From Nitrospinota bacterium (GTDB lineage Bacteria > Nitrospinota_A > UBA7883), in the NCBI GenBank assembly GCA_016207925.1, contig JACQZB010000052.1:11792-75791 (forward strand): a stretch of 64,000 bases of DNA. Direction: 5' to 3'. How positions within the stretch are numbered: the stretch's first letter is position 1; every line of letters starts with the position of its first letter. The notes beneath the pieces were generated by a model. That model had not been told where the DNA came from. It ran no database searches and was given only the letters and a program-made list of their open reading frames with translations. Both the position numbers and the translations under genes were made by a program. Positions 1 through 64,000 of the stretch are shown piece after piece.

Positions 1-197
1 ACCATTCGCGCTGATGGTGTACACAAGCTCCGGCTCGTGCTCGAAATAATACGAAGTCCATACATTGAAAAACATTTCCATTTCCCCGCCGTCCGCAAAA
101 TCTTTTGTTGTGGACGACAGGAAAAATATTTCGCGCAGCGCGGGAATGGAGGCGACATCCAATCCGGCGGCGATAGCGAAACCGTCCACGCGGCCGG

Positions 198-1157
198 TCA
201 GCGCGCCACGTGGTTTTTGCCCACGCTCTTGGCGCGGTACAACGCCTCGTCGGCGGAGGAGATAAGCGACTTGAGCGTGTCGTCCCGGCGCATCTGGGCC
301 ACCCCCAGCGACGCGGTGACCGGAGGCGTGTCTTTCTTGAAGCAGATTTCGTCCCCGCGGGCCACCAGGGCGGCGCGCAGCCGCTCGGCGATGGCCGCCG
401 CGGCGTCAATCTCCGTCTCCGGGAACAGGATGGCGAACTCCTCGCCGCCGTACCGGGCTATCATGTCCGTGGGCCGCAGGCTCTGCCGCAGAATCTTGGC
501 GATGGTTTGCAGCGCCCGGTCGCCGGCAAGGTGGCCGAACCGGTCGTTGAACACTTTAAAGTTGTCTATGTCCAGCATCGCAAGGCTTAGCGGATGGTTA
601 TCCGTCTGGCAGCGGGTGATCTCCCGCTCAAACATCTCGTCCAGCCAGCGGCGGTTGTGCAGCCCGGTCAGCGAGTCCACCGTGGCGAAATGCTCGAACT
701 GGCGGCTGATCTCGATGCTCGACAGGATCATGTCGTTCCCTTCCCGCAGGCGGCAGGAAAGGATGAACAGCAGGTTCTTGGCCACCTCGTGCGACGAATT
801 GATCATCGAAAGCAGCGCCACATGGCCTATCACCAACAGGTGCGTCCGCTCCGCCGCCAGCACCCACGCCGACGGCATCTTGTGGTCCACGATGGACATC
901 TCGCCCGCGCACTCGCCCGGCCCCAGCGTCACCAGCGGCGGCGCCACGGGCGGTGCGAGATGCACCCGCAGCCGTCCGGTGACAATCAGGTACAGATGGT
1001 TGTTTTCTTTTTCGGGGGAAAGCAGCAACTCGCCGGGATTGAGCCAGCGTTCCGAGCAGGTTTCGAAATACCCCTCGATGGACTCCATCGCCGCGTTGTT
1101 GAACAGACGCATTGAGAGCATCAACTCATGATCGTAGGTTATTTCCGGTCTGCTCAT
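198..1157 (-). CDS. diguanylate cyclase with N-terminal cyclic-nucleotide-binding (CAP-like) domain and C-terminal GGDEF domain
   Basis: ORF 198..1229(-). GGDEF signature present (RYGGEEF, SLTGLHNRR). CAP-type cNMP-binding motifs upstream (LGPGECAGEMS, ERTHLLVI). Internal ATG at 1157 is preceded by a GAGGG Shine-Dalgarno and preferred over the GTG at 1229. Confidence 0.8.
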   Translation of the reverse strand: MSRPEITYDHELMLSMRLFNNAAMESIEGYFETCSERWLNPGELLLSPEKENNHLYLIVTGRLRVHLAPPVAPPLVTLGPGECAGEMSIVDHKMPSAWVLAAERTHLLVIGHVALLSMINSSHEVAKNLLFILSCRLREGNDMILSSIEISRQFEHFATVDSLTGLHNRRWLDEMFEREITRCQTDNHPLSLAMLDIDNFKVFNDRFGHLAGDRALQTIAKILRQSLRPTDMIARYGGEEFAILFPETEIDAAAAIAERLRAALVARGDEICFKKDTPPVTASLGVAQMRRDDTLKSLISSADEALYRAKSVGKNHVAR

Positions 1158-1455
1158 CCGTGCCCTCGCAATCGCACAATAATACCAGTTTTGGAAATAC
1201 AGGTCAGCAGTTGAAATGAAAGCGTTCACCTGTCCTGAATCAGGCCGATAAAAATCGCTTTATGTGTCGCGAAACAGGACGGCGCGACGCGCCATCGCCC
1301 CTTGGCGGCATTGAACCTGTTTTAAATCATGCGCTTGCGCTAATGACGATACTGGCGCCATTTCTGCTTTTATATATGACTCAAGTCGTCTGAAAAATGC
1401 GACGGCGAAAGGCAGTACGGACCTTCCCGGGGTCCGATCGCAATCTCCTCTCAAA

Positions 1456-1491
1456 GGCGGGGTCGCCACCCACGGCCCCGCCACTTTTTTT
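1456..1491 (+). terminator. intrinsic-terminator-like hairpin (GGCGGGG...CCCCGCC followed by T7) on + strand in a divergent intergenic region
   Basis: Perfect 7-bp GC stem 1456-1462/1476-1482 followed by TTTTTTT 1485-1491. No annotated + strand CDS lies upstream. Confidence 0.45.
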
Positions 1492-1515
1492 GTCCGTCCC
1501 ACTATAAAATAAGAA

Positions 1516-1544
1516 TGTCAATCAGGTGACCGCGCCAGTATGAT
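1516..1544 (+). promoter_or_regulatory. sigma70-like promoter (TGTCAA-17-TATGAT) for the downstream lipoprotein/HEAT operon
   Basis: -35 TGTCAA 1516-1521, 17-bp spacer, -10 TATGAT 1539-1544. Lies about 35 nt upstream of the ATG at 1579. Confidence 0.4.
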
Positions 1545-1578
1545 AGGAGCGAATCGTTCCACCTCGCGGAGCAGGATC

Positions 1579-2529
1579 ATGGATGTCAAACGCGGGTTCT
1601 TGATACGGCGTATAACTGGCTTCGCGGTGGTGGCGGCGCTCGCCGCGCTGGCCGCCTGTTCGGACTCCGGCGGCGACGGGGATTCGGGAAGTTCCAACGA
1701 CTTTGGTTCCATCGCCCGCGCCTCGATAGGTTCGATCACCATCAACCCCGGCGAAACGGCCACGGTCAAACCCTCCGCCCAGCTCAACCGCAAAGCGGCT
1801 TTCACCCAGGGCGGCGGGTATGTCAACGCAGTTACGTTCGACAGCGACCAGCCGATTGTGATTATGCGAATGGGGACTAGTGGCGCCGATTATTTTGATT
1901 GCGCCGTACCCGGTTCGTCATGCACGGGTATTCTGAGCGTTGCGTATTTCTACAACTGGGCGTGGAGTTCCAGCGACACCACCCAAACCCTTGTGATGCC
2001 GCCGATGTACACGTTAGCCGATCTTTTTCCGTCCGGCGATTATGAGTTCAAGCTGTACAACGCCGGCTCCGGCGCCGCTACGGTCAATGTCTATCAGACA
2101 CGCAAGAATGATTCGAACTTTTCCTCAGGCCAGATTGACCTGAACTTTTTCGTCTATCGCGCGGGAGAGGATAACCCGGTAATTCCCAGCCAGGCGGAGG
2201 CGGAAAAAGTCGTGGGTTACATCAACGACATTTTCGGCCAGGTGGGCGTCAGCGTGGGAACGCTTAACGTGGAGTTCATTGACGACACCAACGCCGTCAA
2301 CCAGGTGCTCGACGATAATGGCATGGAGGCGTTTTTGGCGCAGGCGTCGCGCGCCACGTCCGGGCGTGGCGACAAGGGGATAAACTGTTTCATCTTGCCC
2401 CGGCGCAAGGGCGCCGATTACCTGATGTTCTGGGTGTTTGATACCGATTTGGTCTATTCCGGAAACGCGCAGACGACGCTGTCGCCCATGGAAGGCCAGT
2501 TGATCAACACCTTCCCCTCGGTGAATTGA
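1579..2529 (+). CDS. hypothetical lipoprotein (signal peptide with LAAC lipobox)
   Basis: ORF 1540..2529. ATG at 1579 has a GGAG Shine-Dalgarno 8 nt upstream. N-terminus MDVKRGFLIRRITGFAVVAALAALAAC. No recognisable catalytic motif. Confidence 0.55.
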   Translation: MDVKRGFLIRRITGFAVVAALAALAACSDSGGDGDSGSSNDFGSIARASIGSITINPGETATVKPSAQLNRKAAFTQGGGYVNAVTFDSDQPIVIMRMGTSGADYFDCAVPGSSCTGILSVAYFYNWAWSSSDTTQTLVMPPMYTLADLFPSGDYEFKLYNAGSGAATVNVYQTRKNDSNFSSGQIDLNFFVYRAGEDNPVIPSQAEAEKVVGYINDIFGQVGVSVGTLNVEFIDDTNAVNQVLDDNGMEAFLAQASRATSGRGDKGINCFILPRRKGADYLMFWVFDTDLVYSGNAQTTLSPMEGQLINTFPSVN

Positions 2530-2569
2530 GGTGGTGAACGTGAAGAACAAAAATTCGGGAGGATTTGAC

Positions 2570-3109
2570 ATGATACGCAAGCTGATGATCGCCGCGCTGG
2601 CGGCGCTGATCGTGATCCCCGCCGCCGCGTGGGCGCAGGGAATCGTGGTGGAGCGCGAGGAGATGATCTCCGTCCTCTCCGGCTACCACGGCGGGCCGGG
2701 GGCCGAATATTGGCAACGGCTGGATCCGGCCTCCACGCGCGCCACCCTGCGCGCCATTATCGAGGACGAGTCGGTATTTCCCGTGGCCCGTTCACGCGCC
2801 ATGCGGGCGCTGACCTACGTTGACGGGCAGGCCGGCGAATACCTGGGGTCGCGCGCCGCAAGCGAAAAGAACACTTATCTGCGCGCCTCCGCATACGACG
2901 CCCATGCCCGCGCGGCGGGGGAGGGGGCGCTGCCCGCGCTTACCGGCGCGCTCAACGACAGCGACGCCATGGTCCGGATCATGGCCGCGCGCAACTTGTC
3001 GCGCATCGGCACGCCGGAGGCCAAGCAGACCTTGCGCCGCGCGATGGAGTCGGAGAAAAACGGCGTGGCGCGCTCCATCATGAGCCGGTCGCTGAGAGAG
3101 GATAAATAG
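2570..3109 (+). CDS. secreted HEAT-repeat (PBS-lyase-like) protein
   Basis: ORF 2531..3109. ATG 2570 is preceded by GGGAGG. Signal peptide MIRKLMIAALAALIVIPAAAWA. HEAT-like repeats (DSDAMVRIMAARNLSRIGTPEA). Confidence 0.6.
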   Translation: MIRKLMIAALAALIVIPAAAWAQGIVVEREEMISVLSGYHGGPGAEYWQRLDPASTRATLRAIIEDESVFPVARSRAMRALTYVDGQAGEYLGSRAASEKNTYLRASAYDAHARAAGEGALPALTGALNDSDAMVRIMAARNLSRIGTPEAKQTLRRAMESEKNGVARSIMSRSLREDK

Positions 3110-3128
3110 AAGCCTGTTTGAGGAACTT

Positions 3129-3156
3129 GTAGGGGCGCAACATGCTGCGCCCCTAC
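3129..3156. terminator. perfect 11-bp inverted repeat hairpin between convergent genes (likely bidirectional terminator)
   Basis: gtaggggcgca-acatgc-tgcgcccctac. Further nested palindromes at 3167-3216 (cccctcacc ... AGCGCttcGCGCT ... ggggtgagg). Confidence 0.4.
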
Positions 3157-3280
3157 GGCCTCCGTACCCCCTCACCAGCGCTTCGCGCTACCTCTCCCCC
3201 CGGGGAGGGGGTGAGGAATTGACGGACGCCGCTCTATGATGGGTTACGCAAGGGGCTTCTTCTCTAATGCCAACACCACG

Positions 3281-4336
3281 CTAAACGCCAGCGCTCACGC
3301 CGCCCGCCTGTGATTCGTGGAGTTGGCCGCAGGCGGCCATGATATCGGCCCCGCGGCTGTCGCGGATGAACGCGGTCAGGCCCGCGTCGGCCACGGTTTT
3401 GCGGAACTTTTCCACCACCTCGCGCGCGGGGCGCTTGAACGGCGCGCCGGGGACCGCGTTGTAGGGGATCAGGTTTATCTTGCTGGGGAACTCCTTGGCG
3501 ATCTTGATGAGTTTGCGCGCGTCCTCCATGGAGTCGTTCACGCCGGCCAGCATGACGTACTCCAGCGTGATGCGCCGCCCGCGGGGCAGGGGGAAGGCGC
3601 GCAGCGCCTGGATAAGCCGTTTAAGCGGGTACTTGCGGGTTATGGGCATCAGCCGCTCGCGCAGTTCGTCGTCGCAGGCGTTGAGCGACACGGCCAGTTT
3701 CACTCGGGGGAACTCGCGTCCGAGGCGCTCTATGTTGTTGGCCATGCCCGCGGTGGACAGGGTGATGCGCCGCGCGCCGACGATGGTGAAATCCTCGTCC
3801 GTCATCACCCGCAGGGCGCGCAGCACGTTGTCGTAGTTCTCCAGCGGCTCGCCCATACCCATCAGCACCACGTTGGTCACGCGGCCTTCCGGGGACAGGC
3901 GGCGCGCCTGTATTACCTGGTCAATAATCTCCGCGGCGCCAAGGTCGCGGATAAAGCCGCCCGCGCCGGTAAGGCAGAAGGCGCAGCCAAGTTTGCAGCC
4001 CACCTGGGTTGAGACGCACAACGTGCGCCGCTTCTCGTCCGGGATCAGGACGCTTTCAATGGCGTGGCCGTCGTCCAACTCGAACAGGAACTTGACGGTG
4101 CCGTCGGCGGAGACCTGCCGGGCGCGTTCCTTTATCTGGGTGATGCGGGCGGACTGGGCGAGTTTGTGGCGGAAGTCCTTGGAAAGATCGGACATGGCGG
4201 AAAAATCGGAGACGCCGCGTTCAAATATCCAGGCGCGGGCCTGCCGGGCGCGAAACGGTTTTTCGTCCAAACCGGCCATGAATTCGACCGTTTCCTGAAG
4301 GGTAAGCTGCTTGAAGTCAATCAGAGTTTCATCCAT
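3281..4336 (-). CDS. rlmN: 23S rRNA (adenine2503-C2)-methyltransferase, radical SAM
   Basis: 351 aa. CxxxCxxC radical-SAM cluster (CVSTQVGCKLGCAFC). Downstream MGMGEPL and C-terminal AACGQL motifs typical of RlmN/Cfr family. Confidence 0.88.
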   Translation of the reverse strand: MDETLIDFKQLTLQETVEFMAGLDEKPFRARQARAWIFERGVSDFSAMSDLSKDFRHKLAQSARITQIKERARQVSADGTVKFLFELDDGHAIESVLIPDEKRRTLCVSTQVGCKLGCAFCLTGAGGFIRDLGAAEIIDQVIQARRLSPEGRVTNVVLMGMGEPLENYDNVLRALRVMTDEDFTIVGARRITLSTAGMANNIERLGREFPRVKLAVSLNACDDELRERLMPITRKYPLKRLIQALRAFPLPRGRRITLEYVMLAGVNDSMEDARKLIKIAKEFPSKINLIPYNAVPGAPFKRPAREVVEKFRKTVADAGLTAFIRDSRGADIMAACGQLHESQAGGVSAGV

Positions 4337-4411
4337 TATTTTGTGCGGTGTGGCGGTTAATATAAGCGGATTGATGTGATATGATTATCCAATTGGGGAG
4401 CACGGGAAGCA

Positions 4412-4750
4412 ATGGAAATTTCGCGTCTCGTTTTGGGCGTGGCGTTTGCGGGTGGGTTGGCGGCGATCATGGCCGCCTGCGCCTCGCACCCGGTTGAGAC
4501 CGCGTTTGAGGGAGAACTGGACGCGGCCCAGGCGCGCAAAGTGACCATCGAGTACTGCCAAAGCTGCCACGTCCACCGCGAATTTGACGCCTTGGCGCAT
4601 CTGGCCGCCATCCCCCTGGAATACGAAGCGGAGCCGTACCGGTCCGCGCAAGATTGCAAAACCTGCCATGACGCCGGGCGCGATATATGGGGCGACCTGT
4701 ACCGGGTCACCCGGTTCCCCGGCGGGCGCCTGGTGAAATCGCCCGGCTAA
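4412..4750 (+). CDS. small dihaem c-type cytochrome, probable lipoprotein
   Basis: 112 aa. Two CxxCH haem-binding motifs (CQSCH, CKTCH). N-terminal hydrophobic leader ending AIMAAC. Immediately upstream of and nearly abutting the GAF-GGDEF gene. Confidence 0.6.
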   Translation: MEISRLVLGVAFAGGLAAIMAACASHPVETAFEGELDAAQARKVTIEYCQSCHVHREFDALAHLAAIPLEYEAEPYRSAQDCKTCHDAGRDIWGDLYRVTRFPGGRLVKSPG

Positions 4751-4755
4751 CCAGC

Positions 4756-6147
<1,392 letters not shown>

Positions 6148-6254
6148 AGCTTTCCGCGGCTTGGGGTGTTTGTCCGGTACGCAAAAATTATGTTTCCCGC
6201 CATTGGCGTGGTACAATTCCCCACGGAATTTTCCCAGGTGGTCAAGGGGAACGC

Positions 6255-7706
6255 ATGGGAGTTTTTGGGGGAAGACTTCCTTGGACGGCGTACGCCAGCG
6301 CCGCGGGCCGGGCGGGGCGCGCCGAAACGCTGATTACGCTGCGCAAGACGTCCGGCAAGCCGCGCCTTGAATCACTGCATGAATTGCCCGGGCGTCCGGA
6401 CGGGCGCCGCGCTGAATATTTCCGCTGGCCGCTTCCTATCGGCCTTTTGCGCGGCGCGCCCCTGGTTCTGAAAATCGTCAATCTCCCGGCCTTGCCGCGC
6501 CGTGAAGCAAAGGCGGCGGCCCGCTACGCCGTGGGTGACTCGCTGCCGTTCGCCCCGCGCGACATGGCGCTCGACGCATGGCGTGTGGGCGATCAAACGC
6601 TGGTAGCCTGCGCGCCGCGTGACGCGCTCGCGGAACAGGCGCGGCGGAATGCCGTCAGCGGATTCACCACGGTCCCCGCCGCGCTTGCCGCCCTGCGGCC
6701 TCCCGGCGCGGCGGGCGGCGCCGAATTGTTCCTGCTCGCGGACGATAACGTGGCGGGAGTGTATCTTCTGGAACGCGGCGCGCCGGTGTTTATCCGTGAA
6801 TCAACCATTCACCGGGACGCGCCGCTGGCCGTGGAAATCGCCCGGTCGCTGGAATACCTGCGCGCGCGGCGCATGGCCGGTCCGGAGACGAACGTGTGGA
6901 TCGTGGGCTCCCGCGCGTATGACCCGGAATCGCTTCAGGCCATGGAATCGGTGTTGAATCTTCGCCCCCATCCCTTCAATCCCCTGGCGGAGACGGTGGA
7001 GGCAAGCCCGGCGCTGGCCGCGGCCATCAGGGGGCGTGAAGCGGTGTTTGCGCCGCTTATCGGCGCGGCGCTTGATGGCGGCGCGCGCACTCGTCTTGCC
7101 CCGCCGCGCGGAGCGATAATGCGACGGGCCGCCCGGCGGCCGGTGGCGGCGGGAATCATCGCGGCGCTGATCGCCCATTTCCTTTTGTGGGGATGGTCAA
7201 GGGCGCAGCGATGGGATATGGAACAGGGGATTGACGCCGCCGAAGCGCGCCTGGCTCCGCTGGCGGACGCCGGAGCCAAAGCTGGGGAATTGGCCGCGCG
7301 CATCGCGCAGGCTCGTGGTGAAATCGCCCGGTTGGAGGGGGAACTTGGAGCTATGCCGTCATTGCGCGGCGCGGGAATTGACTGGGAGGCGGTGTGGTAT
7401 GAACTGGCGCGCGTGATGCCGCCGGGCGCGGCGCTGACCAGCGTTTCGGTGACGGTCAACGGCGATGGGGCGCGCGCCAGTCTCCGCGGCGCCACGCGCG
7501 GGGATGGTCCGGGGGACATCGCCGAACTGCGCCGGCTGGTGGAAGGGCTTTCCAAATCGCCCGCGTTCACCTCCGTCAGCGTGGGCGGCGCGGCGCCCGC
7601 GGGGCCGGCGCGGGACCGGCTTTCGTTTGAAATCCGCGCGCGGATCAACGAGGGCGCGTCGAGTTTCGCCCTGCCGGCCCACGCGCGCGAGGAGGCCGGA
7701 TCATGA
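6255..7706 (+). CDS. type IV pilus / T2SS inner-membrane assembly protein, PilM-like cytoplasmic domain fused to PilN-like TM/periplasmic domain (GspL-like architecture)
   Basis: 483 aa. N-terminal region has PilM-type motifs (LKIVNLPALPRREAKAAARYAVGDSLPFAPRDMALD). Mid-protein TM helix (VAAGIIAALIAHFLLWGW) followed by PilN-like coiled-coil and periplasmic segment. Confidence 0.6.
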   Translation: MGVFGGRLPWTAYASAAGRAGRAETLITLRKTSGKPRLESLHELPGRPDGRRAEYFRWPLPIGLLRGAPLVLKIVNLPALPRREAKAAARYAVGDSLPFAPRDMALDAWRVGDQTLVACAPRDALAEQARRNAVSGFTTVPAALAALRPPGAAGGAELFLLADDNVAGVYLLERGAPVFIRESTIHRDAPLAVEIARSLEYLRARRMAGPETNVWIVGSRAYDPESLQAMESVLNLRPHPFNPLAETVEASPALAAAIRGREAVFAPLIGAALDGGARTRLAPPRGAIMRRAARRPVAAGIIAALIAHFLLWGWSRAQRWDMEQGIDAAEARLAPLADAGAKAGELAARIAQARGEIARLEGELGAMPSLRGAGIDWEAVWYELARVMPPGAALTSVSVTVNGDGARASLRGATRGDGPGDIAELRRLVEGLSKSPAFTSVSVGGAAPAGPARDRLSFEIRARINEGASSFALPAHAREEAGS

Positions 7707-8293
7707 CGGCGCACACCGCCTCGCCGCGTGGAAGGGCCGCGCTCGCCGCCGCCGCGTTCTGCGTGACCCTGCTGGCGGGATGGGCCGCCGTGGCTCAGCC
7801 GGAGCGGGAACGGCTGCTTGCCTTGCGCGGGAAGCTTGAAACGGCTCATGCGCGCGAAACGGAGGTAACAGCCAACATCACCAGGATTCCGGCGCTTGAA
7901 CGCGAGGCGGCGCGGCTTACGGCGCGGCGGAACGGTCTGGCGGCGCGGCATGAACGCATGACGGACGTGATGGCGCGGGGGGCTTCGCTGGATGTGGCGC
8001 TGGCCGCCGTCGAAGAAGTGGCGGCCATCGGCGCGCTGGAGTTGAGGGAGGCCTCGGCGCCGGAACCCGGCAGCAAGGAAAACGGCGCGTCGTCCGCGTT
8101 CTGGAGCGCGCCGTTGACTGTTACCGTGGCGTGCGATTACCGCGCGGCGGCGCGGCTGCTGCAAAAGCTGGCGGCCTCGCCCGCGGCGCTTTCGCTTGAC
8201 GCCGTAACGTTGACCAATGGCGGGACGGGCGCGCCGCCGCTTCTGCTCACGGCGCGCATGACCATGTATGGGCGGCGGGGAGGGGGATCATGA
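7703..8293 (+). CDS. PilO/GspM-like pilus assembly protein
   Basis: 196 aa. Overlaps upstream gene by 4 nt, with GAGGAGG Shine-Dalgarno. N-terminal TM helix, coiled-coil, C-terminal periplasmic domain. Position after PilM/N. Confidence 0.5.
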   Translation: MTAHTASPRGRAALAAAAFCVTLLAGWAAVAQPERERLLALRGKLETAHARETEVTANITRIPALEREAARLTARRNGLAARHERMTDVMARGASLDVALAAVEEVAAIGALELREASAPEPGSKENGASSAFWSAPLTVTVACDYRAAARLLQKLAASPAALSLDAVTLTNGGTGAPPLLLTARMTMYGRRGGGS

Positions 8294-8676
8294 ACGCCCG
8301 GCTGGCCGCGGTCGCGCTGGCGATGGCGATAACGCTGGCCCCGGACGCGCGGGCGGGGTGGAGCCGGGACCCGTTCGTGTTCGGCGCTGACGCAAGGGAT
8401 GGAAACAGCGCGCCGCCGCGCCTGGAGATGATCCTCATCAAGGAAGGCGAACGGGTCGCCGTGTTCAACAGCGAGCGGATGCGCGCCGGGGACGTGGTGG
8501 AAGGATACGTCATCGTGGAAATCACGCTCGACGCCACCCGCAACTTCGCGGATCCGCTGACGGAGGACCGGCTCTTTGGGTGGCACGCCGCCCTCTTCCC
8601 AACCGGCCGCACCGGCATGACCAAAACCCCGGATCGCCGCCGCCTGCATGGCGGCGCTGGCGCTTTGTGGTTGTAA
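8290..8676 (+). CDS. PilP-like pilus assembly lipoprotein
   Basis: 128 aa. RDPF motif and C-terminal beta-domain pattern (LEMILIKEGERVAVFNSERMRAGDVVEGYVIVEI). 3' end overlaps the secretin start. Confidence 0.5.
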   Translation: MNARLAAVALAMAITLAPDARAGWSRDPFVFGADARDGNSAPPRLEMILIKEGERVAVFNSERMRAGDVVEGYVIVEITLDATRNFADPLTEDRLFGWHAALFPTGRTGMTKTPDRRRLHGGAGALWL

Positions 8677-10297
8677 AACCACCGCGCCGGAAGCGCCGTC
8701 CGCGCGCCCGTCATTCACCGCGCCGGTGATGGGCGCGGAGGAGCGCGGCCCGCTGCCGCCGGAGTTTTTCGTCACGGCGCCGGAGGGCGGCCAGCGTCCG
8801 GATCCCGGCGCGCCGCGCGACGATGATCCGCCGGAATTTACGGTGCGGCTGGACGAAATTCTTCCCGCCATGGGCGCGCCCGCGCGCGTGTCGTTGAATT
8901 TCCGCCAGGCGCCCGCGGGCGTGGTGGTGGGCACGCTGGCGGAGGCGTCGGGCTTCAACTTCCACCTTTCGCCGGCGGTCTCGGCGCAAACGTTGGCGGA
9001 CATGACCCTGCGCGACATTCCCTGGCCGGAGGCCCTGCGCGTCATCACACAGGCCAACGATCTGGCCGCCACCGTTGACGGGCGCGATGTTTTCTCACAA
9101 CCGCGCGGCGCTGCGGAATTGACGCGCGACAAGGTGATCGTGGTCATTACCCGCGCCGAATATGACCGGAGCCGCGAGCGCGCCCGCGAGGAGGCCGACC
9201 GGGCGGCGGGCGAAGCGGCGCGCCTGCGCGCGGTGGAGCAGGATCAGGCGGCGGCGCGCCTGCTGGACGGGCAGAACCGCATGGCCACCGCCAGCTACCG
9301 GTTCCGCTACGCCGACCCCACGGAGGCGTTGGCGTATCTGGAATCATTGTATGGGATCGCTCCCGCCGCCGAAAAAGGCAAGGATGAGGCCGCCGCCGCA
9401 TCACCGGCGCCCTCTCCCGGCGCCATACGCTTTTCGCTCTACAAGGCGGAAAACCTGCTGACCGTAACCGCCCCGCCGCGCGAGATGGAGCGCATCATGG
9501 CCCTTGCGCGGGAGATTGACACGCCCGCGCGGCAGGTGTTCATCGAATCGCGCATCGTGGAAATCCAGCGCAGTTCCATCGCTGAGTTGGGCGTGCGCTG
9601 GGGCGGCTATGTAACGCGCCAGACTGACCAGGTGTTTCCCGCATCGGTGGGTGTGTACGGCGCGGGCGCCGGGGGCGACGTGGTGGCGCTGCCGCCCGGC
9701 GGGGCGGTTGATCCGGCCACGGGCGCCATGCTGGCCGATCCCGCCGGCGGTTTGGTGGGCGTCACCCTGGGCGGGGTGAGCGGAGCGGAGCTTTTACGCG
9801 CGCGGCTCTATGCGCTTGAGCAGGCCGGGGTCAGCCGCACGCTGTCCAATCCCAAAATCATGACGGTCAACGGCGGAGTGGCGGTGATCAAGTCCGGGCG
9901 CGAAATCCCCTACCAGTCCAGTTCCGCCAACACGGGAACCACCGTGCAGTTCCGCGAAGCGGTCATCTCGCTCACCGTGCGGCCCAGCATCATGGACGAC
10001 CGGCGCGTGCGGCTGCGGATACAGGCGAACAAGAACGAGGTGGATCCCACGCTGTCGGTGCAGGGGACGCCCGCCATCAAGAAGAAGGAGCTTTCCACCA
10101 ATGTAGTGGTGGAAAATGGCGGCTCGGCGGCCTTGGGGGGAATGTTCGAAATGGAGGATGGGGATTTTTCCGATAGGGTACCATGGTTCCACGATATTCC
10201 TTTCCTTGGATGGCTGTTCAAGAACAAACGCTCGGTGGACAACCGGCTTGAGCTGCTGGTGTTCATCACGCCGACCATCGTGGAGGAGGGGCGGTGA
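8648..10297 (+). CDS. secretin (PilQ/GspD family), short form with lipoprotein signal
   Basis: 549 aa. Lipobox LALCGC. C-terminal secretin domain motifs (VFIESRIVEI..., VSRTLSNPKIMTVNGGVAVIKSGREIPY, ELLVFITPTIV). Confidence 0.85.
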   Translation: MAALALCGCKTTAPEAPSARPSFTAPVMGAEERGPLPPEFFVTAPEGGQRPDPGAPRDDDPPEFTVRLDEILPAMGAPARVSLNFRQAPAGVVVGTLAEASGFNFHLSPAVSAQTLADMTLRDIPWPEALRVITQANDLAATVDGRDVFSQPRGAAELTRDKVIVVITRAEYDRSRERAREEADRAAGEAARLRAVEQDQAAARLLDGQNRMATASYRFRYADPTEALAYLESLYGIAPAAEKGKDEAAAASPAPSPGAIRFSLYKAENLLTVTAPPREMERIMALAREIDTPARQVFIESRIVEIQRSSIAELGVRWGGYVTRQTDQVFPASVGVYGAGAGGDVVALPPGGAVDPATGAMLADPAGGLVGVTLGGVSGAELLRARLYALEQAGVSRTLSNPKIMTVNGGVAVIKSGREIPYQSSSANTGTTVQFREAVISLTVRPSIMDDRRVRLRIQANKNEVDPTLSVQGTPAIKKKELSTNVVVENGGSAALGGMFEMEDGDFSDRVPWFHDIPFLGWLFKNKRSVDNRLELLVFITPTIVEEGR

Positions 10298-11538
10298 GCC
10301 TGGCCGCGCTGGCGTTATGGATGGCCGCCGCCGCGCAGCCGGACGCGGGGTTCGTGGACGCCGCGCGCCTGGTGGGGGAAGCGCGCGTCATGGGGCGCGC
10401 GGGAGGATTCGCCTCCCCCGGTTCGCTGTTGACGCTGGATGTGGACCACGCCGCGGTGGTTCCGGGCGACCGGCTGCTGTTATACGAACCCGCGGAGGAG
10501 GGCGCCGGGCTGTACCGGCCCGTGGGCGCGGTGACGGTGGTTCCGGAAGGCACGGGCGCTGTCAGCGGTGTGGTGAGCGCCGCCGCGCGCGAGTTGTCCG
10601 GAAGGATGCTGCTGGGTTTCAGTCTGCCCTTGGAAATCCAGTTGACGCGCCATCTTCCATTTTTTGACAGTATCGCCCGCGCGTATCTCGCCAGTCCGCC
10701 CCGCGCGCCGTTGGCGGTGGCGGTGGTGGACGTCACCAATCCGCGCGGCGAACGCACCGCCGCCGGCGACCGGCTGCAAGACGGCGTGGAGCGGGCGCTG
10801 TGCGCGCGGCCGCAATTCGCCTGCGTACCGCGCGAGCGGGTGGAAACTTTCTTGCGCGAGGAGGGGGCCGCCACGTCGCGCGCGCTCGACGCCGCGGCGC
10901 TAACGGATCTGCGCGTGCGTTTGGCGGCGGATGTGGTTATCACGGGGCATTATCACGCCATGGAACCGGGCGGCGTGGAGTACGCGCTGCGCGCCATGGC
11001 GATTAAACCGGGCTTGGCCCCGCGGTCGCTGTGGCGCAAGGGCGTGTTGACCGCGCAGGAGTGGGGCGGAGAGGCGGATGAGCGGGTTACGGCCGGCTTT
11101 CAGCCGCTCCGCCGGGCGCGGATCACCGTCAAGGCTCTGGAAGCGGCTACCGTGGAGGGTGTCAAGGCGCGCCGTGTGGCCATGGCGAAGCTTGAGGAAC
11201 TTTATCCGGGGCGCGAACTGGACGGTCAACGATACGCGCCCCCCGCCTTGTCGCTGACCATTGGGGACCGCGCGGTTGATTTGCCCGGTCCCGGCGCCAC
11301 CTACAGCGCCCTGATCCCGGCGGGATTGGCCGCCATAACCATCGCGTACCTGCCCCTGCCGCTGGACATGCGGATGGAAGCGGGACCGCCGCCGCGCCCC
11401 TTGACCGAAAAGGTGAATGTAAGGATCGAGGAGGGCGAGGAATTGATCGTGACGTTGGTTCCGCGCGAGGAGCGTGGGTATGCGATCCTGGCGGTGAATT
11501 ATTCAAAAGTGGGGGAAAAAGGCGCGGGGACGAGGTAG
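10294..11538 (+). CDS. hypothetical secreted protein encoded in the pilus/secretin operon
   Basis: 414 aa. GTG start overlaps the secretin stop (GTGA) with GGAGGAGG Shine-Dalgarno. N-terminal signal-like MSLAALALWMAAAAQP. No recognisable motifs. Confidence 0.5.
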   Translation: MSLAALALWMAAAAQPDAGFVDAARLVGEARVMGRAGGFASPGSLLTLDVDHAAVVPGDRLLLYEPAEEGAGLYRPVGAVTVVPEGTGAVSGVVSAAARELSGRMLLGFSLPLEIQLTRHLPFFDSIARAYLASPPRAPLAVAVVDVTNPRGERTAAGDRLQDGVERALCARPQFACVPRERVETFLREEGAATSRALDAAALTDLRVRLAADVVITGHYHAMEPGGVEYALRAMAIKPGLAPRSLWRKGVLTAQEWGGEADERVTAGFQPLRRARITVKALEAATVEGVKARRVAMAKLEELYPGRELDGQRYAPPALSLTIGDRAVDLPGPGATYSALIPAGLAAITIAYLPLPLDMRMEAGPPPRPLTEKVNVRIEEGEELIVTLVPREERGYAILAVNYSKVGEKGAGTR

Positions 11539-11545
11539 CTGACCG

Positions 11546-11845
11546 TCAGGCTTGCGCGCCGCCCTCGTCTTTGTGATCCACGGTTTCGCGGAAATCCTTG
11601 CCCGTTTTGAAGAAGGGCACCTTCTTGGCGGGCACATGCACCTTCTCGCCCGTCTTGGGGTTGCGCCCCTCCTTCTCCGCCCGGTTGCGGACGCGGAACG
11701 ATCCGAAACCCCTGATTTCCACCTTGTCACCGCGGGCCAGCGCCTCGATGATGCTGTTGGTGAAAATGTTGATGATGTCTTCAGCCTGCTGCTTTTTGAT
11801 ATTGATCTTTTCAGCAAGCTTTTCGGCCATCTCGGATTTCGTCAT
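11546..11845 (-). CDS. HU/IHF family DNA-binding protein (IHF-beta-like)
   Basis: 99 aa. RGFGSF...GRNPKTGE...VPFFKTGK arm motifs of the HU/IHF fold. Confidence 0.85.
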   Translation of the reverse strand: MTKSEMAEKLAEKINIKKQQAEDIINIFTNSIIEALARGDKVEIRGFGSFRVRNRAEKEGRNPKTGEKVHVPAKKVPFFKTGKDFRETVDHKDEGGAQA

Positions 11846-11960
11846 AAAGCTCCTCTTGATTCTGGGCGGCGGCGCCGCGGCGCCAATGTGGCCCCCTGCG
11901 TGACAGGGCGGGTTAACTCTAGCAAATACATTGCTCTTAAGTCAATCCCGCCCGCGGGGC

Positions 11961-12188
11961 CTAATTCATGTCCTCAAAATTTTCCTCGAAATGCGTGTCC
12001 ACGTAGTTGTCAATCATCTCATTGAGCCGATCCTGGAAATAATCAATATCCGCGATATCGGTCAAATTGTCGAGGAAATGCCGGGTCAACGAATGGACAA
12101 GCGCCTCCACCTCCTCGAGGGAGAGGGACTCGTCCACCATGCTTTCATTTACGGAGGCTACGATTCTGCTGATTTTTTCCTGATCCAT
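11961..12188 (-). CDS. small acidic hypothetical protein
   Basis: 75 aa, highly acidic (D/E-rich), no motif recognised. Lies between the IHF and Crp/Fnr genes on the same strand. Confidence 0.4.
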   Translation of the reverse strand: MDQEKISRIVASVNESMVDESLSLEEVEALVHSLTRHFLDNLTDIADIDYFQDRLNEMIDNYVDTHFEENFEDMN

Positions 12189-12269
12189 GTCCTGGTAATC
12201 CTGAAAATGTGACGCTCCAATTATAACCTTGGGGCTTTTTGATTCAAGAGTTTTTCAAGGGAGGGGCGA

Positions 12270-12953
12270 TTATTCCGTTTCACCGAAAATCGCCTTGAGG
12301 TTTTCAAGGTCCAGAATGGTGATGTTTTTCCCCTCCACTTTGAGCACACCGTTTTCGCGCATCTTCTTCAAGCTGCGCTCCACCACCTCGAACGAGGTGC
12401 CGATGACTTCGGCCAGGTCCTGACGTGTCATGGGCAGGTTGACCTCGATGCCTTCCTTTGTCTTTTTGCCGATCTGCGACCCCATCCTGACCAAAAAGCG
12501 CGCGAGGCGTTTTTCCACCGATTGCACCGCCAGCGAACCGAGGTTGTCGGCGAATTCCCGCAGCTTGTTTCCCAGGCCCACGATCATGCGCAGCATGGCG
12601 TCGGGATTGGATTTAAGGAAGTTTGCGAACACCTCGCCGGGTATGGCGCCCGCCTCCGTATCCTCCATGGCGATGGCGGAGGCAGGGTAGGGAAGCCGGT
12701 CAATCCCCACTATCTCCGCCACGGCGCCGCCCGGCCCGAAAATGCCCATGATGGCGTTTTTGCCGTTGGGAAATTCCTTGACCACCTTCACGCGGCCAGA
12801 GGCGATGACGTACATTTTCCCTTCGGTTTCGCCTTCATTGAACAGCCGGTCCCCGCGCTTGTAGGTTCGCCAGATGACGTGGTTCTCAAGCTGCCGGACG
12901 CGCTCGTCGGGAAGCGCGCTGATCAACCGCCATTTACGAAGTTTATCGCTCAT
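12270..12953 (-). CDS. Crp/Fnr family transcriptional regulator
   Basis: ORF 12270..12971, ATG at 12953. N-terminal cNMP-binding-like beta-roll. C-terminal HTH (TRQDLAEVIGTSFEVVERSLKKMRENGVL). Confidence 0.85.
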   Translation of the reverse strand: MSDKLRKWRLISALPDERVRQLENHVIWRTYKRGDRLFNEGETEGKMYVIASGRVKVVKEFPNGKNAIMGIFGPGGAVAEIVGIDRLPYPASAIAMEDTEAGAIPGEVFANFLKSNPDAMLRMIVGLGNKLREFADNLGSLAVQSVEKRLARFLVRMGSQIGKKTKEGIEVNLPMTRQDLAEVIGTSFEVVERSLKKMRENGVLKVEGKNITILDLENLKAIFGETE

Positions 12954-13074
12954 GCCCGGACATCCACCCACTGTTTGAACGATTGTAGCACGATATGTTT
13001 TTTCAAAAGCAATGAACCGCCGGCCCGCGGCGCAGCCGCGCGCGAGTTTTTTTCGCGCCCGTCATGCGGCGGCG

Positions 13075-13118
13075 TATAATTTCCCGTTTTACGCCATCCG
13101 TATGATTTTGGTCATACG
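13075..13118. promoter_or_regulatory. divergent promoter region: consensus TATAAT box (13075-13080) and 22-bp perfect palindrome CCGTATGA-N6-TCATACGG (13097-13118)
   Basis: Palindrome has TATGA-N6-TCATA geometry, the same 5-N6-5 layout as CRP/FNR boxes. Located between the Crp/Fnr gene (-) and the DUF1858 membrane protein gene (+). Confidence 0.45.
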
Positions 13119-13179
13119 GTTTGTCGTTGCCGCCGGTCATCATGATTAGGCAATGCGGTAATTATTGGGAGCGGTTTCG

Positions 13180-14139
13180 ATGGATCGTTACGGCAGATTG
13201 TTCATTCGCGCGTCGCTGGTGTACCTTGGGCTGGGCGCGTTTTTCGCCATTCACATGGCGTTCGCCGACCACGGCATGGCGCAGATACGTTTCCTGCACG
13301 TCCATGCGATGCTGGCCGGATTCATGGCGATGATGATATTCGGCGTCGCCTACCACATCCTGCCGCGGTTCAACGCCAAGGCCATCCGTTTCCCCGCGTT
13401 CATCCCGGCGCATTTCTGGCTCGCCAACATCGGGCTGGTGGGCATGGCCGGTTTATACGCCGCGGGGGCGTTTTACGCCGGCGGCGCGCCGCGGGCGCTG
13501 TTTGGCGTATTTGGTTCGATGCAGGCGCTGGGCATGTTCATGTTCATCGCCAATATCTGGGGCGTACTGGGCGACGACCGGGTCCCCGCGTTGGTAAACA
13601 CCGCCGCGCCCGCGACCGAAGCGCCTGCGCCCGCCGCGAAGCTAGATATGGCGAAACCGGAAGTAAAGCTGCGGCCCTCGATGAAAATCGCGGAAATTCT
13701 CGATCAGTACCCGCAGTTGGAGCAGGCGCTGGTGGATGAAGGGCTGGGTGATCTGGCCAATCCCGCCGTGCGGCAGAGCGCCGCGCGGGTGGTGACGCTA
13801 GAGATGGCGGCGCGCAAAAACGGGGTGGATCTGTACCCGCTTCTGGCGCGCCTCGAAGGGCGCAGCCTGATGAAGGTATCCGCGGCCCCGGCGCCCGCCC
13901 CCGCGCCTAAGCGCAATGGATTCAAGCGTGGCGACGCCCCCACGTTACAAACGCTGATCGGGGAACTGCTGGAAGTCTATCCGGAAACAAGGCCGGTAAT
14001 TGAGCGTCATTATGGCTCGTCGTGTTTCACTTGCCCCGGCCAGGCGACCGAGACGGTGGAGCAGACCGCCGGGATGCACGGGATGCCCCCGCAGAAAATA
14101 CTTGACGAAATCAACGCTATCATTAAGAATTCCATTTAG
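13180..14139 (+). CDS. membrane protein: His-rich 4-TM N-terminal domain fused to two DUF1858 (hybrid-cluster-protein-associated redox domain)-like modules
   Basis: ORF 13165..14139, ATG 13180 preceded by GGGAG. TM helices carry conserved-looking His residues (FLHVHAM, AYHILPRF). C-terminal repeats resemble DUF1858, the second with a CFTC pair. Confidence 0.55.
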   Translation: MDRYGRLFIRASLVYLGLGAFFAIHMAFADHGMAQIRFLHVHAMLAGFMAMMIFGVAYHILPRFNAKAIRFPAFIPAHFWLANIGLVGMAGLYAAGAFYAGGAPRALFGVFGSMQALGMFMFIANIWGVLGDDRVPALVNTAAPATEAPAPAAKLDMAKPEVKLRPSMKIAEILDQYPQLEQALVDEGLGDLANPAVRQSAARVVTLEMAARKNGVDLYPLLARLEGRSLMKVSAAPAPAPAPKRNGFKRGDAPTLQTLIGELLEVYPETRPVIERHYGSSCFTCPGQATETVEQTAGMHGMPPQKILDEINAIIKNSI

Positions 14140-14299
14140 GTAGAACAATATATCTCCAGCCTGTCGCATGGTTAGGCGCTTGCCACAACAACGCTGAACG
14201 GGAACGTTCAGCACGGGTTATGAAAGCCCCGCGGGGCCTTCGATAGCCCGGCCTTCGCCGACGGACGGTTCTCCCTTATTTCATAAACGCGGTAAACGT

Positions 14300-15883
14300 A
14301 TGTCCATGACACGAAAAATAGTGGTTCCAGAGTGGCGCAACGCCACGGCGCCTTGCGGCGGGCGGCAGGGATGCCCGGCCTATACCAACATCGCCGGGGC
14401 CTTGCACGCGCTGGCCATCGGCGACGTGAAGCAGGCGTGGACGATCATGATGGACAGCCACCCGTTGCGCGCCACACTGGGCAGGGTGTGTTACGGCTTT
14501 TGCGAGAAGCCGTGCAACCGCGGCGAGTTCGACTCCCCCATTTCCATCCAGATGCTCGAGGCGGCCATCGGCGACTACGGGTACGACGCCGGGTGGCGGC
14601 CCGCCATCGCGCCAGCCAACGGCAAAAAAGTCCTTATCACCGGATCCGGCCCTTGCGGCTTGACGGCGGCCTGGTTTTTGAACCTCCACGGGTTCCATGT
14701 GGAAATATTCGAGGCGGAAGACAAGCCGGGCGGCATGTTGCGCCACGGCATCCCCGCCTACCGGCTGGACCGCGCCACGCTGGATCGCGAGATCGAGTTC
14801 ATCCGCTCCTGCGGCGTGAAGGTCAACCTCAAGCAGCGCCTGGGCGTTAATGAGATCGAGGCGATGCGCTCCAAGAGCGGCGGATTCGACGCGGCCATCG
14901 TCGCCGCCGGAGCGGGCCTGTCGCGCGCGGCGGAGTTCGACGGCGAGGACCGCGCGGTCAAGGGCTTGGATTTCCTCAAGCAGGTCAACACCGGCAAGCT
15001 GCGGGCGGGCGCGCTGAAGGGCAAGCATATCGTGGTGATCGGCGGCGGCAACGTGGCCATGGACGCCAGCCGCTCGGCCATGCGCCTGGGGCCGCGTTCG
15101 GTGACGGTGCTCTACCGCCGCACGGAGGCGATGATGCCGGCCCACGCGCATGAAATCCGCCAGGCGCGCGAGGAAGGGGTGGAGTTCGCGTTCCTGGAGG
15201 CGCCCGCGTCGTTCCACGGCGCCACGCTCAAGGCGCAGGTGATGGCGCTTGGCGCGGTGGACGCCTCGGGCCGGCAGGCGCCCGTCCCCACGCGCAAGAC
15301 GCATGACTACCATGCGGACCTGCTGATCACCGCCGTGGGGCAGAAGTGGGACACCTGGAAATTCGCCGATACCCGGCGCGTGGTGGTGGCCGGCGACGCG
15401 CGGCACGACTCGCCGGGCACGGTGATCCACGCCATCGCTTCGGGGCGGCGCTCCGCCAACGCCATCGCCCGCAACCTTACGGGGCGCGAGTTGTTCGCGC
15501 CGTTGGGCGAGGAGGTCACCTACGGCAAGATGAACGTGGCGCGCTATTTCACGCAGGCGATGCGCCTGCGGACGTATGCGGAGCGGCCCGAAAAGCGGGT
15601 GCAGTCGTTCGAGCCGGCGGAGCGGATCGCGAGCCTGGAAGAGGCGATGATCGAGGCCAAGCGCTGTTTCCGCTGCGGCACGTGCCTGGGCGGCGTTGAT
15701 TCAACCTGCGACTGGTGCTTCCGCGCCTGCAAGCGCGAGGAGGGCATCGTCAAATACATGAAGCCCTGGGATCCCACGGGGCCGTTCTACGAGCGCGGCG
15801 CCGGGTGCGACACCTGCAGCCGCTGCTGGGAGGATTGCCCGCGTCACGTGGTCACCCCGCATGATAGGGAGGTGGAGGAATGA
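14300..15883 (+). CDS. glutamate synthase small-subunit (GltD)-like NAD(P)H oxidoreductase with C-terminal ferredoxin-like Cys cluster
   Basis: 527 aa. N-terminal FeS Cys motifs. Two dinucleotide-binding motifs (GSGPCGLTAAW, VIGGGNVAMDASRSA). C-terminal CxxCxxCxxxCP (CDTCSRCWEDCP). Confidence 0.8.
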   Translation: MSMTRKIVVPEWRNATAPCGGRQGCPAYTNIAGALHALAIGDVKQAWTIMMDSHPLRATLGRVCYGFCEKPCNRGEFDSPISIQMLEAAIGDYGYDAGWRPAIAPANGKKVLITGSGPCGLTAAWFLNLHGFHVEIFEAEDKPGGMLRHGIPAYRLDRATLDREIEFIRSCGVKVNLKQRLGVNEIEAMRSKSGGFDAAIVAAGAGLSRAAEFDGEDRAVKGLDFLKQVNTGKLRAGALKGKHIVVIGGGNVAMDASRSAMRLGPRSVTVLYRRTEAMMPAHAHEIRQAREEGVEFAFLEAPASFHGATLKAQVMALGAVDASGRQAPVPTRKTHDYHADLLITAVGQKWDTWKFADTRRVVVAGDARHDSPGTVIHAIASGRRSANAIARNLTGRELFAPLGEEVTYGKMNVARYFTQAMRLRTYAERPEKRVQSFEPAERIASLEEAMIEAKRCFRCGTCLGGVDSTCDWCFRACKREEGIVKYMKPWDPTGPFYERGAGCDTCSRCWEDCPRHVVTPHDREVEE

Positions 15884-17109
15884 ATACCGGCGGCGCCGCG
15901 CGGCGCGGAATTTCACCGGGCGACTGCGGCGCCAATGGCGTGGGGCCGGGCGCCTGCGGACTGTACACCGCCATCGGCGAGGTGAACCTGCACGCCGCCC
16001 TGCAGGCCGCCAAGACCATGCAGGAGCGGGGCACCTTCGGCGCCGGGATCCTGCTGCGCGGCTGCTACCCGAAACGCAAAAACTACTTCGCGTTCCACGT
16101 GCTCTTCCGCAACCGCGAGGTGGCCCGCGAATTGGAGCCGCTGTTCACCGAGGAAAAAGTCGGGATGCGCCACTACGGCGAAATGGAGCCGCTGGTGGAC
16201 GCGGAAATGTACCGCAAGTATGATCTGCCGGAAATGCGCCGCTACTTCATGATCCCGCCCGGGCAGGACGTGATGCTGCGCCGCAAGCACACCGACAACG
16301 AGTACGAGTACGTCCGCCGCGTGGTGGAGGAGTACAACCAGACCCACATGGGCCAGTCGCGCATCTTCTCCTCCGGCAAGGACGTGGGCAACTTTTTGAC
16401 CGCGCTGACGCTGGAGGACACCATACGCGCATTCAACCTGTACCAGTACGAAAGCGCGCCGTTGACGGCCATCATGGCTCACATGCGCTGGCCCACCAGC
16501 ATCGTGGACACCGGCGTGTGGTGGGGCGCGCATCCCATCAGCTTCCTCAACTCCGCGGTGGTCCATAACGGCGATCTTTCCTCCGCGCAGTCCAACCGGC
16601 AGGGGTTGGAGGCGGCCGGAGTGGAGCGCATGGTGGGCACCGACTCGGAGGCGATCCTGCTGGAAGTGGACGATCTGGTGACCCGCCGCGGCTTTTCCAT
16701 GCGCGAGGTGGAATGGGTGATGTGCCAGAAGTTCCCCAAGGAGCTTTCCGCGCTGGAGCAGGACGAACGCCGGGACTACCTGAAAATGGTGGGCGACCCC
16801 ATCCTGTCGCGTTACAAGATGAGCGGGCCTTCTTCATTCATCGCCATCGTGGGTGACAAGGTGATCGCCGGGCGCGACCGCGACGGCCTGCGCCAGTTGT
16901 GGATGGGCCGCTCCGATGACGGCAAAACCGTTATCTGGGGTTCCGAGGAAAAAGTGATCTACCAGACCGCGTGGATGGTGGAAAAACGTTTTCGCGCCAT
17001 CAACTGCGAACCGGGCAAACTGGTGGCGTTCGAGCTTTCCGGCGAGGGCAAGATCAAGGATTTGTACGGCGAAACGCTGGCGCCCCGTAACGCGGAGATG
17101 CCTATATGA
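15880..17109 (+). CDS. glutamate synthase large-subunit domain 1: class-II glutamine amidotransferase subunit (archaeal-type split GltB)
   Basis: 409 aa. ATGA overlap with the upstream gene. Ntn-type catalytic Cys context (DCGANGVG). GATase-2 fold motifs. Confidence 0.7.
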   Translation: MNTGGAARRGISPGDCGANGVGPGACGLYTAIGEVNLHAALQAAKTMQERGTFGAGILLRGCYPKRKNYFAFHVLFRNREVARELEPLFTEEKVGMRHYGEMEPLVDAEMYRKYDLPEMRRYFMIPPGQDVMLRRKHTDNEYEYVRRVVEEYNQTHMGQSRIFSSGKDVGNFLTALTLEDTIRAFNLYQYESAPLTAIMAHMRWPTSIVDTGVWWGAHPISFLNSAVVHNGDLSSAQSNRQGLEAAGVERMVGTDSEAILLEVDDLVTRRGFSMREVEWVMCQKFPKELSALEQDERRDYLKMVGDPILSRYKMSGPSSFIAIVGDKVIAGRDRDGLRQLWMGRSDDGKTVIWGSEEKVIYQTAWMVEKRFRAINCEPGKLVAFELSGEGKIKDLYGETLAPRNAEMPI

Positions 17110-18713
17110 CAACCGCCATGGAAACAAATTCCACCCTGCGGCTCGACAGCCGCGAGATCGTGTACGACCGCCCCCTCAAGGTGGGCATCGGCCAGATGGG
17201 CGGCCCCTACAAGGTCACCGTGGATCCGGACAAATGCGTATGGTGTTTCACCTGCGTCTATCAGTGCACCCACAACATCTCCGACAAGGCGCGCAAAACG
17301 GGCGTGTTCGAGGGGGTGACGGTGTTCCTGGACGAGAAGAAGCGCCGCCTGCCCGCCACCGCCGCCGAAGGGGCGTTCCTGCGGCAGGAACTGCGAATCA
17401 TGGATCTTGACTGCTGCAACTGCAAGCGGTGTGTGGCCATGTGCCCCACCAACGCCATCACGGTGGACCACAGCCCCAACTGGGACGTCATCGGCACGCC
17501 GGAGAACAACGCCACGGTCATTTTCCAGAACCTCTCGCGCTCCGAGGGGAAGAAGATGACCAGTTCGATGCAGGAGTACAGCCAGCCGCCGGATTACGAG
17601 GATTTCCACATAGACGCCTCCATCATCCTCAATCCGCAGCGCGACAACCGCAACGAGTTCGCCGGCCAGCTTTCCCACTGCTACCTGGGCAAGCATCCGG
17701 AGCGGCGCCACCGGGTGCATCTGCCGGTGTTCGACTCGCACATGAGCTACGGCTCCAACAGCCACGAGGCCATGCTGGCGCGCATCCTGGCCAGCGTGGA
17801 ACTGGGGCGGCCCTTTTTCGCTGGCGAGGGCTACCTGCATCCGGACTTCGCCCCGGCGTTCAAACATTGCATCCTGCAGTTCGGCACCGGCGGGTTCGGC
17901 CCGTGGGTTGATCTGGACCAGTTCCTTGGCATATCCATGAAGTACGGCCAGGACGCGAAGAAAGGCAAGGGGGGCAAGCTGCCCGCGCCCAAGAACGACT
18001 GGGAGATAGCGCTGATCCGCTGCATCGAGCCGTACCGCGACGTCAACAGCCCCAACCCGCAGCACTTGCAGTACTCCATCGAGGAGCTGCGGATGCGGAT
18101 CGCGTCGCTGCGCGCGGCGCTTGGCCCCAACAAGCTGGTGGGCGCGGACATATACGGCACCATCTGGAACATCCAGCACATCGTGGTGGCCCTCGCCCGC
18201 GCGGGTTTCGATTACATCACCCTGCGCGGCGGCGGCGGCGGCACGGGCGCCGCCTCGATCACCGATCTGCAGAACCGCGGCCTTAACACGCTGTACATCG
18301 GCAAACTGGCGCACGACGCCCTGGTGGAAGAGGGGCTGCGCGAGTCGGTGTCGCTGATCGGCGAAGGCTCTTTCCTAAATCCAAAGATGGCGCTGATGGG
18401 CCTGATGGTGGGCTATGATTTCGTGGGCACCGGCACGCGCCACCTTATCCCGCTGGGCTGCACCATGTGCCGGCGGTGCCACACGGGCCAGTGCGCCTGG
18501 GGCATCACCAGCCGCCCCTGGGGCCACCGCATTGACCCGGAGGAGGGCGCGCTGCGGATCGTGAACATGATGAAATCGTGGAAGCGCGGCATGGAGGGCC
18601 TCGCCGCCGGCTTGGGCTTCACCACCCACGGCGACGTGGTCGGCTCGCGCATGTTCCGCTACCACGGCAAGAACCCGTTGTTGTATGAAGCCTTCGGCAA
18701 AGGGCCGTTCTAG
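17106..18713 (+). CDS. glutamate synthase large-subunit domain 2: FMN-binding central domain with N-terminal 2x[4Fe-4S] ferredoxin motifs
   Basis: 535 aa. CVWCFTCVYQC and CCNCKRCVAMCP motifs. GltB central-domain FMN/FeS region (LRGGGGGTGAA, CTMCRRCHTGQC). Confidence 0.8.
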   Translation: MTTAMETNSTLRLDSREIVYDRPLKVGIGQMGGPYKVTVDPDKCVWCFTCVYQCTHNISDKARKTGVFEGVTVFLDEKKRRLPATAAEGAFLRQELRIMDLDCCNCKRCVAMCPTNAITVDHSPNWDVIGTPENNATVIFQNLSRSEGKKMTSSMQEYSQPPDYEDFHIDASIILNPQRDNRNEFAGQLSHCYLGKHPERRHRVHLPVFDSHMSYGSNSHEAMLARILASVELGRPFFAGEGYLHPDFAPAFKHCILQFGTGGFGPWVDLDQFLGISMKYGQDAKKGKGGKLPAPKNDWEIALIRCIEPYRDVNSPNPQHLQYSIEELRMRIASLRAALGPNKLVGADIYGTIWNIQHIVVALARAGFDYITLRGGGGGTGAASITDLQNRGLNTLYIGKLAHDALVEEGLRESVSLIGEGSFLNPKMALMGLMVGYDFVGTGTRHLIPLGCTMCRRCHTGQCAWGITSRPWGHRIDPEEGALRIVNMMKSWKRGMEGLAAGLGFTTHGDVVGSRMFRYHGKNPLLYEAFGKGPF

Positions 18714-18722
18714 GAAAATCCC

Positions 18723-19796
18723 ATGAGTGATACCGCGCAGACTCCGGCGAAAAAATCAAAACCGGCCAAGACCGTGACGCTGAACGCCACCACTCCGTTG
18801 GAGCAAGTGGCCGCGCTGGCCTCGGGACGCCGCGCCGTGACCATTGACTGCGGCGTGCTGGCCATGGACGGCGGGTACCTTAACCAGATGATGAAGGCCG
18901 CGCGCGGCGCGGGCGTGGAAGAGTTCACCTTGCTCAATGTATGCGGGCAGAACATCGTGGGCACCGGTGTGGCCGGCCCCTGCCGCATTGACGTGTACGG
19001 GCTGATGGGCAACCATTCGGCGGCGTTCGTGGACAAGGTGACCATCAACACCTACCCCACCACGTTTCCCAACGGCGTGTGGTGCCCCGGCGACGCTCAG
19101 GTGGCCATCGGCAACACATCCAATCCCAAGGAAATGAACATCGGCGGCTCCGTGGACGACCTGTTCGCCAGCTACTGCCCCTCCGGCCTGTTCCGTGTGG
19201 CCGGGCAGGGCGGCAACCGCTGCGGGCTGCGCGCGGGCGCGGGCGTGCCGCATGTCTGGCGCGAGATTGACTACTCGCAGTTCGCCGGGTTGTCCGTGGA
19301 GGGGACGAAGGAAGAATTGCTGTACCGCTACCAGCAGCGCCGCGCCCGTGTCAACCGGATCGGCTTCCAGCAGTTCCTGTTGGAATATAAACAGAAGGTG
19401 GAGGACCGCCAGCCGCCGGTGATCGTGTTCGGGCGGCGTGTGCGCGACTACTTCATGGAATACGCGCAGGGTTCCATCGGCGTGATCCTCAACGTGTACA
19501 ACGTCCCCAACCCGGCGGGGTACTACATCTGCTCCGGCATGACCGCGGGCGCCGTGTTCATCCGCGGCGACATCGGCCCGGAGCGGCTGGGCCACGCGGT
19601 GGTTTTTGGCGGATTGACGGATATGGATCGGGAATTTCTCAAGACCCAGATCGAGGCGTTCTACGACACGTTTAACCGCCACCTCACCGACTCGTACCAG
19701 GAGAAGCTCGACGAATTGATGAACCGCTTCGCCAAGGAGGCAGCCGAGGTCGTTGGCGAGTTCCTGAAAATCGTTCCGGGCGTGGATACGGACTGA
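18723..19796 (+). CDS. glutamate synthase large-subunit domain 3: GXGXG-motif domain subunit
   Basis: 357 aa. Repeated G-x-G-x-G beta-helix motifs (VGTGVAGPCRIDVYG, AGQGGNRCGLRAGAG) typical of GltB C-terminal domain and FwdC. Confidence 0.75.
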   Translation: MSDTAQTPAKKSKPAKTVTLNATTPLEQVAALASGRRAVTIDCGVLAMDGGYLNQMMKAARGAGVEEFTLLNVCGQNIVGTGVAGPCRIDVYGLMGNHSAAFVDKVTINTYPTTFPNGVWCPGDAQVAIGNTSNPKEMNIGGSVDDLFASYCPSGLFRVAGQGGNRCGLRAGAGVPHVWREIDYSQFAGLSVEGTKEELLYRYQQRRARVNRIGFQQFLLEYKQKVEDRQPPVIVFGRRVRDYFMEYAQGSIGVILNVYNVPNPAGYYICSGMTAGAVFIRGDIGPERLGHAVVFGGLTDMDREFLKTQIEAFYDTFNRHLTDSYQEKLDELMNRFAKEAAEVVGEFLKIVPGVDTD

Positions 19797-19911
19797 CCGC
19801 CGCGCTGTCCGCCATTCCGGCCGTAGGGGCGATTCATGAATCGCGCCACCCCCGCGTTCGCTCCGTTGCGCTATACTTTCTCCGGATGGGCAGATTAACC
19901 GGGAGCGCGGC

Positions 19912-20871
19912 ATGGAGACCAGGGAACTGATCGCATGGGGCGCCGGCGGCATGGTGGCCGGCGGCGATGTCCACGGCGAACGCTACCAATACTTCAACCT
20001 CGCCAGCGGCCTGCGCCTTGATATGGACGAGGCCCAGGCGCGCACAAGCGCCGCGTGGACCATTGGCGTCAAGCGTTCGGTGATCTGCGTCAACAGCGGC
20101 GTGGCGGGGCCGGGCGCCGCGCGGCTGGCCTGCGTGACGCCGCCGGTGGACGTTTCGCGCGAGGAATTCGCCCGGCTTACCGGTGACGATTTCAAAAAAC
20201 GCTTCGACGCCGTTACCGGCGTTCCTGACGGCGCGGAATTCCGGGAGGAGGGGGTTGAACCGGCGATTTTCGGTTGGCGCGAACGGCGCGGGGAGCGGTG
20301 GGCCGCCCCCGCGGGCAAGGGGTGGAAGCTGCGGCTGGCGGATGGTGAAAGTTTCGCCAAAATGCGGATCCGCGCCATTGGGGACGACACGCTGACCGTC
20401 ACCATCGAGTACGCGTACCAGCCGGCGAAGGAAGCGCCGCTTACTGAAGATCGCCAGGCAACCATCCGCCCCGGCGAGGCGTTCAGCTTCCGGCGGGGGG
20501 CCGCCGCGGCGGCCGAAGCGCTTGGCTGGGACCTGTTGCACGGCGGGGAAAAGCTGTTTCTCAACAGCTCCGTGTCCGGACCGGGACGGGCGGGCGCGCT
20601 CGGCTCCAACAAATACGGCGCGCTGTGGAAAACAATCACCAGCGCCGGGGACAGTGTGGCCTATTTCATGGACGAGTTCGGCGAGGCCTTCCGTTCGCCC
20701 AAGTGGTACCGCTACAACATAGACGGCAAGCACAACATCCATCCCAACGGCGCGGTGTACGTCCTGCGGGCGCCAGAAGGCGATTTCAAGATTCAGATAT
20801 ACCACTACGATTTTTTCGACACGGAGGATCCCGCCAAGGGGAGCCTGCGTCTGCGGTACGCGCGGTTGTAG
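19912..20871 (+). CDS. hypothetical protein
   Basis: 319 aa, no signal peptide, no motif recognised. 10 nt upstream of the GAF gene, so probably co-transcribed. Confidence 0.5.
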   Translation: METRELIAWGAGGMVAGGDVHGERYQYFNLASGLRLDMDEAQARTSAAWTIGVKRSVICVNSGVAGPGAARLACVTPPVDVSREEFARLTGDDFKKRFDAVTGVPDGAEFREEGVEPAIFGWRERRGERWAAPAGKGWKLRLADGESFAKMRIRAIGDDTLTVTIEYAYQPAKEAPLTEDRQATIRPGEAFSFRRGAAAAAEALGWDLLHGGEKLFLNSSVSGPGRAGALGSNKYGALWKTITSAGDSVAYFMDEFGEAFRSPKWYRYNIDGKHNIHPNGAVYVLRAPEGDFKIQIYHYDFFDTEDPAKGSLRLRYARL

Positions 20872-20880
20872 GGGGGGGCG

Positions 20881-21606
20881 GTGAATTTCCCGTTGGGGTA
20901 CTACGAAGCTCTGATCATCCTTGTCACCGCCGGGGCGATGGCGGTGCTGTTCCGCGCCCGCTACATGGGCCGGCTGGAGCGCATCACCGCGCGCGTGGAG
21001 GATGCGGCCGACAACCTGGATGTCCGCGTGGAGGAGGACAAGGACAGCCCGTTGAGCGAGCTTGCCGGGGCCGTGGACCGGGCGCTGGCGATCCGCGCGG
21101 CGGACATCTACCACCTGCGCGGAACCATGGAGGAGTTGGAGCGGGCTGACGGGGCGCTGCGCGCCGTCATTGACAAGGGTCTGGCCGTGGCGGGCGCGGG
21201 CAGCCCGCGCGAGGCATTGCGGTTGGCCGAGGAAGCGTTGGCCCAGATCACCGGCGCGGCGGGCGCCTGGGTGCTGCTGCGCGACGGCGGCGGGCTGACG
21301 CGCCTGTCCGCGGCGGGCGAAACGACGCATATCCCCCTCAACGCGCCGGGAATATTCGCCCGCGTGGCGCGTGAGGGTGAGGCGATGTTCACCAATAATG
21401 TGGAATACGAATCCGCCTACGACCCCGCGGCGGACGGTTTTCCCGGCGGGCCGCGCCACGCGCTGTTGGCCGTCCCCGTGCGGTGGGGTGACGCCACGTT
21501 GGCGGTCGCGGCCTTGGGTGACAAGGCGCAAGGGTTCGCCGATGAAGACATGGAAACCGCGTCGCTTTTCGCGCGGTTCATCGCCCTGGCGCTGAAGGGC
21601 CGGTGA
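20881..21606 (+). CDS. membrane-anchored GAF-domain protein
   Basis: 241 aa, GTG start. One N-terminal TM helix (ALIILVTAGAMAVLF), coiled linker, C-terminal GAF-like fold. Confidence 0.55.
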   Translation: MNFPLGYYEALIILVTAGAMAVLFRARYMGRLERITARVEDAADNLDVRVEEDKDSPLSELAGAVDRALAIRAADIYHLRGTMEELERADGALRAVIDKGLAVAGAGSPREALRLAEEALAQITGAAGAWVLLRDGGGLTRLSAAGETTHIPLNAPGIFARVAREGEAMFTNNVEYESAYDPAADGFPGGPRHALLAVPVRWGDATLAVAALGDKAQGFADEDMETASLFARFIALALKGR

Positions 21607-21665
21607 AAAGGCCGCCGCGGGGAATGCGATAATCGTATAATAGGTCCTACGAACCTTGGGTGGGG

Positions 21666-22049
21666 ATGGCGCTTATGGTAACAGGCAAGACCGCGCTGGT
21701 GGTGGACGATTACCACAGCATGCGCCTGACCCTCAAGGAGCATCTTCAGGGTTTCGGCTTTTCAGTGATGGAAGCGGAGAACGGCCTGCAGGGGCTGGAA
21801 ATGGCCCGCAAGGACCCGCCCGATATAATTTTCACCGACATCGTGATGCCCGTCATGGACGGCCTGGAGCTATGCCAGGAGCTTAAGAACGATCCGGCGC
21901 TGGTGGGCGTCCCCGTGGTGGTGCTGTCCACCCATGCCGACGCCTCTTACATCCTCAAGGCCATCCATAACGGCGCCGACGACTATGTGCCCAAGCCCAT
22001 CGAAGCCCCCCTTCTTAAGAAAGTGGTAGCGAGGCTGCTGCATGACTGA
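21666..22049 (+). CDS. CheY-like single-domain response regulator
   Basis: ORF 21660..22049, ATG 21666 after GGGTGGGG. Canonical receiver residues (VVDD, FTDIVMP, VLST, VPKP). Confidence 0.85.
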   Translation: MALMVTGKTALVVDDYHSMRLTLKEHLQGFGFSVMEAENGLQGLEMARKDPPDIIFTDIVMPVMDGLELCQELKNDPALVGVPVVVLSTHADASYILKAIHNGADDYVPKPIEAPLLKKVVARLLHD

Positions 22050-24189
22050 AAAGGACGTAACCCTCGACCGGATGCTGGTCAAAATCTCCCATCTGGACCG
22101 GTTGCTGGGGCTGGTGGGGGAGGTGATCATCACTTCCAACTCCATCGCCACCACCAACCGGCGCATCCAGGAGCATTACGACCGCAAGGCGCCGCTGGAC
22201 AAGCTTTCGATGGACATGATCAAGGCGGCGGAGGAGTCGAGCAACCGCATCTCCTCCGACCTGCATGGGCTGGTCATGGACATCCGCATGGTGGAGATCA
22301 AGGGCACGTTCCAGCGGTTCCGCCGCCCCATGCGCGACATGGCCAAGGAAGCCGGCAAGGAGGTGGAATTCGTCACCGAGGGGGAGGACACCCTGGTGGA
22401 CAAGACCATCGCCGAAAAACTGTACGATCCTATCAACCATCAGATACGCAACGCCATTGACCACGGGGTCGAGGACCCGTTTGAGCGCCAGCGCGCGGGA
22501 AAGCCCGCCAAGGCCAATGTGCTGTTAAAGGCGTACCAGCGCGAGAACAACATCTACATCGAAATCCGCGATGACGGACGCGGCATGGATCCGGACGCCA
22601 TCGCGCGCGCCGCCGTCGCCCGCGGGCTGGCCTCGGAGACGGAGACGGCGCGGCTTTCCCCGGAAGATAAGCTTCGGTTCATTTTCCAGGCCGGATTCTC
22701 CACCAAGGAAAAGGCCAGTACGCTCTCCGGCAGGGGCGTGGGGATGGACGTGGTCCGCAGCAACATCGAGGAGCTGGGCGGCGAGGTGGTGATAGACACG
22801 CGCATCGGCCAAGGCAGCGTGTTCATCTACAAGATTCCGCAAGTCACCGCCGTGAATATCCTCGACTGCCTTACGGTGCGCTCCGGCGCCAACCTGTTCG
22901 CGGCGCCCATACTCAACGTGGTCTCCACGGTGCGCGTGCCGCGCGCCAAGATACATGTCGCCTTTGGCAAGGGCAAGTCCATCACGCACCTGGGGAACAT
23001 CATCCCGCTGCACGACCTCAATGAGTTGCTGGGCGAGTCGCCGCTGGATCACGCCGGCGACGCCACCATCGTGATCCTGGAGGCCAAGAAGGGCCGCCTG
23101 GCGGTGGAGGTCAGCGAGTTTTTGGCGCCCGAAAAGCTGGTGTACACGCCGCTGGGAAGAATGTTCCACGTGCAGGGCGTCTCCGGCGTGACGGTGATGA
23201 GCGGCAACAAAATGGGGCTGGTGATTGACGCGGCGCAGCTTTTGGACCGTTCGCGCGGCATCGCCGCGGATGTCGAGGAGGAGGGGTCGGTCAGCGCGCT
23301 GGTCAAGAAGATCAAGGAGGGCGGCATTCAGGCCGCCGCACCGCCCCCGCCCGTGGAAAAGGCGCCCCCCGCCGTTACGGCGGCGCCTGCCGGCATGGTG
23401 GAAGCGGAAAGTTTCGGCGACCGCAAGGTGCTTTCCTCGGATGTGGGCAGGGAAATCGCCCACCGCGAGGAGTTCCTCATGGAACTTGAGGAAATGCTCA
23501 ACGCCGCCGGGGGGGAAATCCTTTCACTGGAGCAAAACCCCAACGACCGCGAACTGCTCAACCGCATCTTCCGCGCCTTCCATTCGATGAAGGGCAACCT
23601 GATGATGGTGGGCCTTACGGAGTTGGGATCATTTATCCACGAGGTCGAGGCCATCCTGGACCGGGCGCGCTCCGGCGATCTGACGGTGGACAGCGAAATC
23701 GTGGACATCCTGCTCGACGGCGCCGACGTGATCGGCGCGGCGCGCCAGGCGCTGGCGCAGGGCAAAGCGCCCTCCATTGACACGGGCTTGCTCAAAACAA
23801 TCGAGAAGTTCAAAAAACCGCTAGAGAAAAAAGAGGCCCAGATCGTGGACGTGAGCCAGCGCACCTTCCACCTGGGCGCGCTGGAGCGCTTTAACCTGCT
23901 CGCGCGCCGCCAGGCGGGCCAGTACGTCTATCAGGTATTCCTTTCCTTCAAACCGGAGTACCAGCAGCCGTTCCTCGTGGCGCTGCTCATCCTGCGGCGA
24001 CTTTCTGATATCGGCCTGATTTTCGGTTCCGTGCCCGCCGTGGAGGAGATTGAGAACCAGAGCGTGGGCACACAGCTTAAGGTCATGTTCGCTTCGCAGT
24101 ACGACTCGGAAAAACTGAAGGAGTACGTCGAGTCGCGGTTGGTGAAGTTCTACGACGTTACCGATTTTGAAATCCTTAAAACGTTCTGA
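22042..24189 (+). CDS. CheA-like histidine kinase with permuted domain order (P3 dimerisation, P4 HATPase, P5 CheW-like, HPt, then an unknown C-terminal domain)
   Basis: 715 aa. Overlaps the upstream REC gene by 8 nt. N-terminus starts with CheA P3 motif (LDRLLGLVGEVII). P4 N-box, G1 and G2 motifs present (HQIRNAIDHGVE, DDGRGMD, GRGVGMDVV). CheW-like domain around aa 270-410. HPt motif FRAFHSMKGN around aa 520. About 150 unassigned C-terminal residues. Confidence 0.75.
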   Translation: MTEKDVTLDRMLVKISHLDRLLGLVGEVIITSNSIATTNRRIQEHYDRKAPLDKLSMDMIKAAEESSNRISSDLHGLVMDIRMVEIKGTFQRFRRPMRDMAKEAGKEVEFVTEGEDTLVDKTIAEKLYDPINHQIRNAIDHGVEDPFERQRAGKPAKANVLLKAYQRENNIYIEIRDDGRGMDPDAIARAAVARGLASETETARLSPEDKLRFIFQAGFSTKEKASTLSGRGVGMDVVRSNIEELGGEVVIDTRIGQGSVFIYKIPQVTAVNILDCLTVRSGANLFAAPILNVVSTVRVPRAKIHVAFGKGKSITHLGNIIPLHDLNELLGESPLDHAGDATIVILEAKKGRLAVEVSEFLAPEKLVYTPLGRMFHVQGVSGVTVMSGNKMGLVIDAAQLLDRSRGIAADVEEEGSVSALVKKIKEGGIQAAAPPPPVEKAPPAVTAAPAGMVEAESFGDRKVLSSDVGREIAHREEFLMELEEMLNAAGGEILSLEQNPNDRELLNRIFRAFHSMKGNLMMVGLTELGSFIHEVEAILDRARSGDLTVDSEIVDILLDGADVIGAARQALAQGKAPSIDTGLLKTIEKFKKPLEKKEAQIVDVSQRTFHLGALERFNLLARRQAGQYVYQVFLSFKPEYQQPFLVALLILRRLSDIGLIFGSVPAVEEIENQSVGTQLKVMFASQYDSEKLKEYVESRLVKFYDVTDFEILKTF

Positions 24190-24194
24190 CAGCC

Positions 24195-25115
24195 ATGGCC
24201 GACATCATACTGGCGGGAAGCTCCGACGAATCCCTGGGCGGCGTGGGGGATATCCTCGCGGCGCGGGGCGAAAAATGCGAACGGCTGGAGCTTGACCTGA
24301 CGCATCCCGAATTTATCAGCCGCGTGGCCGGTCTGCGGCCCGCCGTGGTGCTGGCGCGGTTCCATGAGGGCGATCTGGCCTCCATCAAGGCCATGCAGAC
24401 CATGCGGATGGCCACCCGCTGCGTGCAGGCCATTTTCATCACCCAAAAACCGCTGTCCGCCCCCATCCTGACGCTGATGTTCAACGAGGGCGCCTTTGGC
24501 GTACTGCAGGAACCGCTGGACGCCGCGCTGGCCTGGCAGCTTATCCGCCAGGCCATCAAACGCAGCAAATGGGAACGCGATGAAATGGCGCGGGACGAGG
24601 AACTGCGCCGCCTTAACGAAAGCCTGCGCCAGCGCGCGGATATGTTGGAAGGCGAGACCGCCCGCGACCATGAAACCATTGACCGGCTCGAGCAACTCGC
24701 CTATCTATTGATCGCCGACCGGGGCTTCAAGCCGCAATCGGTGCAGGCGCTCATTGTCTCCAACGCGGAGTACCAGCGCGGACTGCTGGAGGAAGAATTC
24801 AAAAAGCTCGGCTTCGTCACCCATACCGCCAAGACCGCCGGCGAGGCCATGCCGATGATAAAGAAACAGTCGCCGGACATCGTGCTGTCCGACCTGGAAC
24901 TGTCCGACATGTCCGGCATGGAGTTCGGCAGGAAGGTCAAAAGCGAGCAGGGTTATCCCCGCACCCATTTTGTGATCATCACCTCCTCGCCGGAGAAGGT
25001 GGACAAAATCATGTCGCCGGAGACAAAAGTGGATGATTGCGTGGTCAAGCCCCACGGCGGCGGCAAGTTGTACACCATCGTCGCCCGCGCCGCCCTGGGC
25101 CTGCTGGAACGCTAG
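24195..25115 (+). CDS. tandem receiver protein: N-terminal pseudo-receiver (no phospho-Asp) plus C-terminal functional-looking receiver
   Basis: 306 aa, 6 nt downstream of the CheA-like gene. Domain 1: SSDE and PAVVLARF replace the DD and phospho-Asp positions. Domain 2: SDLELSD, FVIITSS and VVKPH retain D/T/K. Confidence 0.65.
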   Translation: MADIILAGSSDESLGGVGDILAARGEKCERLELDLTHPEFISRVAGLRPAVVLARFHEGDLASIKAMQTMRMATRCVQAIFITQKPLSAPILTLMFNEGAFGVLQEPLDAALAWQLIRQAIKRSKWERDEMARDEELRRLNESLRQRADMLEGETARDHETIDRLEQLAYLLIADRGFKPQSVQALIVSNAEYQRGLLEEEFKKLGFVTHTAKTAGEAMPMIKKQSPDIVLSDLELSDMSGMEFGRKVKSEQGYPRTHFVIITSSPEKVDKIMSPETKVDDCVVKPHGGGKLYTIVARAALGLLER

Positions 25116-26131
25116 ATTCTTACCCCGGGCAGAAGCCGCGCCACGTTGACGCGCATGGCGTCCTCCGCCTGCGCCAGCGTTTCTTTCGCCACGGCGCGGG
25201 CCTTTAGCGTCCCTTCGCGCAGTACGCCGAGCACTTCGTCCCGCCGCGGCTCCCAATACGCGCGCCGCTCCAATAGCGGATCGAGGCGCGTCATGATGTG
25301 TTTCGCCAGATGTTTTTTGCAGTCCACGCAGCCGCGCGTGGCGGTAGTGCATTCCTTCCACGTCACCTCGTTTTCGCCTTTGGGCGAGAAGGCAAGGTGG
25401 AAACTGTACGCCACGCATTTATCCGGATCGCCCGGATCGCTCCGCCGGACGCGGGCGGGGTCGGTGACGATATTGGCGATTTTGCGCGCCATCTGCTCGC
25501 GGCTGTCGGAAAGGTAAATGGCGTTGTTGTAGCTTTTGCTCATTTTGCGCCCGTCAAGGCCGGGCAGCTTGGGCACTTCGCTCATCAGCCCGTCCGGCTC
25601 CACGAAGACCTTGGCCTTGTAGATGTCGTGGAAGCGGCGGACCAACTCGCGCGTCAGTTCAAGGTGCGGCAACTGATCTACCCCCACCGGCACGAAGCTG
25701 GCCTTGTACAGCACGATGTCCGCCGCCTGCAAAACGGGATAGCCCAAAAAGCCGTAGGTGTGCAGGTCGCGGTTCTCCACCTGCTCCATTTTTTCCTTGT
25801 AGCTGGGCACGCGCTCCAGCCACGGGATCGGCGTGACCATCGAGAACAGCAGGTGCAGCACCGCGTGTTCGGGGATCAACGACTGGATGAACAGCGTGCA
25901 GCGTTGCGGATCCAGCCCGGCGGAAAGCCAGTTGACGCCAAGGTCAACCAAGTTCTCCTCCAGTTGCGCCGTGTCCTCGTAATTGCTGGAGAGGGCGTGC
26001 CAGTCGGCGGCGAAATAAAAGCAGTCGTATTGGTCTTGGAGTTTCACCCAATTGGAAAGCGCGCCGAGCAGGTTGCCAAGGTGCAGCTTGCCCGTGGTCT
26101 GCATACCTGAAAGCACTCGCTGCTTTGTCAT
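25112..26131 (-). CDS. trpS: tryptophan--tRNA ligase
   Basis: ORF 25112..26140. Class-I HIGH-type motif (TGKLHLGN) and KMSKS. Length and overall pattern match TrpS. Confidence 0.88.
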   Translation of the reverse strand: MTKQRVLSGMQTTGKLHLGNLLGALSNWVKLQDQYDCFYFAADWHALSSNYEDTAQLEENLVDLGVNWLSAGLDPQRCTLFIQSLIPEHAVLHLLFSMVTPIPWLERVPSYKEKMEQVENRDLHTYGFLGYPVLQAADIVLYKASFVPVGVDQLPHLELTRELVRRFHDIYKAKVFVEPDGLMSEVPKLPGLDGRKMSKSYNNAIYLSDSREQMARKIANIVTDPARVRRSDPGDPDKCVAYSFHLAFSPKGENEVTWKECTTATRGCVDCKKHLAKHIMTRLDPLLERRAYWEPRRDEVLGVLREGTLKARAVAKETLAQAEDAMRVNVARLLPGVRI

Positions 26132-26141
26132 AAACACCAAA

Positions 26142-26855
26142 TTACGGATACAACAAAAACGAAAGGATAACGTTCAAAAGCGGTAAAAGCGTCCAATTTA
26201 TAATATGAAACGGGTTGAACAACAAGAGGAAAAGCAGGATCGGCAAGCCATACGGCTCTATGCGGGCGTAGGTGAGCGCCTGCTTTTCCGGCAGCAGGCC
26301 CACCAGGATACGTCCGCCGTCCGCCGGAGGCACGGGGATAAGATTTATCAGCGCCAGAATCACGTTGATGTACACGCTGAACGTGAGCATCAGGAACAGC
26401 ACGTTCAGCGTCCACGAGTCCGACCCATGGGCGGACATGAACGTTTGCGTGTACGCTTCCGGATAGAACATCGCCAGGGTTTTGTATGCGGCGGAACTGG
26501 CCACCGCCAGCGCCATGTTGGTGAACGGCCCCGCGGCGGCCACCCACACCATGTCCCGCTTGGGGTCGTACAGACGCCCAAAATCCACCGGCACCGGCTT
26601 GGCGAACCCGAACAGGAACTTGAATCCCATCAAGCTGGAGAGCATATACAGCGCCAGGGGCAGCACGATAGTACCGAACCAGTGGATGTGGGCCAGCGGG
26701 TTGAGCGTAAGACGCCCCATGCGCGCCGCGGTGTCGTCGCCGCGCAGGAAGGCGACATAACCGTGGGAAATTTCGTGCAGCACCACGCCTAAAATCGCGG
26801 GCGGGGCAATGACCAAGACCGCTTCCAGAAAATTGGGCAGCACAGAACTATCCAT
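26142..26855 (-). CDS. site-2 protease family (M50) membrane zinc metalloprotease
   Basis: 237 aa polytopic. HExxH (HEISHG) in a TM helix and downstream NLIPVPPADGG (LDG-type) motif. Confidence 0.75.
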   Translation of the reverse strand: MDSSVLPNFLEAVLVIAPPAILGVVLHEISHGYVAFLRGDDTAARMGRLTLNPLAHIHWFGTIVLPLALYMLSSLMGFKFLFGFAKPVPVDFGRLYDPKRDMVWVAAAGPFTNMALAVASSAAYKTLAMFYPEAYTQTFMSAHGSDSWTLNVLFLMLTFSVYINVILALINLIPVPPADGGRILVGLLPEKQALTYARIEPYGLPILLFLLLFNPFHIINWTLLPLLNVILSFLLYP

Positions 26856-27172
26856 ATTTTCAACTCTAACACATCCGCTTCTTGTGTCATGGGAAAACCG
26901 GGGTTGAAGGCACTAAAGATACCATTGATGGAATCGGGGCGGAAAAATTTTCCGCATCCGCGCGCCCTTTGGCCCAGACGCGCCGGGAAACTGAAACGCC
27001 AGTGTTTAAGCGATGTTGGCAGGCAGCGGAGCAACGTATTGAATAACTGAAAGTAAAAATCGCTAATGGGGTGTTTCCCCCGATCCGATACATAAGGCGA
27101 TTCGTGGCCCGCGCCACGGCATGGAATTGGCTCTGTCATGGAGTGACAGGGTTTAAGCGCAAGGAGGATACG

Positions 27173-27916
27173 ATGCTGGGGTTGTCGTTATTCAGGATCG
27201 GAGGGAAAAACGGTAAGGCAAGCCGCCGCCCGGGCGCCATATCCTTGGCCCGGCATATTATTGAGCGCGCCTGCCGCCGGTCGGTACATACGGAAGTCAC
27301 GGTCAAGGGAACCGGCAAGCGCTATGGCTCGTTTTTTGTCGCGATGAACCCCGCCAACTCCGGCGAGTATTACCTGGACGCGCTGGCGCCGCACTCGATG
27401 CACGAGTTTTTGACTCCCGGCGCAAGCGTGCTGGAGCTTGATTTTGACATTCGCGGCACGCGGTACCAGCTTGAAAGCCTGTATCGCGGAATCGAGTTGT
27501 ACGAAGGGTTTCACACCTTGCGGCTGGAGATTCCCCCGGCCATCCGCGAAACCCAGCGGCGTGAAGCCTATCGCGTCCGCCCGCGCATAACCGATCCCGC
27601 GCGGTTGGAGTTGGCCGGCGGCGAAAAGATAAACCTGCACGACATAAGCGGCGGCGGGGTCAGTTTCACTCTTGACCGCAAAATCGCGCCCGGTCAGATG
27701 CTGTCGGCGCGGCTGCGCCTGCCCGGTGAACGCGCGCCGCTGAACCTGAAGATCGAAGTGGTGGCCTGCGAGACGCGCAATCACAACGGCGTCACGGCGG
27801 CGCCGGGGATGTGCCTGACGCGCGGCAAGTTCGCGGGGCTTTCGCTGGACGAAGAGCGCCGCGTGTACAGCTATGTGCTGGACCGCGAGCGGGAGTTGCT
27901 GCGCGTATTCGGCTGA
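27173..27916 (+). CDS. PilZ-domain c-di-GMP-binding protein
   Basis: ORF 27071..27916, ATG 27173 preceded by AAGGAGG. RxxxR (QRREAYR) and D-x-S-x-x-G (DISGGG) PilZ signatures. Confidence 0.8.
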   Translation: MLGLSLFRIGGKNGKASRRPGAISLARHIIERACRRSVHTEVTVKGTGKRYGSFFVAMNPANSGEYYLDALAPHSMHEFLTPGASVLELDFDIRGTRYQLESLYRGIELYEGFHTLRLEIPPAIRETQRREAYRVRPRITDPARLELAGGEKINLHDISGGGVSFTLDRKIAPGQMLSARLRLPGERAPLNLKIEVVACETRNHNGVTAAPGMCLTRGKFAGLSLDEERRVYSYVLDRERELLRVFG

Positions 27917-27994
27917 TCCGATGTGTATCCCGCGTTGCCAGCCGTTATCCCGCGCTGGTATCATGGCTCCCATACCATTCACGCGGGATACATC

Positions 27995-28327
27995 ATGGAC
28001 AGCTATTATCACTCCAGGGATCTTGCGCGCTTCGGCGACATCGGCAAGGAAGCCCCCGAACTGGCCAAAAAGTTTTTTGACTACTACAACGCGGTGTTCG
28101 CCGAGGGTGAACTGACCGAACGCGAAAAAGCGCTCATCGCGCTGGGCGTGGCCCACGCCGTCCAGTGCCCCTACTGCATAGACGCTTATACCCGCGCCGG
28201 ACTGGAAAAAGGCGCCAGCCCCGCCGAATTGACCGAGGCGATCCATGTGGCCGCCGCCATACGGGGCGGGGCCAGCCTGGTCCACGGCATCCAGTCGCGC
28301 AACGTCATGGACAAGCTTTCCCTGTAA
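27995..28327 (+). CDS. carboxymuconolactone decarboxylase / AhpD-like family protein with CxxC motif
   Basis: ORF 27923..28327, ATG at 27995. AhpD-core-like helical pattern with CPYC (AHAVQCPYCIDAY). Confidence 0.6.
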   Translation: MDSYYHSRDLARFGDIGKEAPELAKKFFDYYNAVFAEGELTEREKALIALGVAHAVQCPYCIDAYTRAGLEKGASPAELTEAIHVAAAIRGGASLVHGIQSRNVMDKLSL

Positions 28328-28334
28328 CCGGCGC

Positions 28335-29354
28335 ATGGATACCATGGATTGCGGCGGCGCCCCCGCGGGCACCTTGCCGTTCAGCCAGGCGTTGGCGGAA
28401 CGCGGCGTCACGCTCACCCGGGCGAAAACCACGGCGCTGCAGGTCAACATGGGGCTGGTGTGCAACCTCTCCTGCCGCCACTGCCACGTGGAGGCGGGGC
28501 CGCGCCGGACGGAAAGTATGGACGAAGCCACCGTCCGGCGAACGGCGGACTACGCCGCGCGCGGAGAATTTCTTTCCGTGGACATCACCGGCGGCGCGCC
28601 GGAGTTGAACCCTCACCTGCGGTTATTGATCGGGCTTGTCCGGCCGCACGTCCAGCGGATCATGATCCGCACGAACCTGACGCTGCTGCGCCGTCCGCCA
28701 TATAGCAAGCTGATAGAGACCTTCCGCGAGAACCGTGTGGCGGTGGTCGCGTCGTTTCCCTCGGTCAACCAATCCCAGGCGGAGGCGCAACGGGGCGACG
28801 GCGTGTTTGATGACAGCGTGGACGCGCTGCGCGCGCTTAACGCCGCGGGATACGGGGCAGGGGATACGGGGCTTGACCTGATGCTGGTGGTCAATCCTTC
28901 CGGCTCGTTCATGGCGCCCCCGCAGGAGGCGGTGGAAAAACGTTTCCGCGAAACCCTTGCGCGCCGGTGGGGGATAACCTTCACCGGCCTTCTCGCCTTC
29001 TCCAATGTCCCCTTGGGCCGGTTCGGGCGATGGCTGGCCGAGTCGGGTAATCTGGAAAGCTATTACCGCAAATTGGACGAGGGATTTAATCCCTGCGCCC
29101 TGGCGGCGGTGATGTACCGTACGCAGCTGCGTGGCTGGCCCCGGCTTCTCCTGCGGCGGGGCGATCGCGCGGTAGGGGCGGCTCGATGGGCCGCCCGAAT
29201 CGGGCGAGGCGGCGCCTCGCCCCTACAGAGGATGTGTGAACGGAGAAATTGCGGGGGCGCAGAATGCCGCGCCTCCGCCAATTCATACATCCGCGCCTTT
29301 CCGCGTTACCCTGTACTCCAGAATCGTGCAATACAGGGCGGGCAGCGCGATTAA
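28335..29354 (+). CDS. radical SAM protein, ArsS-like (arsenosugar-biosynthesis rSAM / Cys-rich family); 3' end uncertain (frameshift or recoding)
   Basis: ORF 28245..29354, ATG 28335. LQVNMGLVCNLSCRHCHVEAGP matches the CxxxCxxC rSAM cluster in ArsS-type context. Frame-0 tail after about 29100 is Arg-rich junk that runs 72 nt into cusA. The +1 frame holds TGA (29110-29112) followed by the Cys-rich tail CTVRSCVAGPGFSCGGAIAR ending at 29175. Confidence 0.6.
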   Translation: MDTMDCGGAPAGTLPFSQALAERGVTLTRAKTTALQVNMGLVCNLSCRHCHVEAGPRRTESMDEATVRRTADYAARGEFLSVDITGGAPELNPHLRLLIGLVRPHVQRIMIRTNLTLLRRPPYSKLIETFRENRVAVVASFPSVNQSQAEAQRGDGVFDDSVDALRALNAAGYGAGDTGLDLMLVVNPSGSFMAPPQEAVEKRFRETLARRWGITFTGLLAFSNVPLGRFGRWLAESGNLESYYRKLDEGFNPCALAAVMYRTQLRGWPRLLLRRGDRAVGAARWAARIGRGGASPLQRMCERRNCGGAECRASANSYIRAFPRYPVLQNRAIQGGQRD

Positions 29355-32300
29355 CGACAGCAGGGTCACACTCACCATGCCGCCCACCATGGGGGCGGCG
29401 ATGCGCCGCATCACTTCGGCGCCCGCGCCTTCGCCGAACATGATGGGCGCCAAGCCGCCCAGGATGGCGAACGTGGTCATCATGATGGGCCGCACCCGCC
29501 CAATGACGCCCTCCAGCGTGGCCTCGCGCGCGTCCTGGACGGTATTCCACCGCCCCGCCGCGCGGCGCCGCTCAACCGCCAGGTTGATATACACCAGCTT
29601 GAGTACGCCGATTTCCGCCGCCACGCCGGCCAGGGCGATAAAGCCCACCCCCACCGCCACGCTGAAATGGTAGCCCAGCCACCACATCAGGTACAGCCCG
29701 CCGATGGCCGACAGCGGCAGCATCAGCATCACCAGCAGGCTTTCGGTGACCGCGCGGAAGTTCAGGTATAGCAGGATGAAAATCACCGCCAGCGTAAGCG
29801 GCACGATAACTTTAAGCCGCTCCGTCACGCGCTCCATGCTCTCGTATTGTCCGCTCCACTTCAGGCTGACGCCGGAGGGCAGTTTCACCCGTTCGGCCAC
29901 GCGCGCCTTGGCGCCCGCGACAAACGTGGCCATGTCCATCCCCTCGATGTCCACGTAGATCCAGGTATTCAGCCGCGCGTCCTCCGTCTTTATCATCATC
30001 GGGCCGGAGGTAAGCTCGATGTCCGCAAGCTGCGCCAGGGGGACCTGGGCGCCCATCATGGTGGAAACCAGCGTCCGGCGCAGCCGTTCCACGTCGTCGC
30101 GCATCTCGCGTCCATAGCGGACGTTGATGGGGTAGCGCTCCCGGCCCTCCACGGTGTATCCGATGGTCATGCCGCCGATGGCGCTGGCGATGACCTCCTG
30201 CACGTCGCCCACGTTAAGCCCATAGCGGGCCGCCGCGCCGCGCCGCACGCGGATGTCCAAAAACGATCCGCCCAGCGCGCGGTCGGCGAACACGCTGCGA
30301 AGCCCCGGCAGCCCGCGCAGCGCCGATTCAATCTCCACCGCCACCGTGTCCACCACGGCCAAATCCGGGCCTGCCACCTTGATCCCCACGGGGGTGCGGA
30401 TGCCGGTGGAGAGCATGTCAATGCGGGTTTTGATCGGCATGGTCCAGGCGTTGGTGACGCCGGGGAAGCGGATGGCGCCCTCCATCTCCGCCATCAAGGA
30501 CTCGGTGGTCACGCCGGGCCGCCACTGCGCGCGGGGTTTGAGCTTGACGATGGTCTCGATCATGCTCAAGGGGGCGGGGTCGGTGGCGGTTTCCGCCCGG
30601 CCCGCCTTGCCGAACACCCGTTCCACTTCCGGGAACGTTCGCAGAATGCGGTCGGTGTGCTGGAGTATCTCCCGCGCCTTGGTGACAGAGACGCCCGGCA
30701 GCGTGGTGGGCATGTACAGGATGTCGCCTTCGTCAAGGGTGGGCATGAACTCGCCGCCCACCTTTGTCAGGGGCAGCCACGTGGCCAGCGCCGCCGCTAG
30801 CGTGACCGCCAGCACCGCGCCCTTGTGGTTCAGCGCCCAGTGGGTGACGGGCCGCACCAGGGCGATGAACGCCAGCGTCAGGGGGTTCATCCGCTCCGGA
30901 ACCATGCCGCCCCGGATGAAGTACACCATCAGCGCCGGGGTGAGCGTGATGGCCAAGATCGCCGCGGAGGCCATGGCGAAGGTTTTCGTATAGGCCAGCG
31001 GCTTGAACAGCCTGCCTTCCTGATCCTCCAGCGTGAACACCGGAAGGAACGAGATGGTGATGATCATCAGGCAGAAGAAAAGCGCCGGGCCGACCTCCTT
31101 GGCCGCGTCAATCATGATGTCCGCGCGGGGCCGTTTTCCCCCCTCGGCTTCCAGTTTCTTGTGCGCGTTCTCGATCATTACCACCGAGGCGTCAATCATG
31201 GCGCCGATGGCGATGGCGATGCCGCCCAAACTCATGATGTTGGCGTTGATCCCCATCCAGCTTATGGCCATAAGCGCCATCAGGGCGCCCAGCGGCAGCG
31301 TGAGGATCGCCACGAAGGAGGAGCGCAGATGCATCAGGAACACCATGCACACCAGCGCCACGATCACGCTTTCCTCCACCAGCTTTTCCTTGAGGAACTC
31401 CACCGCGCGCAGGATCAAGGCGGAACGGTCGTAGGTCTCCACGATTTCCACCCCTTCGGGCAGGCCGCCGCGCAGGCGCTCGATTTTCTCGCGGACCAGT
31501 TCGATGGTCCTAAGCGCGTTTTCGCCGAACCGCATCACCACCACGCCGCCTACCGTCTCTCCCTCGCCATCCAACTCGGCGACGCCGCGCCGCAATTCCG
31601 GGCCGATGGTGATGTTGGCCACATCGCCCAGGTAAATAGGCGTGCCGCTTTCATTGGAACCGATGGTAACGCGGCGCAGGTCCTCCGGAGAACGGATGTA
31701 GCCGAAGGAGCGCACCATGAATTCGGTCTCGGCCATTTCCAGCAGGCGGCCGTCCACGTCCTGATTGCTTTTCTTGATCGCCTCGGTGACGCGCATCAGC
31801 GGGATGCCGTAGGCGGAAAGCTTATTGGGGTCAACCTCCACCTGGTACTGTTTGACGAAGCCGCCCACGCTGGCCACCTCCGCCACGCCGGGCACGGTTT
31901 GCAGCTCGTAGCGCAGGAACCAGTCCTGCAACGAGCGCAGTTGGGCCAGATCGTGCTTGCCGGAGCGGTCCACCACCGCGTATTCATACACCCAGCCCAC
32001 CCCGGTGGCGTCCGGACCCAGCACGGGGTTGGCGGCGGCGGGCAGCCGGCCCGCGACGCCGTTGAGGTATTCCAGCGTCCGGCTGCGCGCCCAATACAGG
32101 TCCGTGCCCTCCTCGAAAATGATGTACACAAAAGAAGTCCCGAAGAACGAGTAGCCCCGCACATTCTTCGCCTTGGGCACCGCCAGCATGGCCGTGGCCA
32201 AGGGGTAGGTGACCTGATCCTCCACCACTTGCGGCGTTTGGCCCGGATAATCGGTATAGATGATTACCTGCACGTCGCTTAAGTCCGGTATGGCGTCCAG

Positions 32301-32405
32301 CGGAAGATGCTTGACGATGTAGTAGCCCGCCACGGTGATCATGACCGTGGCCATAATCACCAAAAAACGGTTGCGCGCCGAAGCGGTGATAATCGCGTTG
32401 AGCAT
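29283..32405 (-). CDS. cusA: heavy-metal (Cu/Ag) efflux RND transporter, CusA/CzcA family
   Basis: ORF 29283..32420. Near-collinear similarity to CusA (PDLSDVQVIIYTDYPGQ, DATGVGWVYEYAVVDRSGKHDLAQLRSLQDWFLRYEL). ATG 32405 aligns with the CusA N-terminus. The alternative ATG at 32420 overlaps the cusB stop (ATGA). Confidence 0.92.
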   Translation of the reverse strand: MLNAIITASARNRFLVIMATVMITVAGYYIVKHLPLDAIPDLSDVQVIIYTDYPGQTPQVVEDQVTYPLATAMLAVPKAKNVRGYSFFGTSFVYIIFEEGTDLYWARSRTLEYLNGVAGRLPAAANPVLGPDATGVGWVYEYAVVDRSGKHDLAQLRSLQDWFLRYELQTVPGVAEVASVGGFVKQYQVEVDPNKLSAYGIPLMRVTEAIKKSNQDVDGRLLEMAETEFMVRSFGYIRSPEDLRRVTIGSNESGTPIYLGDVANITIGPELRRGVAELDGEGETVGGVVVMRFGENALRTIELVREKIERLRGGLPEGVEIVETYDRSALILRAVEFLKEKLVEESVIVALVCMVFLMHLRSSFVAILTLPLGALMALMAISWMGINANIMSLGGIAIAIGAMIDASVVMIENAHKKLEAEGGKRPRADIMIDAAKEVGPALFFCLMIITISFLPVFTLEDQEGRLFKPLAYTKTFAMASAAILAITLTPALMVYFIRGGMVPERMNPLTLAFIALVRPVTHWALNHKGAVLAVTLAAALATWLPLTKVGGEFMPTLDEGDILYMPTTLPGVSVTKAREILQHTDRILRTFPEVERVFGKAGRAETATDPAPLSMIETIVKLKPRAQWRPGVTTESLMAEMEGAIRFPGVTNAWTMPIKTRIDMLSTGIRTPVGIKVAGPDLAVVDTVAVEIESALRGLPGLRSVFADRALGGSFLDIRVRRGAAARYGLNVGDVQEVIASAIGGMTIGYTVEGRERYPINVRYGREMRDDVERLRRTLVSTMMGAQVPLAQLADIELTSGPMMIKTEDARLNTWIYVDIEGMDMATFVAGAKARVAERVKLPSGVSLKWSGQYESMERVTERLKVIVPLTLAVIFILLYLNFRAVTESLLVMLMLPLSAIGGLYLMWWLGYHFSVAVGVGFIALAGVAAEIGVLKLVYINLAVERRRAAGRWNTVQDAREATLEGVIGRVRPIMMTTFAILGGLAPIMFGEGAGAEVMRRIAAPMVGGMVSVTLLSLIALPALYCTILEYRVTRKGADV

Positions 32406-32416
32406 GGCCGCCTCCC

Positions 32417-33886
32417 TCAATGGCCCGCGTGGCCGCCGCGGGAGGGAGCGCCCCCCTCACCGGCGGATGGCGGCGTAATCATGTCCATGCCGGACATGCC
32501 GTTATCATCCGTTGGAGCCGTCATTTCCGGTTCCGGCGCGGACACCGGCGCGGCTGCTTGGCCGCCGTGCTGATGACCGGCGTCTGGCGCGCCGCCCATC
32601 TTGCCGATGGCCTCGCGCAGCTTGGATTCGGAATCAATCAGGAACTGCGACGAGGTGACCACCGTCTCGCCCTCTGACAGGCCGGAGAGTATTTCCACCT
32701 CGCCGCCGCTGTCTATCCCGGTGGTGACGGGGCGCGGCTCGAACCGCCCCCCGCCCAGGCTGATGAACACCAGCTTGCGCGCGCCGGTGCGGATCACCGC
32801 CTCCGAGGGGATGACCAGCGCGTCATGCGCCTCGCCGGCGCGGATCGCCACATCGCCGTACATGTCGAATTTCAAAACTCCGTCGCGATTGTCGAATTCA
32901 ACCCGCGCCTTGGCGGAGCGCGTCTTGGGGTCCAGATAGGGATAGATGTAGGTGATCTTCCCTTGCAGCGCGCGTCCCGGCGCCGCGGCGAGCGTCAGCA
33001 CCGCGGATTGCCCCACGCGCACGTAGGGGGCCTCGTACTCGTAAACGTCCGCGTTGACCCACACCCGCGAGGCGTCGGCGATTTCATACAGCGTGTCGCC
33101 CGGCATGATGTAGGAACCTTCGGTGACGTTTTTGGAGATGATCACCCCTGATACGGGGGAATGTATGTGCAGAGTTTTTTTCACCTGCCGGGTGCGTTCC
33201 AACTCTTCAATCTGGTGCGGTGGCACGTCGAACAGCGCCAGCCTGCGCCGGGACGACTCCAGCAGGCTTTCCCCGCCCTTGACGATGGCGTCATGTTCGC
33301 CCCGCCGCACCGCGTCGCGGTACTTGAGCGCCAGGATGAACTCCTCCTGCGTGGTCACCAGGTCGGGGCTGTACAGCTCAAGCAGAATGTCGTCCACATT
33401 TATTTTCCGGCCCGTTTCGTTGACATACAGCTTCTCGACCCACCCCATCACTTTGGGCTGGATGCGGGCCAGCCGGGTCTCGTCGTAGGTGACAATGCCG
33501 GTGGTGCGTATCTCGCGCGCCAGCGTGGTCCGGCGCGCCGTGGCGTACCGCACCCCAATGGTCTGCGCCACCGCGGGATCAATGCTCACCACGCCGGCCG
33601 CCGCCGCTTCATCCGCATACACGGGGATATAATCCATATTCATGGAATCCTTGGCGGGGCGGTCACTGGTAATAGAGGGATCCATCGGATGGCGGTAGAA
33701 AAGGATTGCGCGCCCCTTTTCATCACTCTTGGCCGCGGGCGCCTGCGCGGCGCCGCGATGCGACAGATAGCTCCAGCCATAGTATCCCGCCGCGATGGCA
33801 AGCGCCAGCGCCACCGTCAGCGCGAACCGTTTCCTGTACACAGCGGGAGTATTCACCCCGCCCGTTTCGCTGTTGAATTCGCTCAT
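32417..33886 (-). CDS. cusB: efflux RND periplasmic adaptor subunit, CusB-like, with C-terminal His/Met-rich tail
   Basis: 489 aa. Membrane-fusion-protein fold motifs. His/Met-rich C-terminus (DAGHQHGG...GMSGMDM...GGHAGH). Overlaps cusA. Confidence 0.85.
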   Translation of the reverse strand: MSEFNSETGGVNTPAVYRKRFALTVALALAIAAGYYGWSYLSHRGAAQAPAAKSDEKGRAILFYRHPMDPSITSDRPAKDSMNMDYIPVYADEAAAAGVVSIDPAVAQTIGVRYATARRTTLAREIRTTGIVTYDETRLARIQPKVMGWVEKLYVNETGRKINVDDILLELYSPDLVTTQEEFILALKYRDAVRRGEHDAIVKGGESLLESSRRRLALFDVPPHQIEELERTRQVKKTLHIHSPVSGVIISKNVTEGSYIMPGDTLYEIADASRVWVNADVYEYEAPYVRVGQSAVLTLAAAPGRALQGKITYIYPYLDPKTRSAKARVEFDNRDGVLKFDMYGDVAIRAGEAHDALVIPSEAVIRTGARKLVFISLGGGRFEPRPVTTGIDSGGEVEILSGLSEGETVVTSSQFLIDSESKLREAIGKMGGAPDAGHQHGGQAAAPVSAPEPEMTAPTDDNGMSGMDMITPPSAGEGGAPSRGGHAGH

Positions 33887-35089
33887 GGCTCACTCCCGGT
33901 GAAATCCGCCCCGGTAAGGGCGTCTATTTCCGCGTAACGTTCCCGCAGGCGCCGTTGGGCTTCCTCGCGCGCCAGTTGATACTTGAGCAGCCCCAACTCC
34001 GCGCCGATGACCGCCATGGATTCGAGTTTGTCCACCCGGTAGGCGGCCATGGAGCTTTCGAAGGTCTGCGCCCCCTGGGGTATGATGCCGGTGTCGTACA
34101 GCCGGATGGTTTCCCGCTCGCGCCGCACGCCGGCCAATTTACTGGCCAGTTCCGACCGCAGCCGCAACTCTTCACCCGCCAGTTCATCGTGGGCCGCCCG
34201 TTCGGCGAACCGCGCGCCCTTGATTAGCCGGTCCTGCTTGGCGGCGCGCCACAGGGGGACACTCACCGAAGCCATGACAGAGGCCATGTCGGGCCGCTCC
34301 ATTTCCCCATCGTCGCGCTGGCCGTATTGCGCGGTGAGGGTGACATCATAACCGGCCATGCCTTCCGCCACGCGCGCGCCCGCCGCCGTTTCCGTGATTT
34401 TCGCGCGCGCCATCAGAAGGCGCGGGGCGCGCGGCTGGGCGCCTTTCCACAGCGCCTCCAACTCATCCACCCGCCCCTCGATGGACGGCGGGGCCGCCGC
34501 CACGAACGCGGCGGAGGGGTCGCGCCCAAGTGCGGAGGCGGCGCGGTAACGGGCGCGATGCAGCATTTCGGCAAGTTCGAGGCGCCGTTCGATCAACATG
34601 CTGCGCTCCACCTGCGCTTGCAGCACGTCCGCCTGGGTCACCTTGCCCGCGGCGTACTTGGCGGTGATGACCCCCACCATGCCGTCGAGCGCCGCCTCGT
34701 TGCGCGCGCATGGCCCGCCGCGCGCGGAGCATCTCCGCCCGCGCCAGCCCCATGTCCCGCTCCGCCGCGCGCCGCGTGGCGCTGGGTATGGTCTGGGTGA
34801 CGCCGATCATCTTTTGCGTCATCTCCTCCTTGTCCAGCCGCCAACTGTCCACCGGAACATCCGTGACGCCCAGTTCGATCATCGGGTCCATCCACGCCAT
34901 CGCGGCGGAGGCGCCTTCAACGGCGGCGGCGACCTCGTGATCGAGCGCGCGAAGCTCCGGGTTATTGCCGGCCAGTTCCTGGACAAGCGTCTCAAACGAG
35001 GGGGCCGCCTCCGCCGCCGCCGCGCGCGAAGCGCCCAATAGCGCCGCGAGCGCCAATGCCACTGCTGTAATTCGCATTTTCCGATCCAT
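33883..35089 (-). pseudogene. cusC: TolC-family outer-membrane efflux protein (CusC-like), interrupted by a 1-nt frameshift in a (GC)4 run near 34701-34713; pseudogene or sequencing error
   Basis: Two adjacent ORFs (34463..35146 and 33883..34680) both carry TolC-like sequence. The frame changes within tgcgcgcgcatgg. Signal peptide MDRKMRITAVALALAALLGASRAAAA, with GGAGAAGAG Shine-Dalgarno before ATG 35089. Confidence 0.6.
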
Positions 35090-35190
35090 TGCTGCTCTTC
35101 TCCCCACGGGTGAACGAGCGGGTTGCGCCAGCGCGCGGACGGACATATGCCCGCGCGGGTTGACACATTACGCGCGTGAGCGCGCGAAGG

Positions 35191-35526
35191 TCAGGCGCGA
35201 GGGGGACGGTCTATGAGGGACGCGAAGGGAAGAAGATTGGGCGCGTCCGGAGCGGACGGCATGGAGGCGAACAGCGCGGAGAAACCTTCCGAAGCGCCCA
35301 TGTCCAGGTTCAGCGCGGCGCCATGGCAACAGACCAGGCCGGCGTCGCAACTGTCGCAAGGCGCGGGCGCATGATCCTGATGCGGGGAGGGGATGTGCTC
35401 GCAGGGCGAAGGCGGCTGCGCGGCTTGATGGGCGTGCGTTTGCGCCGCATCAGCCTCAGTGGCGTACGCCAAGGACACCATCAGCCCCATTGCTAGGGCC
35501 ACCGCCGCGCGGATTATCGTGTTCAC
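35191..35526 (-). CDS. small secreted Cys/His-rich protein, putative periplasmic metal-binding protein upstream of cusCBA
   Basis: 111 aa, GTG start with GGAG Shine-Dalgarno. Signal peptide. Mature part enriched in His and Cys (PCEHIPSPHQDHAPAPCDSCDAGLVCCHG). Confidence 0.5.
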   Translation of the reverse strand: MNTIIRAAVALAMGLMVSLAYATEADAAQTHAHQAAQPPSPCEHIPSPHQDHAPAPCDSCDAGLVCCHGAALNLDMGASEGFSALFASMPSAPDAPNLLPFASLIDRPPRA

Positions 35527-35772
35527 ACCTGCTCCACCGTATCGTTACGTTTACTTTACCACACCCGGCGCATTCGCGCCATGGTGATTCGCGCACGGCT
35601 CGATTTACCTAACCGTCAGTATGCAGGGTATATTAAAATAATTCACACGGTGGGAGCCTCGGCGCGCCGCGAGGGACGGAGCAAACACGGATGAATCGCC
35701 ACCCCAAGGGGCGGACCGGGGCGCGCTTCTTGAGTTATAATTTATATAACTAAAAGCATACCGGAGGTTTGG

Positions 35773-38374
35773 ATGACCCTGCATGCGGCCCGCTCGGCGC
35801 GGCGCATCGTCATCATCTACCTGGTATTCGGGCTGGCCTGGATTTCCCTGTCCGACCTGGCGGCGTTGTGGCTGGCCGGTGACGCCATGGAATGGCAATT
35901 CAGCCAGACGTTCAAGGGCAGCGCTTTCGTCGTCATCACCGGCGCCCTGCTGTACGCGCTGATCGGCAAGGCGTTCGGGAGCCTTTCCCTGGCCGAGCGG
36001 GAAAACGCGCGAATCAACCGCCTGTACCGGATGCTCTCCGCCAGCAACCACGCCGTGGTCCACGCCGCTTCGCGGGAGGAGGCGATCCGCACGGCGCTCG
36101 ATGTAATCACGCAGACCGGCGGCTACCGGCTGGCGTGGGTGGGCTTCCTCATCCCCGCTGATGAGCGCAAGCGTATCCGCATCGCCGCCGCCGCGGGGGC
36201 CACCGCGGCGCTGGAGGGTCAGGAATTCACCTGGGACAACTCGCCGCAAGGCCAATCCCCGGCGGGACGCGCGATAAAATCGTGCCGCCCCGCCACCTGC
36301 CACGACACCGCGCGCGACCCCACTTTTGTCTATTGGCGCGACATGGCCGCGCGGGCCGGTGTGCGCGCCATGGTGGGTTTGCCGCTTGTGGTGGAAGGGG
36401 AGATCGCCGGAGCGCTGACCGTGGGGGCGGATTCCGTGAATGTGTTTGACGACGAGGAGATGGAAATCCTGCAGGAGGTGTCCAGCGATCTGGCGCACAT
36501 TATCGAGAACCTGAAAATCACCGAGGCGCGCAAATCGGCGGAGCGCGGTCTGGCGCGTTCCGAGGCGCGTTGGCGCTCGCTGGTGTCCCAGGCGCCGGAC
36601 TATATCCTGACCGTGAACCGCGAGGAAATAATCACGTTCGTCAACCATTCGGCGCCGGGCGCCCCCCCGCCGGAGCGGATCGTGGGCATGAACGTGTACA
36701 GCTACCTTCCTCCCGATCAGCGTGAAACGGTGCGCTCCGCCCTGGCGAACGCTTTTGAGCGGGGCCAGCCGACAACGTATGAAGCCAAGGTCAACGTCCC
36801 CGGCGTGGGCGAGCAGTGGTACCTGTCCATCTGCGGGCCGGTGGTGGTGGACGGCGTGGTGGAAAGCGCCATGTTCATGGCCCACGACATCACCGCGCGC
36901 AAGGAGCGCGAGCGCAAGCTGTTCGAGGCGGAGCAGAAGCTCGAAACGCTGGTCAATTCCATAGACGGCATCGTGTTCATCGTTGACCGGCAGGGCCGCT
37001 ACACCTCGCTGCATGGCCGCTGGTTCGACCGGTACGATACCGACGCCCAGGCCTACCTCGGCAAACACGCCGGGGACCTTTTTGGCGCCCGTTACGCCGA
37101 AACGCACACCGCCGCATACCGCCGCGCGCTGGAGGGCGAGTATGTCATCTTTGAATCCATCGTGACCATCGGGGGGCACAAGCGCTTTTTCCAGACCTCG
37201 CTGTCCCCCACCTACGACAAGGCGGGCGCCGTCACCGGCGCCGTGGGCATCGGGCGCGATATAACGAAGATCAAACCCGCCGAGGAGAACAGGCTACACC
37301 GCCGAGGAGGTGATCGGCCAGAACCCCAGATTCCTCAAGTCCGGCGATACGCCGCAGGAAGTGTACAGGGAATTGTGGGAAACCATAACCACGGGCGGCG
37401 CCTGGCGAGGCGAACTGCTGAACAAAAAAAAGAATGGCGAATATTTTTGGGAAACAGCTTCCATCTCCCCCATCCGCGACAGCCAGGGGAACATCACCCA
37501 CTTCCTGGCGGTCAAGGAGGACATCACGGAGCGCAAAAGCTACGAGTCCTCGTTGCGCGCCTCCAACGAAATGCTCACCAAGACCCTTAACGAAATGGTG
37601 CGGCTGCAAACCAGCCTGATACGCACTGAAAAACTGGCCTCGCTCGGCGCCCTGTCCGCCGGCGTGGCGCACGAAATCAAGAATCCACTCAACATCATCG
37701 CCACCACCGTGCAGTTGCTGGAAATGGAAGCCCAGGTGCCGGAGGAAAGCCGCGCGCAGTTCGCCACCATCCTTGAACAGGTGCAGCGCGCCGCGCGCAT
37801 CACCGAAAACCTGCGCGACTTCGCCCGCGAACGCAGGCCGGAAATACGCGCGGTCAACCTGCAGGCGCTGCTGGATAAAACCCTGGCGCTGGTGCGCTAC
37901 GAAATGGGGCTGGAAAACATCAAGTCCGTCACTGAATTCCCGGAAGACCCGATCACCCTGATGGCCGACGCTGACCAGTTGGCGCAGGTATTCCTCAACA
38001 TCATCTCCAACGCGCGCGACAGCATGAACGAACGGCAGGCCGCCGAGCCGTATGACCAGTTGGCCGCGAAAGGATGGGAAGGCGTCCTGCGCATCACCGT
38101 GCGCCGCCGGGATGGGCGCGTGGTGATAGAGTTCCATGACCAGGGCAAGGGCATCCCGCAGGAGGCGATGGACAAACTGTTCGATCCTTTTTTCACCACC
38201 AAGCCCGAAGGCAAGGGCACGGGGCTGGGTCTGTCCATCTCCCACAGCATCATCGAAAACCACGGCGGAAGCATCCGCGCCGCCAGTATGCCGGGTGAAG
38301 GTTCCACCTTCACCATCTTGCTGCCCCTTGAGGAGGAATCCCCCGGCGCCACGGATATACTGGAGCGCCGGTGA
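35773..38374 (+). pseudogene. sensor histidine kinase (2TM-GAF-PAS-PAS-[truncated PAS]-HisKA-HATPase), disrupted by frameshift and apparent internal deletion near 37285
   Basis: ORFs 35773..37590 and 37310..38374. First ORF turns to junk after DITKIKPAEE. Second ORF resumes mid-PAS (TGYTAEEVIGQNPRFLKSG) with its N-terminal half missing, then an intact HisKA H-box (HEIKNPL) and HATPase (GTGLGLSIS). ATG 35773 has a GGAGG Shine-Dalgarno. Confidence 0.6.
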
Positions 38375-38639
38375 CCATCCGGCTGAGAAAATATATGTTA
38401 ATAAGTCAAGTATTTATCGCTATTTATTGATTTGGTTTCTTATGGGAAAGGCGCCTTGTTTATATACAGGAAGGCTGAGAGGCTCCGGTTCAAACCACCA
38501 CCCGTCTTGGCTGCGGCGCGAACAAATGAGTTGAATCCCTAACCGCCAAGTGTTCATCTATCTTTAAACTTACCGTTTCGCCGGGGGGCGTAGCGACGGC
38601 CTGGCTGGTGGAAAGGTTTTTGTCGGGAAAGGCAGCAAC

Positions 38640-38996
38640 ATGAAATTCGCCGTGCAAGTTCTTGAGGGGCCGTACAACAACCAGGCGTCGGACACGGCTT
38701 ACAACTTTATCAAGGCCGCGTTGGAACGGGGACACCAGATTGTGCGGGTGTTCTTCTATCACAACGGCGTGCTCAACGTGAACAATCTGGCCGAGCCGCC
38801 GCGGGACGACCGCAACGTGTATGCCCGCTGGACGGAGCTTGGACGCGACAAGGGGATAGACATTGTGGCCTGCATCGCCGCGAGCAAACGGCGCGGGATC
38901 AAGGACGGGCACATCATCGAGGGTACCCGCATCTCCGGCCTGGGCCAACTCACCGACATGGCCATTGAGGCCGACCGCCTGATCACCTTCGGTTGA
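38640..38996 (+). CDS. dsrE: sulfur-relay protein DsrE (TusD homologue)
   Basis: 118 aa. MKFAVQVLEGPYNNQASDTAYNF and the VACIAASKRRG active-site Cys context closely match DsrE of sulfur oxidisers. Confidence 0.85.
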   Translation: MKFAVQVLEGPYNNQASDTAYNFIKAALERGHQIVRVFFYHNGVLNVNNLAEPPRDDRNVYARWTELGRDKGIDIVACIAASKRRGIKDGHIIEGTRISGLGQLTDMAIEADRLITFG

Positions 38997-39009
38997 AAGG
39001 AGCATCACG

Positions 39010-39402
39010 ATGAGCGATGAGATGGACAACGGCGGCGGCGAGAACCGCAAGAAGATCGCCTTTGTCATGCGCCATGCGCCGCATGGCAGCATATACAGCT
39101 ACGAGGGGTTGGAGACGGTGCTGATCGTGGCGGCCTACGAGCAAGACCTTTCGCTGATTTTCGCGGGCGACGGCGTGTTTGCGCTGGTCGCCGCGCAGGA
39201 CACGTCCGCCGTCGGCATTAAGGGGTTCATCAAGACCTACCGCGTACTGGACGGCTATGATGTGAACAAGATATATGTGGACCGCGAAAGTATGGAAAAA
39301 CGGGGTTTGAAGCCGGAAGACTTCATCATCCCCGTGGAGGTCAAGGAAGCCGAAGAAATCGCGGCCATCATGGAAGAACAACACGCCACCATCCCCTATT
39401 AA
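39010..39402 (+). CDS. dsrF: sulfur-relay protein DsrF (TusC homologue)
   Basis: 130 aa DsrE/F-fold. AAAGGAG Shine-Dalgarno. Positioned between dsrE and dsrH. Confidence 0.75.
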   Translation: MSDEMDNGGGENRKKIAFVMRHAPHGSIYSYEGLETVLIVAAYEQDLSLIFAGDGVFALVAAQDTSAVGIKGFIKTYRVLDGYDVNKIYVDRESMEKRGLKPEDFIIPVEVKEAEEIAAIMEEQHATIPY

Positions 39403-39421
39403 CGAAGAAAGGAACGGCGCC

Positions 39422-39715
39422 GTGCTGCATACCGTCAACAAATCGCCCTTTTCCAGCGACGCGCTTAACGAGTGCGCCCGCTTCGCCTCCACCGGCTCGG
39501 ACATATTGCTGATCGAGGACGGCGTGTACGCCGCCAAGGCCGGGTCGGCCTACGAACCCGCGCTAAAAGACGTGGTGAAGAAATGCGCCGTGTACGCGCT
39601 GGAGGCCGATTTAAAGGCCCGCGGCGTCACCGCGCTGGTTCCGGGCGTCAAGACCGTCGCCTACGCCGGCTTTGTGGAATTGGTGGAGAAAAGCAAGGTT
39701 CACACCTGGTTGTAA
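39422..39715 (+). CDS. dsrH: sulfur-relay protein DsrH (TusB homologue)
   Basis: 97 aa, GTG start. MLHTVNKSPF...ILLIEDGVYAA closely matches the DsrH N-terminus. Confidence 0.8.
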   Translation: MLHTVNKSPFSSDALNECARFASTGSDILLIEDGVYAAKAGSAYEPALKDVVKKCAVYALEADLKARGVTALVPGVKTVAYAGFVELVEKSKVHTWL

Positions 39716-39852
39716 GGGCGGTGTTTGGCCCGCCTTCCATCACGGGACGCGCAAAGCCCCGTCTGCCGGATGTTTGCCTTACGGTGAATCCTTCTGCGAT
39801 AATCAACATCATTATGTTTCAGGCGCGGGCAGGGGGCCGCTCGCGGGCGGCA

Positions 39853-39880
39853 TTGACACGATATCGCTTTGATGTAAGAT
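39853..39880 (+). promoter_or_regulatory. sigma70-like promoter TTGACA-16-TAAGAT upstream of the small-peptide/FeS/NrfD genes
   Basis: -35 TTGACA 39853-39858 and -10 TAAGAT 39875-39880. Lies between dsrH and the downstream operon. Confidence 0.4.
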
Positions 39881-39931
39881 ACGCGCCGTTATCGCCACTC
39901 CGCCAGTAAACTTCCGTAAAGGGAGAGTGCG

Positions 39932-40075
39932 TTGCAAAAGTCGAAAGGGTTGGCCGCTGTCGCGATTTTTTTCGCGGTTCTGGCGTTTCCCCTGCTGTAC
40001 AACGCCTCCACCATCGGACTTTTCAACAGCGCCGCCGCCGCTACCAATCCTGTCATAGCCAAACCGGGCCAATGA
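39932..40075 (+). CDS. 47-aa single-TM membrane peptide, translationally coupled to the FeS subunit gene
   Basis: Not in the ORF track (under 60 aa). TTG start with GGGAGAG Shine-Dalgarno 6 nt upstream. Reads LQKSKGLAAVAIFFAVLAFPLLYNASTIGLFNSAAAATNPVIAKPGQ. Stop TGA 40073-40075 overlaps ATG 40072 of the next gene (ATGA). Confidence 0.45.
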   Translation: MQKSKGLAAVAIFFAVLAFPLLYNASTIGLFNSAAAATNPVIAKPGQ

Positions 40076-40836
40076 CCATTGACCGGCGGGAATTCATCAT
40101 CATCGGCGCCACCGTAGCGGCGGGGACGGCGTTATCCGCGGTTACACCCGCGCTGTCGCACACCGTCGCCGGAAACCAATCCCCGCTCGACGTTCCCCCC
40201 TCCGCCGCGTCCGGGAAAAACCAGTGGGGAATGGTCATAGACATCGCCAAGTGCACGGCGGACTGCACCGCCTGCACGGACGCCTGCCGCAAGGAGAACA
40301 ACGTCCCCTTATTCGGCGACCCCAAGCGGGACATCCATTGGATCCGCAAGCTCACCATACGGCAGAAGGGCGTCCCCAACGCCACGGAGCGCTATCTGCC
40401 GGCCATGTGCTTCCATTGCGAGCATCCGCCGTGCGCCCATGTCTGCCCCGTGGCGGCCACGTTCCGCCGCAAGGACGGCATCGTGCTGGTGGACAAACAC
40501 CGCTGTATCGGCTGCCGCTACTGCATGGTGGCCTGTCCCTACAAGGCCCGCTCGTTCGTCAGTCAGCATGTGGAGGCGGGGCCGGACGCCAACCCCAACG
40601 CGCCCATCCGCATGCACGGGGTGGTGGAAAAGTGCGACTTCTGCGTCCACCGCATAGACGCGGGGAAGGAGCCGGCTTGCGTGGAAGCCTGCCGCCAGGC
40701 GGGAAATGGCGCGATGGTGTTCGGTAATTTCGGCGATCCAGACGGCGAGATCAGCCGTATCGTGGCCACCGGCGAGGCGGAGCAGTTGCGCGCCGACCTG
40801 GGAACCAATCCCCGCGTGTTCTACACCCATCTGTAA
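40072..40836 (+). CDS. Tat-exported 4Fe-4S ferredoxin-type iron-sulfur subunit (DsrO/PsrB/HmcB family)
   Basis: 254 aa. Twin-arginine signal (RREFIII). Four Cys clusters of the PsrB/DsrO type (CTADCTAC, CEHPPCAHVCP, CIGCRYCMVACP, CDFC...C). Confidence 0.85.
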   Translation: MTIDRREFIIIGATVAAGTALSAVTPALSHTVAGNQSPLDVPPSAASGKNQWGMVIDIAKCTADCTACTDACRKENNVPLFGDPKRDIHWIRKLTIRQKGVPNATERYLPAMCFHCEHPPCAHVCPVAATFRRKDGIVLVDKHRCIGCRYCMVACPYKARSFVSQHVEAGPDANPNAPIRMHGVVEKCDFCVHRIDAGKEPACVEACRQAGNGAMVFGNFGDPDGEISRIVATGEAEQLRADLGTNPRVFYTHL

Positions 40837-40845
40837 GGCGCGGCC

Positions 40846-42072
40846 ATGGAGATCAAGTTCTCACGGATCGAGGTTGACTCGAAAAAGTACCTCGCCTTTA
40901 TGACTGCCATCGGCCTGGTGGCGGCGCTGGCGCCCGCGTCGGCGATCTGCCTGTTCCTGGAGGGCCACCGGGTCACCAACATGACCAACCAGGTGCCGTG
41001 GGGAATGCCGATTGTCATGGCGATCTACCTGATCGGCGCAAGCGCGGGGTCGCTGGTGCTCTCCGCGATGTCCTCGGTGTTCGGGCGCGTTGAGTTTAAA
41101 CCTTTCGCGCGGATGGCGGCGACGCTGGCGGCGATCCTGATCGTGGCGGCGCTGGCCTCCATTATCCTGGACTGGGGAAGGCCCGACCGGCTGATGATAC
41201 CGTTTTTCCATTTCCAGCCCCGCTCGGTGTTTTCGCTCAACGCCATCCTGTACTCCTCGTACATGCTGTTGTGCCTGGTGTACCTGTGGGCGATGTTCAA
41301 CGGGAAAAAACATCTGGAGCGCCTGTTGGGGTTGACGGCGGTGTTTCTGGCGGTGCTGGTGCATTCCGGCACGGGCGCCATTTTCGGCTTTGTGTACGTG
41401 CGCGAGCTGTACGGTTCGCCGTTGCTGCCGCCGAGTTTCATCGCCGCGGCGCTCTCCTCCGGCACGGCATTGATGATAATCATTCTGTACTACACCTTCC
41501 GGCTTTCTGGCCGCTATCTGGATCCCCGGCTGCTCACCAGCCTGGGCAAGCTGATGGGGGTGTTCATCATCGTGGTGCTGTATTTCCTGTTTGTGGAGAA
41601 CGTCACGCGCGCTTATGCCCCCGCCAATTACGAGGAGTCGTCGTTTCTGCTGCTCCATGGCGGCAAGTACACGGCGCTGTTCTGGATCGGGCTGGTGGGG
41701 CTGGGGATGATCGTCCCCATGATTGTGGGGCTGAACCAAAGGTTGTCGCGCAACATTCCCCTGTTGCTCGGCGCCAGCGTTCTGCAACTCGCCGGAGTAT
41801 TGATCGAGCTGTTCATTATCGTCATCCCCGCGCAGGTGTTCCCCGTGGAATTGTTCCACGACCAGGAAGTCAGCAGCGTGTTTCTGGACGGCCAATTCGC
41901 GGATTACTCCGTATCGTTGATCGAGTGGACGTACAGCGCCGGGATGATGGGCGCGGTGGTGTTCCTGTTCGCGCTGGTGATCCGGCTATGGCCCATGGTC
42001 CCCACGGAAGCCCGCCACCTGGAGCCGGAAGAAGAACTGGCCGCTGAAAAGGTGGAAGAAGCGGCGGTATAA
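40846..42072 (+). CDS. NrfD/PsrC-family polytopic membrane quinone-interacting subunit (DsrP-like)
   Basis: 408 aa with about 10 TM helices. NrfD-type hydrophobic pattern. Immediately downstream of the FeS subunit. Confidence 0.8.
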   Translation: MEIKFSRIEVDSKKYLAFMTAIGLVAALAPASAICLFLEGHRVTNMTNQVPWGMPIVMAIYLIGASAGSLVLSAMSSVFGRVEFKPFARMAATLAAILIVAALASIILDWGRPDRLMIPFFHFQPRSVFSLNAILYSSYMLLCLVYLWAMFNGKKHLERLLGLTAVFLAVLVHSGTGAIFGFVYVRELYGSPLLPPSFIAAALSSGTALMIIILYYTFRLSGRYLDPRLLTSLGKLMGVFIIVVLYFLFVENVTRAYAPANYEESSFLLLHGGKYTALFWIGLVGLGMIVPMIVGLNQRLSRNIPLLLGASVLQLAGVLIELFIIVIPAQVFPVELFHDQEVSSVFLDGQFADYSVSLIEWTYSAGMMGAVVFLFALVIRLWPMVPTEARHLEPEEELAAEKVEEAAV

Positions 42073-42073
42073 C

Positions 42074-42101
42074 AGCCGCCACCCCTTGCGGGGCGGCGGC
42101 T
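42074..42101 (+). terminator. 12-bp GC-rich hairpin after the NrfD-like gene (probable terminator)
   Basis: agccgccacccc-ttgc-ggggcggcggct, one mismatch. Directly follows the stop at 42072. No clear T-tract. Confidence 0.35.
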
Positions 42102-42348
42102 AAAGAGGGAGAGGGAGGCTACTGCAAGGAAAGGCGCGTATGGCGTCGCCTTTACCGTCGTGGATCGTTCAGGAAATCGTAATCATCGCCCCACTAAATC
42201 ACGGCTCCACCGGAGGAAACACCGTCGCGCCGGAAAAAAGCTCCGCCCTTGAAAATGACATGGCGCAGCGCCCGGAACGCGCCGATGTTGGCGCGGATCA
42301 GCAAGGAATTTCCTTCGTAGCCAAGCGTCACAGGGCTTTTTAACAACA

Positions 42349-43449
42349 TCATGCCGCTTCCTCCCGGAAAATCTTGAAAGCGTCCACCGCTTCTTTCAGG
42401 TTTATCCCGTCCATCGGTAACGCGGGCGTGACAGCCAGCGTTTCAGCGAGGGGCCGGGTATCAATCTCAACGCCGCCGAACAACGCGGCGCCCTCGTCCG
42501 CGGAGGAATCGTCCAGCGGTGAAGGTTCGTTAAGCGCCGGGCGGTTGGCGGGGATAGGGCGCTTTTCAACCGGCAAATCCTCTTCAACGCCCCCCACCAG
42601 CGCCATATCGCGCGAAAGCTGATCGTCGGCGGACGGCTCCAATGCGCGGAATTTGTGCGGCAAGTCGGTGGATTCAATCACTCCTGAACCCTTGAGCACA
42701 ACCAGCCGCTCGATAAGGTGTTCCAATTCCCGGATATTGCCCGGCCAGGTGTACGCGCGCAACAGCGCCATGGTTTCCGGAGTGATGCCGGTGATGCTCC
42801 GCTTTTTGATCCGGTTGAACAGCCGGATAAAATGCGTAATCAGCATATTTATGTCCTCGCCGCGCTCGCGCAGGGGAGGGGCCTCGATGGGGATTACGTT
42901 GAGCCGGTAATACAAATCCTCGCGGAACTTGCCTTCCTCAATGGCTTTTTCCAGGTTCTTATGTGTCGCCGCGATTACCCGCACGTTGACTTTTATGGTG
43001 CGGCTGCCGCCCACCCGTTCGAACTCCTGTTCCTGCAATACGCGCAACAGCTTGATCTGCAGGGTGGGGCTCATATCCCCTATTTCATCGAGGAACACCG
43101 TGCCCTTGTCAGCAAGCTCGAATTTGCCCACGCGGGTGCGAATGGCCCCGGTGAACGAACCCTTTTCGTGCCCGAAAAGCTCCGATTCCAGCAATTCTTC
43201 AGGTATGGCTCCGCAATTGACGATCACCAAGGGATTGGCGGCCCGATCGGAATTGAAGTGGATGGCGCGGGCGATAAGCTCCTTGCCCGTGCCGCTTTCA
43301 CCGAGCACCAGCACGGTGGAGTCGTTATCCAGCAAGCTGGTGATGGTTCCCAGCACACGCTTGAGCGCGCGGCTTTCCCCAATGAAATGGGAAAAGTCCG
43401 GCCCTCGGCTTACCTCCGTGGCGGGAGCCTCCGCTAATTCCAGCGCCAT
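42349..43449 (-). CDS. sigma-54-dependent transcriptional activator, AAA+ core only (no N-terminal sensor domain); C-terminal HTH apparently missing or out of frame
   Basis: 366 aa. Walker [15 protein letters not shown]-like (GSFTGA), Walker B (VFLDEIGDM) and [10 protein letters not shown] motifs, with about 25 residues before the AAA+ domain. Frame-0 C-terminus ends at [16 protein letters not shown], where an HTH normally continues. Confidence 0.85.
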
Positions 43450-43578
43450 ATCAGATCCCTTTCCCTCTACTGCGTGCGGAATCAGTTATAATGCCCGGCA
43501 TGAGCCGTCAAAATATTGTTGCGATCAATCTAGTTTTCAAGATTGGTACCAAATTATTGACGCGAAGGAAATAATTGC

Positions 43579-44112
43579 ATGATACCGTATAACGTATTGA
43601 TAAAAGATGATGTTATCGCCGCGCGCGTGGATTCGCTGGCGGGGGAGATCGCGTCAAGTTTCGCCGATTCTCCAACAATTTTGGTGGGTATCCTAAGGGG
43701 CAGCGTCGTTTTTTTGTCGGACTTGATGCGGGCGGTGTTTCATCATGGAATGTGCCCGGAAGTGGATTTCATGATCCTTTCCAGCTACGAGGAGGGCAGC
43801 AAACCGGGGGTTTTATGCGTGGTTCAGGATGTGCGGTTGGACTTGGCGGGAAAGTCCGTGCTACTGGTGGACGACATCGCCGATACAGGCGCGACACTGG
43901 CGCAGGCGCGGGAGCTTTTGCTCGCCAAGGGCGCCGCGCGGGTGGCGACGTGTGTCCTGCTGGACAAACCCTCGCGCCGGAAGGTGGATTTTACCCCCGA
44001 TTTCGCCGGGTTCAAGATAGACGACCTTTTCGTGGTCGGTTACGGGTTGGATCACGCCAACCGGTACCGTTGCTTGCCGTTCATCGCCACGGTAACGGGG
44101 CAAGGGGAATGA
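43579..44112 (+). CDS. hpt: hypoxanthine-guanine phosphoribosyltransferase
   Basis: 177 aa. PRPP-binding motif VLLVDDIADTGATL. AAGGAAA Shine-Dalgarno. Confidence 0.88.
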   Translation: MIPYNVLIKDDVIAARVDSLAGEIASSFADSPTILVGILRGSVVFLSDLMRAVFHHGMCPEVDFMILSSYEEGSKPGVLCVVQDVRLDLAGKSVLLVDDIADTGATLAQARELLLAKGAARVATCVLLDKPSRRKVDFTPDFAGFKIDDLFVVGYGLDHANRYRCLPFIATVTGQGE

Positions 44113-46561
44113 CCTCGCGCTGGTAGCTGGTCAATTTCGGCTCCCCTCCGCCGCTTGCAAGAATGATTTCGCCTTCCTGGTCGGTGCGCCAAACCGCCAT
44201 TCCCGCTTTCGCGAGCCGCCGGATCACGTCGCGGTGGGGATGATGGAACCGGTTGCCGTACCCCGCGCTGATAACGGCATGGCGGGCGCCCACCGCTTCA
44301 AGAAATTCCGGCGAATTGGAGCTTTTCGCCCCATGGTGCGCGGCTTTGAGGACATCAGCCCGGAGATTGGCGCCGGAGGCGATCAGCCAGCGCTCCACTT
44401 TCACGTCAATATCGCCTGTCATAAGGACGCTGGTGGCTCCATACACCACCCGCATCACCAGCGACAGGTTGTTTGTTGATTCAGGATAGGGCAGGGCGCC
44501 GCGCGGCGGGTTGAGAATTTCAAGCGTCAGGTTTCCGGGGAAGCTCAACACCTCCCCCGCGGCGGCGTCGCGCGCGGTTCCGCGTATCCCGGCGGCTTGG
44601 CGCGCCAAGTCATGAGGCTGGCCGGCTCCGGCGCCGGTAACGGCCAGGGCGGGCGCAATGCGCTCCGCGACGCCCATGACGCCCCCCACGTGGTCGCGGT
44701 CGGCGTGGGTGAGGAAAAGGCCGTCCAGCGCGGCATAACCGGCGCTCCAGATGGCGGGGGCCACCACGGCCCGGCCAACGTCGAACGCGTCGTAGCGCGC
44801 CCCCGCGTCCACAAGGATCGCGCCGCCGGGCCAGGTTATCAGGGTGGCGTCGCCTTGTCCCACGTCCAGGAAACGCATGGTGAACTTTTTCTCCCATCGT
44901 GACGCCAGCGGGGGCGCGGCGGCGGTGACAAGGAACGCCAGCGCGGCCAGCAAGCCGATCACCGCGCGCGGCCTGCCGGTGTAAATAAGCGCGGCGCCCA
45001 GCGCGGCGTAGTAAAAGCAGAACGTCCAGGCGGAAATCGAGGGGATGTAGCGATAAGCGAAGGGAAGCGAGGCGACCCACGCGGATATGGCGGTGGCGTA
45101 ATCCACCAGCATGGCGGCGAGGATAATAAGCGTTTCGTTACCGGCGACAAGCCCCAAAAGCCCCAACGGCACGGCGGCGGAAAATACGGGTACGGCGAGC
45201 GCATTGGCGATTATGCCCAGCGACGGGATCAGGTTGAAATGGTACGCCGCCAGCGGCGCCGTGCCCAGCGTGGCGAAAACGGTCACCAACAGGTATCCGG
45301 AGACCTTGGGCGAGCGGTTGACGGCCCTTCGCCACCATGGTCCTGCGCCGGGCGCTACATCCTGATCGGCGGGGGCGCCCATCCACCGGTCGAGGAACAC
45401 CGCGATAAAAAATACGGCGCCGAAGCTTAATTGAAAACCGGTCTGGAACAATGCGGTGGGATCCAGCGCCAATATGATGAGCATGGCCAACGCGAAGGCT
45501 CCGTAAAAGTCGCGTCCACGCCCCATGGCCACCGCGGCAAGGTACACCCCGGCCATGATGGCCGAACGCGCCGCGGGAACGGTTGGGCCGGTGAACAACG
45601 CGAACAGCGTGGAGGCCGACAAGGCGCCCACGGCGGCGAATATGGTGGGGACGCCTGCGCTGGCCCACCGCAGCCTGACCGGATAGAGGGCGAAAAACGC
45701 GATAACCTTGAGAGCGAAAAACACCGCCCCGGCCACGAACCCCACATGCAACCCGGACACCGAGAGCAGATGCGCCGTGCCAGCGCGGGAGTAAATGTCG
45801 CGCAGTCCCCCGGACACAAGTCCCTGGTCGCCGGTGAGCGCCGCCTTGAGAATGGCCGCCACGCCCGGCTCCACACCGGCGTACAGCGCCGCCGCCTGGC
45901 GTTTGAAGTTTTCGAACGGGCGCCGCCAGTTGGGGGCTTCTCCCGCGCGGGTGATAACCGAACCGGAGGGAACGCTCATGCGCGCCGCCACGCCGCGCCG
46001 CTCCATATATTGTTCGTAATCCCAGCCGCCGAGGTTGTGAAATCCCCGGATTAGGTGGAAACGCGCGCGCGAGAGCGAATAGCGGTCGCCGGGAAGGGCC
46101 GCCGCCATCGGTGAGTTCAAGGGAGGGTAGGCGGTCACCCAGCCCGTTACCGCCTCATCGCCGATGCGTTCCACATCCAGCAGAAGCCGTACATTGCGGG
46201 GGCGCTGCGAGTCAATGGCGGTGACGGTGACCAGCGCGGGGCGCGCGCGGCCATCGGCGTGGCGCCGCAGGCTTGTGGCCGCGTCATGCCGCGGCAGGGC
46301 ACTCAACAGAAACGCGGCGATGAAAACCAAAGCCAGACCGCGCCGCGCCCCGCGCGCCAGCGCAAGCAGCGCCAAAGCGAGAAACGCGGCGTACGCCACC
46401 CCCACCTGGCCCGCCTGTTCCGGATGGGCCAGCGCGGCGCCGCAGGCGAAAAGAAACGCGCCGGACACAACCGGCCGCGCACGCGCGGCTCCGGCAAGGG
46501 GCGCGATGAGGCCGCCGGGGACAAGCGGTGGTGGTAAAAACACGGGCCGCGCTAACCTCAC
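44081..46561 (-). CDS. comEC: DNA internalisation-related competence protein ComEC/Rec2 (with C-terminal metallo-beta-lactamase domain)
   Basis: ORF 44081..46825. Polytopic N-terminus, competence domain and MBL motif (HADRDHVGG). The ORF track start would overlap aspS, so the in-frame GTG at 46561 is proposed instead; start is uncertain. Confidence 0.75.
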   Translation of the reverse strand: MRLARPVFLPPPLVPGGLIAPLAGAARARPVVSGAFLFACGAALAHPEQAGQVGVAYAAFLALALLALARGARRGLALVFIAAFLLSALPRHDAATSLRRHADGRARPALVTVTAIDSQRPRNVRLLLDVERIGDEAVTGWVTAYPPLNSPMAAALPGDRYSLSRARFHLIRGFHNLGGWDYEQYMERRGVAARMSVPSGSVITRAGEAPNWRRPFENFKRQAAALYAGVEPGVAAILKAALTGDQGLVSGGLRDIYSRAGTAHLLSVSGLHVGFVAGAVFFALKVIAFFALYPVRLRWASAGVPTIFAAVGALSASTLFALFTGPTVPAARSAIMAGVYLAAVAMGRGRDFYGAFALAMLIILALDPTALFQTGFQLSFGAVFFIAVFLDRWMGAPADQDVAPGAGPWWRRAVNRSPKVSGYLLVTVFATLGTAPLAAYHFNLIPSLGIIANALAVPVFSAAVPLGLLGLVAGNETLIILAAMLVDYATAISAWVASLPFAYRYIPSISAWTFCFYYAALGAALIYTGRPRAVIGLLAALAFLVTAAAPPLASRWEKKFTMRFLDVGQGDATLITWPGGAILVDAGARYDAFDVGRAVVAPAIWSAGYAALDGLFLTHADRDHVGGVMGVAERIAPALAVTGAGAGQPHDLARQAAGIRGTARDAAAGEVLSFPGNLTLEILNPPRGALPYPESTNNLSLVMRVVYGATSVLMTGDIDVKVERWLIASGANLRADVLKAAHHGAKSSNSPEFLEAVGARHAVISAGYGNRFHHPHRDVIRRLAKAGMAVWRTDQEGEIILASGGGEPKLTSYQREVIPLAPLPWR

Positions 46562-46618
46562 GTTCCCATCGCGCAAAGGATGTTCTATAATAACAACCTT
46601 TTGGTTAACGAGGTTGTG

Positions 46619-48397
46619 ATGTCCGATTTCACGCGCCATGCGCGCACGCATACCTGCGGCCAGTTGCGGGCCGCCGATGAAGGTAAGGAGGTTACACTGG
46701 TGGGTTGGGTCCACCGGCGCCGCGATCATGGCGGGCTGGTGTTCGTGGACCTGCGCGACCGGTTCGGCGTGACCCAGGTGGTGCTCAACCCGCAGATAGA
46801 CGCGGCGGCGCACGAGTTGGCCCACGCGCTACGCGCCGAGTTCATCCTCCAGGCGCGCGGGAAAGTGTCACACCGCCCCGCGGGCACGGTAAATGAAAAG
46901 CTGGATACCGGCGAAATCGAGGTGTACGCCGACCATGCCCAGATTATCAGTCAGTCAAAAACGCCCCCGTTCGTCATCGAGGAGGGCGAGACGCCTTCCG
47001 AAGCGGTGAAGCTCAAGTACCGCTACCTGGAAATGCGCCGCGGACCCTTGGCCCGCGCGCTGGAAATGCGCCATCGCGTGTGCATGGCGGCGCGGCGGTA
47101 TCTGGACGCGCTGGGCTTTCTGGAAGTGGAAACGCCAATGCTCACCAAGTCCACCCCGGAAGGCGCGCGCGACTTCTTGGCGCCCAGCCGCCTGTCGCCC
47201 GGCAAGTTTTTCGCCCTGCCGCAGTCGCCGCAGTTGTTCAAGCAGCTTCTGATGGTGGGAGGGATGGACCGCTACTTCCAGATCGTCAAATGCTTCCGCG
47301 ACGAAGACCTGCGCGCCGACCGCCAGCCGGAGTTCACCCAGATAGACATGGAAATGAGTTTCGTTGACGAGGAGGAGGTGCGCCGCGTGTGCGAGGGGCT
47401 GATCGGCGAGATGTTCATGGCCGCGCGCGCCATCAAGCTCGATACGCCGTTTCCCCTAATCAGCTACGCCGATGCCATGAACCGCTTCGGCGTGGACCGG
47501 CCCGACCTGCGCTTTGGAATGGAGCTTGCCGGCGTGTCGGCGTTGGCGGCGCAGTGCGAGTTCAAGGTATTCAAGGACGCCCTGGCGGGCGGCGGCGCGG
47601 TGCGGGGCATGGCCGTGCCCGGCGGCGCGGCGTTTTCGCGCAAGGATCTGGAGGATATTACCAACGAGGCGATACAGCTTGGCGCCAAAGGGCTGGCGTG
47701 GATCAAGGTCACCGGAGAGGGGTACCAGTCGCCCATAGCAAAATTTTTCCAGACGGCCACCCTGGACGGAATCCGCGAGGCGCTGGGCGCGGGCGCAGGC
47801 GACCTGATGGTGTTCGTGGCGGACTCGGTGAAGGCGGGATACGCGGTTCTGGGCGCCTTGCGGCTGTCGTTGGGCCATCGCCTGGGGTTGATTGACGGGG
47901 CGAAACTCAATTTCGTATGGGTCGTGGATTTTCCCCTGCTCGAGTATGATGAGGAGGAGAAGCGCTATGTGGCGCTGCATCATCCCTTCACCTCGCCCAA
48001 GCTGGAGGACATCGCGTTGTTCGATACCGATCCGGGCAAAATGCGCGCGCGGGCCTACGACCTGGTGCTCAACGGATCGGAAATCGGCGGCGGCTCCATC
48101 CGCATCCACCAGCGGGAAGTTCAGGACATGATGTTCCGCGCGCTGTCCATCGGCCCGGATGAGGCGCGGGAGAAGTTCGGATTCCTGCTGGAGGCGTTTG
48201 AGTTCGGCGCGCCGCCCCATGGCGGCATCGCCTTCGGGCTGGACCGCATCTGCGCGATTTTGACCGGCGCGGAGTCCATCCGCGACGTCATCGCATTCCC
48301 CAAGACGCAGAAGGGCGCCTGCCTGCTGACCGACGCCCCCTCCGAGGTGGCGCCGCGCCAGCTTAAGGAACTGGGCCTGAAAAGGGATCTATCGTGA
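46619..48397 (+). CDS. aspS: aspartate--tRNA ligase
   Basis: ORF 46580..48397, ATG 46619. Class-II aaRS motifs and anticodon-binding OB fold (VTLVGWVHRRRDHGGLVFVDLRD). A TATAAT -10 box lies just upstream. Confidence 0.9.
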   Translation: MSDFTRHARTHTCGQLRAADEGKEVTLVGWVHRRRDHGGLVFVDLRDRFGVTQVVLNPQIDAAAHELAHALRAEFILQARGKVSHRPAGTVNEKLDTGEIEVYADHAQIISQSKTPPFVIEEGETPSEAVKLKYRYLEMRRGPLARALEMRHRVCMAARRYLDALGFLEVETPMLTKSTPEGARDFLAPSRLSPGKFFALPQSPQLFKQLLMVGGMDRYFQIVKCFRDEDLRADRQPEFTQIDMEMSFVDEEEVRRVCEGLIGEMFMAARAIKLDTPFPLISYADAMNRFGVDRPDLRFGMELAGVSALAAQCEFKVFKDALAGGGAVRGMAVPGGAAFSRKDLEDITNEAIQLGAKGLAWIKVTGEGYQSPIAKFFQTATLDGIREALGAGAGDLMVFVADSVKAGYAVLGALRLSLGHRLGLIDGAKLNFVWVVDFPLLEYDEEEKRYVALHHPFTSPKLEDIALFDTDPGKMRARAYDLVLNGSEIGGGSIRIHQREVQDMMFRALSIGPDEAREKFGFLLEAFEFGAPPHGGIAFGLDRICAILTGAESIRDVIAFPKTQKGACLLTDAPSEVAPRQLKELGLKRDLS

Positions 48398-49803
48398 GTG
48401 AAACTATCCGCACCCGCTTCGCGCCCAGCCCGACGGGCGATTTGCACATCGGGGGCGTGCGCACCGCGATTTTCAATTGGCTGTACGCGCGGCGCTTCGG
48501 CGGCCAGTTCATCCTACGGATCGAGGATACCGACCGGGAGCGCTCCACGGAGGACTCCATCGCCCAGATCATCGAAACCATGCGCTGGCTGGGGTTGGAC
48601 TGGGACGAAGGGCCGTACCGCCAGACGGAGCGGCAGGACCGTTACCGCGAGTATGTGGACAAACTGATCGGGATTGGCGCCGCCTACCGGTGCGTGTGCA
48701 GCAAGGAGGAGCTTGACCGCAAGCGGGAGGAGGCGCAGCGCGCGGGCCACAAACCGATGTACGACGGAACCTGCCGCGACCGGAACATCCCCGCCAACTG
48801 CGGCAAGCCCTTCGTGGTGCGATTCGCCACGCCCCGCTCCGGCGAAACGGTGATTCAGGACCTGTTGCGCGGCGGCATCACCTTCCGCAACGAGGAACTC
48901 GACGACATGATCATCCTGCGCGCCGATGGCACGCCCACCTACAACTTCTGCGTGGTGGTGGACGATGCGGAGATGAACATCACCCACGTTATCCGCGGCG
49001 ACGACCATCTGGCCAATACGCCGCGCCAAGTGGTGATCTATGACGCGCTGGGGCTGCCGCTGCCCAAGTTCGCCCATGTTTCGATGATACTCGGCAGCGA
49101 CGGCAAGCGGCTGTCCAAACGGCATGGAGCGCTCTCCGCGCTGGAGTACCGGGACAGGGGATACCTGCCCGGCGCGCTGGTGAATTATCTGGCGCGCCTG
49201 GGCTGGAGCCATGGCGACCGCGAAGTGTTCAGCCCCGGCGAAATGAAGGAACTGTTCAACCTGGAGTCGGTGAGCAAAAGCGCGGCGCGGTTCGACGAAG
49301 AAAAGCTGCTGTGGACGAACGCCGAGCATATCAAAACCGCGCCGGAGGGGATGTTGGCGGAACTGGTGTCCGGGCTGCTGCTCAAGGAGGGCGTTACCGC
49401 CGCTTCCGCGGAGGTTATTCCCCTGTTGCCGATGCTGCGCGAACGCAGCCGCACTACGTTGGAATTGGCCAACGGCTGCCGTTATTTTTTCACCGACGAC
49501 CTTCGCTTTGACGCCGAGGCGGTGGCGAAGTTTTTCACCCCCGGCATCGCGCCCCTGCTCGCCGAACTGGCGGACAGGATAGGTGATATAGATTTCACCC
49601 ACGACAAGATCGAGGCCGTATTCCGCGCGCTGATCGAGGAAAAACAGGTGAAGCTCAAGGACCTTGCGCAACCGGCCCGTCTTGCGGTGACCGGCGGCAC
49701 AGTCAGTCCGCCGCTGTTCGACGTAATGGCCGCGCTGGGCCGCGCCCGGTGCGCCGGACGATTGCGCGCCGCGGCGGCGCGGATCGCCGCCGGCGGAAAC
49801 TAG
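48394..49803 (+). CDS. gltX: glutamate--tRNA ligase
   Basis: 469 aa, GTG start overlapping the aspS stop. HIGH (HIGGVRTA) and KMSKS-like (RLSKRHG) motifs. Confidence 0.9.
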   Translation: MSETIRTRFAPSPTGDLHIGGVRTAIFNWLYARRFGGQFILRIEDTDRERSTEDSIAQIIETMRWLGLDWDEGPYRQTERQDRYREYVDKLIGIGAAYRCVCSKEELDRKREEAQRAGHKPMYDGTCRDRNIPANCGKPFVVRFATPRSGETVIQDLLRGGITFRNEELDDMIILRADGTPTYNFCVVVDDAEMNITHVIRGDDHLANTPRQVVIYDALGLPLPKFAHVSMILGSDGKRLSKRHGALSALEYRDRGYLPGALVNYLARLGWSHGDREVFSPGEMKELFNLESVSKSAARFDEEKLLWTNAEHIKTAPEGMLAELVSGLLLKEGVTAASAEVIPLLPMLRERSRTTLELANGCRYFFTDDLRFDAEAVAKFFTPGIAPLLAELADRIGDIDFTHDKIEAVFRALIEEKQVKLKDLAQPARLAVTGGTVSPPLFDVMAALGRARCAGRLRAAAARIAAGGN

Positions 49804-49847
49804 CGGATGCGGCGCCGCGCGCCGCGCAGAAGCAGGGAGGAAGGGAA

Positions 49848-50594
49848 ATGGACGAGCGGACGACACGCAGGCCCGTAAGCGCCGGGGCGGAGGCGGAACT
49901 GGGGAAAATATACAAAGTCCATGAACACGGCGAGGTGGAGTTGGTGGACTATCTCGGCGATGACCGGGCCGTGGCCCGCGCCGCGCGCACTTCGTACCAG
50001 AAGGCGGACGGCAAGAACGAGGAAGCCGACCGCAAACTGATTCTGCGCCTGTGGCGCGACCGGCACACCAGCCCGTTTGAGATGATCCAGGTCACCTTCC
50101 GTATCCGCCTGCCCATATTCGTGATGCGCCAGCATGTGCGGCACCGCACCGCGTCGCTCAACGAGTGGTCGTTCCGTTATACCGAATGTCCGGAGTTGTT
50201 CTATGTCCCCGCCCATGACGACGTGCGCGGGCAGCACGCCGCCAACAAGCAGATGAGCGGCGCCGCGCTGGCGGAGGATACCGCGTCCCGCGCCCGCGCG
50301 CTAATGGACAGCCAGAATCACGAGGCGTACCGCGCCTACCAGCAACTGCTTGAGCTTGGGGTGGCGCGGGAACAGGCGCGGGTGGTGCTGCCCGTGTCGG
50401 CCTATACGCAGATCGTGTGGAACATTGACATGCGCAATCTGCTCCACTATTTCTCCCTGCGCCTGTCGCCGGACGCGCAAAAGGAAATCCGCGACTACGC
50501 CCAGGTCATGGCCGGCGTCGTCCAACGCGGCTGGCCGATGATCTGGGAAGCGTTCGAGCCGGGATACGCCGGATCCACGCCGCCGGTGGTTTAG
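49848..50594 (+). CDS. thyX: FAD-dependent thymidylate synthase
   Basis: ORF 49749..50594, ATG 49848 after GGGAGGAAGGGAA. ThyX RHRxxS motif (RHRTAS). Confidence 0.85.
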   Translation: MDERTTRRPVSAGAEAELGKIYKVHEHGEVELVDYLGDDRAVARAARTSYQKADGKNEEADRKLILRLWRDRHTSPFEMIQVTFRIRLPIFVMRQHVRHRTASLNEWSFRYTECPELFYVPAHDDVRGQHAANKQMSGAALAEDTASRARALMDSQNHEAYRAYQQLLELGVAREQARVVLPVSAYTQIVWNIDMRNLLHYFSLRLSPDAQKEIRDYAQVMAGVVQRGWPMIWEAFEPGYAGSTPPVV

Positions 50595-50610
50595 CGCTCC
50601 TTCTTAGCCA

Positions 50611-52881
50611 ATGACGGCCCGTTCCCCAGATTCACTTCTGACTGCGCTGGGGGCGGGCGCGCTGGCGGGCGCGTCCGTGGGTTTTTTCGAGTGGATCGCC
50701 GCCCTGATCTCCAACGGGGCCACGGTGGGTGTACCTCAAATCAGCGCGCTGGCTTGGGAAATTCCTGCGCTGGGATCACTCGGCGTCGCGGTGGGGGCTG
50801 GCCTCAACGTGTTAGCCCGCGCAAGCGGGGGGCTTGGTCCGTGGTTTGCGCGCATCATGTTCGCCGCGGCTTTGACCTTGGTTCCCGCGATCACACTGGG
50901 CTGGATGGGCGCGCCGGTGGGGGCGGTGGGCGTAGCGGGCGCCTACCGGCTCTGGAGACGGCCCGATCCGCGCGGTCTGACAATCCTTATCCTGTGGGCG
51001 CTGTTGTTCATCGCTCTTCACCCCCTGTTTGGCGGGGCGACCCTGCGCCTTGTCTATACCATTCCCCAGCAGATGACCATAATCATCATCACCATGGCGG
51101 CGGGTGGCGCCCTGGCATGGCTTGCCGTGGGCGGCGCGCGCCCTGCAAGCCTTGCGCTGGTGTTTGGCGCGGTGACTCTTACGCTGGCCTTGACGTGGGT
51201 AAGTTCAATATTCCTGGTACGGTTGTGGGGCTTTTCCACCATGGAGTATGTGCAGATGGTGGTCATGGCCGTCATGGTGGCGCTTATGCGCCACCCCGCG
51301 CTGCGCTTGATCGAAACGCTTGCGCGCCGGGGCATACGCGGTGTCCAGTGGGTCATACTCGTTGTGCCCGCGCTCATCATCGCCTTGGGCCCCTTTGCCG
51401 GAAACGGCTACGCTTTAACGCGAGGCTTTCTGGTGGACCATGCGCCCCACGGCGCGTTGCTGATGCGCGTGGCGGCGGATGCGGTTGACCGCGATGGCGA
51501 CGGCTACAGCCCGCTTTTTGGTTTCGGCGACTGCGATGACGGCGATCCAGCGCTGAATCCCGGCGCGGTTGATGTGCCCGGCGACGGAATTGATCAGAAC
51601 TGTTTCGCGGGCGGCCTAACCAGCGTGGCGCATCCTTATTTCAATTTGTCCCCCTGGCCGACCCCTCCTGCCTCCGGAGGGAAACCCCGCCGTGTAGCCA
51701 TCATGGTTATTATTGACACGCTTCGGGCCGATGCGGTGGATTACGCCGCGGGCGGCGCATCGCGCACGCCTGTGTTGTCTGAAATCGCGTCACGCGGGAT
51801 TCGCTACCAGAACGCGCGCGCGCAATCGAATAACACGGGGGAATCAACTCCGTACTTTTTCCAGCTTGGGTACCGCGCGCTTCCCGTGTATGACTCCCGC
51901 CTGGGGGTAGTCCCGTTGCTGAATCGCGCGGGTGTATGCACGGCGGGATTGCTGCAAGCCAGTGTGAAAGAATGGTGGGGAACACTTGGGCTGGAGGAGG
52001 TGCTGTTCGATTTTAACCATGTGGAACGGCCCGAATCCGGCATACGTTCCTTCCCCCTGGCTGAAATGGGACGGCGCGCCGGCGCCTTGCTTGACCAATG
52101 CCCTCCAGAGCAGGACGCCTTCCTGATGGTTCATTACGAATCGTTGCACGACACCTTCGCCCACCTTGCCAGCGCCGCTCCCCTTGAGGGCGGGCGGCGG
52201 ATGGATTCAGCCGCGCAATTGCTGGCGTTGGCGCGCCCGGCGAGACTTGCCGAAACGATGCGCGCGCACTACCTGCGGACGGTGGGCGCCATTGACCAGT
52301 CGCTGCGTCCATTGTGGGAGCGGGCGCGCGAAATTGACAAGGATGCCGAGGTAATGTTTATCGTCACCTCCGATCATGGGGAAGAGTTTTTTGAACACGG
52401 GGGATTCTTTCACATGGGTTCGCTGCATGAAGAGGTGTTGCGGATCCCCTTGCTGGTTTATGGCGGGGGCGCGCGTCCGGGTATCGCGGATGAAAATGTG
52501 GGCGCCTACCATGTTCCCGCCACGTTGCTTGGGTTCTTCGGTTTCAGCGGGCCGATGATTGAGCCGCTGGATTTGCGGGGGGGGCGAGCGCGCAATGCGG
52601 GGATATTCGCCCACTACTCATGGAAATACCTGATGGACCGCCGTTCGTTCATGGTGATGGAGGGGAGCCTGAAACTGGTTTACCAGCAGGCGGAGAATAT
52701 CAAGCGGCTTTACGATCTCGCCACGGATCCGCAAGAACGCCGCGACCTTTCCGGAGACCCGCGCTACGCGGCGCGGCTCCACGGACTGGAGGAACAACTC
52801 GACCGGATCATTTACTACATCAATTATGGAGATATGGCGATGAAGCGGAAAACGCGCCATCCACCGGCAGCCATACCGTAA
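50611..52881 (+). CDS. polytopic membrane protein with C-terminal sulfatase/alkaline-phosphatase-superfamily domain and an Asp/Cys-rich putative metal-binding repeat
   Basis: 756 aa. About 10 N-terminal TM helices. DGDGYSPLFGFGDCDDGDPALNPGA...DGIDQNC repeat. AP-superfamily core (VAIMVIIDTLRADAVDY, TSDHGEEF). Confidence 0.65.
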   Translation: MTARSPDSLLTALGAGALAGASVGFFEWIAALISNGATVGVPQISALAWEIPALGSLGVAVGAGLNVLARASGGLGPWFARIMFAAALTLVPAITLGWMGAPVGAVGVAGAYRLWRRPDPRGLTILILWALLFIALHPLFGGATLRLVYTIPQQMTIIIITMAAGGALAWLAVGGARPASLALVFGAVTLTLALTWVSSIFLVRLWGFSTMEYVQMVVMAVMVALMRHPALRLIETLARRGIRGVQWVILVVPALIIALGPFAGNGYALTRGFLVDHAPHGALLMRVAADAVDRDGDGYSPLFGFGDCDDGDPALNPGAVDVPGDGIDQNCFAGGLTSVAHPYFNLSPWPTPPASGGKPRRVAIMVIIDTLRADAVDYAAGGASRTPVLSEIASRGIRYQNARAQSNNTGESTPYFFQLGYRALPVYDSRLGVVPLLNRAGVCTAGLLQASVKEWWGTLGLEEVLFDFNHVERPESGIRSFPLAEMGRRAGALLDQCPPEQDAFLMVHYESLHDTFAHLASAAPLEGGRRMDSAAQLLALARPARLAETMRAHYLRTVGAIDQSLRPLWERAREIDKDAEVMFIVTSDHGEEFFEHGGFFHMGSLHEEVLRIPLLVYGGGARPGIADENVGAYHVPATLLGFFGFSGPMIEPLDLRGGRARNAGIFAHYSWKYLMDRRSFMVMEGSLKLVYQQAENIKRLYDLATDPQERRDLSGDPRYAARLHGLEEQLDRIIYYINYGDMAMKRKTRHPPAAIP

Positions 52882-54538
52882 ACGTGGAGCCTTTGTCATG
52901 GCGCGAGGTCACCGTCACCTTGCCTCCATGCGCCTCCACGATTTTTTGCACGGTGGGCAGGCCCAGGCCCGTGCCGAATGGCTTGGTGGTGAAAAACGGC
53001 TCGAACAGGTGCGCGCGCGCTTCCAGCGATATGCCTTCGCCGCTGTCCTCAAAAGAGAGGCGCACGGCCATGGCTCCGTCCGCGCGGCCGGGCATGGAAA
53101 CGCGCGCCGCGCCGACACGCAGAACGCCCCCATGCGGCATGGCGTCGAGCGCATTAACGCACAGATTCCAAAGAACTTGACGTATCTGCCCGGTGTCCAC
53201 CCAGGCCGTGGTGTCCCCCTCGAACCGTGATTCAAACCTGACGCCGCGGTTGCGGTTGGTGTCGGATTCAAGCAGGGCGACAGTTTCCTCAATCAACTCG
53301 CGCAAATCGGCGGATTCGGCGTTGATCTTGGCGGGGGCCGCGAATCCGAGGAACTGTGTGATGATGCGATTGAGGCGGCTTGTTTCGCGGGCCATGATGT
53401 TCATCAGCCGCTGGTTCTGCTCATTGAGCAAACCCGCCAGATCGCTCTCAAGCATTTGCATGGAACCGGATATCGAGGCCAGCGGGTTGCGGATTTCATG
53501 AGCCACGCCCGCCGCCACACGTCCAATCGCCGCCATCCGTTCGGCGTTGGCCACTTGGCGCTCCATTTCCTTCAATTCACTGACATCATGAAACACGGCG
53601 ATAAACCCGTGGGTGCGGCCCCCGGTGGCGAACTTGGTGAGCGAAAGCGTAAGGTTTAGTTCCCGGCCGTAGGGCGCTGGGTAACTCCAAGTGAAGAGCC
53701 GGGATGTCTCGCCGGTACCCGCCATGCCGGCGATGGCTTCAGTGATTTTGGGCAAATCCAGTGTGTCGCGGGCCGGATGGCCGTCAATACGAACGGGGGG
53801 AAGCACCAGTATCCGCTCCGCGGCGGGATTATGAGACAGAATGACGCCGTCAAGACCGATTGCAAGGAATCCCAGATCCATGCTCTTAAGCACGTTTTCA
53901 TGGAAGGCCTTGAGCATGGTGAAGTCTTCGCTTTTGCGCCGCAGTTCCTGCCCTGTTTCGCTGATCACGCCCGAAAAATAGTTGCTGATGGTGGCCACAA
54001 GGAAAAATATGGTGACATTGACAAACCATGAGGTGAAAAAGAAATACAGGTTGCGCGCATCGGTGATGGGCGGGAATGCGTCATAAGGGTTTATTAGCCT
54101 GAAATATTCGAGGGACAGCAGCCCGCCATACAACAGCGCCGCGGCGCCCGCGTACCAAAAACTGGCGCGCCGCGCCTGGAAGTAGGAGGCGGCGACGATT
54201 ACGAGCACGTAATTGAACGACAGCGGACTGTTGACCCCGCCGGTGGCGTACACCACCCAACTGACCAGCAGCAGGTCCAGCGTCAGTTGAAGGTAAGCGA
54301 ACAGCGCCGTGCTGCCAGCCAGCTTGAGGTAGATGAGGTAGGCGATGGAAAGAAGATAGGTGGCGGCGATGGGGGCCAGCATGGCGGGCAGCATCTTGGA
54401 TTGCTGGCCGTAGCGGTACTGGTAGAAGACCACCAGCCCCATGAAGAACGAGATGAGCGCGAGCCGCGCCGCAAGCAGGGCGCGTACACCCGTGTGGCGG
54501 CGCGGCGCCGCGCCTGAATCCAGAACTAAATCCGCCAT
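52820..54538 (-). CDS. PilS-like sensor histidine kinase (multi-TM N-terminus, PAS, HisKA, HATPase)
   Basis: 572 aa. Six N-terminal TM helices, PAS-like region, H-box (HEIRNPL), and N, G1 and G2 boxes (GTGLGLPTV). Adjacent to pilC and pilT. Confidence 0.75.
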   Translation of the reverse strand: MADLVLDSGAAPRRHTGVRALLAARLALISFFMGLVVFYQYRYGQQSKMLPAMLAPIAATYLLSIAYLIYLKLAGSTALFAYLQLTLDLLLVSWVVYATGGVNSPLSFNYVLVIVAASYFQARRASFWYAGAAALLYGGLLSLEYFRLINPYDAFPPITDARNLYFFFTSWFVNVTIFFLVATISNYFSGVISETGQELRRKSEDFTMLKAFHENVLKSMDLGFLAIGLDGVILSHNPAAERILVLPPVRIDGHPARDTLDLPKITEAIAGMAGTGETSRLFTWSYPAPYGRELNLTLSLTKFATGGRTHGFIAVFHDVSELKEMERQVANAERMAAIGRVAAGVAHEIRNPLASISGSMQMLESDLAGLLNEQNQRLMNIMARETSRLNRIITQFLGFAAPAKINAESADLRELIEETVALLESDTNRNRGVRFESRFEGDTTAWVDTGQIRQVLWNLCVNALDAMPHGGVLRVGAARVSMPGRADGAMAVRLSFEDSGEGISLEARAHLFEPFFTTKPFGTGLGLPTVQKIVEAHGGKVTVTSRHDKGSTFTVWLPVDGAFSASSPYLHN

Positions 54539-54572
54539 GGGCGCTTGCGGGTTGTTGGGCCGCCCTTTACGG

Positions 54573-55631
54573 CTACCCCACCACGTCGCCGAGCTGGAAT
54601 ATGGGCATGTACATGGCGATGACCACGAAACCCACCACGACGCCCAGGAACACCATCAACGCAGGCTCCAGCAACGAGGTAAGCCCTTCCACCGCCGTGT
54701 CCACCTCCTCGTCGTAGAAGTCGGCGATCTTGTTCATCATCGCGTCCAGCGCGCCGGTCTGCTCGCCCACTTCGATCATCTGCACCACCATGGTGGGGAA
54801 CACGCCCTGTTCCTTAAGCGGCTCGGACAGGCCCTTGCCCTGTTTGATGTCGTCAATGACGCCGAGCACGGCCAACTCTATGACTTTCTGGCCGGCGGTG
54901 CGGGCGGTGATCTCCAGCCCTTCAATAATCGGCACGCCGGAAGAAATGAGCGTACCCATGGTGCGGGTGAACTTGGCCACCGCCACTTTTTGTATCAACT
55001 CGCCCAGGACGGGCAGCCGGATGAATATCCGGTCGGTCATGATCAGGCCCTTTTCGGTTTTGCGGAATTGGACGAAGGCGTACACCGCCAGAAGGAAGAT
55101 GACCACCGCCACGGCCACGGTGACAATGGCCGCGGGATATACCATGGCCGATTTGATTTTGCCCTTGAGGGCCATGGCCTTTTCCATGTAGTCGGCGAGG
55201 CGCAGCAGGATTTTGTCCAGGATACCGCCGGTTTCGCCGGCTTCGATCATGTTGGTGTACAGGTTGTCGAACACCTTGGGGTGCTTGCGCAGGGCGTCGG
55301 CGAAGGTGTCGCCGGTTTCAACGCGCTGGCGGATGTCGGTGATGGCCTTGCCGAACATCTTGTTTTCCGTGGCGCCCGCGAGGATGTTGAGGCATTGGAC
55401 CAGCGGCAGGCCGGCGGCGATCATGGTGGCGAACTGGCGCGTGAAGATAACGATGTCCTTGGCGGTAGGACCGCCCCCAAACAGCACGATGTCCTTGCCC
55501 TTGGGTTTAATCGAGGTGAAATTTATTTTCTGGCGGGACAGTATCGCCTTGGCGGCTTCAATGGTATCTGCCTCGATTTCGCCTTCGCGGGTTCCTACTT
55601 TCGTCGCGTACTTGTATTTGAAGCTCGGCAT
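54573..55631 (-). CDS. pilC: type IV pilus / T2SS platform protein PilC/GspF family
   Basis: 352 aa. Duplicated GspF-type cytoplasmic domains with TM helices (LPLVQCLNILAGATEN, GVPIIEGLEITART). Confidence 0.8.
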   Translation of the reverse strand: MPSFKYKYATKVGTREGEIEADTIEAAKAILSRQKINFTSIKPKGKDIVLFGGGPTAKDIVIFTRQFATMIAAGLPLVQCLNILAGATENKMFGKAITDIRQRVETGDTFADALRKHPKVFDNLYTNMIEAGETGGILDKILLRLADYMEKAMALKGKIKSAMVYPAAIVTVAVAVVIFLLAVYAFVQFRKTEKGLIMTDRIFIRLPVLGELIQKVAVAKFTRTMGTLISSGVPIIEGLEITARTAGQKVIELAVLGVIDDIKQGKGLSEPLKEQGVFPTMVVQMIEVGEQTGALDAMMNKIADFYDEEVDTAVEGLTSLLEPALMVFLGVVVGFVVIAMYMPIFQLGDVVG

Positions 55632-55659
55632 CGTGTCACCTTGGTTTCATGCGGCGTTG

Positions 55660-56397
55660 TCAGGCCAGTTCCTTGCCGGTATCCACCAGCATTTTTCTGA
55701 ATACGCGGTAGAACGCGTCGTTGTCGTTCATGGCTTTCTTGAGAATCAACTCGAAATTGCCAAAGTCGGACTCGTTGACCACAAGGTTGACGCTTCGCGA
55801 AAAGGCGGTCATGCTGTCGAGCGTCTTGAAGTTTTTCCCCGTCATGACCACGAACATGCCGCGCCGTGTATCCATGGGCAACGGTTCGAGGGTCTTGTGC
55901 AGCGTGTTATTGGCTGGATCGGCGCCGGCGAACCGCTCGTTGAGAATGATCAGGTCATAGCGGTTCAGGGCCATTTTCTGGATGCCTTCGTCATGGCTTT
56001 TGACGACGGTGATGACGTACTCCAGTTTCTTGAGCACCGGCATGAGGCGGTCAAGGTTGGCGTCCTCGGCCACCAGCGCGCGGAAACGCCCTTCGCCCAG
56101 CATGTCCAGTTCGCTTTCGACGGCCTCGCGCATGTCCGGCAGCGGCGGCGCTTTCAGCCCGCCCGCGGAGAGAATGGGCACGTCCTGCGTCTGGTCCAGC
56201 GGAGCAGGCGGGGTGGTCTCCGGGATGCCGCCCATGTCCGGCAGGCCCACGCCGGAGGTGGAGTCCGGCGGCCGCGAGACGCTCAAGGGCCTTTTGCAAC
56301 TGGGGCAATTGAAGGTCAGCGGACGGTCCGCGGGGATTTTATCGTCGGGTACGTTGATGACTTTTTCGCAGCCGTCGCACTTTACTTTCATGGTCAT
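55660..56397 (-). CDS. zinc-ribbon (MJ0042-type CxxC...CxxC) protein fused to a pseudo-receiver domain
   Basis: 245 aa. N-terminus MTMKVKCDGCEKVINV...NCPSCKRPLSV. C-terminal receiver-like fold with Asn at the phospho-acceptor position (YDLIILNERF). ATGA-coupled to pilT and lies between pilT and pilC. Confidence 0.55.
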   Translation of the reverse strand: MTMKVKCDGCEKVINVPDDKIPADRPLTFNCPSCKRPLSVSRPPDSTSGVGLPDMGGIPETTPPAPLDQTQDVPILSAGGLKAPPLPDMREAVESELDMLGEGRFRALVAEDANLDRLMPVLKKLEYVITVVKSHDEGIQKMALNRYDLIILNERFAGADPANNTLHKTLEPLPMDTRRGMFVVMTGKNFKTLDSMTAFSRSVNLVVNESDFGNFELILKKAMNDNDAFYRVFRKMLVDTGKELA

Positions 56398-57587
56398 TTC
56401 TTTTTCTTGACGACGCGCTTGAGCACGTCGTCATAGGCTTCATCCATGGCCAAGCCGCCGATGTCGGTGGTGCTCTCGCCGCGGGCGGCCTTGATCCGGT
56501 CAATCTCGCGGCCTACCAGAGCCTTGCGCGAAGCGTAGGCCACGGCGGTTTCCTCGGAGATCAGCCCCTTTTCGTACATCTCAAGCATGTTCTGGTCGAA
56601 GGTGCGCCAGCCCCATTCGCGCGGCTTGGCGGTGATGATGTCGTAAAACGTTTTACCCTCTTCCTCGCCGTTGAGGATGGCGTCCTTCACCCGCAAGTCC
56701 ATGCCCATGATCTCGAACGCCGCCACGCGCCCGCCGCCCACCTTGGGGAGCAGGCGTTGGCACACGATCCAGCGCAGCGATTCCGCAAGGCGGATGCGGA
56801 TGAGCTTTTCCTCCTCCAGTTCGAACATGCCGATGATGCGGTTGATGGTCTGCCCCGCGTCCACGGTGTGCAGGGTGCTCATGACCAGGTGGCCCGTTTC
56901 GGCGGCGGTCATGGAGATTTCCATGGTTTCACGGTCGCGCGATTCGCCGACGAGGATGACCTTGGGCGCCTGGCGCAGCGCGGCGCGCAGGCCGTTGGCG
57001 AAGTTGTCGAAATCCTGCCCCATTTCGCGTTGGTTGAAGGTGGCTTTGTGGTGCGGGTGGGAAAATTCCACCGGGTCTTCCAGTGTCACCACGTGGATCG
57101 CTTTCTTCATATTGATGTCGCACAACATGGCGGCCAGCGAGGTGGTTTTGCCGGAACCGGTGGCGCCGGTCACCAGCACCAGGCCGTTTTTCTCCTCGGA
57201 GATTTTATGGAACACCTTGGGCAGGTCCATTTCCTCCACGGTGGGGATTTTCGTCGCCAGCCGCCGCAATACCAGCGAGTAGGTGTTGCGTTGGGAGAAG
57301 ATGTTTACGCGGAACCGGGCGCGCCCCTTGAGGTAGTACGAGGTGTCCGCGGAGCCGTTGATGAGCAGGTTCCTGGTGAGCCGGGGATCGTTGCTGACGA
57401 TGGTCATGGCGATCTGCTCGGTCTGGAACGGTGTCAGTTTCCAGACCGGCGGCTGGATGGGAACTTCCGTCAACAGGCCGGAGGCTTCCACCTGCAAGGG
57501 CTTGCCGACGGTGAAATTGAGGTCAGAGACACCCTGGTTGCTGTCGAGCATCGTGCTCAAGATGAAGTCCAGGTCGGTCTGCTTCAT
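56394..57587 (-). CDS. pilT: type IV pilus retraction ATPase PilT/PilU family
   Basis: ORF 56394..57647, ATG 57587. Walker A (VTGATGSGKTTSLAAM), Asp/His boxes, and the usual PilT core. Confidence 0.85.
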   Translation of the reverse strand: MKQTDLDFILSTMLDSNQGVSDLNFTVGKPLQVEASGLLTEVPIQPPVWKLTPFQTEQIAMTIVSNDPRLTRNLLINGSADTSYYLKGRARFRVNIFSQRNTYSLVLRRLATKIPTVEEMDLPKVFHKISEEKNGLVLVTGATGSGKTTSLAAMLCDINMKKAIHVVTLEDPVEFSHPHHKATFNQREMGQDFDNFANGLRAALRQAPKVILVGESRDRETMEISMTAAETGHLVMSTLHTVDAGQTINRIIGMFELEEEKLIRIRLAESLRWIVCQRLLPKVGGGRVAAFEIMGMDLRVKDAILNGEEEGKTFYDIITAKPREWGWRTFDQNMLEMYEKGLISEETAVAYASRKALVGREIDRIKAARGESTTDIGGLAMDEAYDDVLKRVVKKKK

Positions 57588-57687
57588 CGGCTGCCCTCGT
57601 AAGTTGTTCAGGCCGCGTATTCGCCCCGCATGGCGATGCGGTTGCAATTATATAAAAAATAAGGTTTTCGGACAAATGAAAAGTGGT

Positions 57688-58863
57688 TCATGTCCGCTCT
57701 GGTCCGCTGGTGAATTGCTTTGCCAGCCGCAGCGTCTGGTTGTGATAGTTGCTCCCGATCTCCGCGCCATACCAGATGGAGGGTTCCGCCACCATGCGCT
57801 CATACTTCATTTTGAAGAGTACCTGGCCGTCCTCGATGGCGAAAGGCACGTCATGGGGGCGGACTTCCAGCACCGCCTTGGTACCCTTGATCTCCCCCGC
57901 GCGCCCATAGCCGAAACCGGGATCGAAAAATCCCGCGTAGTGGGTGCGAAGCTCGCCGGAACCCGCGTCGAATTCCACCATCTCCGCCGCGCAGGAAAGC
58001 GGTACGCGAATGCGCTCCTTGGAGGCGAATATATAAAATTCCTCCGGCTCCAGGATCAGCCGTCCGCTTTTGGGGGGCATGATCGGGTCCCAAAAATCAT
58101 CGGCGTCATACGCGCCTACACGGTCGAGGTCAATAACCTGACTGTTCTTGCGGGCGCGGTAGCCGATGGGAGCGCCTTCGCCGTTGGGCGCGGTCAAGTC
58201 CACCCCCATGAGCACACCGTCAAAACGGGCCGCGAGTTCGGAGTCGAAAACTTCACCGTCATCGGTGTAAAGCATCTGATCATTCAGGTACCGTTCACGC
58301 AACTCCTGGCCCTGAATCGGCTCGGTGTCCACGTAAAAAAGACGAAGCTGGTTCAGCCTCATACCCGTCCGCACCTTGACGGTAAAGGAGCGCGGCACCA
58401 CTTCAAGGTATAGATGCCCCGCGTATCCCGGCGCGATGTCTTCGAACCGGTTGGAACAATCCGTGATGACGCGGGTAAATATATCGAGCCGCCCGGTGGA
58501 GCTTTTGGGATTGGTTTTGCCCTTGATATTGGAGGGGAGCCGAAGCGATTCCACCAACGGGATCAGGTACACCGCCTCGCGCTCCAGGATGCCCCCCTCG
58601 TTCAGGTCCACCTTATACATGATAAGGTCTTGCATCCGGTCCTGCACCAGGTGTTGTTGCGGCAGGAAACTGGACTGAAGCCGGTAGGCCACATGCCCAA
58701 GGCGAAGGTCAATGGACGCTGGCTGGATTTGGACGGCCCGGTCAATATGATCCGGCGTAATTCCTCCTGTGGTGTGAACAATCCGCCCTTCATCTATCAG
58801 GCCCGTTAAATCGGCGGCGGGCAGCACACCCCCCTTTGGCGGCAGGTTCATTGTCGTTTTCAT
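57688..58863 (-). CDS. 2'-deoxycytidine 5'-triphosphate deaminase (DCD)-like protein
   Basis: 391 aa. Resembles the long-form DCD/dUTPase-superfamily proteins. Assignment is by overall pattern only. Confidence 0.45.
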   Translation of the reverse strand: MKTTMNLPPKGGVLPAADLTGLIDEGRIVHTTGGITPDHIDRAVQIQPASIDLRLGHVAYRLQSSFLPQQHLVQDRMQDLIMYKVDLNEGGILEREAVYLIPLVESLRLPSNIKGKTNPKSSTGRLDIFTRVITDCSNRFEDIAPGYAGHLYLEVVPRSFTVKVRTGMRLNQLRLFYVDTEPIQGQELRERYLNDQMLYTDDGEVFDSELAARFDGVLMGVDLTAPNGEGAPIGYRARKNSQVIDLDRVGAYDADDFWDPIMPPKSGRLILEPEEFYIFASKERIRVPLSCAAEMVEFDAGSGELRTHYAGFFDPGFGYGRAGEIKGTKAVLEVRPHDVPFAIEDGQVLFKMKYERMVAEPSIWYGAEIGSNYHNQTLRLAKQFTSGPERT

Positions 58864-58954
58864 AGTGTTTGACGGAAGTCAGCGGCATACTATATCATCA
58901 ATCATTTAACTCAAACAAGGCGCGCGGCGCGCGGCGCTTTTGGGACATTAGACG

Positions 58955-60658
<1,704 letters not shown>

Positions 60659-60670
60659 GGGGAGGGGAGG

Positions 60671-61162
60671 ATGCGGCACACGATCTCGGTGCTGGTGGAA
60701 AACAAATTCGGCGTGCTCTCCCGCATCGCCGGGTTGTTCTCCGGGCGCGGATTCAATATCGAATCGCTTTCCGTGGCGCCCACGCTGGACAGTTCCACCA
60801 GCCGCATGACCATCGTCACCCGAGGCGACGACGACATCGTGGAGCAGATCACCAAACAGCTTAACAAGCTCATTGACGTGATCAAGGTGGTGGACTTCAC
60901 CCGCGACGAGGAGTTCGTGGAGCGCGAAATCGTGCTCGTCAAGCTTAACGCCGAACCGTCCAACCGGGCGGAGATCCTGCGAATGACGGAGATTTTCCGC
61001 GGCAAGGTGGTGGACGTCTCCGCGCGCACCTATACCATCGAGGTGACCGGGACCGAAGGCAAGGTCGGCGCGTTCATCGAGATGGTAAAGCCGCTGGGCG
61101 TCATCGAAATCGCCCGTAGCGGCAAGATCGCCATGTCCCGCGGCAAGAAAAGCCTGGGCTGA
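60671..61162 (+). CDS. ilvN: acetolactate synthase small (regulatory) subunit
   Basis: 163 aa. ACT-domain N-terminus (MRHTISVLVENKFGVLSRIAGLFSGRGFNIESL). Confidence 0.9.
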   Translation: MRHTISVLVENKFGVLSRIAGLFSGRGFNIESLSVAPTLDSSTSRMTIVTRGDDDIVEQITKQLNKLIDVIKVVDFTRDEEFVEREIVLVKLNAEPSNRAEILRMTEIFRGKVVDVSARTYTIEVTGTEGKVGAFIEMVKPLGVIEIARSGKIAMSRGKKSLG

Positions 61163-61184
61163 CGTGGACCGGCGCAACCCCTAA

Positions 61185-62225
<1,041 letters not shown>

Positions 62226-62232
62226 CCGGAAC

Positions 62233-62877
62233 ATGCGCCTACCGTTCGACCCCGACGCCTGGATGTTCGTGATCCCCTTGGGGATCGCCGCGCTGGTTAT
62301 GTGGCTATTGGGCTGGTGTACTCCCGGTTGGGTGGCGCTATTGCTCATGCTGTTCTCGCTCTACTTTTTCCGCGACCCGGAACGGATCATCCCGGAGCAG
62401 CCCAGCGCCGTGGTGGCCCCCGCCGACGGCAAGGTGGTGAAAATAGACACCGCCTACCAGAGCCAGGAGTTTCCCCAGGGGGCCATCTGCGTCTCCATTT
62501 TCCTGTCCGTGTTCAACGTGCATGTCCAGCGCGCGCCGTTCGCGGGGACGGTGTTCAGCAAAAGCTACCATCCCGGCAAGTTCATGGCCGCGTGGGATCA
62601 CCGCGCCAGCGAGGAGAACGAGCGCTCGCTGATGGTGATGGAAACAGCGCACGGAAAAATCGGCGTCAAGCAGATCGCGGGCTTGGTCGCGCGCCGCGTG
62701 GTGCTGCGCGCGCGGGTGGGCCAGCGGCTGGAGCGCGGCGATCACATCGGCCTGATCCGGTTCGGCTCGCGCGTGGATTTGATCGTGCCGCCGGAGTTTG
62801 AAATCACCATCAAGGTGGGCGACACGGTGACGGGCGGCGAAACGGTCATGGCCCGCGCGTGGAAAAACGCGGCATGA
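62233..62877 (+). CDS. psd: phosphatidylserine decarboxylase family protein (short type)
   Basis: 214 aa. N-terminal TM helices. C-terminal GS(R) self-processing-site context (LIRFGSRVDL). ATGA-coupled to pssA. Confidence 0.7.
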   Translation: MRLPFDPDAWMFVIPLGIAALVMWLLGWCTPGWVALLLMLFSLYFFRDPERIIPEQPSAVVAPADGKVVKIDTAYQSQEFPQGAICVSIFLSVFNVHVQRAPFAGTVFSKSYHPGKFMAAWDHRASEENERSLMVMETAHGKIGVKQIAGLVARRVVLRARVGQRLERGDHIGLIRFGSRVDLIVPPEFEITIKVGDTVTGGETVMARAWKNAA

Positions 62878-63644
62878 ATACGCCGGTGGGAGACGTGGTG
62901 GAGGATGGCGAACCGCCCAGGCGGTTGCGCCGGGGAGTCTTCATTGTCCCCAGCCTTGTCACTTCCGCCGCGTTCTTCAGCGGGTTCTATGCGATCATCG
63001 CCTCCATCAACGGCGACTACTACACCGCCGCGTGGGTCATCATCCTCGCCATGTTCTTCGACGGCATAGACGGGCGCATCGCCCGCGCCACCGGCGCCAC
63101 ATCGCAGTTTGGCGTGGAGTTCGACTCGCTTTCCGACCTTATCGCCTTCGGCGCCGCTCCGGCGATATTGATGTACAACTGGGTGCTGCAACCATTCGGC
63201 AAGGTGGGGTGGATGGCGGCGTTCCTGTTCTGCCTGTGCGGCGCCCTGCGCCTCGCCCGGTTCAATACCATGGTGGAGACCGGCCCCAAGGACCGCTTTG
63301 TGGGCCTTCCCATCCCTCCCGCCGCCGGAGTGCTGGCCGCCACGGTGCTGCTCACCAGGGGCGCCTTGGATATGGAACGCGCGCCCTCGCTGGTGATTCT
63401 TGTCACCGTGTACGCGCTGGCGCTGCTGATGGTCAGCAACATTCCCTACCACAACTTCAAAACGCTTTCGATGCGCAGCCGCCGCCCCTTCCATATCCTG
63501 CTGGGGATGATCCTCCTGATTTTCGTGGTGGCGCAGTTCCCTCATCACCTGCTGTTCGCCATGGCGGTTATCTACGCGCTCTCCGGCCCGCTGGAATGGC
63601 TGTGGCGCCGCGCGTTCAAGGGATCCCCGCAACCGGCGGCGTGA
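62874..63644 (+). CDS. pssA: CDP-diacylglycerol--serine O-phosphatidyltransferase
   Basis: ORF 62859..63644, ATG 62874 overlapping the psd stop. CDP-alcohol phosphatidyltransferase motif (DGIDGRIARATGATSQFGVEFDSLSDLIAFGAAP). Confidence 0.85.
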   Translation: MNTPVGDVVEDGEPPRRLRRGVFIVPSLVTSAAFFSGFYAIIASINGDYYTAAWVIILAMFFDGIDGRIARATGATSQFGVEFDSLSDLIAFGAAPAILMYNWVLQPFGKVGWMAAFLFCLCGALRLARFNTMVETGPKDRFVGLPIPPAAGVLAATVLLTRGALDMERAPSLVILVTVYALALLMVSNIPYHNFKTLSMRSRRPFHILLGMILLIFVVAQFPHHLLFAMAVIYALSGPLEWLWRRAFKGSPQPAA

Positions 63645-63687
63645 CTTGTTCTGGCCGGTACGGCGCGCCGCGGCCTATAATGACCTT

Positions 63688-64000
63688 ATGAAGAAGATCA
63701 TCATCGAATCCGGCGTGTGCGGCGAGAAAGTGGAAGTCACCGCGGATTCACAGGACGGACGTCACGTTACCGTGCGGGTGGGCAAATGCTGCCAGTTCAT
63801 CGAACGCATGAAACCAGACCTTGAAAAGGAGCCGCTGGACGCCTACCGGCTGATGTCGAACATCCTCAATTCGCCCATTTACCAGTCCGCCAGCCGCTGC
63901 CTGCCGCACGTCACCTGTCCCGTGCCCTCCGCCATCCACAAGGTCATAGAGGCGGAGGCGGGGCTGGCGGTTCCGGTGGACGTGAAAATCACCTTCGAAC
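63688..64000 (+). CDS. partial (3'-truncated) small Cys-containing hypothetical protein
   Basis: ATG 63688, open to the window end. Reads MKKIIIESGVCGEKVEVTADSQDGRHVTVRVGKCCQFIERM... with several Cys. No motif recognised. Confidence 0.35.
   Translation, partial: MKKIIIESGVCGEKVEVTADSQDGRHVTVRVGKCCQFIERMKPDLEKEPLDAYRLMSNILNSPIYQSASRCLPHVTCPVPSAIHKVIEAEAGLAVPVDVKITFE

Follow-up and report, generated by a model that had tools for sequence, protein, structure and literature searches.

Canonical CheA histidine kinases have the domain order P1-P2-P3-P4-P5. Current models of CheA rely on P1-P2 being tethered N-terminally to P3, and two matters are under active study: the way in which P1 and P2 gain access to P4, and its gating by receptors. 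The split CheA of Cereibacter sphaeroides (CheA3 plus CheA4, with a stand-alone Hpt encoded in the operon) shows that P1(-P2) need not be N-terminal to P3-P4-P5; CheA4 is itself a P3-P4-P5 protein and begins with the dimerization domain (PMC10782961). CheA-CheY fusions (of class F3, F5, ACF, or Tfp) and ChpA carry a C-terminal extension on a linker past P5 (PMC10782961), and thus P5 tolerates a C-terminal appendage. Some systems employ two single-domain response regulators (PilG/PilH; PixG/PixH in PMC11181946). In the literature searched, a scope outside which Wuichet and Zhulin 2010 falls, no description of a permuted CheA architecture was found: PMC2829493 uses "circular permutation" of gene order only, the CheA architecture survey PMC10782961 has no wording on permutation, rearrangement, or domain order, and none of the 12 CheA architectures of Vass et al. 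is described as permuted.

The 64-kb window analyzed here (the whole stretch of Nitrospinota DNA) encodes a CheA in which P1 and P2 lie behind P5 (Table 1). The five-ORF set of the preliminary description agrees with the window sequence and an ORF check, and GC3 is 0.78 to 0.86 across these five ORFs versus 0.69 in the long antisense ORF at positions 19834 to 21531. Within the 715-aa kinase, Pfam placed H-kinase_dim (PF02895) at residues 13 to 81 (E = 7e-7), HATPase_c at 133 to 267 (E = 2e-15), CheW (PF01584) at 276 to 403 (E = 6e-15), and Hpt at 476 to 559 (E = 1.2e-10), and detected neither HisKA nor Response_reg. These boundaries bear out the earlier reading that the HPt is C-terminal to P5, and both motifs on which that reading drew were located, the CheA-type dimerization motif near the start of the protein at residues 18 to 30 (LDRLLGLVGEVII) and the phospho-His motif FHSMKGN at residues 513 to 519. 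The longest possible frame had already been taken for the kinase ORF, and the CheY gene fills the DNA on its 5′ side, so a hidden N-terminal HPt is ruled out. The HMM boundaries contradict an N-terminal HPt, and the comparative data below show that the architecture did not arise by chance or misassembly.

Table 1. Coordinates of the features discussed, in positions of the 64-kb window.
Feature	Positions	Strand	Details
PilM-like...secretin cluster (assembly genes for a type IV pilus or for secretion)	6255..11538	+	Secretin at 8648-10297
319-aa protein	19912..20871	+	HmuY E 2e-6, 28.5 bits vs cutoff 27, marginal (Pfam)
TM-anchored GAF protein	20881..21606	+	241 aa, GAF_2 E 6e-15, weak HAMP match (Pfam)
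CheY-like single-domain response regulator	21660..22049	+	129 aa, Response_reg E 1.5e-28 (Pfam)
Permuted CheA histidine kinase	22042..24189	+	715 aa, P3-P4-P5-linker-P1-P2
P3 dimerization domain	22078..22350	+	aa 13-103, N-terminus of protein
P4 ATP-binding kinase domain	22363..22842	+	aa 108-267
P5 CheW-like domain	22855..23253	+	aa 272-404, PF01584
New P5-to-P1 tether	23254..23463	+	aa 405-474, Pro/Ala-rich, predicted disordered
P1/Hpt phosphotransfer domain	23464..23811	+	aa 475-590
P2 response-regulator docking domain	23878..24186	+	aa 613-715
306-aa pseudo-receiver/helix/receiver protein	24195..25115	+	Response_reg aa 186-296 (Pfam)

The C-terminal region of about 150 aa, previously left as an unassigned domain, proved to be P2. 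Pfam matched PF07194 at residues 629 to 701 with a score above the gathering threshold (E = 4e-9), and matched it in the divergent family member P0138 with an E value of 1.4e-21. A family profile had as its best PDB match the P2 domain of Thermotoga maritima CheA (1U0S_A), at a marginal E value of 0.0036, and AF2 folds the region as a compact alpha/beta domain with a pLDDT of 80 to 90. The region also matches canonical CheAs weakly, between their P1 and P3. With this identification, the architecture is a clean circular permutation rather than P3-P4-P5-HPt followed by a novel domain, and the window kinase is a complete circular permutant, P3-P4-P5-P1-P2, with all five CheA domains in single copy.

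Structural comparisons gave the same assignment for each part of the protein. A PDB sequence search aligned residues 12 to 401 end to end with the CheA P3-P5 structures 6S1K and 1B3Q, and residues 476 to 578 with the CheA P1 structures 1TQG and 1I5N; 2LD6 was also matched. The AF2 model of the kinase, with which Foldseek retrieved CheA structures, contains five folded domains and a disordered P5-P1 linker (pLDDT of about 27 at residues 409 to 459). P3 is a helical hairpin (helices at 15 to 48, 54 to 81, and 86 to 103) that aligns with the P3 domains of 1B3Q and 4XIV and is a CheA-type dimerization domain rather than a DHp H-box. P4 has its N (133 to 142), G1 (177 to 181), F (218 to 222), and G2 (229 to 238) boxes and matches P4 structures at TM-scores of 0.85 to 0.94, the upper value being reached with 1I58/1I59. 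P1 is a helix bundle spanning residues 475 to 588, with H514 at the phospho-acceptor position accompanied by K517 and E536. An Hpt with the HxxKG histidine and the glutamate, a P3, a HATPase_c, and a CheW-like P5 are therefore all present, in an order other than the canonical P1-(P2)-P3-P4-P5. The kinase has the same five single-copy domains and catalytic residues as canonical CheAs (Escherichia coli, class F7; T. maritima and Bacillus subtilis, class F1), and it is likewise encoded beside a CheY; it differs from them in that the permutation cuts within the P2-P3 linker, that a new P5-P1 linker has arisen, and that MCP, CheW, CheR, and CheB genes do not accompany it. Unlike the split CheA, it carries P1-P2 past P5 in a single polypeptide and has no separate Hpt gene. 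Relative to the CheA-CheY fusions and ChpA, the appended module is P1-P2 rather than a receiver, and the N-terminal Hpt is missing; the multiple Hpt domains and C-terminal receiver of the Tfp-class ChpA-like proteins are replaced by a single Hpt, with no receiver in the kinase.

Searching databases for the same architecture, as the preliminary description had proposed, showed that the window kinase belongs to a family. The order P3-P4-P5-P1-P2 was found in 119 of the 120 best database homologs, which derive from independent assemblies, and the remaining one is truncated at the N terminus. All 21 full-length family representatives tested have this order, and about 20 of more than 21,000 CheA-like 50%-identity clusters are collinear with the window kinase. 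Scored on the kinase core alone, permuted CheAs reach at least 269 bits, compared to at most 260 bits for 128 canonical CheAs; judged by these scores, the permuted CheAs form a coherent group, separable from canonical CheAs by the core alone. A 30-sequence family alignment shows no variation at H514, K517, or E536, or in the N, G1, F, and G2 boxes. Cross-phylum identity is 56% for P3 and 44% for P5, which is similar to that of P1 and indicates that P5 is under constraint. The P5-P1 linker is only 13% identical, yet its length is held at 55 to 79 aa across the family. Permuted CheAs also occur in the complete genome CP026657 and on contigs longer than 1 Mb. A profile search of genome contigs with the family alignment returned mostly canonical CheAs, with L010 as the sole permuted locus and no cultured organism. 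Two "core-only" sequences, P0130 and P0166, were considered as fission intermediates and rejected; the in-frame stop of P0130 lies within an otherwise collinear linker and represents an isolated nonsense mutation or an error.

Models that are sensitive to domain order overlook the permuted CheAs. The NCBIfam CheA equivalog models score the permuted kinase at 299 bits against a cutoff of 950, and NCBI records label such proteins "CheW," "Hpt domain-containing," or "ATP-binding." Being overlooked or misnamed, these kinases have probably been undercounted in chemosensory censuses of Nitrospinota, Desulfobacterota-type bacteria, and Planctomycetota. A clade in which P1-P2 sit on the C terminus of P5, behind a length-constrained linker, is a natural experiment on CheA tethering, and it directly tests cis versus trans autophosphorylation and the need for the P2-P3 linker in regulation.

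The genomic neighborhoods of the family define a three-gene cassette. A CheY gene, the permuted CheA gene, and a gene for a response regulator of about 305 aa occur together in 10 independent loci (L001, L002, L004, L005, L007, L008, L009, L010, L090, and L092) from Nitrospinota, Thermodesulfobacteriota/Adiutrix-like (delta-type) bacteria, and Planctomycetota, and the unit recurs amid otherwise unrelated neighborhoods. The kinase gene is thus tightly flanked by receiver genes, as first described, but comparison of the cassette loci reduces the conserved module from five genes to three. The CheY gene lies directly 5′ of the kinase gene in these loci and usually overlaps its start; in the window, the reported overlap of 8 nt is present (ATGACTGA). 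The window CheY is a receiver with D16, D17, D60, S90, and K112 at the active site. Cassette CheY copies are 37 to 76% identical, and every one examined retains the DD/D/S-T/K residues.

The third gene is syntenic wherever a cassette locus extends past the kinase gene. It follows the kinase closely, as had been noted, at a distance of 5 nt rather than 6 nt. Its 306-aa product does contain two receiver-like (beta-alpha)5 folds, of which the first lacks the phospho-Asp: this pseudo-receiver (residues 4 to 105) has Arg55 in the acceptor position and is missing the Lys. A continuous 65-residue helix (110 to 174; AF2, pLDDT of 89.9) joins it to the C-terminal receiver (184 to 305), where D233, T263, and K285 are present and conserved. 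The acidic pair of this receiver is S189-N190 in the window protein and S-D, S-A, or S-H among its relatives, and phosphorylation may be slow or absent owing to this degraded pocket. The best Foldseek matches were two tandem-receiver proteins, PleD (2V0N; E = 3.5e-12) and 3LUF, and the FrzS pseudo-receiver was also matched. PleD-type tandem receivers (REC-REC'), FrzZ, and FrzS likewise combine two receiver folds, one of them degenerate. In contrast to these, the 306-aa protein has no GGDEF or other output domain, its pseudo-receiver comes first, its domains are parted by the long helix, and the acidic pocket of its "active" receiver is partly degraded. A receptorless cassette with so unusual a pseudo-receiver/helix/receiver partner may constitute a compact signaling unit with a new output, and possibly a new signaling logic.

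Both further genes of the original five-gene module, encoding the TM-anchored GAF protein and the 319-aa protein, exist 5′ of CheY; neither belongs to the universal cassette. A homolog search with the TM-GAF protein found one near-identical match only, and L090 has a full-length ortholog at the corresponding position (29% identity; E = 3e-24). Neither L002 nor L092 has the gene 5′ of its cassette, and the same holds for every non-Nitrospinota locus. On this distribution, the TM-GAF gene is a lineage-specific companion, common to only one other Nitrospinota lineage, and its TM-HAMP-like-GAF product is a candidate sensor that may add to kinase input in this Nitrospinota sublineage. The 319-aa HmuY-like gene has a GC3 of 0.81, which favors coding; it was rejected as a module member because tblastn gave no match in any related locus.

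We consider it likely, at a probability of roughly 70%, that the window protein is a functional, circularly permuted CheA-class kinase that would pass phosphate to both regulators in the ordinary way and would receive its input from CheW/receptor complexes acting in trans on P5. That the kinase autophosphorylates and passes on phosphate, and what its input and output are, we infer, and coupling to receptor arrays is our assumption. P1-P2 would have shifted from the N terminus of P3 to the C terminus of P5 on the disordered tether of 55 to 79 residues. The kinase would dimerize through P3, and P4 would bind ATP and phosphorylate the C-terminally tethered P1 at H514. P2 would dock the translationally coupled CheY, and phosphate would move from P1 to D60 of CheY and probably also to D233 in the C-terminal receiver of the 306-aa protein, which could serve as a second output or a phosphate sink. 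Liberated P1 works in trans, and P2 is dispensable and speeds transfer (PMC10782961); a relocation of P1-P2 is therefore mechanistically tolerable. We consider control through P5, by CheW/receptor complexes encoded elsewhere, most likely, given the conservation of P5, the presence of CheW and MCP genes at other sites in relatives, and a divergent member that lies beside CheW and CheR.

The absence of a receptor, CheW, CheB, and CheR from the vicinity of the kinase, as stated in the preliminary description, holds for the entire window: Pfam found no MCPsignal, CheW, CheB, CheR, CheC, CheD, or CheX in the ~50 ORFs spanning the 64 kb. In the cassette-type loci examined, no CheW or MCP genes were found within 6 to 10 kb, except for one MCP about 9 kb away in L002. 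Neither in the window nor adjoining the kinase in the cassette-type loci is there thus the MCP-plus-CheW gene cluster, usually with CheR and CheB, that marks a chemosensory system, and a cluster of this kind (CheW and CheR) adjoins only the divergent permuted CheA of L006. These neighborhoods could reflect a kinase that is independent of arrays, a self-contained cytoplasmic unit without MCP/CheW arrays whose permutation reflects a new regulatory logic and whose P5 has been given over to another partner, e.g., the TM-HAMP-like-GAF protein in this lineage or the third protein's pseudo-receiver. The scarcity of MCP and CheW beside cassettes of three phyla is in keeping with such a unit, as are the travel of the cassette between unrelated neighborhoods, the orthologous TM-GAF gene directly 5′ in two Nitrospinota lineages, and the high conservation of P5 within the family, which a family-specific partner would likewise explain. 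However, most cassettes lack the GAF gene, which therefore cannot be the general input, and the divergent permuted CheA does adjoin CheW and CheR. Cassette-bearing genomes carry canonical che genes as well; one assembly with a permuted cassette encodes a canonical CheA/CheY, and another Nitrospinaceae MAG has a CheA-CheY-CheW-CheR cluster. Orphan CheAs relying on receptors encoded at other sites are, moreover, common. We therefore regard array independence as unlikely, if worth keeping in view.

A bolder proposal, and to us a slightly more doubtful one, is that the cassette represents an unrecognized chemosensory class that lacks MCP/CheW arrays. P5 would bind another partner, or the cassette's own two-receiver protein would regulate the kinase; the move of P1-P2 would be an enabling adaptation, and output would go to a type IV pilus-like or competence machine rather than to flagella.

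The preliminary description had suggested that the module may be an HPt-relay variant. Read in this way, the C-terminal Hpt would be a relay station (His-Asp-His-Asp) of the ArcB/BarA kind, passing phosphate between receivers, and not the primary autophosphorylation site. As in hybrid kinases of the ArcB, BarA, and TorS type, whose HPt is C-terminal, the Hpt lies past the catalytic domain, and the gene is bordered by those of two receiver proteins. The primary site of those kinases, however, is a DHp H-box, and a receiver lies between kinase and HPt, whereas the permuted CheA has neither and carries a CheA-type P3, P5, and P2. H514 is the sole conserved phospho-His candidate, P1 around it has the CheA-specific K517 and E536 and matches CheA P1 structures, and there is one Hpt, not several as in Tfp/ChpA relays. 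The single Hpt, with normal CheA P1 residues, is followed by P2, a signature of the direct His-to-Asp transfer of CheA, so a multistep relay is highly improbable. An artifact or decay (misassembly, a fusion of two genes whose separating stop codon was lost in just this MAG, or a pseudogene) might be suspected from the MAG origin of the sequence and the stop just past P5 in P0130, but comparative sequence data effectively refute it, given that more than 120 clusters from independent assemblies (including CP026657 and the contigs above 1 Mb) share the uninterrupted ORF with its domain order, that the catalytic residues are invariant, and that GC3 is typical of coding sequence.

Under the preferred reading of a permuted CheA controlled in trans, the neighborhood offers a single recurrent hint about output. 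Scanning the window against Rfam and for tRNAs gave no hits, and a promoter/terminator scan of positions 19600 to 25400 gave nothing above chance. The PilM...secretin cluster of the window, together with an HU gene (11546 to 11845), is homologous to a cluster that divergently adjoins the cassette in L092/L093. This type IV pilus-like cluster could be a target or an ancestral neighbor of the cassette; the link is weak, since only 3 of about 11 contexts show the association, for which plain synteny could account. A secretin gene also lies close to the permuted CheA in L006.

CheA′, as we call the 715-aa permuted kinase of the window, contains all five CheA domains, and Pfam boundaries place its Hpt domain (P1) C-terminal to P5, as the preliminary description had proposed (see the table). 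The C-terminal stretch of ~150 aa that this description had left unassigned matches Pfam P2 and is therefore the response-regulator docking domain. Judged by its domain boundaries, the kinase carries the canonical P1-P2-P3-P4-P5 order in exact circular permutation: the former P2-P3 linker is cut open, and a newly made linker joins P5 to P1. Because no longer version of the ORF is possible and the DNA 5′ of it codes for a CheY-like protein, whose stop overlaps the kinase start by the 8 nt noted before (ATGACTGA), a hidden N-terminal Hpt domain can be ruled out. All five plus-strand ORFs of the original reading were recovered, with a third-position GC of 0.78 to 0.86, usual for genes in this ~63% GC window; that of a long antisense ORF (19834-21531) is only 0.69.

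Comparisons with known structures gave the same order. In sequence searches of the PDB, residues 12 to 401 matched P3-P4-P5 of Escherichia coli (6S1K) and Thermotoga maritima (1B3Q) CheA, and residues 476 to 578 matched the CheA P1 domains 1TQG, 2LD6, and 1I5N. For a profile made from the last 120 residues of 12 family members, the top match in the whole PDB was the T. maritima CheA P2 domain (1U0S_A), at a marginal E value of 0.0036; the Pfam P2 match is stronger in the divergent member P0138 (1.4e-21), and the C-terminal domain of the window kinase weakly matches canonical CheAs exactly in their P1-to-P3 interval. An AlphaFold2 model built from an alignment of 30 sequences folds into five domains arranged in the permuted order, with a disordered linker at 409 to 459 (pLDDT about 27) and a compact C-terminal alpha/beta domain at 613 to 714 (pLDDT 80 to 90), and a Foldseek search with this model returned CheA structures. 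In the family alignment, the N, G1, F, and G2 boxes of P4 are invariant, as are H514, K517, and E536 of P1, which we take to be the equivalents of E. coli CheA H48, K51, and E70; nothing in the sequence suggests an inactive protein. Across phyla, family members share 44% identity in P5 and 41% in P1. The P5-P1 linker retains only 13% identity, yet its length is kept at 55 to 79 residues.

Features of the window and Pfam domains of the permuted kinase (positions in nt, or in residues where indicated)
Feature	Position	Strand	Content or match
cNMP-binding-GGDEF gene	198-1229	-	
GAF-GGDEF gene	4687-6147	+	
PilM-like...secretin cluster	6255-11538	+	beside HU
Crp-family regulator gene	12270-12971	-	
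Glutamate synthase-like cluster	14300-19796	+	four genes, archaeal-type split
319-aa protein gene	19912-20871	+	marginal HmuY (haem-binding) match, 28.5 bits (cutoff 27)
TM-anchored GAF protein gene	20881-21606	+	GAF, plus weak HAMP-like segment
CheY gene	21660-22049	+	single-domain receiver
CheA′ gene	22042-24189	+	715 aa
P3	residues 13-81		H-kinase_dim, E 7e-7
P4	residues 133-267		HATPase_c, E 2e-15
P5	residues 276-403		CheW, E 6e-15
P1	residues 476-559		Hpt, E 1e-10
P2	residues 629-701		P2, E 4e-9
Third cassette gene	24195-25115	+	306 aa
PilZ-domain gene	27071-27916	+	c-di-GMP receptor-type
GAF-PAS-PAS protein gene	35773-37590	+	
Sulfur-relay and NrfC/NrfD-like genes	38640-42072	+	DsrE/DsrF/DsrH-like genes, then 4Fe-4S (NrfC-like) and NrfD-like membrane protein
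Sigma-54 activator gene	42349-43449	-	
Candidate ComEC/Rec2-like channel gene	44081-about 46500	-	
Aspartyl-tRNA synthetase gene	46580-48397	+	
Type IV pilus/secretion genes	54573-57647	-	T2SSF (PilC-like), unassigned 245-aa gene, T2SSE (PilB/PilT-like ATPase)

The architecture is not unique to the window. In a collection of 5.8 billion proteins, the P3-P4-P5-P1-P2 order was found in all of the best-scoring 120 clusters at 90% identity (119 complete, one N-terminally truncated), and HMM boundaries verified it in eight divergent representatives, the lowest at 32% identity. A protein from a Nitrospinota MAG (P0001) is 100% identical to that of the window; other hosts include Thermodesulfobacteriota, Candidatus Adiutrix, further delta-type MAGs, and Planctomycetaceae, and one complete genome, the deltaproteobacterial Smac51 (CP026657), also carries a homologue. 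When 1.84 billion 50%-identity representatives were searched exhaustively with phmmer (E below 1e-30), 21,423 CheA-like proteins were recovered, among the best 150 of which only about 20 were collinear with the query; all lower-scoring matches have P3-P4-P5 C-terminal. The kinase core alone (residues 6 to 405) scored at least 269 bits in all 21 permuted and 3 core-only proteins and at most 260 bits in 128/128 canonical CheAs. This separation suggests that the permuted proteins are a single small clade, with the permutation probably a one-time event. One relative that appeared to consist of P3-P4-P5 only (P0130) was considered as a split-gene intermediate and rejected: an in-frame stop lies directly after P5 (locus L091, 301-1658), within the collinear linker, whose sequence resumes beyond it. 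The stop is either a nonsense mutation or an error in sequencing, or possibly a site of read-through.

Ten cassette-type contexts were compared (L001, L002/L003, L004, L005, L007, L008, L009, L010, L090, and L092/L093). A single-domain receiver gene lies directly 5′ of the kinase in 10/10, usually overlapping its start, and a gene for a 300- to 321-aa protein comes next after the kinase wherever the contig extends. Since the flanking genes are entirely different from lineage to lineage, these three genes move together as a cassette. Of the five-gene module originally described, this three-gene core therefore stands, and the TM-GAF and 319-aa genes fall outside the conserved unit. In the window, the cassette is followed by a tryptophanyl-tRNA synthetase gene in convergent orientation, with a 4-nt overlap at the stop of the third gene. 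The CheY proteins are 37 to 76% identical across loci and always keep the acidic pair, phospho-Asp, Ser/Thr, and Lys (D16, D17, D60, S90, and K112 in the window). The third protein is confidently modeled (pLDDT 89.9) as two (beta-alpha)5 folds: an N-terminal receiver-like one, the last helix of which runs on for 65 residues, and a C-terminal receiver. Among known structures, it most resembles the tandem-receiver stems of PleD and 3LUF. Its N-terminal domain lacks the conserved Lys and, as noticed previously, the phospho-Asp, which is replaced by Arg55 in Nitrospinota and is Asp in delta-type bacteria and Planctomycetota. In the C-terminal receiver, D233, T263, and K285 are intact and the acidic pair is degraded (S189-N190 in the window; S-D, S-A, or S-H elsewhere).

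One further Nitrospinota lineage (L090) encodes a full-length ortholog of the TM-GAF protein in the equivalent place (29% identity, E 3e-24), and the gene is absent from the remaining cassette loci compared. By this distribution it is a lineage-specific companion, plausibly a local sensor. For the 319-aa protein, neither an obvious signal peptide nor a counterpart in any of the related loci compared was seen. Directly 5′ of these genes on the same strand, the glutamate synthase-like cluster encodes GltD-like Pyr_redox_2/Fer4_20, class-II GATase-like, and Glu_synthase-plus-Fer4 proteins and a 357-aa protein that has no Pfam match and resembles formylmethanofuran dehydrogenase subunit C only very weakly.

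Pfam scans of ~50 ORFs spanning the whole window detected no MCPsignal, CheW, CheR, CheB, CheC, CheD, or CheX, in agreement with the earlier statement that MCP, CheW, CheB, and CheR genes are not nearby. Conventional chemosensory genes are present in the lineage: the assembly containing L009 also encodes a canonical CheY and a P1-P3-P4-P5 CheA (L053), and another Nitrospinaceae MAG carries a CheA-CheY-CheW-CheR-CheA cluster (L050). At L002, the cassette has an MCP gene and FlgM about 9 kb away. Among the permuted CheAs, the most divergent, P0138 (830 aa), belongs to another type of system: at L006 (3790-10493) it directly follows CheW and CheR, in the order RR-SpoIIE phosphatase, STAS, RR-HATPase_c_2 (anti-sigma-kinase-like), STAS, CheW, CheR, CheA′, apparently a Che-like pathway feeding a partner-switching module. 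We favor input through P5, via CheW/receptor complexes encoded elsewhere. Control independent of such arrays, possibly gated by the GAF protein in this lineage, appears unlikely.

Starting from the directly observed domain set and order, catalytic-residue conservation, cassette, and distribution, we propose that CheA′ would dimerize through P3 and that P4 would phosphorylate H514 of P1, now tethered behind P5. The cotranslated CheY would dock on P2 and receive the phosphoryl group at D60, and D233 of the third protein would probably receive it too, making that protein a second output or a phosphate sink. Relocation of P1-P2 should preserve function, since liberated P1 is functional in trans and P2 is dispensable, though it speeds phosphotransfer (work summarized in PMC10782961); P5 evidently tolerates C-terminal appendages, as about a third of CheAs bear a receiver there (PMC10782961). 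The multistep HPt relay initially suggested is not supported, as the kinase has no DHp H-box, no receiver between the kinase and Hpt, and a single Hpt of the CheA P1 type followed directly by P2.

By composition, CheA′ qualifies as a CheA in every respect and, as far as its sequence indicates, departs in domain order alone; it does not amount to a new type of system. Its closest precedents are the split CheA3/CheA4 of C. sphaeroides, bipartite Hpt-plus-core systems, CheA-receiver fusions, and hybrid kinases with a C-terminal HPt, the last resembling it only superficially. The permuted order is undescribed in the open-access papers and preprints searched, a set to which Wuichet and Zhulin 2010 does not belong, and in a 2023 survey of CheA composition, duplications, fusions, and bipartite forms (PMC10782961), its Table S2 architecture strings aside; it must be present in InterPro/Pfam architecture listings. 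The family has probably gone unnoticed because the NCBIfam CheA equivalog models score it far below cutoff (299 versus 950 bits) and NCBI names are inconsistent ("chemotaxis protein CheW," "Hpt domain-containing protein," "ATP-binding protein," "hypothetical protein"). The permuted CheAs represent a systematically misannotated kinase clade and a natural experiment on P1-P2 tethering.

Hints of an output come from a minority of cassette contexts, and the only recurrent one is a PilM-like...secretin cluster. This cluster adjoins the cassette divergently in L092/L093, and its window homologue lies about 10 kb upstream, with about 8 kb of other genes (Crp, DUF1858, glutamate synthase, HmuY-like, and GAF) in between. 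The block (PilM-like gene, two small genes, secretin, 414-aa gene, then HU) is syntenic between window 6255-11845 and L092 1-6183 but inverted, with secretins 45% and HU 96% identical; L006 likewise has a secretin close to its permuted CheA. Both the window and the unrelated lineage of L005 have PilZ-domain genes 2 to 4 kb downstream of their cassettes; that of L005 (14236-14859) adjoins a gene for a cNMP-binding protein. In the Nitrospinota relative L090, a CheX-family (CheY-P phosphatase) gene (6036-6602, minus strand) lies ~700 nt downstream, with no window equivalent. All of these links may be plain synteny, and a pilus-related output is doubtful at best.

The window is otherwise rich in second-messenger and sensor genes, and contains sulfur-relay genes, a sigma-54 activator gene, and more type IV pilus/secretion components (see the table). 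The candidate competence channel gene beside the aspartyl-tRNA synthetase gene was called by synteny with the DUF4131/Competence and Lactamase_B genes of L092; it had escaped GC3-based gene calling owing to the overlap of the long ORF with its neighbor.

Follow-up and report, generated by a model that had tools for sequence, protein, structure and literature searches.

ArsS and its selenoprotein forms

ArsS catalyzes the transfer of a 5'-deoxyadenosyl group to a methylated arsenical to yield DDMAA (bioRxiv 10.64898/2026.04.29.721666). The family, TIGR04167, includes selenoproteins, as its NCBIfam name indicates, and is described with a GxxU motif, for which the protein AAR34688.1 from Geobacter sulfurreducens is an example (PMC13188914). 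In the alignment of homologues the selenocysteine column corresponds to the last Cys of the motif GF[ST]-C/U-GGAI, and four loci of the Sec form (L002-L005) carry an in-frame TGA at this position. These loci read TGA-GGN-GGN-GCN-ATC, followed by the hairpin GCCTGAGTTCAGGC, which starts about 17 nt past the UGA, includes the true stop and is invariant among the four, the four sequences being near-identical and the SECIS element having been assessed by motif search and folding. The entries of 108 of the 119 homologues examined end at GF[ST], which shows that most ArsS database entries are, as read from the alignment, truncated at the UGA.

The reference for comparison is a sister Nitrospinota lineage, represented by the ENA contig ERZ4903125 k141_4489534 (L001/L010). 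Its ArsS (P0002/P0241) contains 326 residues and matches the full TIGR04167 profile, positions 2-303, with 359.2 bits. The sister genotype is present in two assemblies, which are 99.8% identical.

A model in which palindromic or quasi-palindromic DNA brings the two ends of a deletion together was reportedly put forward by Glickman and Ripley in 1984.

Organization of the arsS locus

The window, a stretch of 64,000 nucleotides from a Nitrospinota genome, contains an arsS gene next to the convergent cusA. The features of the locus are the following.

27995..28327, + strand: AhpD-like, arsenosugar biosynthesis-associated peroxidase-like gene, 110 aa, CPYC motif, intact
28335..29126, + strand: arsS 5' part in frame 0, radical-SAM domain and first half of DUF3641, ending in ...FNPCALAAVMYRTQ
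28461-28484, + strand: CNLSCRHC cluster motif of arsS
29110..29112, + strand: TGA, spanning the frame-0 codons GTG (29109-29111) and ATG (29112-29114)
29115..29117, + strand: TAC (Tyr) replacing Cys (TGC in L001), a second lesion, 10 nt 5' of the junction
29121..29132, unstranded: perfect 12-nt palindrome ACGCAG/CTGCGT, with the deletion junction 29126/29127 at its centre
29128..29175, + strand: arsS 3' remnant, now in the +1 frame, CVAGPGFSCGGAIAR and TAG
29130..29354, + strand: frame-0 read-through tail, Arg-rich, without homology, 72-nt overlap with cusA
29152-29154, + strand: TGC, the codon at the Cys/Sec column of the family
29155..29221, unstranded: nested strong hairpins in the arsS-cusA spacer

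The AhpD-like CxxC protein, noted directly upstream of arsS in the initial annotation, is indeed a member of TIGR04169 (185.1 bits, cutoff 120) and also matches Pfam CMD. It is 96% identical to its L001 orthologue, with a dN/dS of 0.037. The trio PilZ-CMD-ArsS is kept in L001, L006 and L007, and the adjoining AhpD-like partner together with the orthologous position identify the locus as arsS by descent, though disrupted.

The open reading frame 28245-29354 exists as computed, with a tail that overlaps cusA (stop at 29283) by 72 nt, and its assignment to the ArsS family is borne out by the TIGR04167 match (E 1e-80). The start at 28245 falls inside the AhpD-like gene; the likely start is instead the ATG at 28335, which is the NCBI call, or 28344, which matches the start of the relative by alignment. 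The match to TIGR04167 scores 271.1 bits, below the cutoff of 300, and covers profile positions 2-240 of 303. Pfam identifies Radical_SAM, while the match to DUF3641 is limited to positions 1-73 of 134. The CxxxCxxC residues C43, C47 and C50 of the radical-SAM domain are present and occupy invariant columns common with the 119 homologues. Past residue 265 the frame-0 product shows no family match in profile and Pfam searches. It is deposited as MBI4828170.1, a “DUF3641 domain-containing protein” of 339 aa, which includes the 77-aa frame-0 tail.

The +1 frame reads as the initial annotation described it: the TGA at 29110-29112, then CTVRSCVAGPGFSCGGAIAR, then a TAG at 29173-29175, which leaves 108 nt to the cusA stop. 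The hairpins at 29155..29221 fold with z = -3.2, none of 200 shuffles folding as well, and are probably a bidirectional terminator region.

A 149-nt deletion in arsS

The tails of the window gene and of L001 were compared by affine global alignment, blastn and tblastn; default MAFFT misplaced the tail. Global nucleotide alignment reveals a single 149-nt gap relative to L001 at window position 29126/29127, the absent piece being L001 6784-6932. By blastn, L001 1-6783 corresponds to window 22344-29126 and L001 6933-6971 to window 29127-29165, with 37 of 39 positions identical (95%). By tblastn, residues 1-262 of P0002 lie in frame 0 and residues 311-324 in the +1 frame (window 29125-29166, 93% identity). 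The missing 149 nt amount to 49 codons and 2 nt, that is, orthologue codons 262-310 plus 2 nt, encoding VSAAWDGYLYDCDFHLARRVPLGGRPTHVSQMEGAPEEGSPIALCDYCY, and tblastn found no copy of these 49 residues elsewhere in the 64-kb window. Since the loss is of 3n+2 nucleotides, the last 15 codons (CVAGPGFSCGGAI..) are placed in the +1 frame and frame 0 continues as junk into cusA.

These results modify the earlier reading of the gene. Frame 0 had been considered junk after about 29095, while its homology runs on through AAVMYRTQ to 29126. The frame change had been placed in the GGC run and is located at 29126/29127, at a 149-nt gap and not a 1-nt indel. The +1 tail was correctly recognized as the family C-terminus insofar as it is homologous from 29127/29128, and this homology, CVAGPGFSCGGAI, begins only after the junction; CTVRS, which follows the TGA, is MYRTQ misread out of frame.

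Residues invariant in the 119 homologues that are deleted from the window gene include S263, G268, D272, C273, D274, F275 and C309, so that DCDF and CxxC are affected. Among the five invariant Cys/Sec positions of the C-terminal domain (P0002 numbering), C273 and C309 are deleted, C258, which is Cys in all 119 homologues, is replaced by Tyr, and C312 and C/U320 are out of frame. No counter-evidence to a deletion scar was found. The gene is, with high confidence from these alignments, a Cys-type arsS that lacks 149 nt, with nothing recoded, and as recorded it cannot give a functional ArsS.

Recoding, frameshifting or a truncated enzyme

Recoding of the UGA at 29110-29112 as selenocysteine via the downstream stem-loop, to give a tail U-CTVRSCVAGPGFSCGGAIAR, was suggested by the selenoproteins known in the family and by the presence of a TGA with a small palindrome. 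It would require an unexplained frame change 5' of the TGA, and the frame-0 sequence spanning the TGA shares homology with the conserved motif GVMCR, in which GTG-ATG encodes Val-Met and the Met is invariant in 119 of 119 homologues. The true Sec column is located 14 codons downstream and is occupied here by TGC, and the 49 conserved codons would still be absent. The proposed stem-loop is a genuine 12-nt palindrome but coincides with the deletion junction, and folding of the RNA at 29107-29160 is not more favourable than that of shuffled sequences (z = +1.0). The family hairpin was not found near the window arsS with up to 3 mismatches allowed, and an Rfam search gave no matches. The window, 64 kb of the genome, contains no tRNA genes, including tRNA-Sec, and there is no selA, selB or selD among the 19 large ORFs scanned. 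The alignment of homologues, which was the test put forward with the proposal, decides against it: the TGA is a frame artefact over Val-Met, and the probability of recoding is negligible.

A frameshift, the other explanation offered initially, was right in that the frame changes owing to missing bases, but no shift of frame repairs a deletion of 49 codons. If the GGC run (29103-29111) held a 1-nt indel from sequencing, or a site of programmed +1 ribosomal frameshifting, frame 0 would be joined to the +1 tail in a short functional protein; this would account for that tail ending in the real family C-terminus and being followed by a terminator-like hairpin. However, frame-0 homology extends 15 nt beyond the GGC run and switches only at 29126/29127, all 119 homologues are single-frame, and the product would still lack 49 residues, among them the invariant DCDF and Cys; this explanation is practically dismissed. 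Scarcely more credible is that the 339-aa protein read in frame 0 works as a shortened radical-SAM enzyme without the Cys-rich domain. The radical-SAM domain is indeed intact, and the 5' part of arsS shows a pairwise dN/dS of 0.14, but the latter is equally well explained by recency of the loss. Moreover, the 77-aa tail, which runs into cusA, is without homologues, none of the 119 other members lacks the Cys-rich domain, and the protein cluster of MBI4828170.1 has this one member only.

Other losses and an inversion in the window

Four further losses relative to the sister lineage are found in the window: 104 nt in an HK/PAS gene, 77 nt in an OEP (cusC-like) gene, 111 nt in a sigma-54 activator, where the entire HTH_8 domain is lost, and 230 nt in an intergenic region. 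The five junctions, including that of arsS, are placed at 29126/29127, 34706/34707, 37291/37292, 40071/40072 and 42375/42376. At least three genes other than arsS have a clean 77-111-nt loss within 14 kb, and on either side of each of these losses the reading frame is otherwise intact and under constraint. No losses in the reverse direction, on the sister side, and no small frameshifts were found in the compared genes. The out-of-frame segments 3' of the losses contain no stops over 361 and 272 codons and have a dN/dS of 0.17-0.25. Junction microhomology is 0, 0 and 4 nt.

A 10.5-kb inversion relative to the sister lineage has its left breakpoint where homology to L001 stops, at 29165; this breakpoint, 29165/29166, is inside the last three arsS codons and 39 nt from the deletion junction. 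The spacer homology is too weak for base-level placement of the inversion breakpoints. No inverted repeats were found at the ends of the inversion. The region 3' of arsS differs in every lineage, and the outgroups L006 and L007 are therefore uninformative for polarising the inversion.

ArsS as a whole is not accelerated (pairwise dN/dS 0.14, relative-rate count 13 vs 11). The window-specific changes favour conserved C-terminal columns, L220, S223, D248, A258 and Y261, the excess being modest.

Record defect or recent pseudogene

The balance tips slightly toward the loss in arsS being a defect of the metagenome-assembled record rather than a lesion of a living genome. Such a defect could have arisen from a collapsed gap, or from the polymerase skipping over a hairpin while the library was being amplified. 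It is favoured because at least three similar clean losses occur within 14 kb, all of them on the window side, and because the codons downstream of them are free of stops and under purifying selection. The low dN/dS and even relative rate of arsS, the lack of small frameshifts and the recurrence of the sister genotype in two assemblies count on the same side. Several observations speak for the opposite view: the window contains no Ns, and the junctions have no long direct repeats, as a de Bruijn-graph shortcut would need. The exact junction sequence has no match in GTDB genomes or JGI metagenomes, and the degenerate pattern EGFNPCALAAVM has none in JGI metagenomes. A search with a 100-aa protein returned only 8 short proteins of 50-62% identity and no independent copy of the window lineage, and the protein of the window itself is absent from the contig index searched.

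A genuine and very recent pseudogene is a substantial alternative, with a probability somewhat below even. Here the hairpin ACGCAGGT...ACCTGCGT would have juxtaposed the end-points and a replication or repair polymerase would have skipped the 149-nt loop, leaving arsS dead and its partner intact; the event may have been the same complex one that inverted the dsrEFH-cusCBA block, whose breakpoint is within the last codons of the gene. The missing segment is flanked in L001 by a perfect 8-bp inverted repeat, ACGCAGGT/ACCTGCGT, plus GCCGG/CCGGC, the arms of which pair in the MFE and centroid folds alike, and the chance that a random deletion would lie so symmetrically in a stem is P about 2e-4. 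The junction looks like the product of a polymerase or hairpin event, possible in vivo; none of the four remaining losses shows the inverted-repeat signature. The absence of an assembler-type repeat, the change of the invariant Cys to Tyr and the other changes at conserved C-terminal columns, which would be expected under relaxed selection, are also in favour of the pseudogene. With just 10 nt between it and the junction, however, the Tyr codon could as well stem from an error of the polymerase or at a contig end. The pseudogene also requires that within about 30 kb four genes were broken independently by deletions of similar size, each too recent for second lesions to have appeared and with dN/dS still at 0.1-0.25, and the compared genes bear no small-indel or nonsense signature. 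That all five clean losses of 77-230 nt are real, deletions that arose at hairpins or microhomologies in one very recent burst, together with the 10.5-kb inversion that ends in the arsS stop region, is rather doubtful. If true, it would be a snapshot of rapid loss of accessory and regulatory genes in a free-living groundwater Nitrospinota population.

Implications

Whether record defect or pseudogene, the finding is ordinary. It is mainly a caution for selenoprotein hunting: in a family with known selenoproteins, a TGA and a Cys-rich peptide of a different frame resembled recoding but proved to be a deletion scar. MBI4828170.1 is best regarded as a pseudogene or an assembly defect and its 77-aa tail as meaningless; the same annotation problem affects its contig neighbours, the HK/PAS, OEP and sigma-54 activator genes. 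A by-product of the analysis is the location of the Sec column and of the conserved SECIS-like hairpin in the selenoprotein forms of ArsS.

Comparison with known systems

The Sec forms of ArsS and the window arsS are alike in family, in domain order and in the C-terminal motif CYTC-x-AG-x-GF[ST]-[C/U]-GGAI. While GF[ST]-U is encoded with an in-frame TGA in the Sec forms and is followed by the hairpin, the window gene has TGC and no hairpin, and the sole TGA nearby is out of frame.

As in the Glickman-Ripley model, the end-points of the arsS deletion are set opposite one another in a stem, formed by the inverted repeat on both sides of the lost segment, but unlike in that model the junction is without flanking direct repeats. 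A signature of this type could also come from in vitro library amplification.

The ArsS proteins of the window and of the sister Nitrospinota (P0002) are 86% identical in amino acids and 87% in nucleotides. Both lineages have the upstream order CheA, response regulator, TrpS, M50 peptidase, PilZ, AhpD-like protein and ArsS, and both have the Cys-form C-terminus CVAGPGFSCGGAI. The sister encodes the full 326-aa protein, whereas the window gene lacks 149 nt and has Tyr at an invariant Cys, and the dsrEFH...cusCBA block downstream of it is inverted.

The arsS gene and its upstream partners

The gene at this locus belongs to a known family but is disrupted, and nothing in it is recoded. Its product matches NCBIfam TIGR04167, the arsenosugar biosynthesis radical SAM (seleno)protein ArsS, with an E-value of 1e-80, which bears out the family assignment of the initial annotation. 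With 271 bits the product falls short of the curated cutoff (300), and the match is confined to positions 2–240 of the 303 in the profile; in Pfam, it matches Radical_SAM and the first 73 of the 134 positions of DUF3641. ArsS is a radical-SAM enzyme, in which the 5'-deoxyadenosyl radical is added to an organo-arsenic substrate to yield DDMAA (bioRxiv 10.64898/2026.04.29.721666). The mechanically called ORF, 28245–29354, has its 5' end inside the upstream gene. The start is likely the ATG at 28335, as called by NCBI (MBI4828170.1); the alternative is the ATG at 28344, where the closest relative begins in the alignment.

27995–28327, directly 5' of arsS: AhpD-like gene with a CPYC motif (TIGR04169, 185 bits; cutoff 120)

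This match confirms the AhpD-like CxxC protein noticed earlier immediately upstream, TIGR04169 being the usual partner of the ArsS family. The PilZ–AhpD-like–ArsS trio is kept in more distant Nitrospinota-like contigs, where the downstream neighbour differs, which suggests a conserved three-gene unit.

In the Nitrospinota-like clade, the PilZ-domain gene is always located 5' of the AhpD-like/ArsS pair (window 27071–28327; sister contig L001; distant contigs L006 and L007). A sigma-70-like promoter match is found at 27935–27964, between the PilZ and AhpD-like genes.

A 149-nt gap relative to the closest relative

The protein search returned the window's own protein P0001, then P0002, a 326-residue ArsS of a sister lineage with 86% identity, followed by relatives at no more than 60%. 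P0002 covers the whole TIGR04167 profile with 359 bits and ends in ...FNPCALAGVMCRTQVSAAWDGYLYDCDFHLARRVPLGGRPTHVSQMEGAPEEGSPIALCDYCYTCVAGPGFSCGGAITA. Frame 0 of the window has ...FNPCALAAVMYRTQ, followed by sequence without homology, and the +1 frame reads CVAGPGFSCGGAIAR-stop. The contig encoding P0002 (L001/L010) and the window share gene order and 87% nucleotide identity from CheA to arsS, across TrpS, an M50 peptidase, PilZ and the AhpD-like gene. Only one clean gap interrupts the global alignment: 149 nt of L001 (6784–6932) have no counterpart in the window, with the junction at 29126/29127. In blastn, window 22344–29126 corresponds to L001 1–6783 and window 29127–29165 to L001 6933–6971, while in tblastn residues 1–262 of P0002 match in frame 0 and 311–324 in the +1 frame. 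The gap comprises codons 262–310 and two bases; because its length is 3n+2, the last 15 arsS codons lie in the +1 frame. No second copy of the missing 49 residues is present anywhere in the 64-kb window.

The frame change had been placed in a (GGC)n run. Homology continues in frame 0 for 15 nt past this run and switches exactly at the 149-nt gap, and a small or programmed frameshift is thereby rejected. Moreover, the lost segment holds S263, G268, D272, C273, D274, F275 and C309, each invariant in 119/119 homologues, so a frame shift cannot rebuild ArsS. The window also has Tyr in place of the invariant Cys of VMCR (TAC at 29115–29117, against TGC in L001). The sequence facts recorded initially largely hold, except for the position of the frame change and the recoding interpretation.

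A perfect 12-nt palindrome, ACGCAG/CTGCGT (29121–29132), is centred on the deletion junction. It was originally described as a stem-loop; the palindrome is real, but it is the deletion junction, and shuffled controls fold better than the RNA of 29107–29160 (z = +1.0). On either side of the segment that the window lacks, L001 has the arms of an 8-bp perfect inverted repeat, ACGCAGGT...ACCTGCGT, with GCCGG/CCGGC as an extension; they pair in both the MFE and centroid DNA folds. The deletion end-points face each other within this stem, an arrangement that a random deletion of equal length would show with P ~2e-4. A polymerase that skips a hairpin loop leaves a junction of this kind, and the skip may have happened in the cell or in vitro.

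Other losses and an inversion in the window

The comparison also included L009, another assembly of the sister genotype, which is 99.8% identical to L001. Relative to the sister genotype, four further clean losses were found, all on the window side:

34463–35146 and 33883–34680, minus strand: cusC-like outer-membrane efflux protein (OEP); 77 nt lost at 34706/34707, frame broken
35773–37590 and 37310–38374, plus strand: PAS/GAF histidine kinase; 104 nt lost at 37291/37292
40071/40072: intergenic loss of 230 nt, coding sequence unaffected
42349–43449, minus strand: sigma-54-dependent activator; in-frame loss of 111 nt at 42375/42376

The histidine kinase, intact with 902 residues in L001/L009, is broken in the window into one frame with residues 1–507 and another with 542–902; the two parts are otherwise free of stops and have a dN/dS of 0.17–0.25. 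The OEP has 420 residues in L009 and two frames in the window, and its junction shows a 4-nt microhomology, CGCG. The activator has 366 residues in the window versus 403 in L009, the loss taking exactly its Fis-type HTH_8 DNA-binding domain. The 230-nt segment lies in L009 upstream of a Fer4_11/NrfD gene pair and ends at the Fer4 start codon. The sister genotype shows no such losses relative to the window, and none of the genes compared contains a small frameshift.

The block dsrEFH-HK-hyp-cusCBA (window 29166–39714, 10.5 kb; cusA, cusB, OEP, hyp110, HK, dsrE, dsrE, dsrH) is inverted compared with L001 and L009, and no inverted repeats were found at its ends. The left breakpoint is 39 nt away from the deletion junction, within the final three codons of arsS; therefore the TAG at 29173–29175 and the strong hairpins at 29155–29221 (z = -3.2) derive from the opposite side of the inverted block. 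DsrH is represented in the sister contig by two short ORFs of 46 and 44 residues (L001 7013–7306), and the window region 39422–39712 also matches in two pieces, as either one split gene or a pair of mini-genes.

Genuine deletions or a defect of the record

The locus is quite possibly a defect of the metagenome-assembled (MAG) record. We lean somewhat towards the missing segments being a record-level artefact, as collapsed gaps or amplification jumps would yield clean losses of this kind. The segments 3' of the frame breaks have 0 stops over 361 and 272 codons and a dN/dS of 0.17–0.25; for the 5' part of arsS, dN/dS is 0.14 and the relative-rate count is 13 versus 11. A genuine, very recent pseudogene is a less probable but serious contender. 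It would need four gene-breaking events of similar size, all too recent for a second lesion, which is unusual in real pseudogenes; in its favour, the arsS junction carries a mechanistic signature, the junctions are without the long repeats that an assembler shortcut would need, and window-specific ArsS substitutions fall preferentially on conserved C-terminal columns. What remains beyond the artefact and the pseudogene is left to the refuted readings. No independent sample of the window lineage was found among GTDB genomes, JGI metagenomes or in the protein search.

Selenocysteine in the ArsS family

The TGA at 29110–29112, proposed initially as a selenocysteine (Sec) codon, results from reading the codons GTG-ATG in a frame shifted by one base, and the 'CTVRS' that follows likewise stems from MYRTQ. 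In the alignment of 119 homologues, the columns corresponding to V259-M260 hold V/L and an invariant M; the Sec column is elsewhere. The sequences of 108/119 homologues stop abruptly at GF[TS], and the remaining 11 go on with C-G-G-A-I. In the DNA of four loci encoding the Sec form (L002–L005), GF[TS] is followed by an in-frame TGA, then GGN GGN GCN ATC, with a stop six codons later. These sequences place the family's real Sec position directly after GF[TS], in line with the 'GxxU' motif that PMC13188914 gives for TIGR04167. Most ArsS database entries end six residues short, since gene callers take the Sec UGA for a stop. The positions listed for the Sec-form loci are L002 6955, L003 6949, L004 6922 and L005 3203.

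An invariant hairpin, GCCTGAGTTCAGGC, lies ~17 nt past the UGA in the Sec forms, with the true stop codon inside its 5' arm; it is a candidate for the family SECIS. No match to it was found near the window arsS with three mismatches allowed, and an Rfam search gave no matches. The 64-kb window contains no tRNA genes, and selA, selB and selD are absent among the 19 large ORFs scanned in it. The window codon at the family Sec position is TGC (29152–29154), therefore this is a Cys-form gene. The Cys form is common to the window arsS and its nearest relatives, P0002, P0003, P0004, P0006 and P0008.

Follow-up and report, generated by a model that had tools for sequence, protein, structure and literature searches.

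The locus analysed here lies in a window of 64 kb (the whole stretch of 64,000 nucleotides under study) from a metagenome-assembled Nitrospinota genome, and presents six features on the plus strand, i.e., dsrE (38640-38996, 118 aa), dsrF (39010-39402, 130 aa), dsrH (39422-39715, 97 aa), a small open reading frame of 47 codons (39932-40075), dsrO (40072-40836, 254 aa), and dsrP (40846-42072, 408 aa). The first three had been recognized in the original prediction as being of the sulfur-oxidiser type, and their products pass the NCBIfam family cut-offs of the three paralogous subunits TusD/DsrE (TIGR03012, 125 bits against 89), TusC/DsrF (TIGR03010, 124 bits against 94), and TusB/DsrH (TIGR03011, 94.5 bits against 49), with both Cys78 of DsrE and Cys18 of DsrH being present. 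The roles of Cys78 in DsrE and of the N-terminal cysteine in DsrH are taken here to be those given by Stockdreher et al. 2012. In tblastn comparisons with the dsr cluster of one relative (L002), the identities reached 70% for dsrE, 75% for dsrF, 66% for dsrH, and 68% for DsrO.

The iron-sulfur protein can be read as periplasm-directed, as had been proposed, given its Tat signal (RREFIII) and four 4Fe-4S motifs with 16 cluster cysteines; it adjoins dsrP and scores 283 bits on the DsrO model (NF045797, cut-off 200). The membrane protein, a quinone-interacting subunit of the NrfD family (Pfam NrfD, 201 bits), finds its top NCBIfam match in the DsrP model (NF045798) at 89.5 bits, which misses the cut-off of 350, a value that shuts out the whole clade, given that the DsrP proteins of complete Nitrospinota dsr clusters score just 97-101 bits. 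It is 65-71% identical to the proteins whose genes follow dsrJ-dsrO in dsr clusters, and retains every invariant column of the family alignment. The alternative affiliation of the pair, with PsrBC, NrfCD, QrcCD, or TtrBC, which belong to the same protein superfamilies and share the membrane topology, was abandoned, since the iron-sulfur protein reaches only 140-160 bits against cut-offs of 378-450 (QrcC 160/400, TtrB 158/416, ArrB 156/450, NrfC 140/378), and the membrane protein is likewise under the cut-offs for NrfD (70/348) and QrcD (58/570). The pair is orthologous to the dsrOP of complete dsr clusters.

In the window, dsrEFH-JOP are flanked by a histidine kinase and an RND efflux operon on one side, and by a sigma-54 activator, HPRT, and ComEC on the other. 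As had been noted, core dsr genes are lacking around the locus: tblastn searches of the 64 kb, for which two relatives supplied the dsr protein queries, found no dsrA, B, C, M, K, or N, and the product of 14300-15883, which adjoins glutamate-synthase genes, is merely 31% identical to DsrL. This absence from the flanks is uninformative, given that the dsr genes are dispersed in Nitrospinota. Nor do the flanks hold a molybdopterin or multihaem catalytic partner gene for the iron-sulfur/NrfD pair. The claim that the pair has no cytochrome partner was not confirmed: such a partner, dsrJ, existed and was deleted.

The evidence for this loss resides in the 47-codon frame, which has a TTG start, an AGGGAG Shine-Dalgarno sequence, and a product consisting of a membrane anchor and a linker, and whose coordinates and ATGA overlap with the next gene were borne out. 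This frame, annotated publicly as a hypothetical protein (HY804_05130 / MBI4828180.1), aligns residue by residue to the N-termini of the DsrJ proteins of the relatives (113-135 aa), with 40 of 45 residues identical to the DsrJ of the sister strain L166, and ends one codon ahead of a conserved cysteine (KPGQC in the relatives, KPGQ-stop in the window). The deletion begins inside the codon for this axial cysteine, which is missing, and no CxxCH motif is left, against three in every intact orthologue. The conserved cysteine of DsrJ (Cys45 in N. vulgaris) ligates one of the haems (10.64898/2026.08.25.746951). The frame gives no match to the DsrJ cytochrome profile (NF038038 cytoc_DsrJ), on which the intact sister DsrJ scores 85-90 bits across the whole profile, slightly below the 100-bit cut-off; it does retain the position of DsrJ, with an N-terminal hydrophobic anchor directly upstream of dsrO and overlapping it.

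A three-way alignment of the window with L171 and L166 shows that exactly 230 bp are absent between two ATG microhomologies, which read CAATG and CCATG in the intact alleles and meet at 40072-40075 (plus strand), and the BLAST coordinates place the junction at 1601 to 1829 in L171 against 40074 to 40072 in the window. The ATGA at the junction is the start codon of dsrO overlapping the TGA stop that the deletion gave to dsrJ. Read from these alignments, the 47-aa frame is identified as the N-terminal membrane anchor of DsrJ left by a strain-specific deletion, i.e., a pseudogene remnant, rather than the new small subunit that it had been taken for.

The comparison of 78 genome loci places this deletion in the context of the phylum, in which the classes UBA7883 and UBA9942 carry dsr genes together with one or two dsrEFH copies (PMC10839748). 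In all of the Nitrospinota relatives whose locus spans the region upstream of dsrO, the order is dsrJ (113-135 aa, three CxxCH), dsrO, and dsrP, and these relatives usually hold dsrAB, C, MK, L, N, and EFH within 10 kb. The combination that had seemed unfamiliar is found in Ca. Nitrospinota M3_3B_026 (L016), where dsrN-OsmC-dsrEFH-dsrJOP are contiguous. As in the window, dsrEFH immediately precede dsrJOP, with both sets on one strand, in such Nitrospinota loci (PMC10839748), with protein identities of 65-78% and dsr genes often split over several loci; unlike the window, L016 has dsrN upstream, and dsrC, dsrAB, dsrL, and dsrMK within 10 kb downstream.

The nearest strains, known from the Logan contigs of SRR22388045/SRR22388275 (L171, L172, L004, and L005) and from scaffold_6418 of Rifle ANAN16-1 (L166/L169), match the window in gene content and in downstream synteny. 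They differ in having an intact dsrJ, which encodes 126 aa with three CxxCH within the order E-F-H-J-O in L171/L172 (95.7% nucleotide identity to the window), and 123 aa with three CxxCH in the sister strain L166/L167 (about 85%). The activator is intact in L004 and L166, and the kinase and outer-membrane efflux genes in L166. In the sister strain (L166/L168/L169), a 10.5-kb block reaching from the RND genes to dsrH is inverted, parting dsrEFH from dsrJOP, and the linkage of the two gene sets is not conserved among the relatives. The idea that the intact dsrJ of L171 and L166 might itself be an insertion runs counter to all the other Nitrospinota loci.

The operon downstream of this breakpoint had been assigned a TTGACA-16-TAAGAT promoter. 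A match does exist at 39853-39880 (plus strand, 10/12 in the scan), but the scan returned two sites where chance alone would give 1.2 +/- 1.2, and the conservation of this one is only partial, with AAGACA/TAAAAT in L171 and GTGACA/GCAGAT in L166. The other site, TTGCCT-18-(TG)cGATAAT at 39774-39803 (plus strand), is kept in the window, L171, and L166, and may act as a promoter; it marks the start of the upstream block that all three strains have kept, directly downstream of the inversion breakpoint, with homology to L166 starting at 39774.

Taken together, the locus is very probably a known system, the dsrEFH and dsrJOP of the reverse-Dsr pathway, with dsrJ pseudogenised by the 230-bp deletion and its stub not a new subunit. 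The JOP module of DsrMKJOP in Allochromatium vinosum, Nitratidesulfovibrio vulgaris, and Archaeoglobus fulgidus (cryo-EM, 10.64898/2026.08.25.746951) shares the order J-O-P, a Tat-exported four-cluster DsrO, an NrfD-type DsrP, and an N-terminal DsrJ anchor, whereas dsrJ in the window is devoid of the whole trihaem domain and dsrMK are not adjacent, being absent from the 64 kb.

The principal competing explanation, which is possible but the less favoured one, is that the organism has an intact dsrJ, efflux gene, kinase, and activator, and that the gaps stem from the building or curation of contigs from short reads in a metagenome-assembled genome, which is indeed the source here. Three further deletions bear on this. 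In the outer-membrane efflux gene of the RND operon (OEP/TolC-like, 33883-35146, minus strand), a 77-bp deletion near 34703-34726, flanked by CGCG in the alignment, has left two overlapping frames, both of which match Pfam OEP; the orthologue is intact at 420 aa in L166/L168. The histidine kinase upstream of dsrE (35773-38374, plus strand; GAF-PAS-PAS-PAS-HisKA-HATPase), which had been described as decayed, is indeed broken by a frameshifting 104-bp deletion at 37291/37292 that costs the third PAS domain its N-terminal portion, as judged by Pfam on its two frames and by alignment with the intact 902-aa orthologue of L166. The sigma-54 activator, found downstream on the minus strand (42349-43449) as expected, consists of the AAA+ domain only, given a 111-bp in-frame deletion at about 42372, seen against L166 as well as against the 96% strain L004, that removes the C-terminal HTH_8 DNA-binding domain present in the 403-aa orthologue of L166; Pfam detects no HTH in the protein of the window.

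These four window-specific deletions (77-230 bp) fall within 7.7 kb, with none in the other 22 kb comparable; none was found in the relatives, including, for two of them, the 96% strain, and purifying selection on the genes around them is strong along the terminal branch, all of which would suit an artefact. On the other hand, their clustering is marginal (p about 0.06). Three of the four breakpoints carry microhomology of 3-4 bp, as genuine slippage deletions typically do, and repeats of this length are not long enough to lead a de Bruijn assembler astray. In addition, the dsrJ stub has accumulated 2 synonymous and 3 nonsynonymous substitutions on the terminal branch, an excess of the latter relative to its neighbours (Fisher p = 0.03, on five substitutions in all) that fits a real loss of function. 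The deletions may be either real or artefacts of assembly.

A further explanation, which appears unlikely, is the ongoing loss of Dsr sulfur oxidation as a whole, in which dsrAB, dsrC, and dsrMK would have gone, the regulators and dsrJ would have been inactivated, and dsrEFH, dsrO, and dsrP would follow. The lack of any core dsr gene in 64 kb, the damage to the kinase beside dsrE, to dsrJ, and to the activator beside dsrP, and the R322L substitution in DsrP, at a position where arginine is at least 90% conserved, are all consistent with such decay. The missing core genes are no proof of it, however, because dsrJOP also lie more than 10 kb from dsrAB in several relatives (L010, L013, L017, and L019). 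In addition, dsrE, F, H, O, and P are intact, free of frameshifts, and under strong purifying selection, with 31 synonymous to 4 nonsynonymous substitutions on the terminal branch (8 to 1 in dsrE alone) and dN/dS values, window against L166, of 0.071 for DsrO and 0.063 for DsrP, next to 0.090 for AspRS.

The original prediction of a functional, periplasm-facing quinone module of two subunits (iron-sulfur and NrfD), to which translational coupling would add a novel single-TM subunit, in linkage with orphan dsrEFH, is now highly improbable. The frame does retain its start, Shine-Dalgarno sequence, TM helix, and ATGA overlap, neither dsrO nor dsrP is broken and both are conserved, a few other lineages have dsrOP without a nearby dsrJ (L035, L053, L074, and L075), and the DsrJ helix contacts DsrM and a bound menaquinone in the cryo-EM structure (10.64898/2026.08.25.746951). 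Even so, the stop codon results from the frameshift that the deletion caused, the inversion in the sister strain breaks the linkage, electron flow needs the haems of DsrJ, and dsrJ deletion abolishes sulfate and sulfite respiration (10.64898/2026.08.25.746951). Neither of the two closest strains has the 47-aa form, and both carry a full trihaem dsrJ at the same position, by which this reading is largely refuted; the frame was likewise rejected as an independent gene. Two findings that the original prediction had named as refuting it, a lack of conservation of the 47-aa frame and of its linkage to dsrEFH among relatives, were both obtained.

It is equally improbable that dsrE, dsrF, and dsrH are in fact tusBCD, serving tRNA 2-thiouridine synthesis and having no relation to the adjacent dsrOP. 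PGAP does name TusD and TusB, the NCBIfam models span both families, and E. coli TusBCD and DsrEFH are homologues that share the active-site Cys78 of the D/E subunit. Yet orthologues at 65-78% identity are embedded in Nitrospinota dsr clusters (L009, L012, L016, L025, L032, and L037), the order E-F-H-J-O is common to L016 and L171, and there is no tusE or mnmA context.

Under the interpretation of a reverse-Dsr locus with a pseudogenised dsrJ, the region would belong to the genes for reverse-Dsr sulfur oxidation in a groundwater Nitrospinota, in which dsrEFH, for the cytoplasmic sulfur transferase, precede a dsrJOP operon with a promoter of its own. The products of this operon would normally constitute the periplasm-facing module of DsrMKJOP, passing electrons from the quinone site of DsrP through the iron-sulfur clusters of DsrO and the haems of DsrJ to DsrM and DsrK, the path proposed in the cryo-EM preprint (10.64898/2026.08.25.746951). 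The loss of 230 bp between two short ATG-containing repeats would have eliminated the entire haem-binding domain of dsrJ and moved the frame onto a TGA overlapping the start of dsrO, leaving a 47-codon stub that would encode the membrane anchor alone. With the DsrJ haems lost and the wire from DsrO to DsrM broken, the JOP module would therefore be non-functional in this strain, although it is conceivable that some function of dsrO and dsrP outlasts the haems, given that neither gene shows decay. The remaining dsr genes, if present, would probably lie elsewhere in the genome, as they do in several relatives.

The genes described in the original prediction, from dsrE through the minus-strand sigma-54 activator, were reproduced by the ORF list, in which dsrE (38640-38996), dsrF (39010-39402) and dsrH (39422-39715) score above the curated NCBIfam cut-offs of the TusD/DsrE, TusC/DsrF and TusB/DsrH models, respectively. 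These genes are followed by a 47-codon ORF with a TTG start (39932-40075), which has no family match in Pfam or NCBIfam, a gene for a 254-aa FeS protein (40072-40836) whose start overlaps the short ORF at ATGA, a gene for a 408-aa protein of the NrfD family (40846-42072; 201 bits), and the sigma-54 activator on the minus strand (42349-43449). The proteins of the window correspond to NCBI entries MBI4828177-MBI4828185, from a 78-kb contig of a "Nitrospinae bacterium" MAG (locus tags HY804_*), in which the 47-aa ORF was deposited as the hypothetical protein HY804_05130.

The affiliation of the FeS/NrfD pair, previously left between DsrOP and other quinone modules, was examined through profile searches, in which the 254-aa protein, at 283 bits, exceeds the cut-off of 200 set for the DsrO equivalog and obtains only 140-160 bits with the models for QrcC, TtrB, ArrB and NrfC, far under their cut-offs of 378-450. 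The top NCBIfam model of the 408-aa protein is DsrP, at 89.5 bits, below the cut-off. Given that the DsrP of the complete Nitrospinota clusters likewise reaches just 97-101 bits, the low score reflects a model tuned to sulfate reducers, rather than membership of another family. The cut-offs of both NF045798 (DsrP, 350) and NF038038 (DsrJ, 100) exclude the proteins of the Nitrospinota dsr clusters (the latter at 85-90 bits), and because of this, Nitrospinota DsrP and DsrJ have been deposited as "polysulfide reductase NrfD" and "hypothetical protein".

Nearly all homologues of the NrfD protein, at 54-72% identity, come from Nitrospinota MAGs, and two relatives for which long contigs are available have the orthologues of the FeS and NrfD genes within full dsr clusters. 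These are made up of dsrN, dsrAB, an ORF of 115-125 aa and the FeS/NrfD pair, with dsrC, dsrMK, dsrL and dsrEFH nearby. A scan of one genome per GTDB species, with the dsr proteins mapped onto the 78 loci obtained, found the J-O-P order in all Nitrospinota loci that extend upstream of dsrO, with other dsr genes usually no more than 10 kb away. In these relatives, the ORF that precedes dsrO encodes 113-135 aa with three CxxCH motifs, and matches the DsrJ profile over its full length. In the locus of Ca. Nitrospinota M3_3B_026, dsrN-OsmC-dsrE-dsrF-dsrH-dsrJ-dsrO-dsrP are contiguous, so that dsrEFH immediately preceding dsrJOP is an arrangement already known from this phylum, and a comparative study of the Nitrospinota has described dsr genes, with one or two copies of dsrEFH, in the classes UBA7883 and UBA9942 (PMC10839748). 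The GTDB genome scan yielded no member of this species (best 70%), the JGI metagenome scan with DsrO returned no close relative (best 66%), and no Rfam family matched the window or four comparison loci.

The 47-aa ORF (LQKSKGLAAVAIFFAVLAFPLLYNASTIGLFNSAAAATNPVIAKPGQ) can be aligned from end to end with the anchor and linker at the N terminus of the DsrJ of these relatives, and ends where the relatives' protein goes on into a conserved Cys and the haem domain. Two close strains carry the full gene. The first is a sister strain from Rifle groundwater, represented by scaffold L166 and a further contig, L167, whose DsrO is 94% identical to that of the window and whose DNA is approximately 85% identical, and which has a dsrJ of 123 aa with three CxxCH motifs in the same position. 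The second is the nearest strain, from Logan assemblies (SRR22388045 and SRR22388275), which is 95.7% identical at the DNA level and presents dsrE-dsrF-dsrH-dsrJ-dsrO in the order found in the window, with a dsrJ of 126 aa. The short form is thus present in neither strain, and the new small subunit that had been proposed gives way to a remnant: comparison of these sequences identifies the 47-aa ORF as what is left of dsrJ, and the evidence from the two close strains is decisive on this point.

In a three-way alignment with these strains, exactly 230 bp are absent from the window at 40.074 kb, bounded by ...GGCCAATG|CGTG... and ...GCCATG|ACCATTGACC..., with the ends of the deletion lying in two short repeats that contain ATG, CAATG and CCATG. 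As this length is not divisible by three, the reading frame moves to the TGA within the ATGA, and since the deletion ends at the start codon of dsrO, the translational coupling noted there is a by-product of this end-point. The intact alleles also have a dsrJ-dsrO overlap, of 11 nt.

Three other genes nearby have suffered similar losses. The OEP gene of the RND operon has a 77-bp deletion near 34703-34726 that causes a frameshift (the L166 orthologue is intact, at 420 aa), the histidine kinase has lost 104 bp (37291/37292), including the start of its third PAS domain, with a frameshift (902 aa in the intact orthologue of the relatives), and the sigma-54 activator has an in-frame deletion of 111 bp (at approximately 42372) that removes the HTH_8 domain, in a segment present in both L166 and the 96% identical strain L004. 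The four deletions are spaced roughly 2.3-2.8 kb apart. No further large indels were found in the other 22 kb comparable with the relatives, and the evidence that the four cluster is only marginal (p ~0.06).

Four contig-specific gaps within approximately 8 kb of a short-read MAG are a warning, and all four deletions may be artefacts of the assembly, although this is judged the less probable origin. Three of the four junctions have a microhomology of 3-4 bp, which favours real events, as does the excess of nonsynonymous changes in the dsrJ stub, where the terminal branch has three nonsynonymous and two synonymous changes, against 4:31 for dsrE, dsrF, dsrH, dsrO and dsrP combined (Fisher p = 0.03). 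A plain frameshift in dsrJ is ruled out, given that the interval from 39932 to dsrO is too short for the haem domain, which none of the reading frames in the dsrH-dsrO spacer encodes.

The five dsr genes that remain intact have accumulated 31 synonymous and four nonsynonymous changes on the branch leading to the window, and the dN/dS ratios between the window and L166 (dS ~0.55) are 0.071 for dsrO and 0.063 for dsrP, compared with 0.090 for AspRS and values of 0.11-0.25 across the efflux genes. The five intact genes were functional until very recently, or are still functional. One of the two DsrP changes on this branch is R322L (41809-41811), at an arginine shared by at least 90% of the 26 DsrP relatives compared, so that the E-R-Y motif reads E-L-F; alone, this is too little to argue for decay.

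The original prediction also drew attention to the absence of dsrAB, dsrC and dsrMK from the flanks, which holds across the 64 kb, given that a tblastn search with the dsrA, B, C, E, F, H, J, K, L, M, N, O and P proteins of two relatives found only dsrE, F, H, O and P among the queried genes, the rest of the window being made up of housekeeping and signalling genes. However, this absence says little, since dsrJOP likewise lies more than 10 kb from dsrAB in four other Nitrospinota loci (L010, L013, L017 and L019). A DsrL candidate at 14300-15883 was set aside as likely GltD-type, being 31% identical to DsrL and adjoining genes with glutamate-synthase domains. The four plus-strand genes at 14300-19796 encode this GltD/DsrL-like flavoprotein, an ORF with no Pfam match, a Glu_synthase FMN-domain protein with a ferredoxin motif and an unmatched ORF, and probably form a split glutamate synthase of the archaeal type rather than dsrL. 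Elsewhere on the plus strand, a gene at 13165-14139 encodes two DUF1858 repeats with a weak match, below the Pfam cut-off, to the N-terminal helices of haem-copper oxidase subunit I. A CheA-like kinase (22042-24189, plus strand) has a permuted order of dimerisation, HATPase and CheW domains, followed by a C-terminal Hpt and P2, whereas the usual CheA begins with Hpt-P2. This order is no assembly error, as the sister-strain orthologue (L168 16240-18390, 716 aa) shares it.

The linkage of dsrEFH with dsrJOP varies between close strains. In the sister strain (contigs L166, L168 and L169), a 10.5-kb block equivalent to window 29288-39773, which contains the RND pump, MFP, OEP, a 110-aa ORF, the histidine kinase and dsrEFH, is inverted relative to the window, with one breakpoint by the RND gene at 29288 and the other immediately before the conserved control region of dsrJ (39774), and dsrEFH thus faces away from dsrJOP, at a distance of 10 kb. 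In one assembly of this strain, dsrH was called as two ORFs of 44 and 46 aa (L168 10783-11076), a possible frameshift or stop. The homology upstream of dsrJ picks up exactly at 39774, where a TTGCCT-18-(TG)cGATAAT match that is kept in all three strains also starts, which indicates that dsrJOP has its own upstream control region, independent of dsrEFH. A promoter is thus expected in the dsrH-dsrJ spacer, as had been proposed, but the site chosen for it (39853-39880) is less conserved than that at 39774, and both are consensus matches only (two found, against 1.2 +/- 1.2 expected). No sigma-54 -24/-12 site (TGGCAC-N5-TTGCW, up to four mismatches) was found in the spacer, and the same search upstream of dsrE returned only matches with four mismatches.

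In the intact system, DsrEFH hands sulfane sulfur to DsrC in the cytoplasm, as is established for A. vinosum, and DsrMKJOP connects the chemistry of DsrC with the quinone pool. A cryo-EM study has proposed an electron route of DsrP-DsrO-DsrJ-DsrM-DsrK, with DsrO supplying a His ligand to a DsrJ haem, and has reported that the deletion of dsrJ in N. vulgaris abolished both sulfate and sulfite respiration (bioRxiv 10.64898/2026.08.25.746951). In the window allele, DsrO and DsrP would be electrically cut off from DsrM, and the product of the stub would be a membrane helix at most.

A few Deltaproteobacteria-like MAGs have dsrOP beside dsrAB without any dsrJ. In four such loci (L035, L053, L074 and L075, from MAGs labelled Deltaproteobacteria or Spirochaetales), dsrOP is divergent from dsrAB, and no dsrJ-like CxxCH ORF was found in the 3 kb or so before dsrO or the 6 kb or so after it. 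These four loci share a nearly invariant element of approximately 55 nt, some 120 nt upstream of dsrO (at about 9000-9260), which holds a CRP/FNR-like palindrome, TGTGCGAATTTTCACA, and has no Rfam match.

The observation as a whole is real, but the new combination with a new subunit is unsupported, given that the dsrEFH-dsrJOP combination is already known in the Nitrospinota and dsrJ is intact in the close strains. The locus is a known dsrEFH-dsrJOP locus with a strain-specific truncation of dsrJ, real or artefactual, amid three similar lesions. If the deletion is real, the strain would be a natural dsrJ mutant that could show whether DsrOP works without DsrJ, although the evidence is not in favour. 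In a very improbable reading, the deletion is genuine and the strain, a natural knock-out of the haem domain, retains dsrO, dsrP and dsrEFH under purifying selection and goes on translating the DsrJ membrane helix coupled to dsrO, so that DsrOP, possibly together with the anchor peptide, would have a function independent of the DsrJ haems, as might also hold for the few lineages with dsrOP and no dsrJ. The finding matters mainly as a correction, in that HY804_05130, beside the FeS/NrfD pair, mimics a new subunit and yet is the remnant of a gene. It also shows that the curated DsrP and DsrJ cut-offs miss the oxidative-type Nitrospinota proteins, which are therefore deposited under names such as "polysulfide reductase NrfD" and "TusD" that invite misreading.
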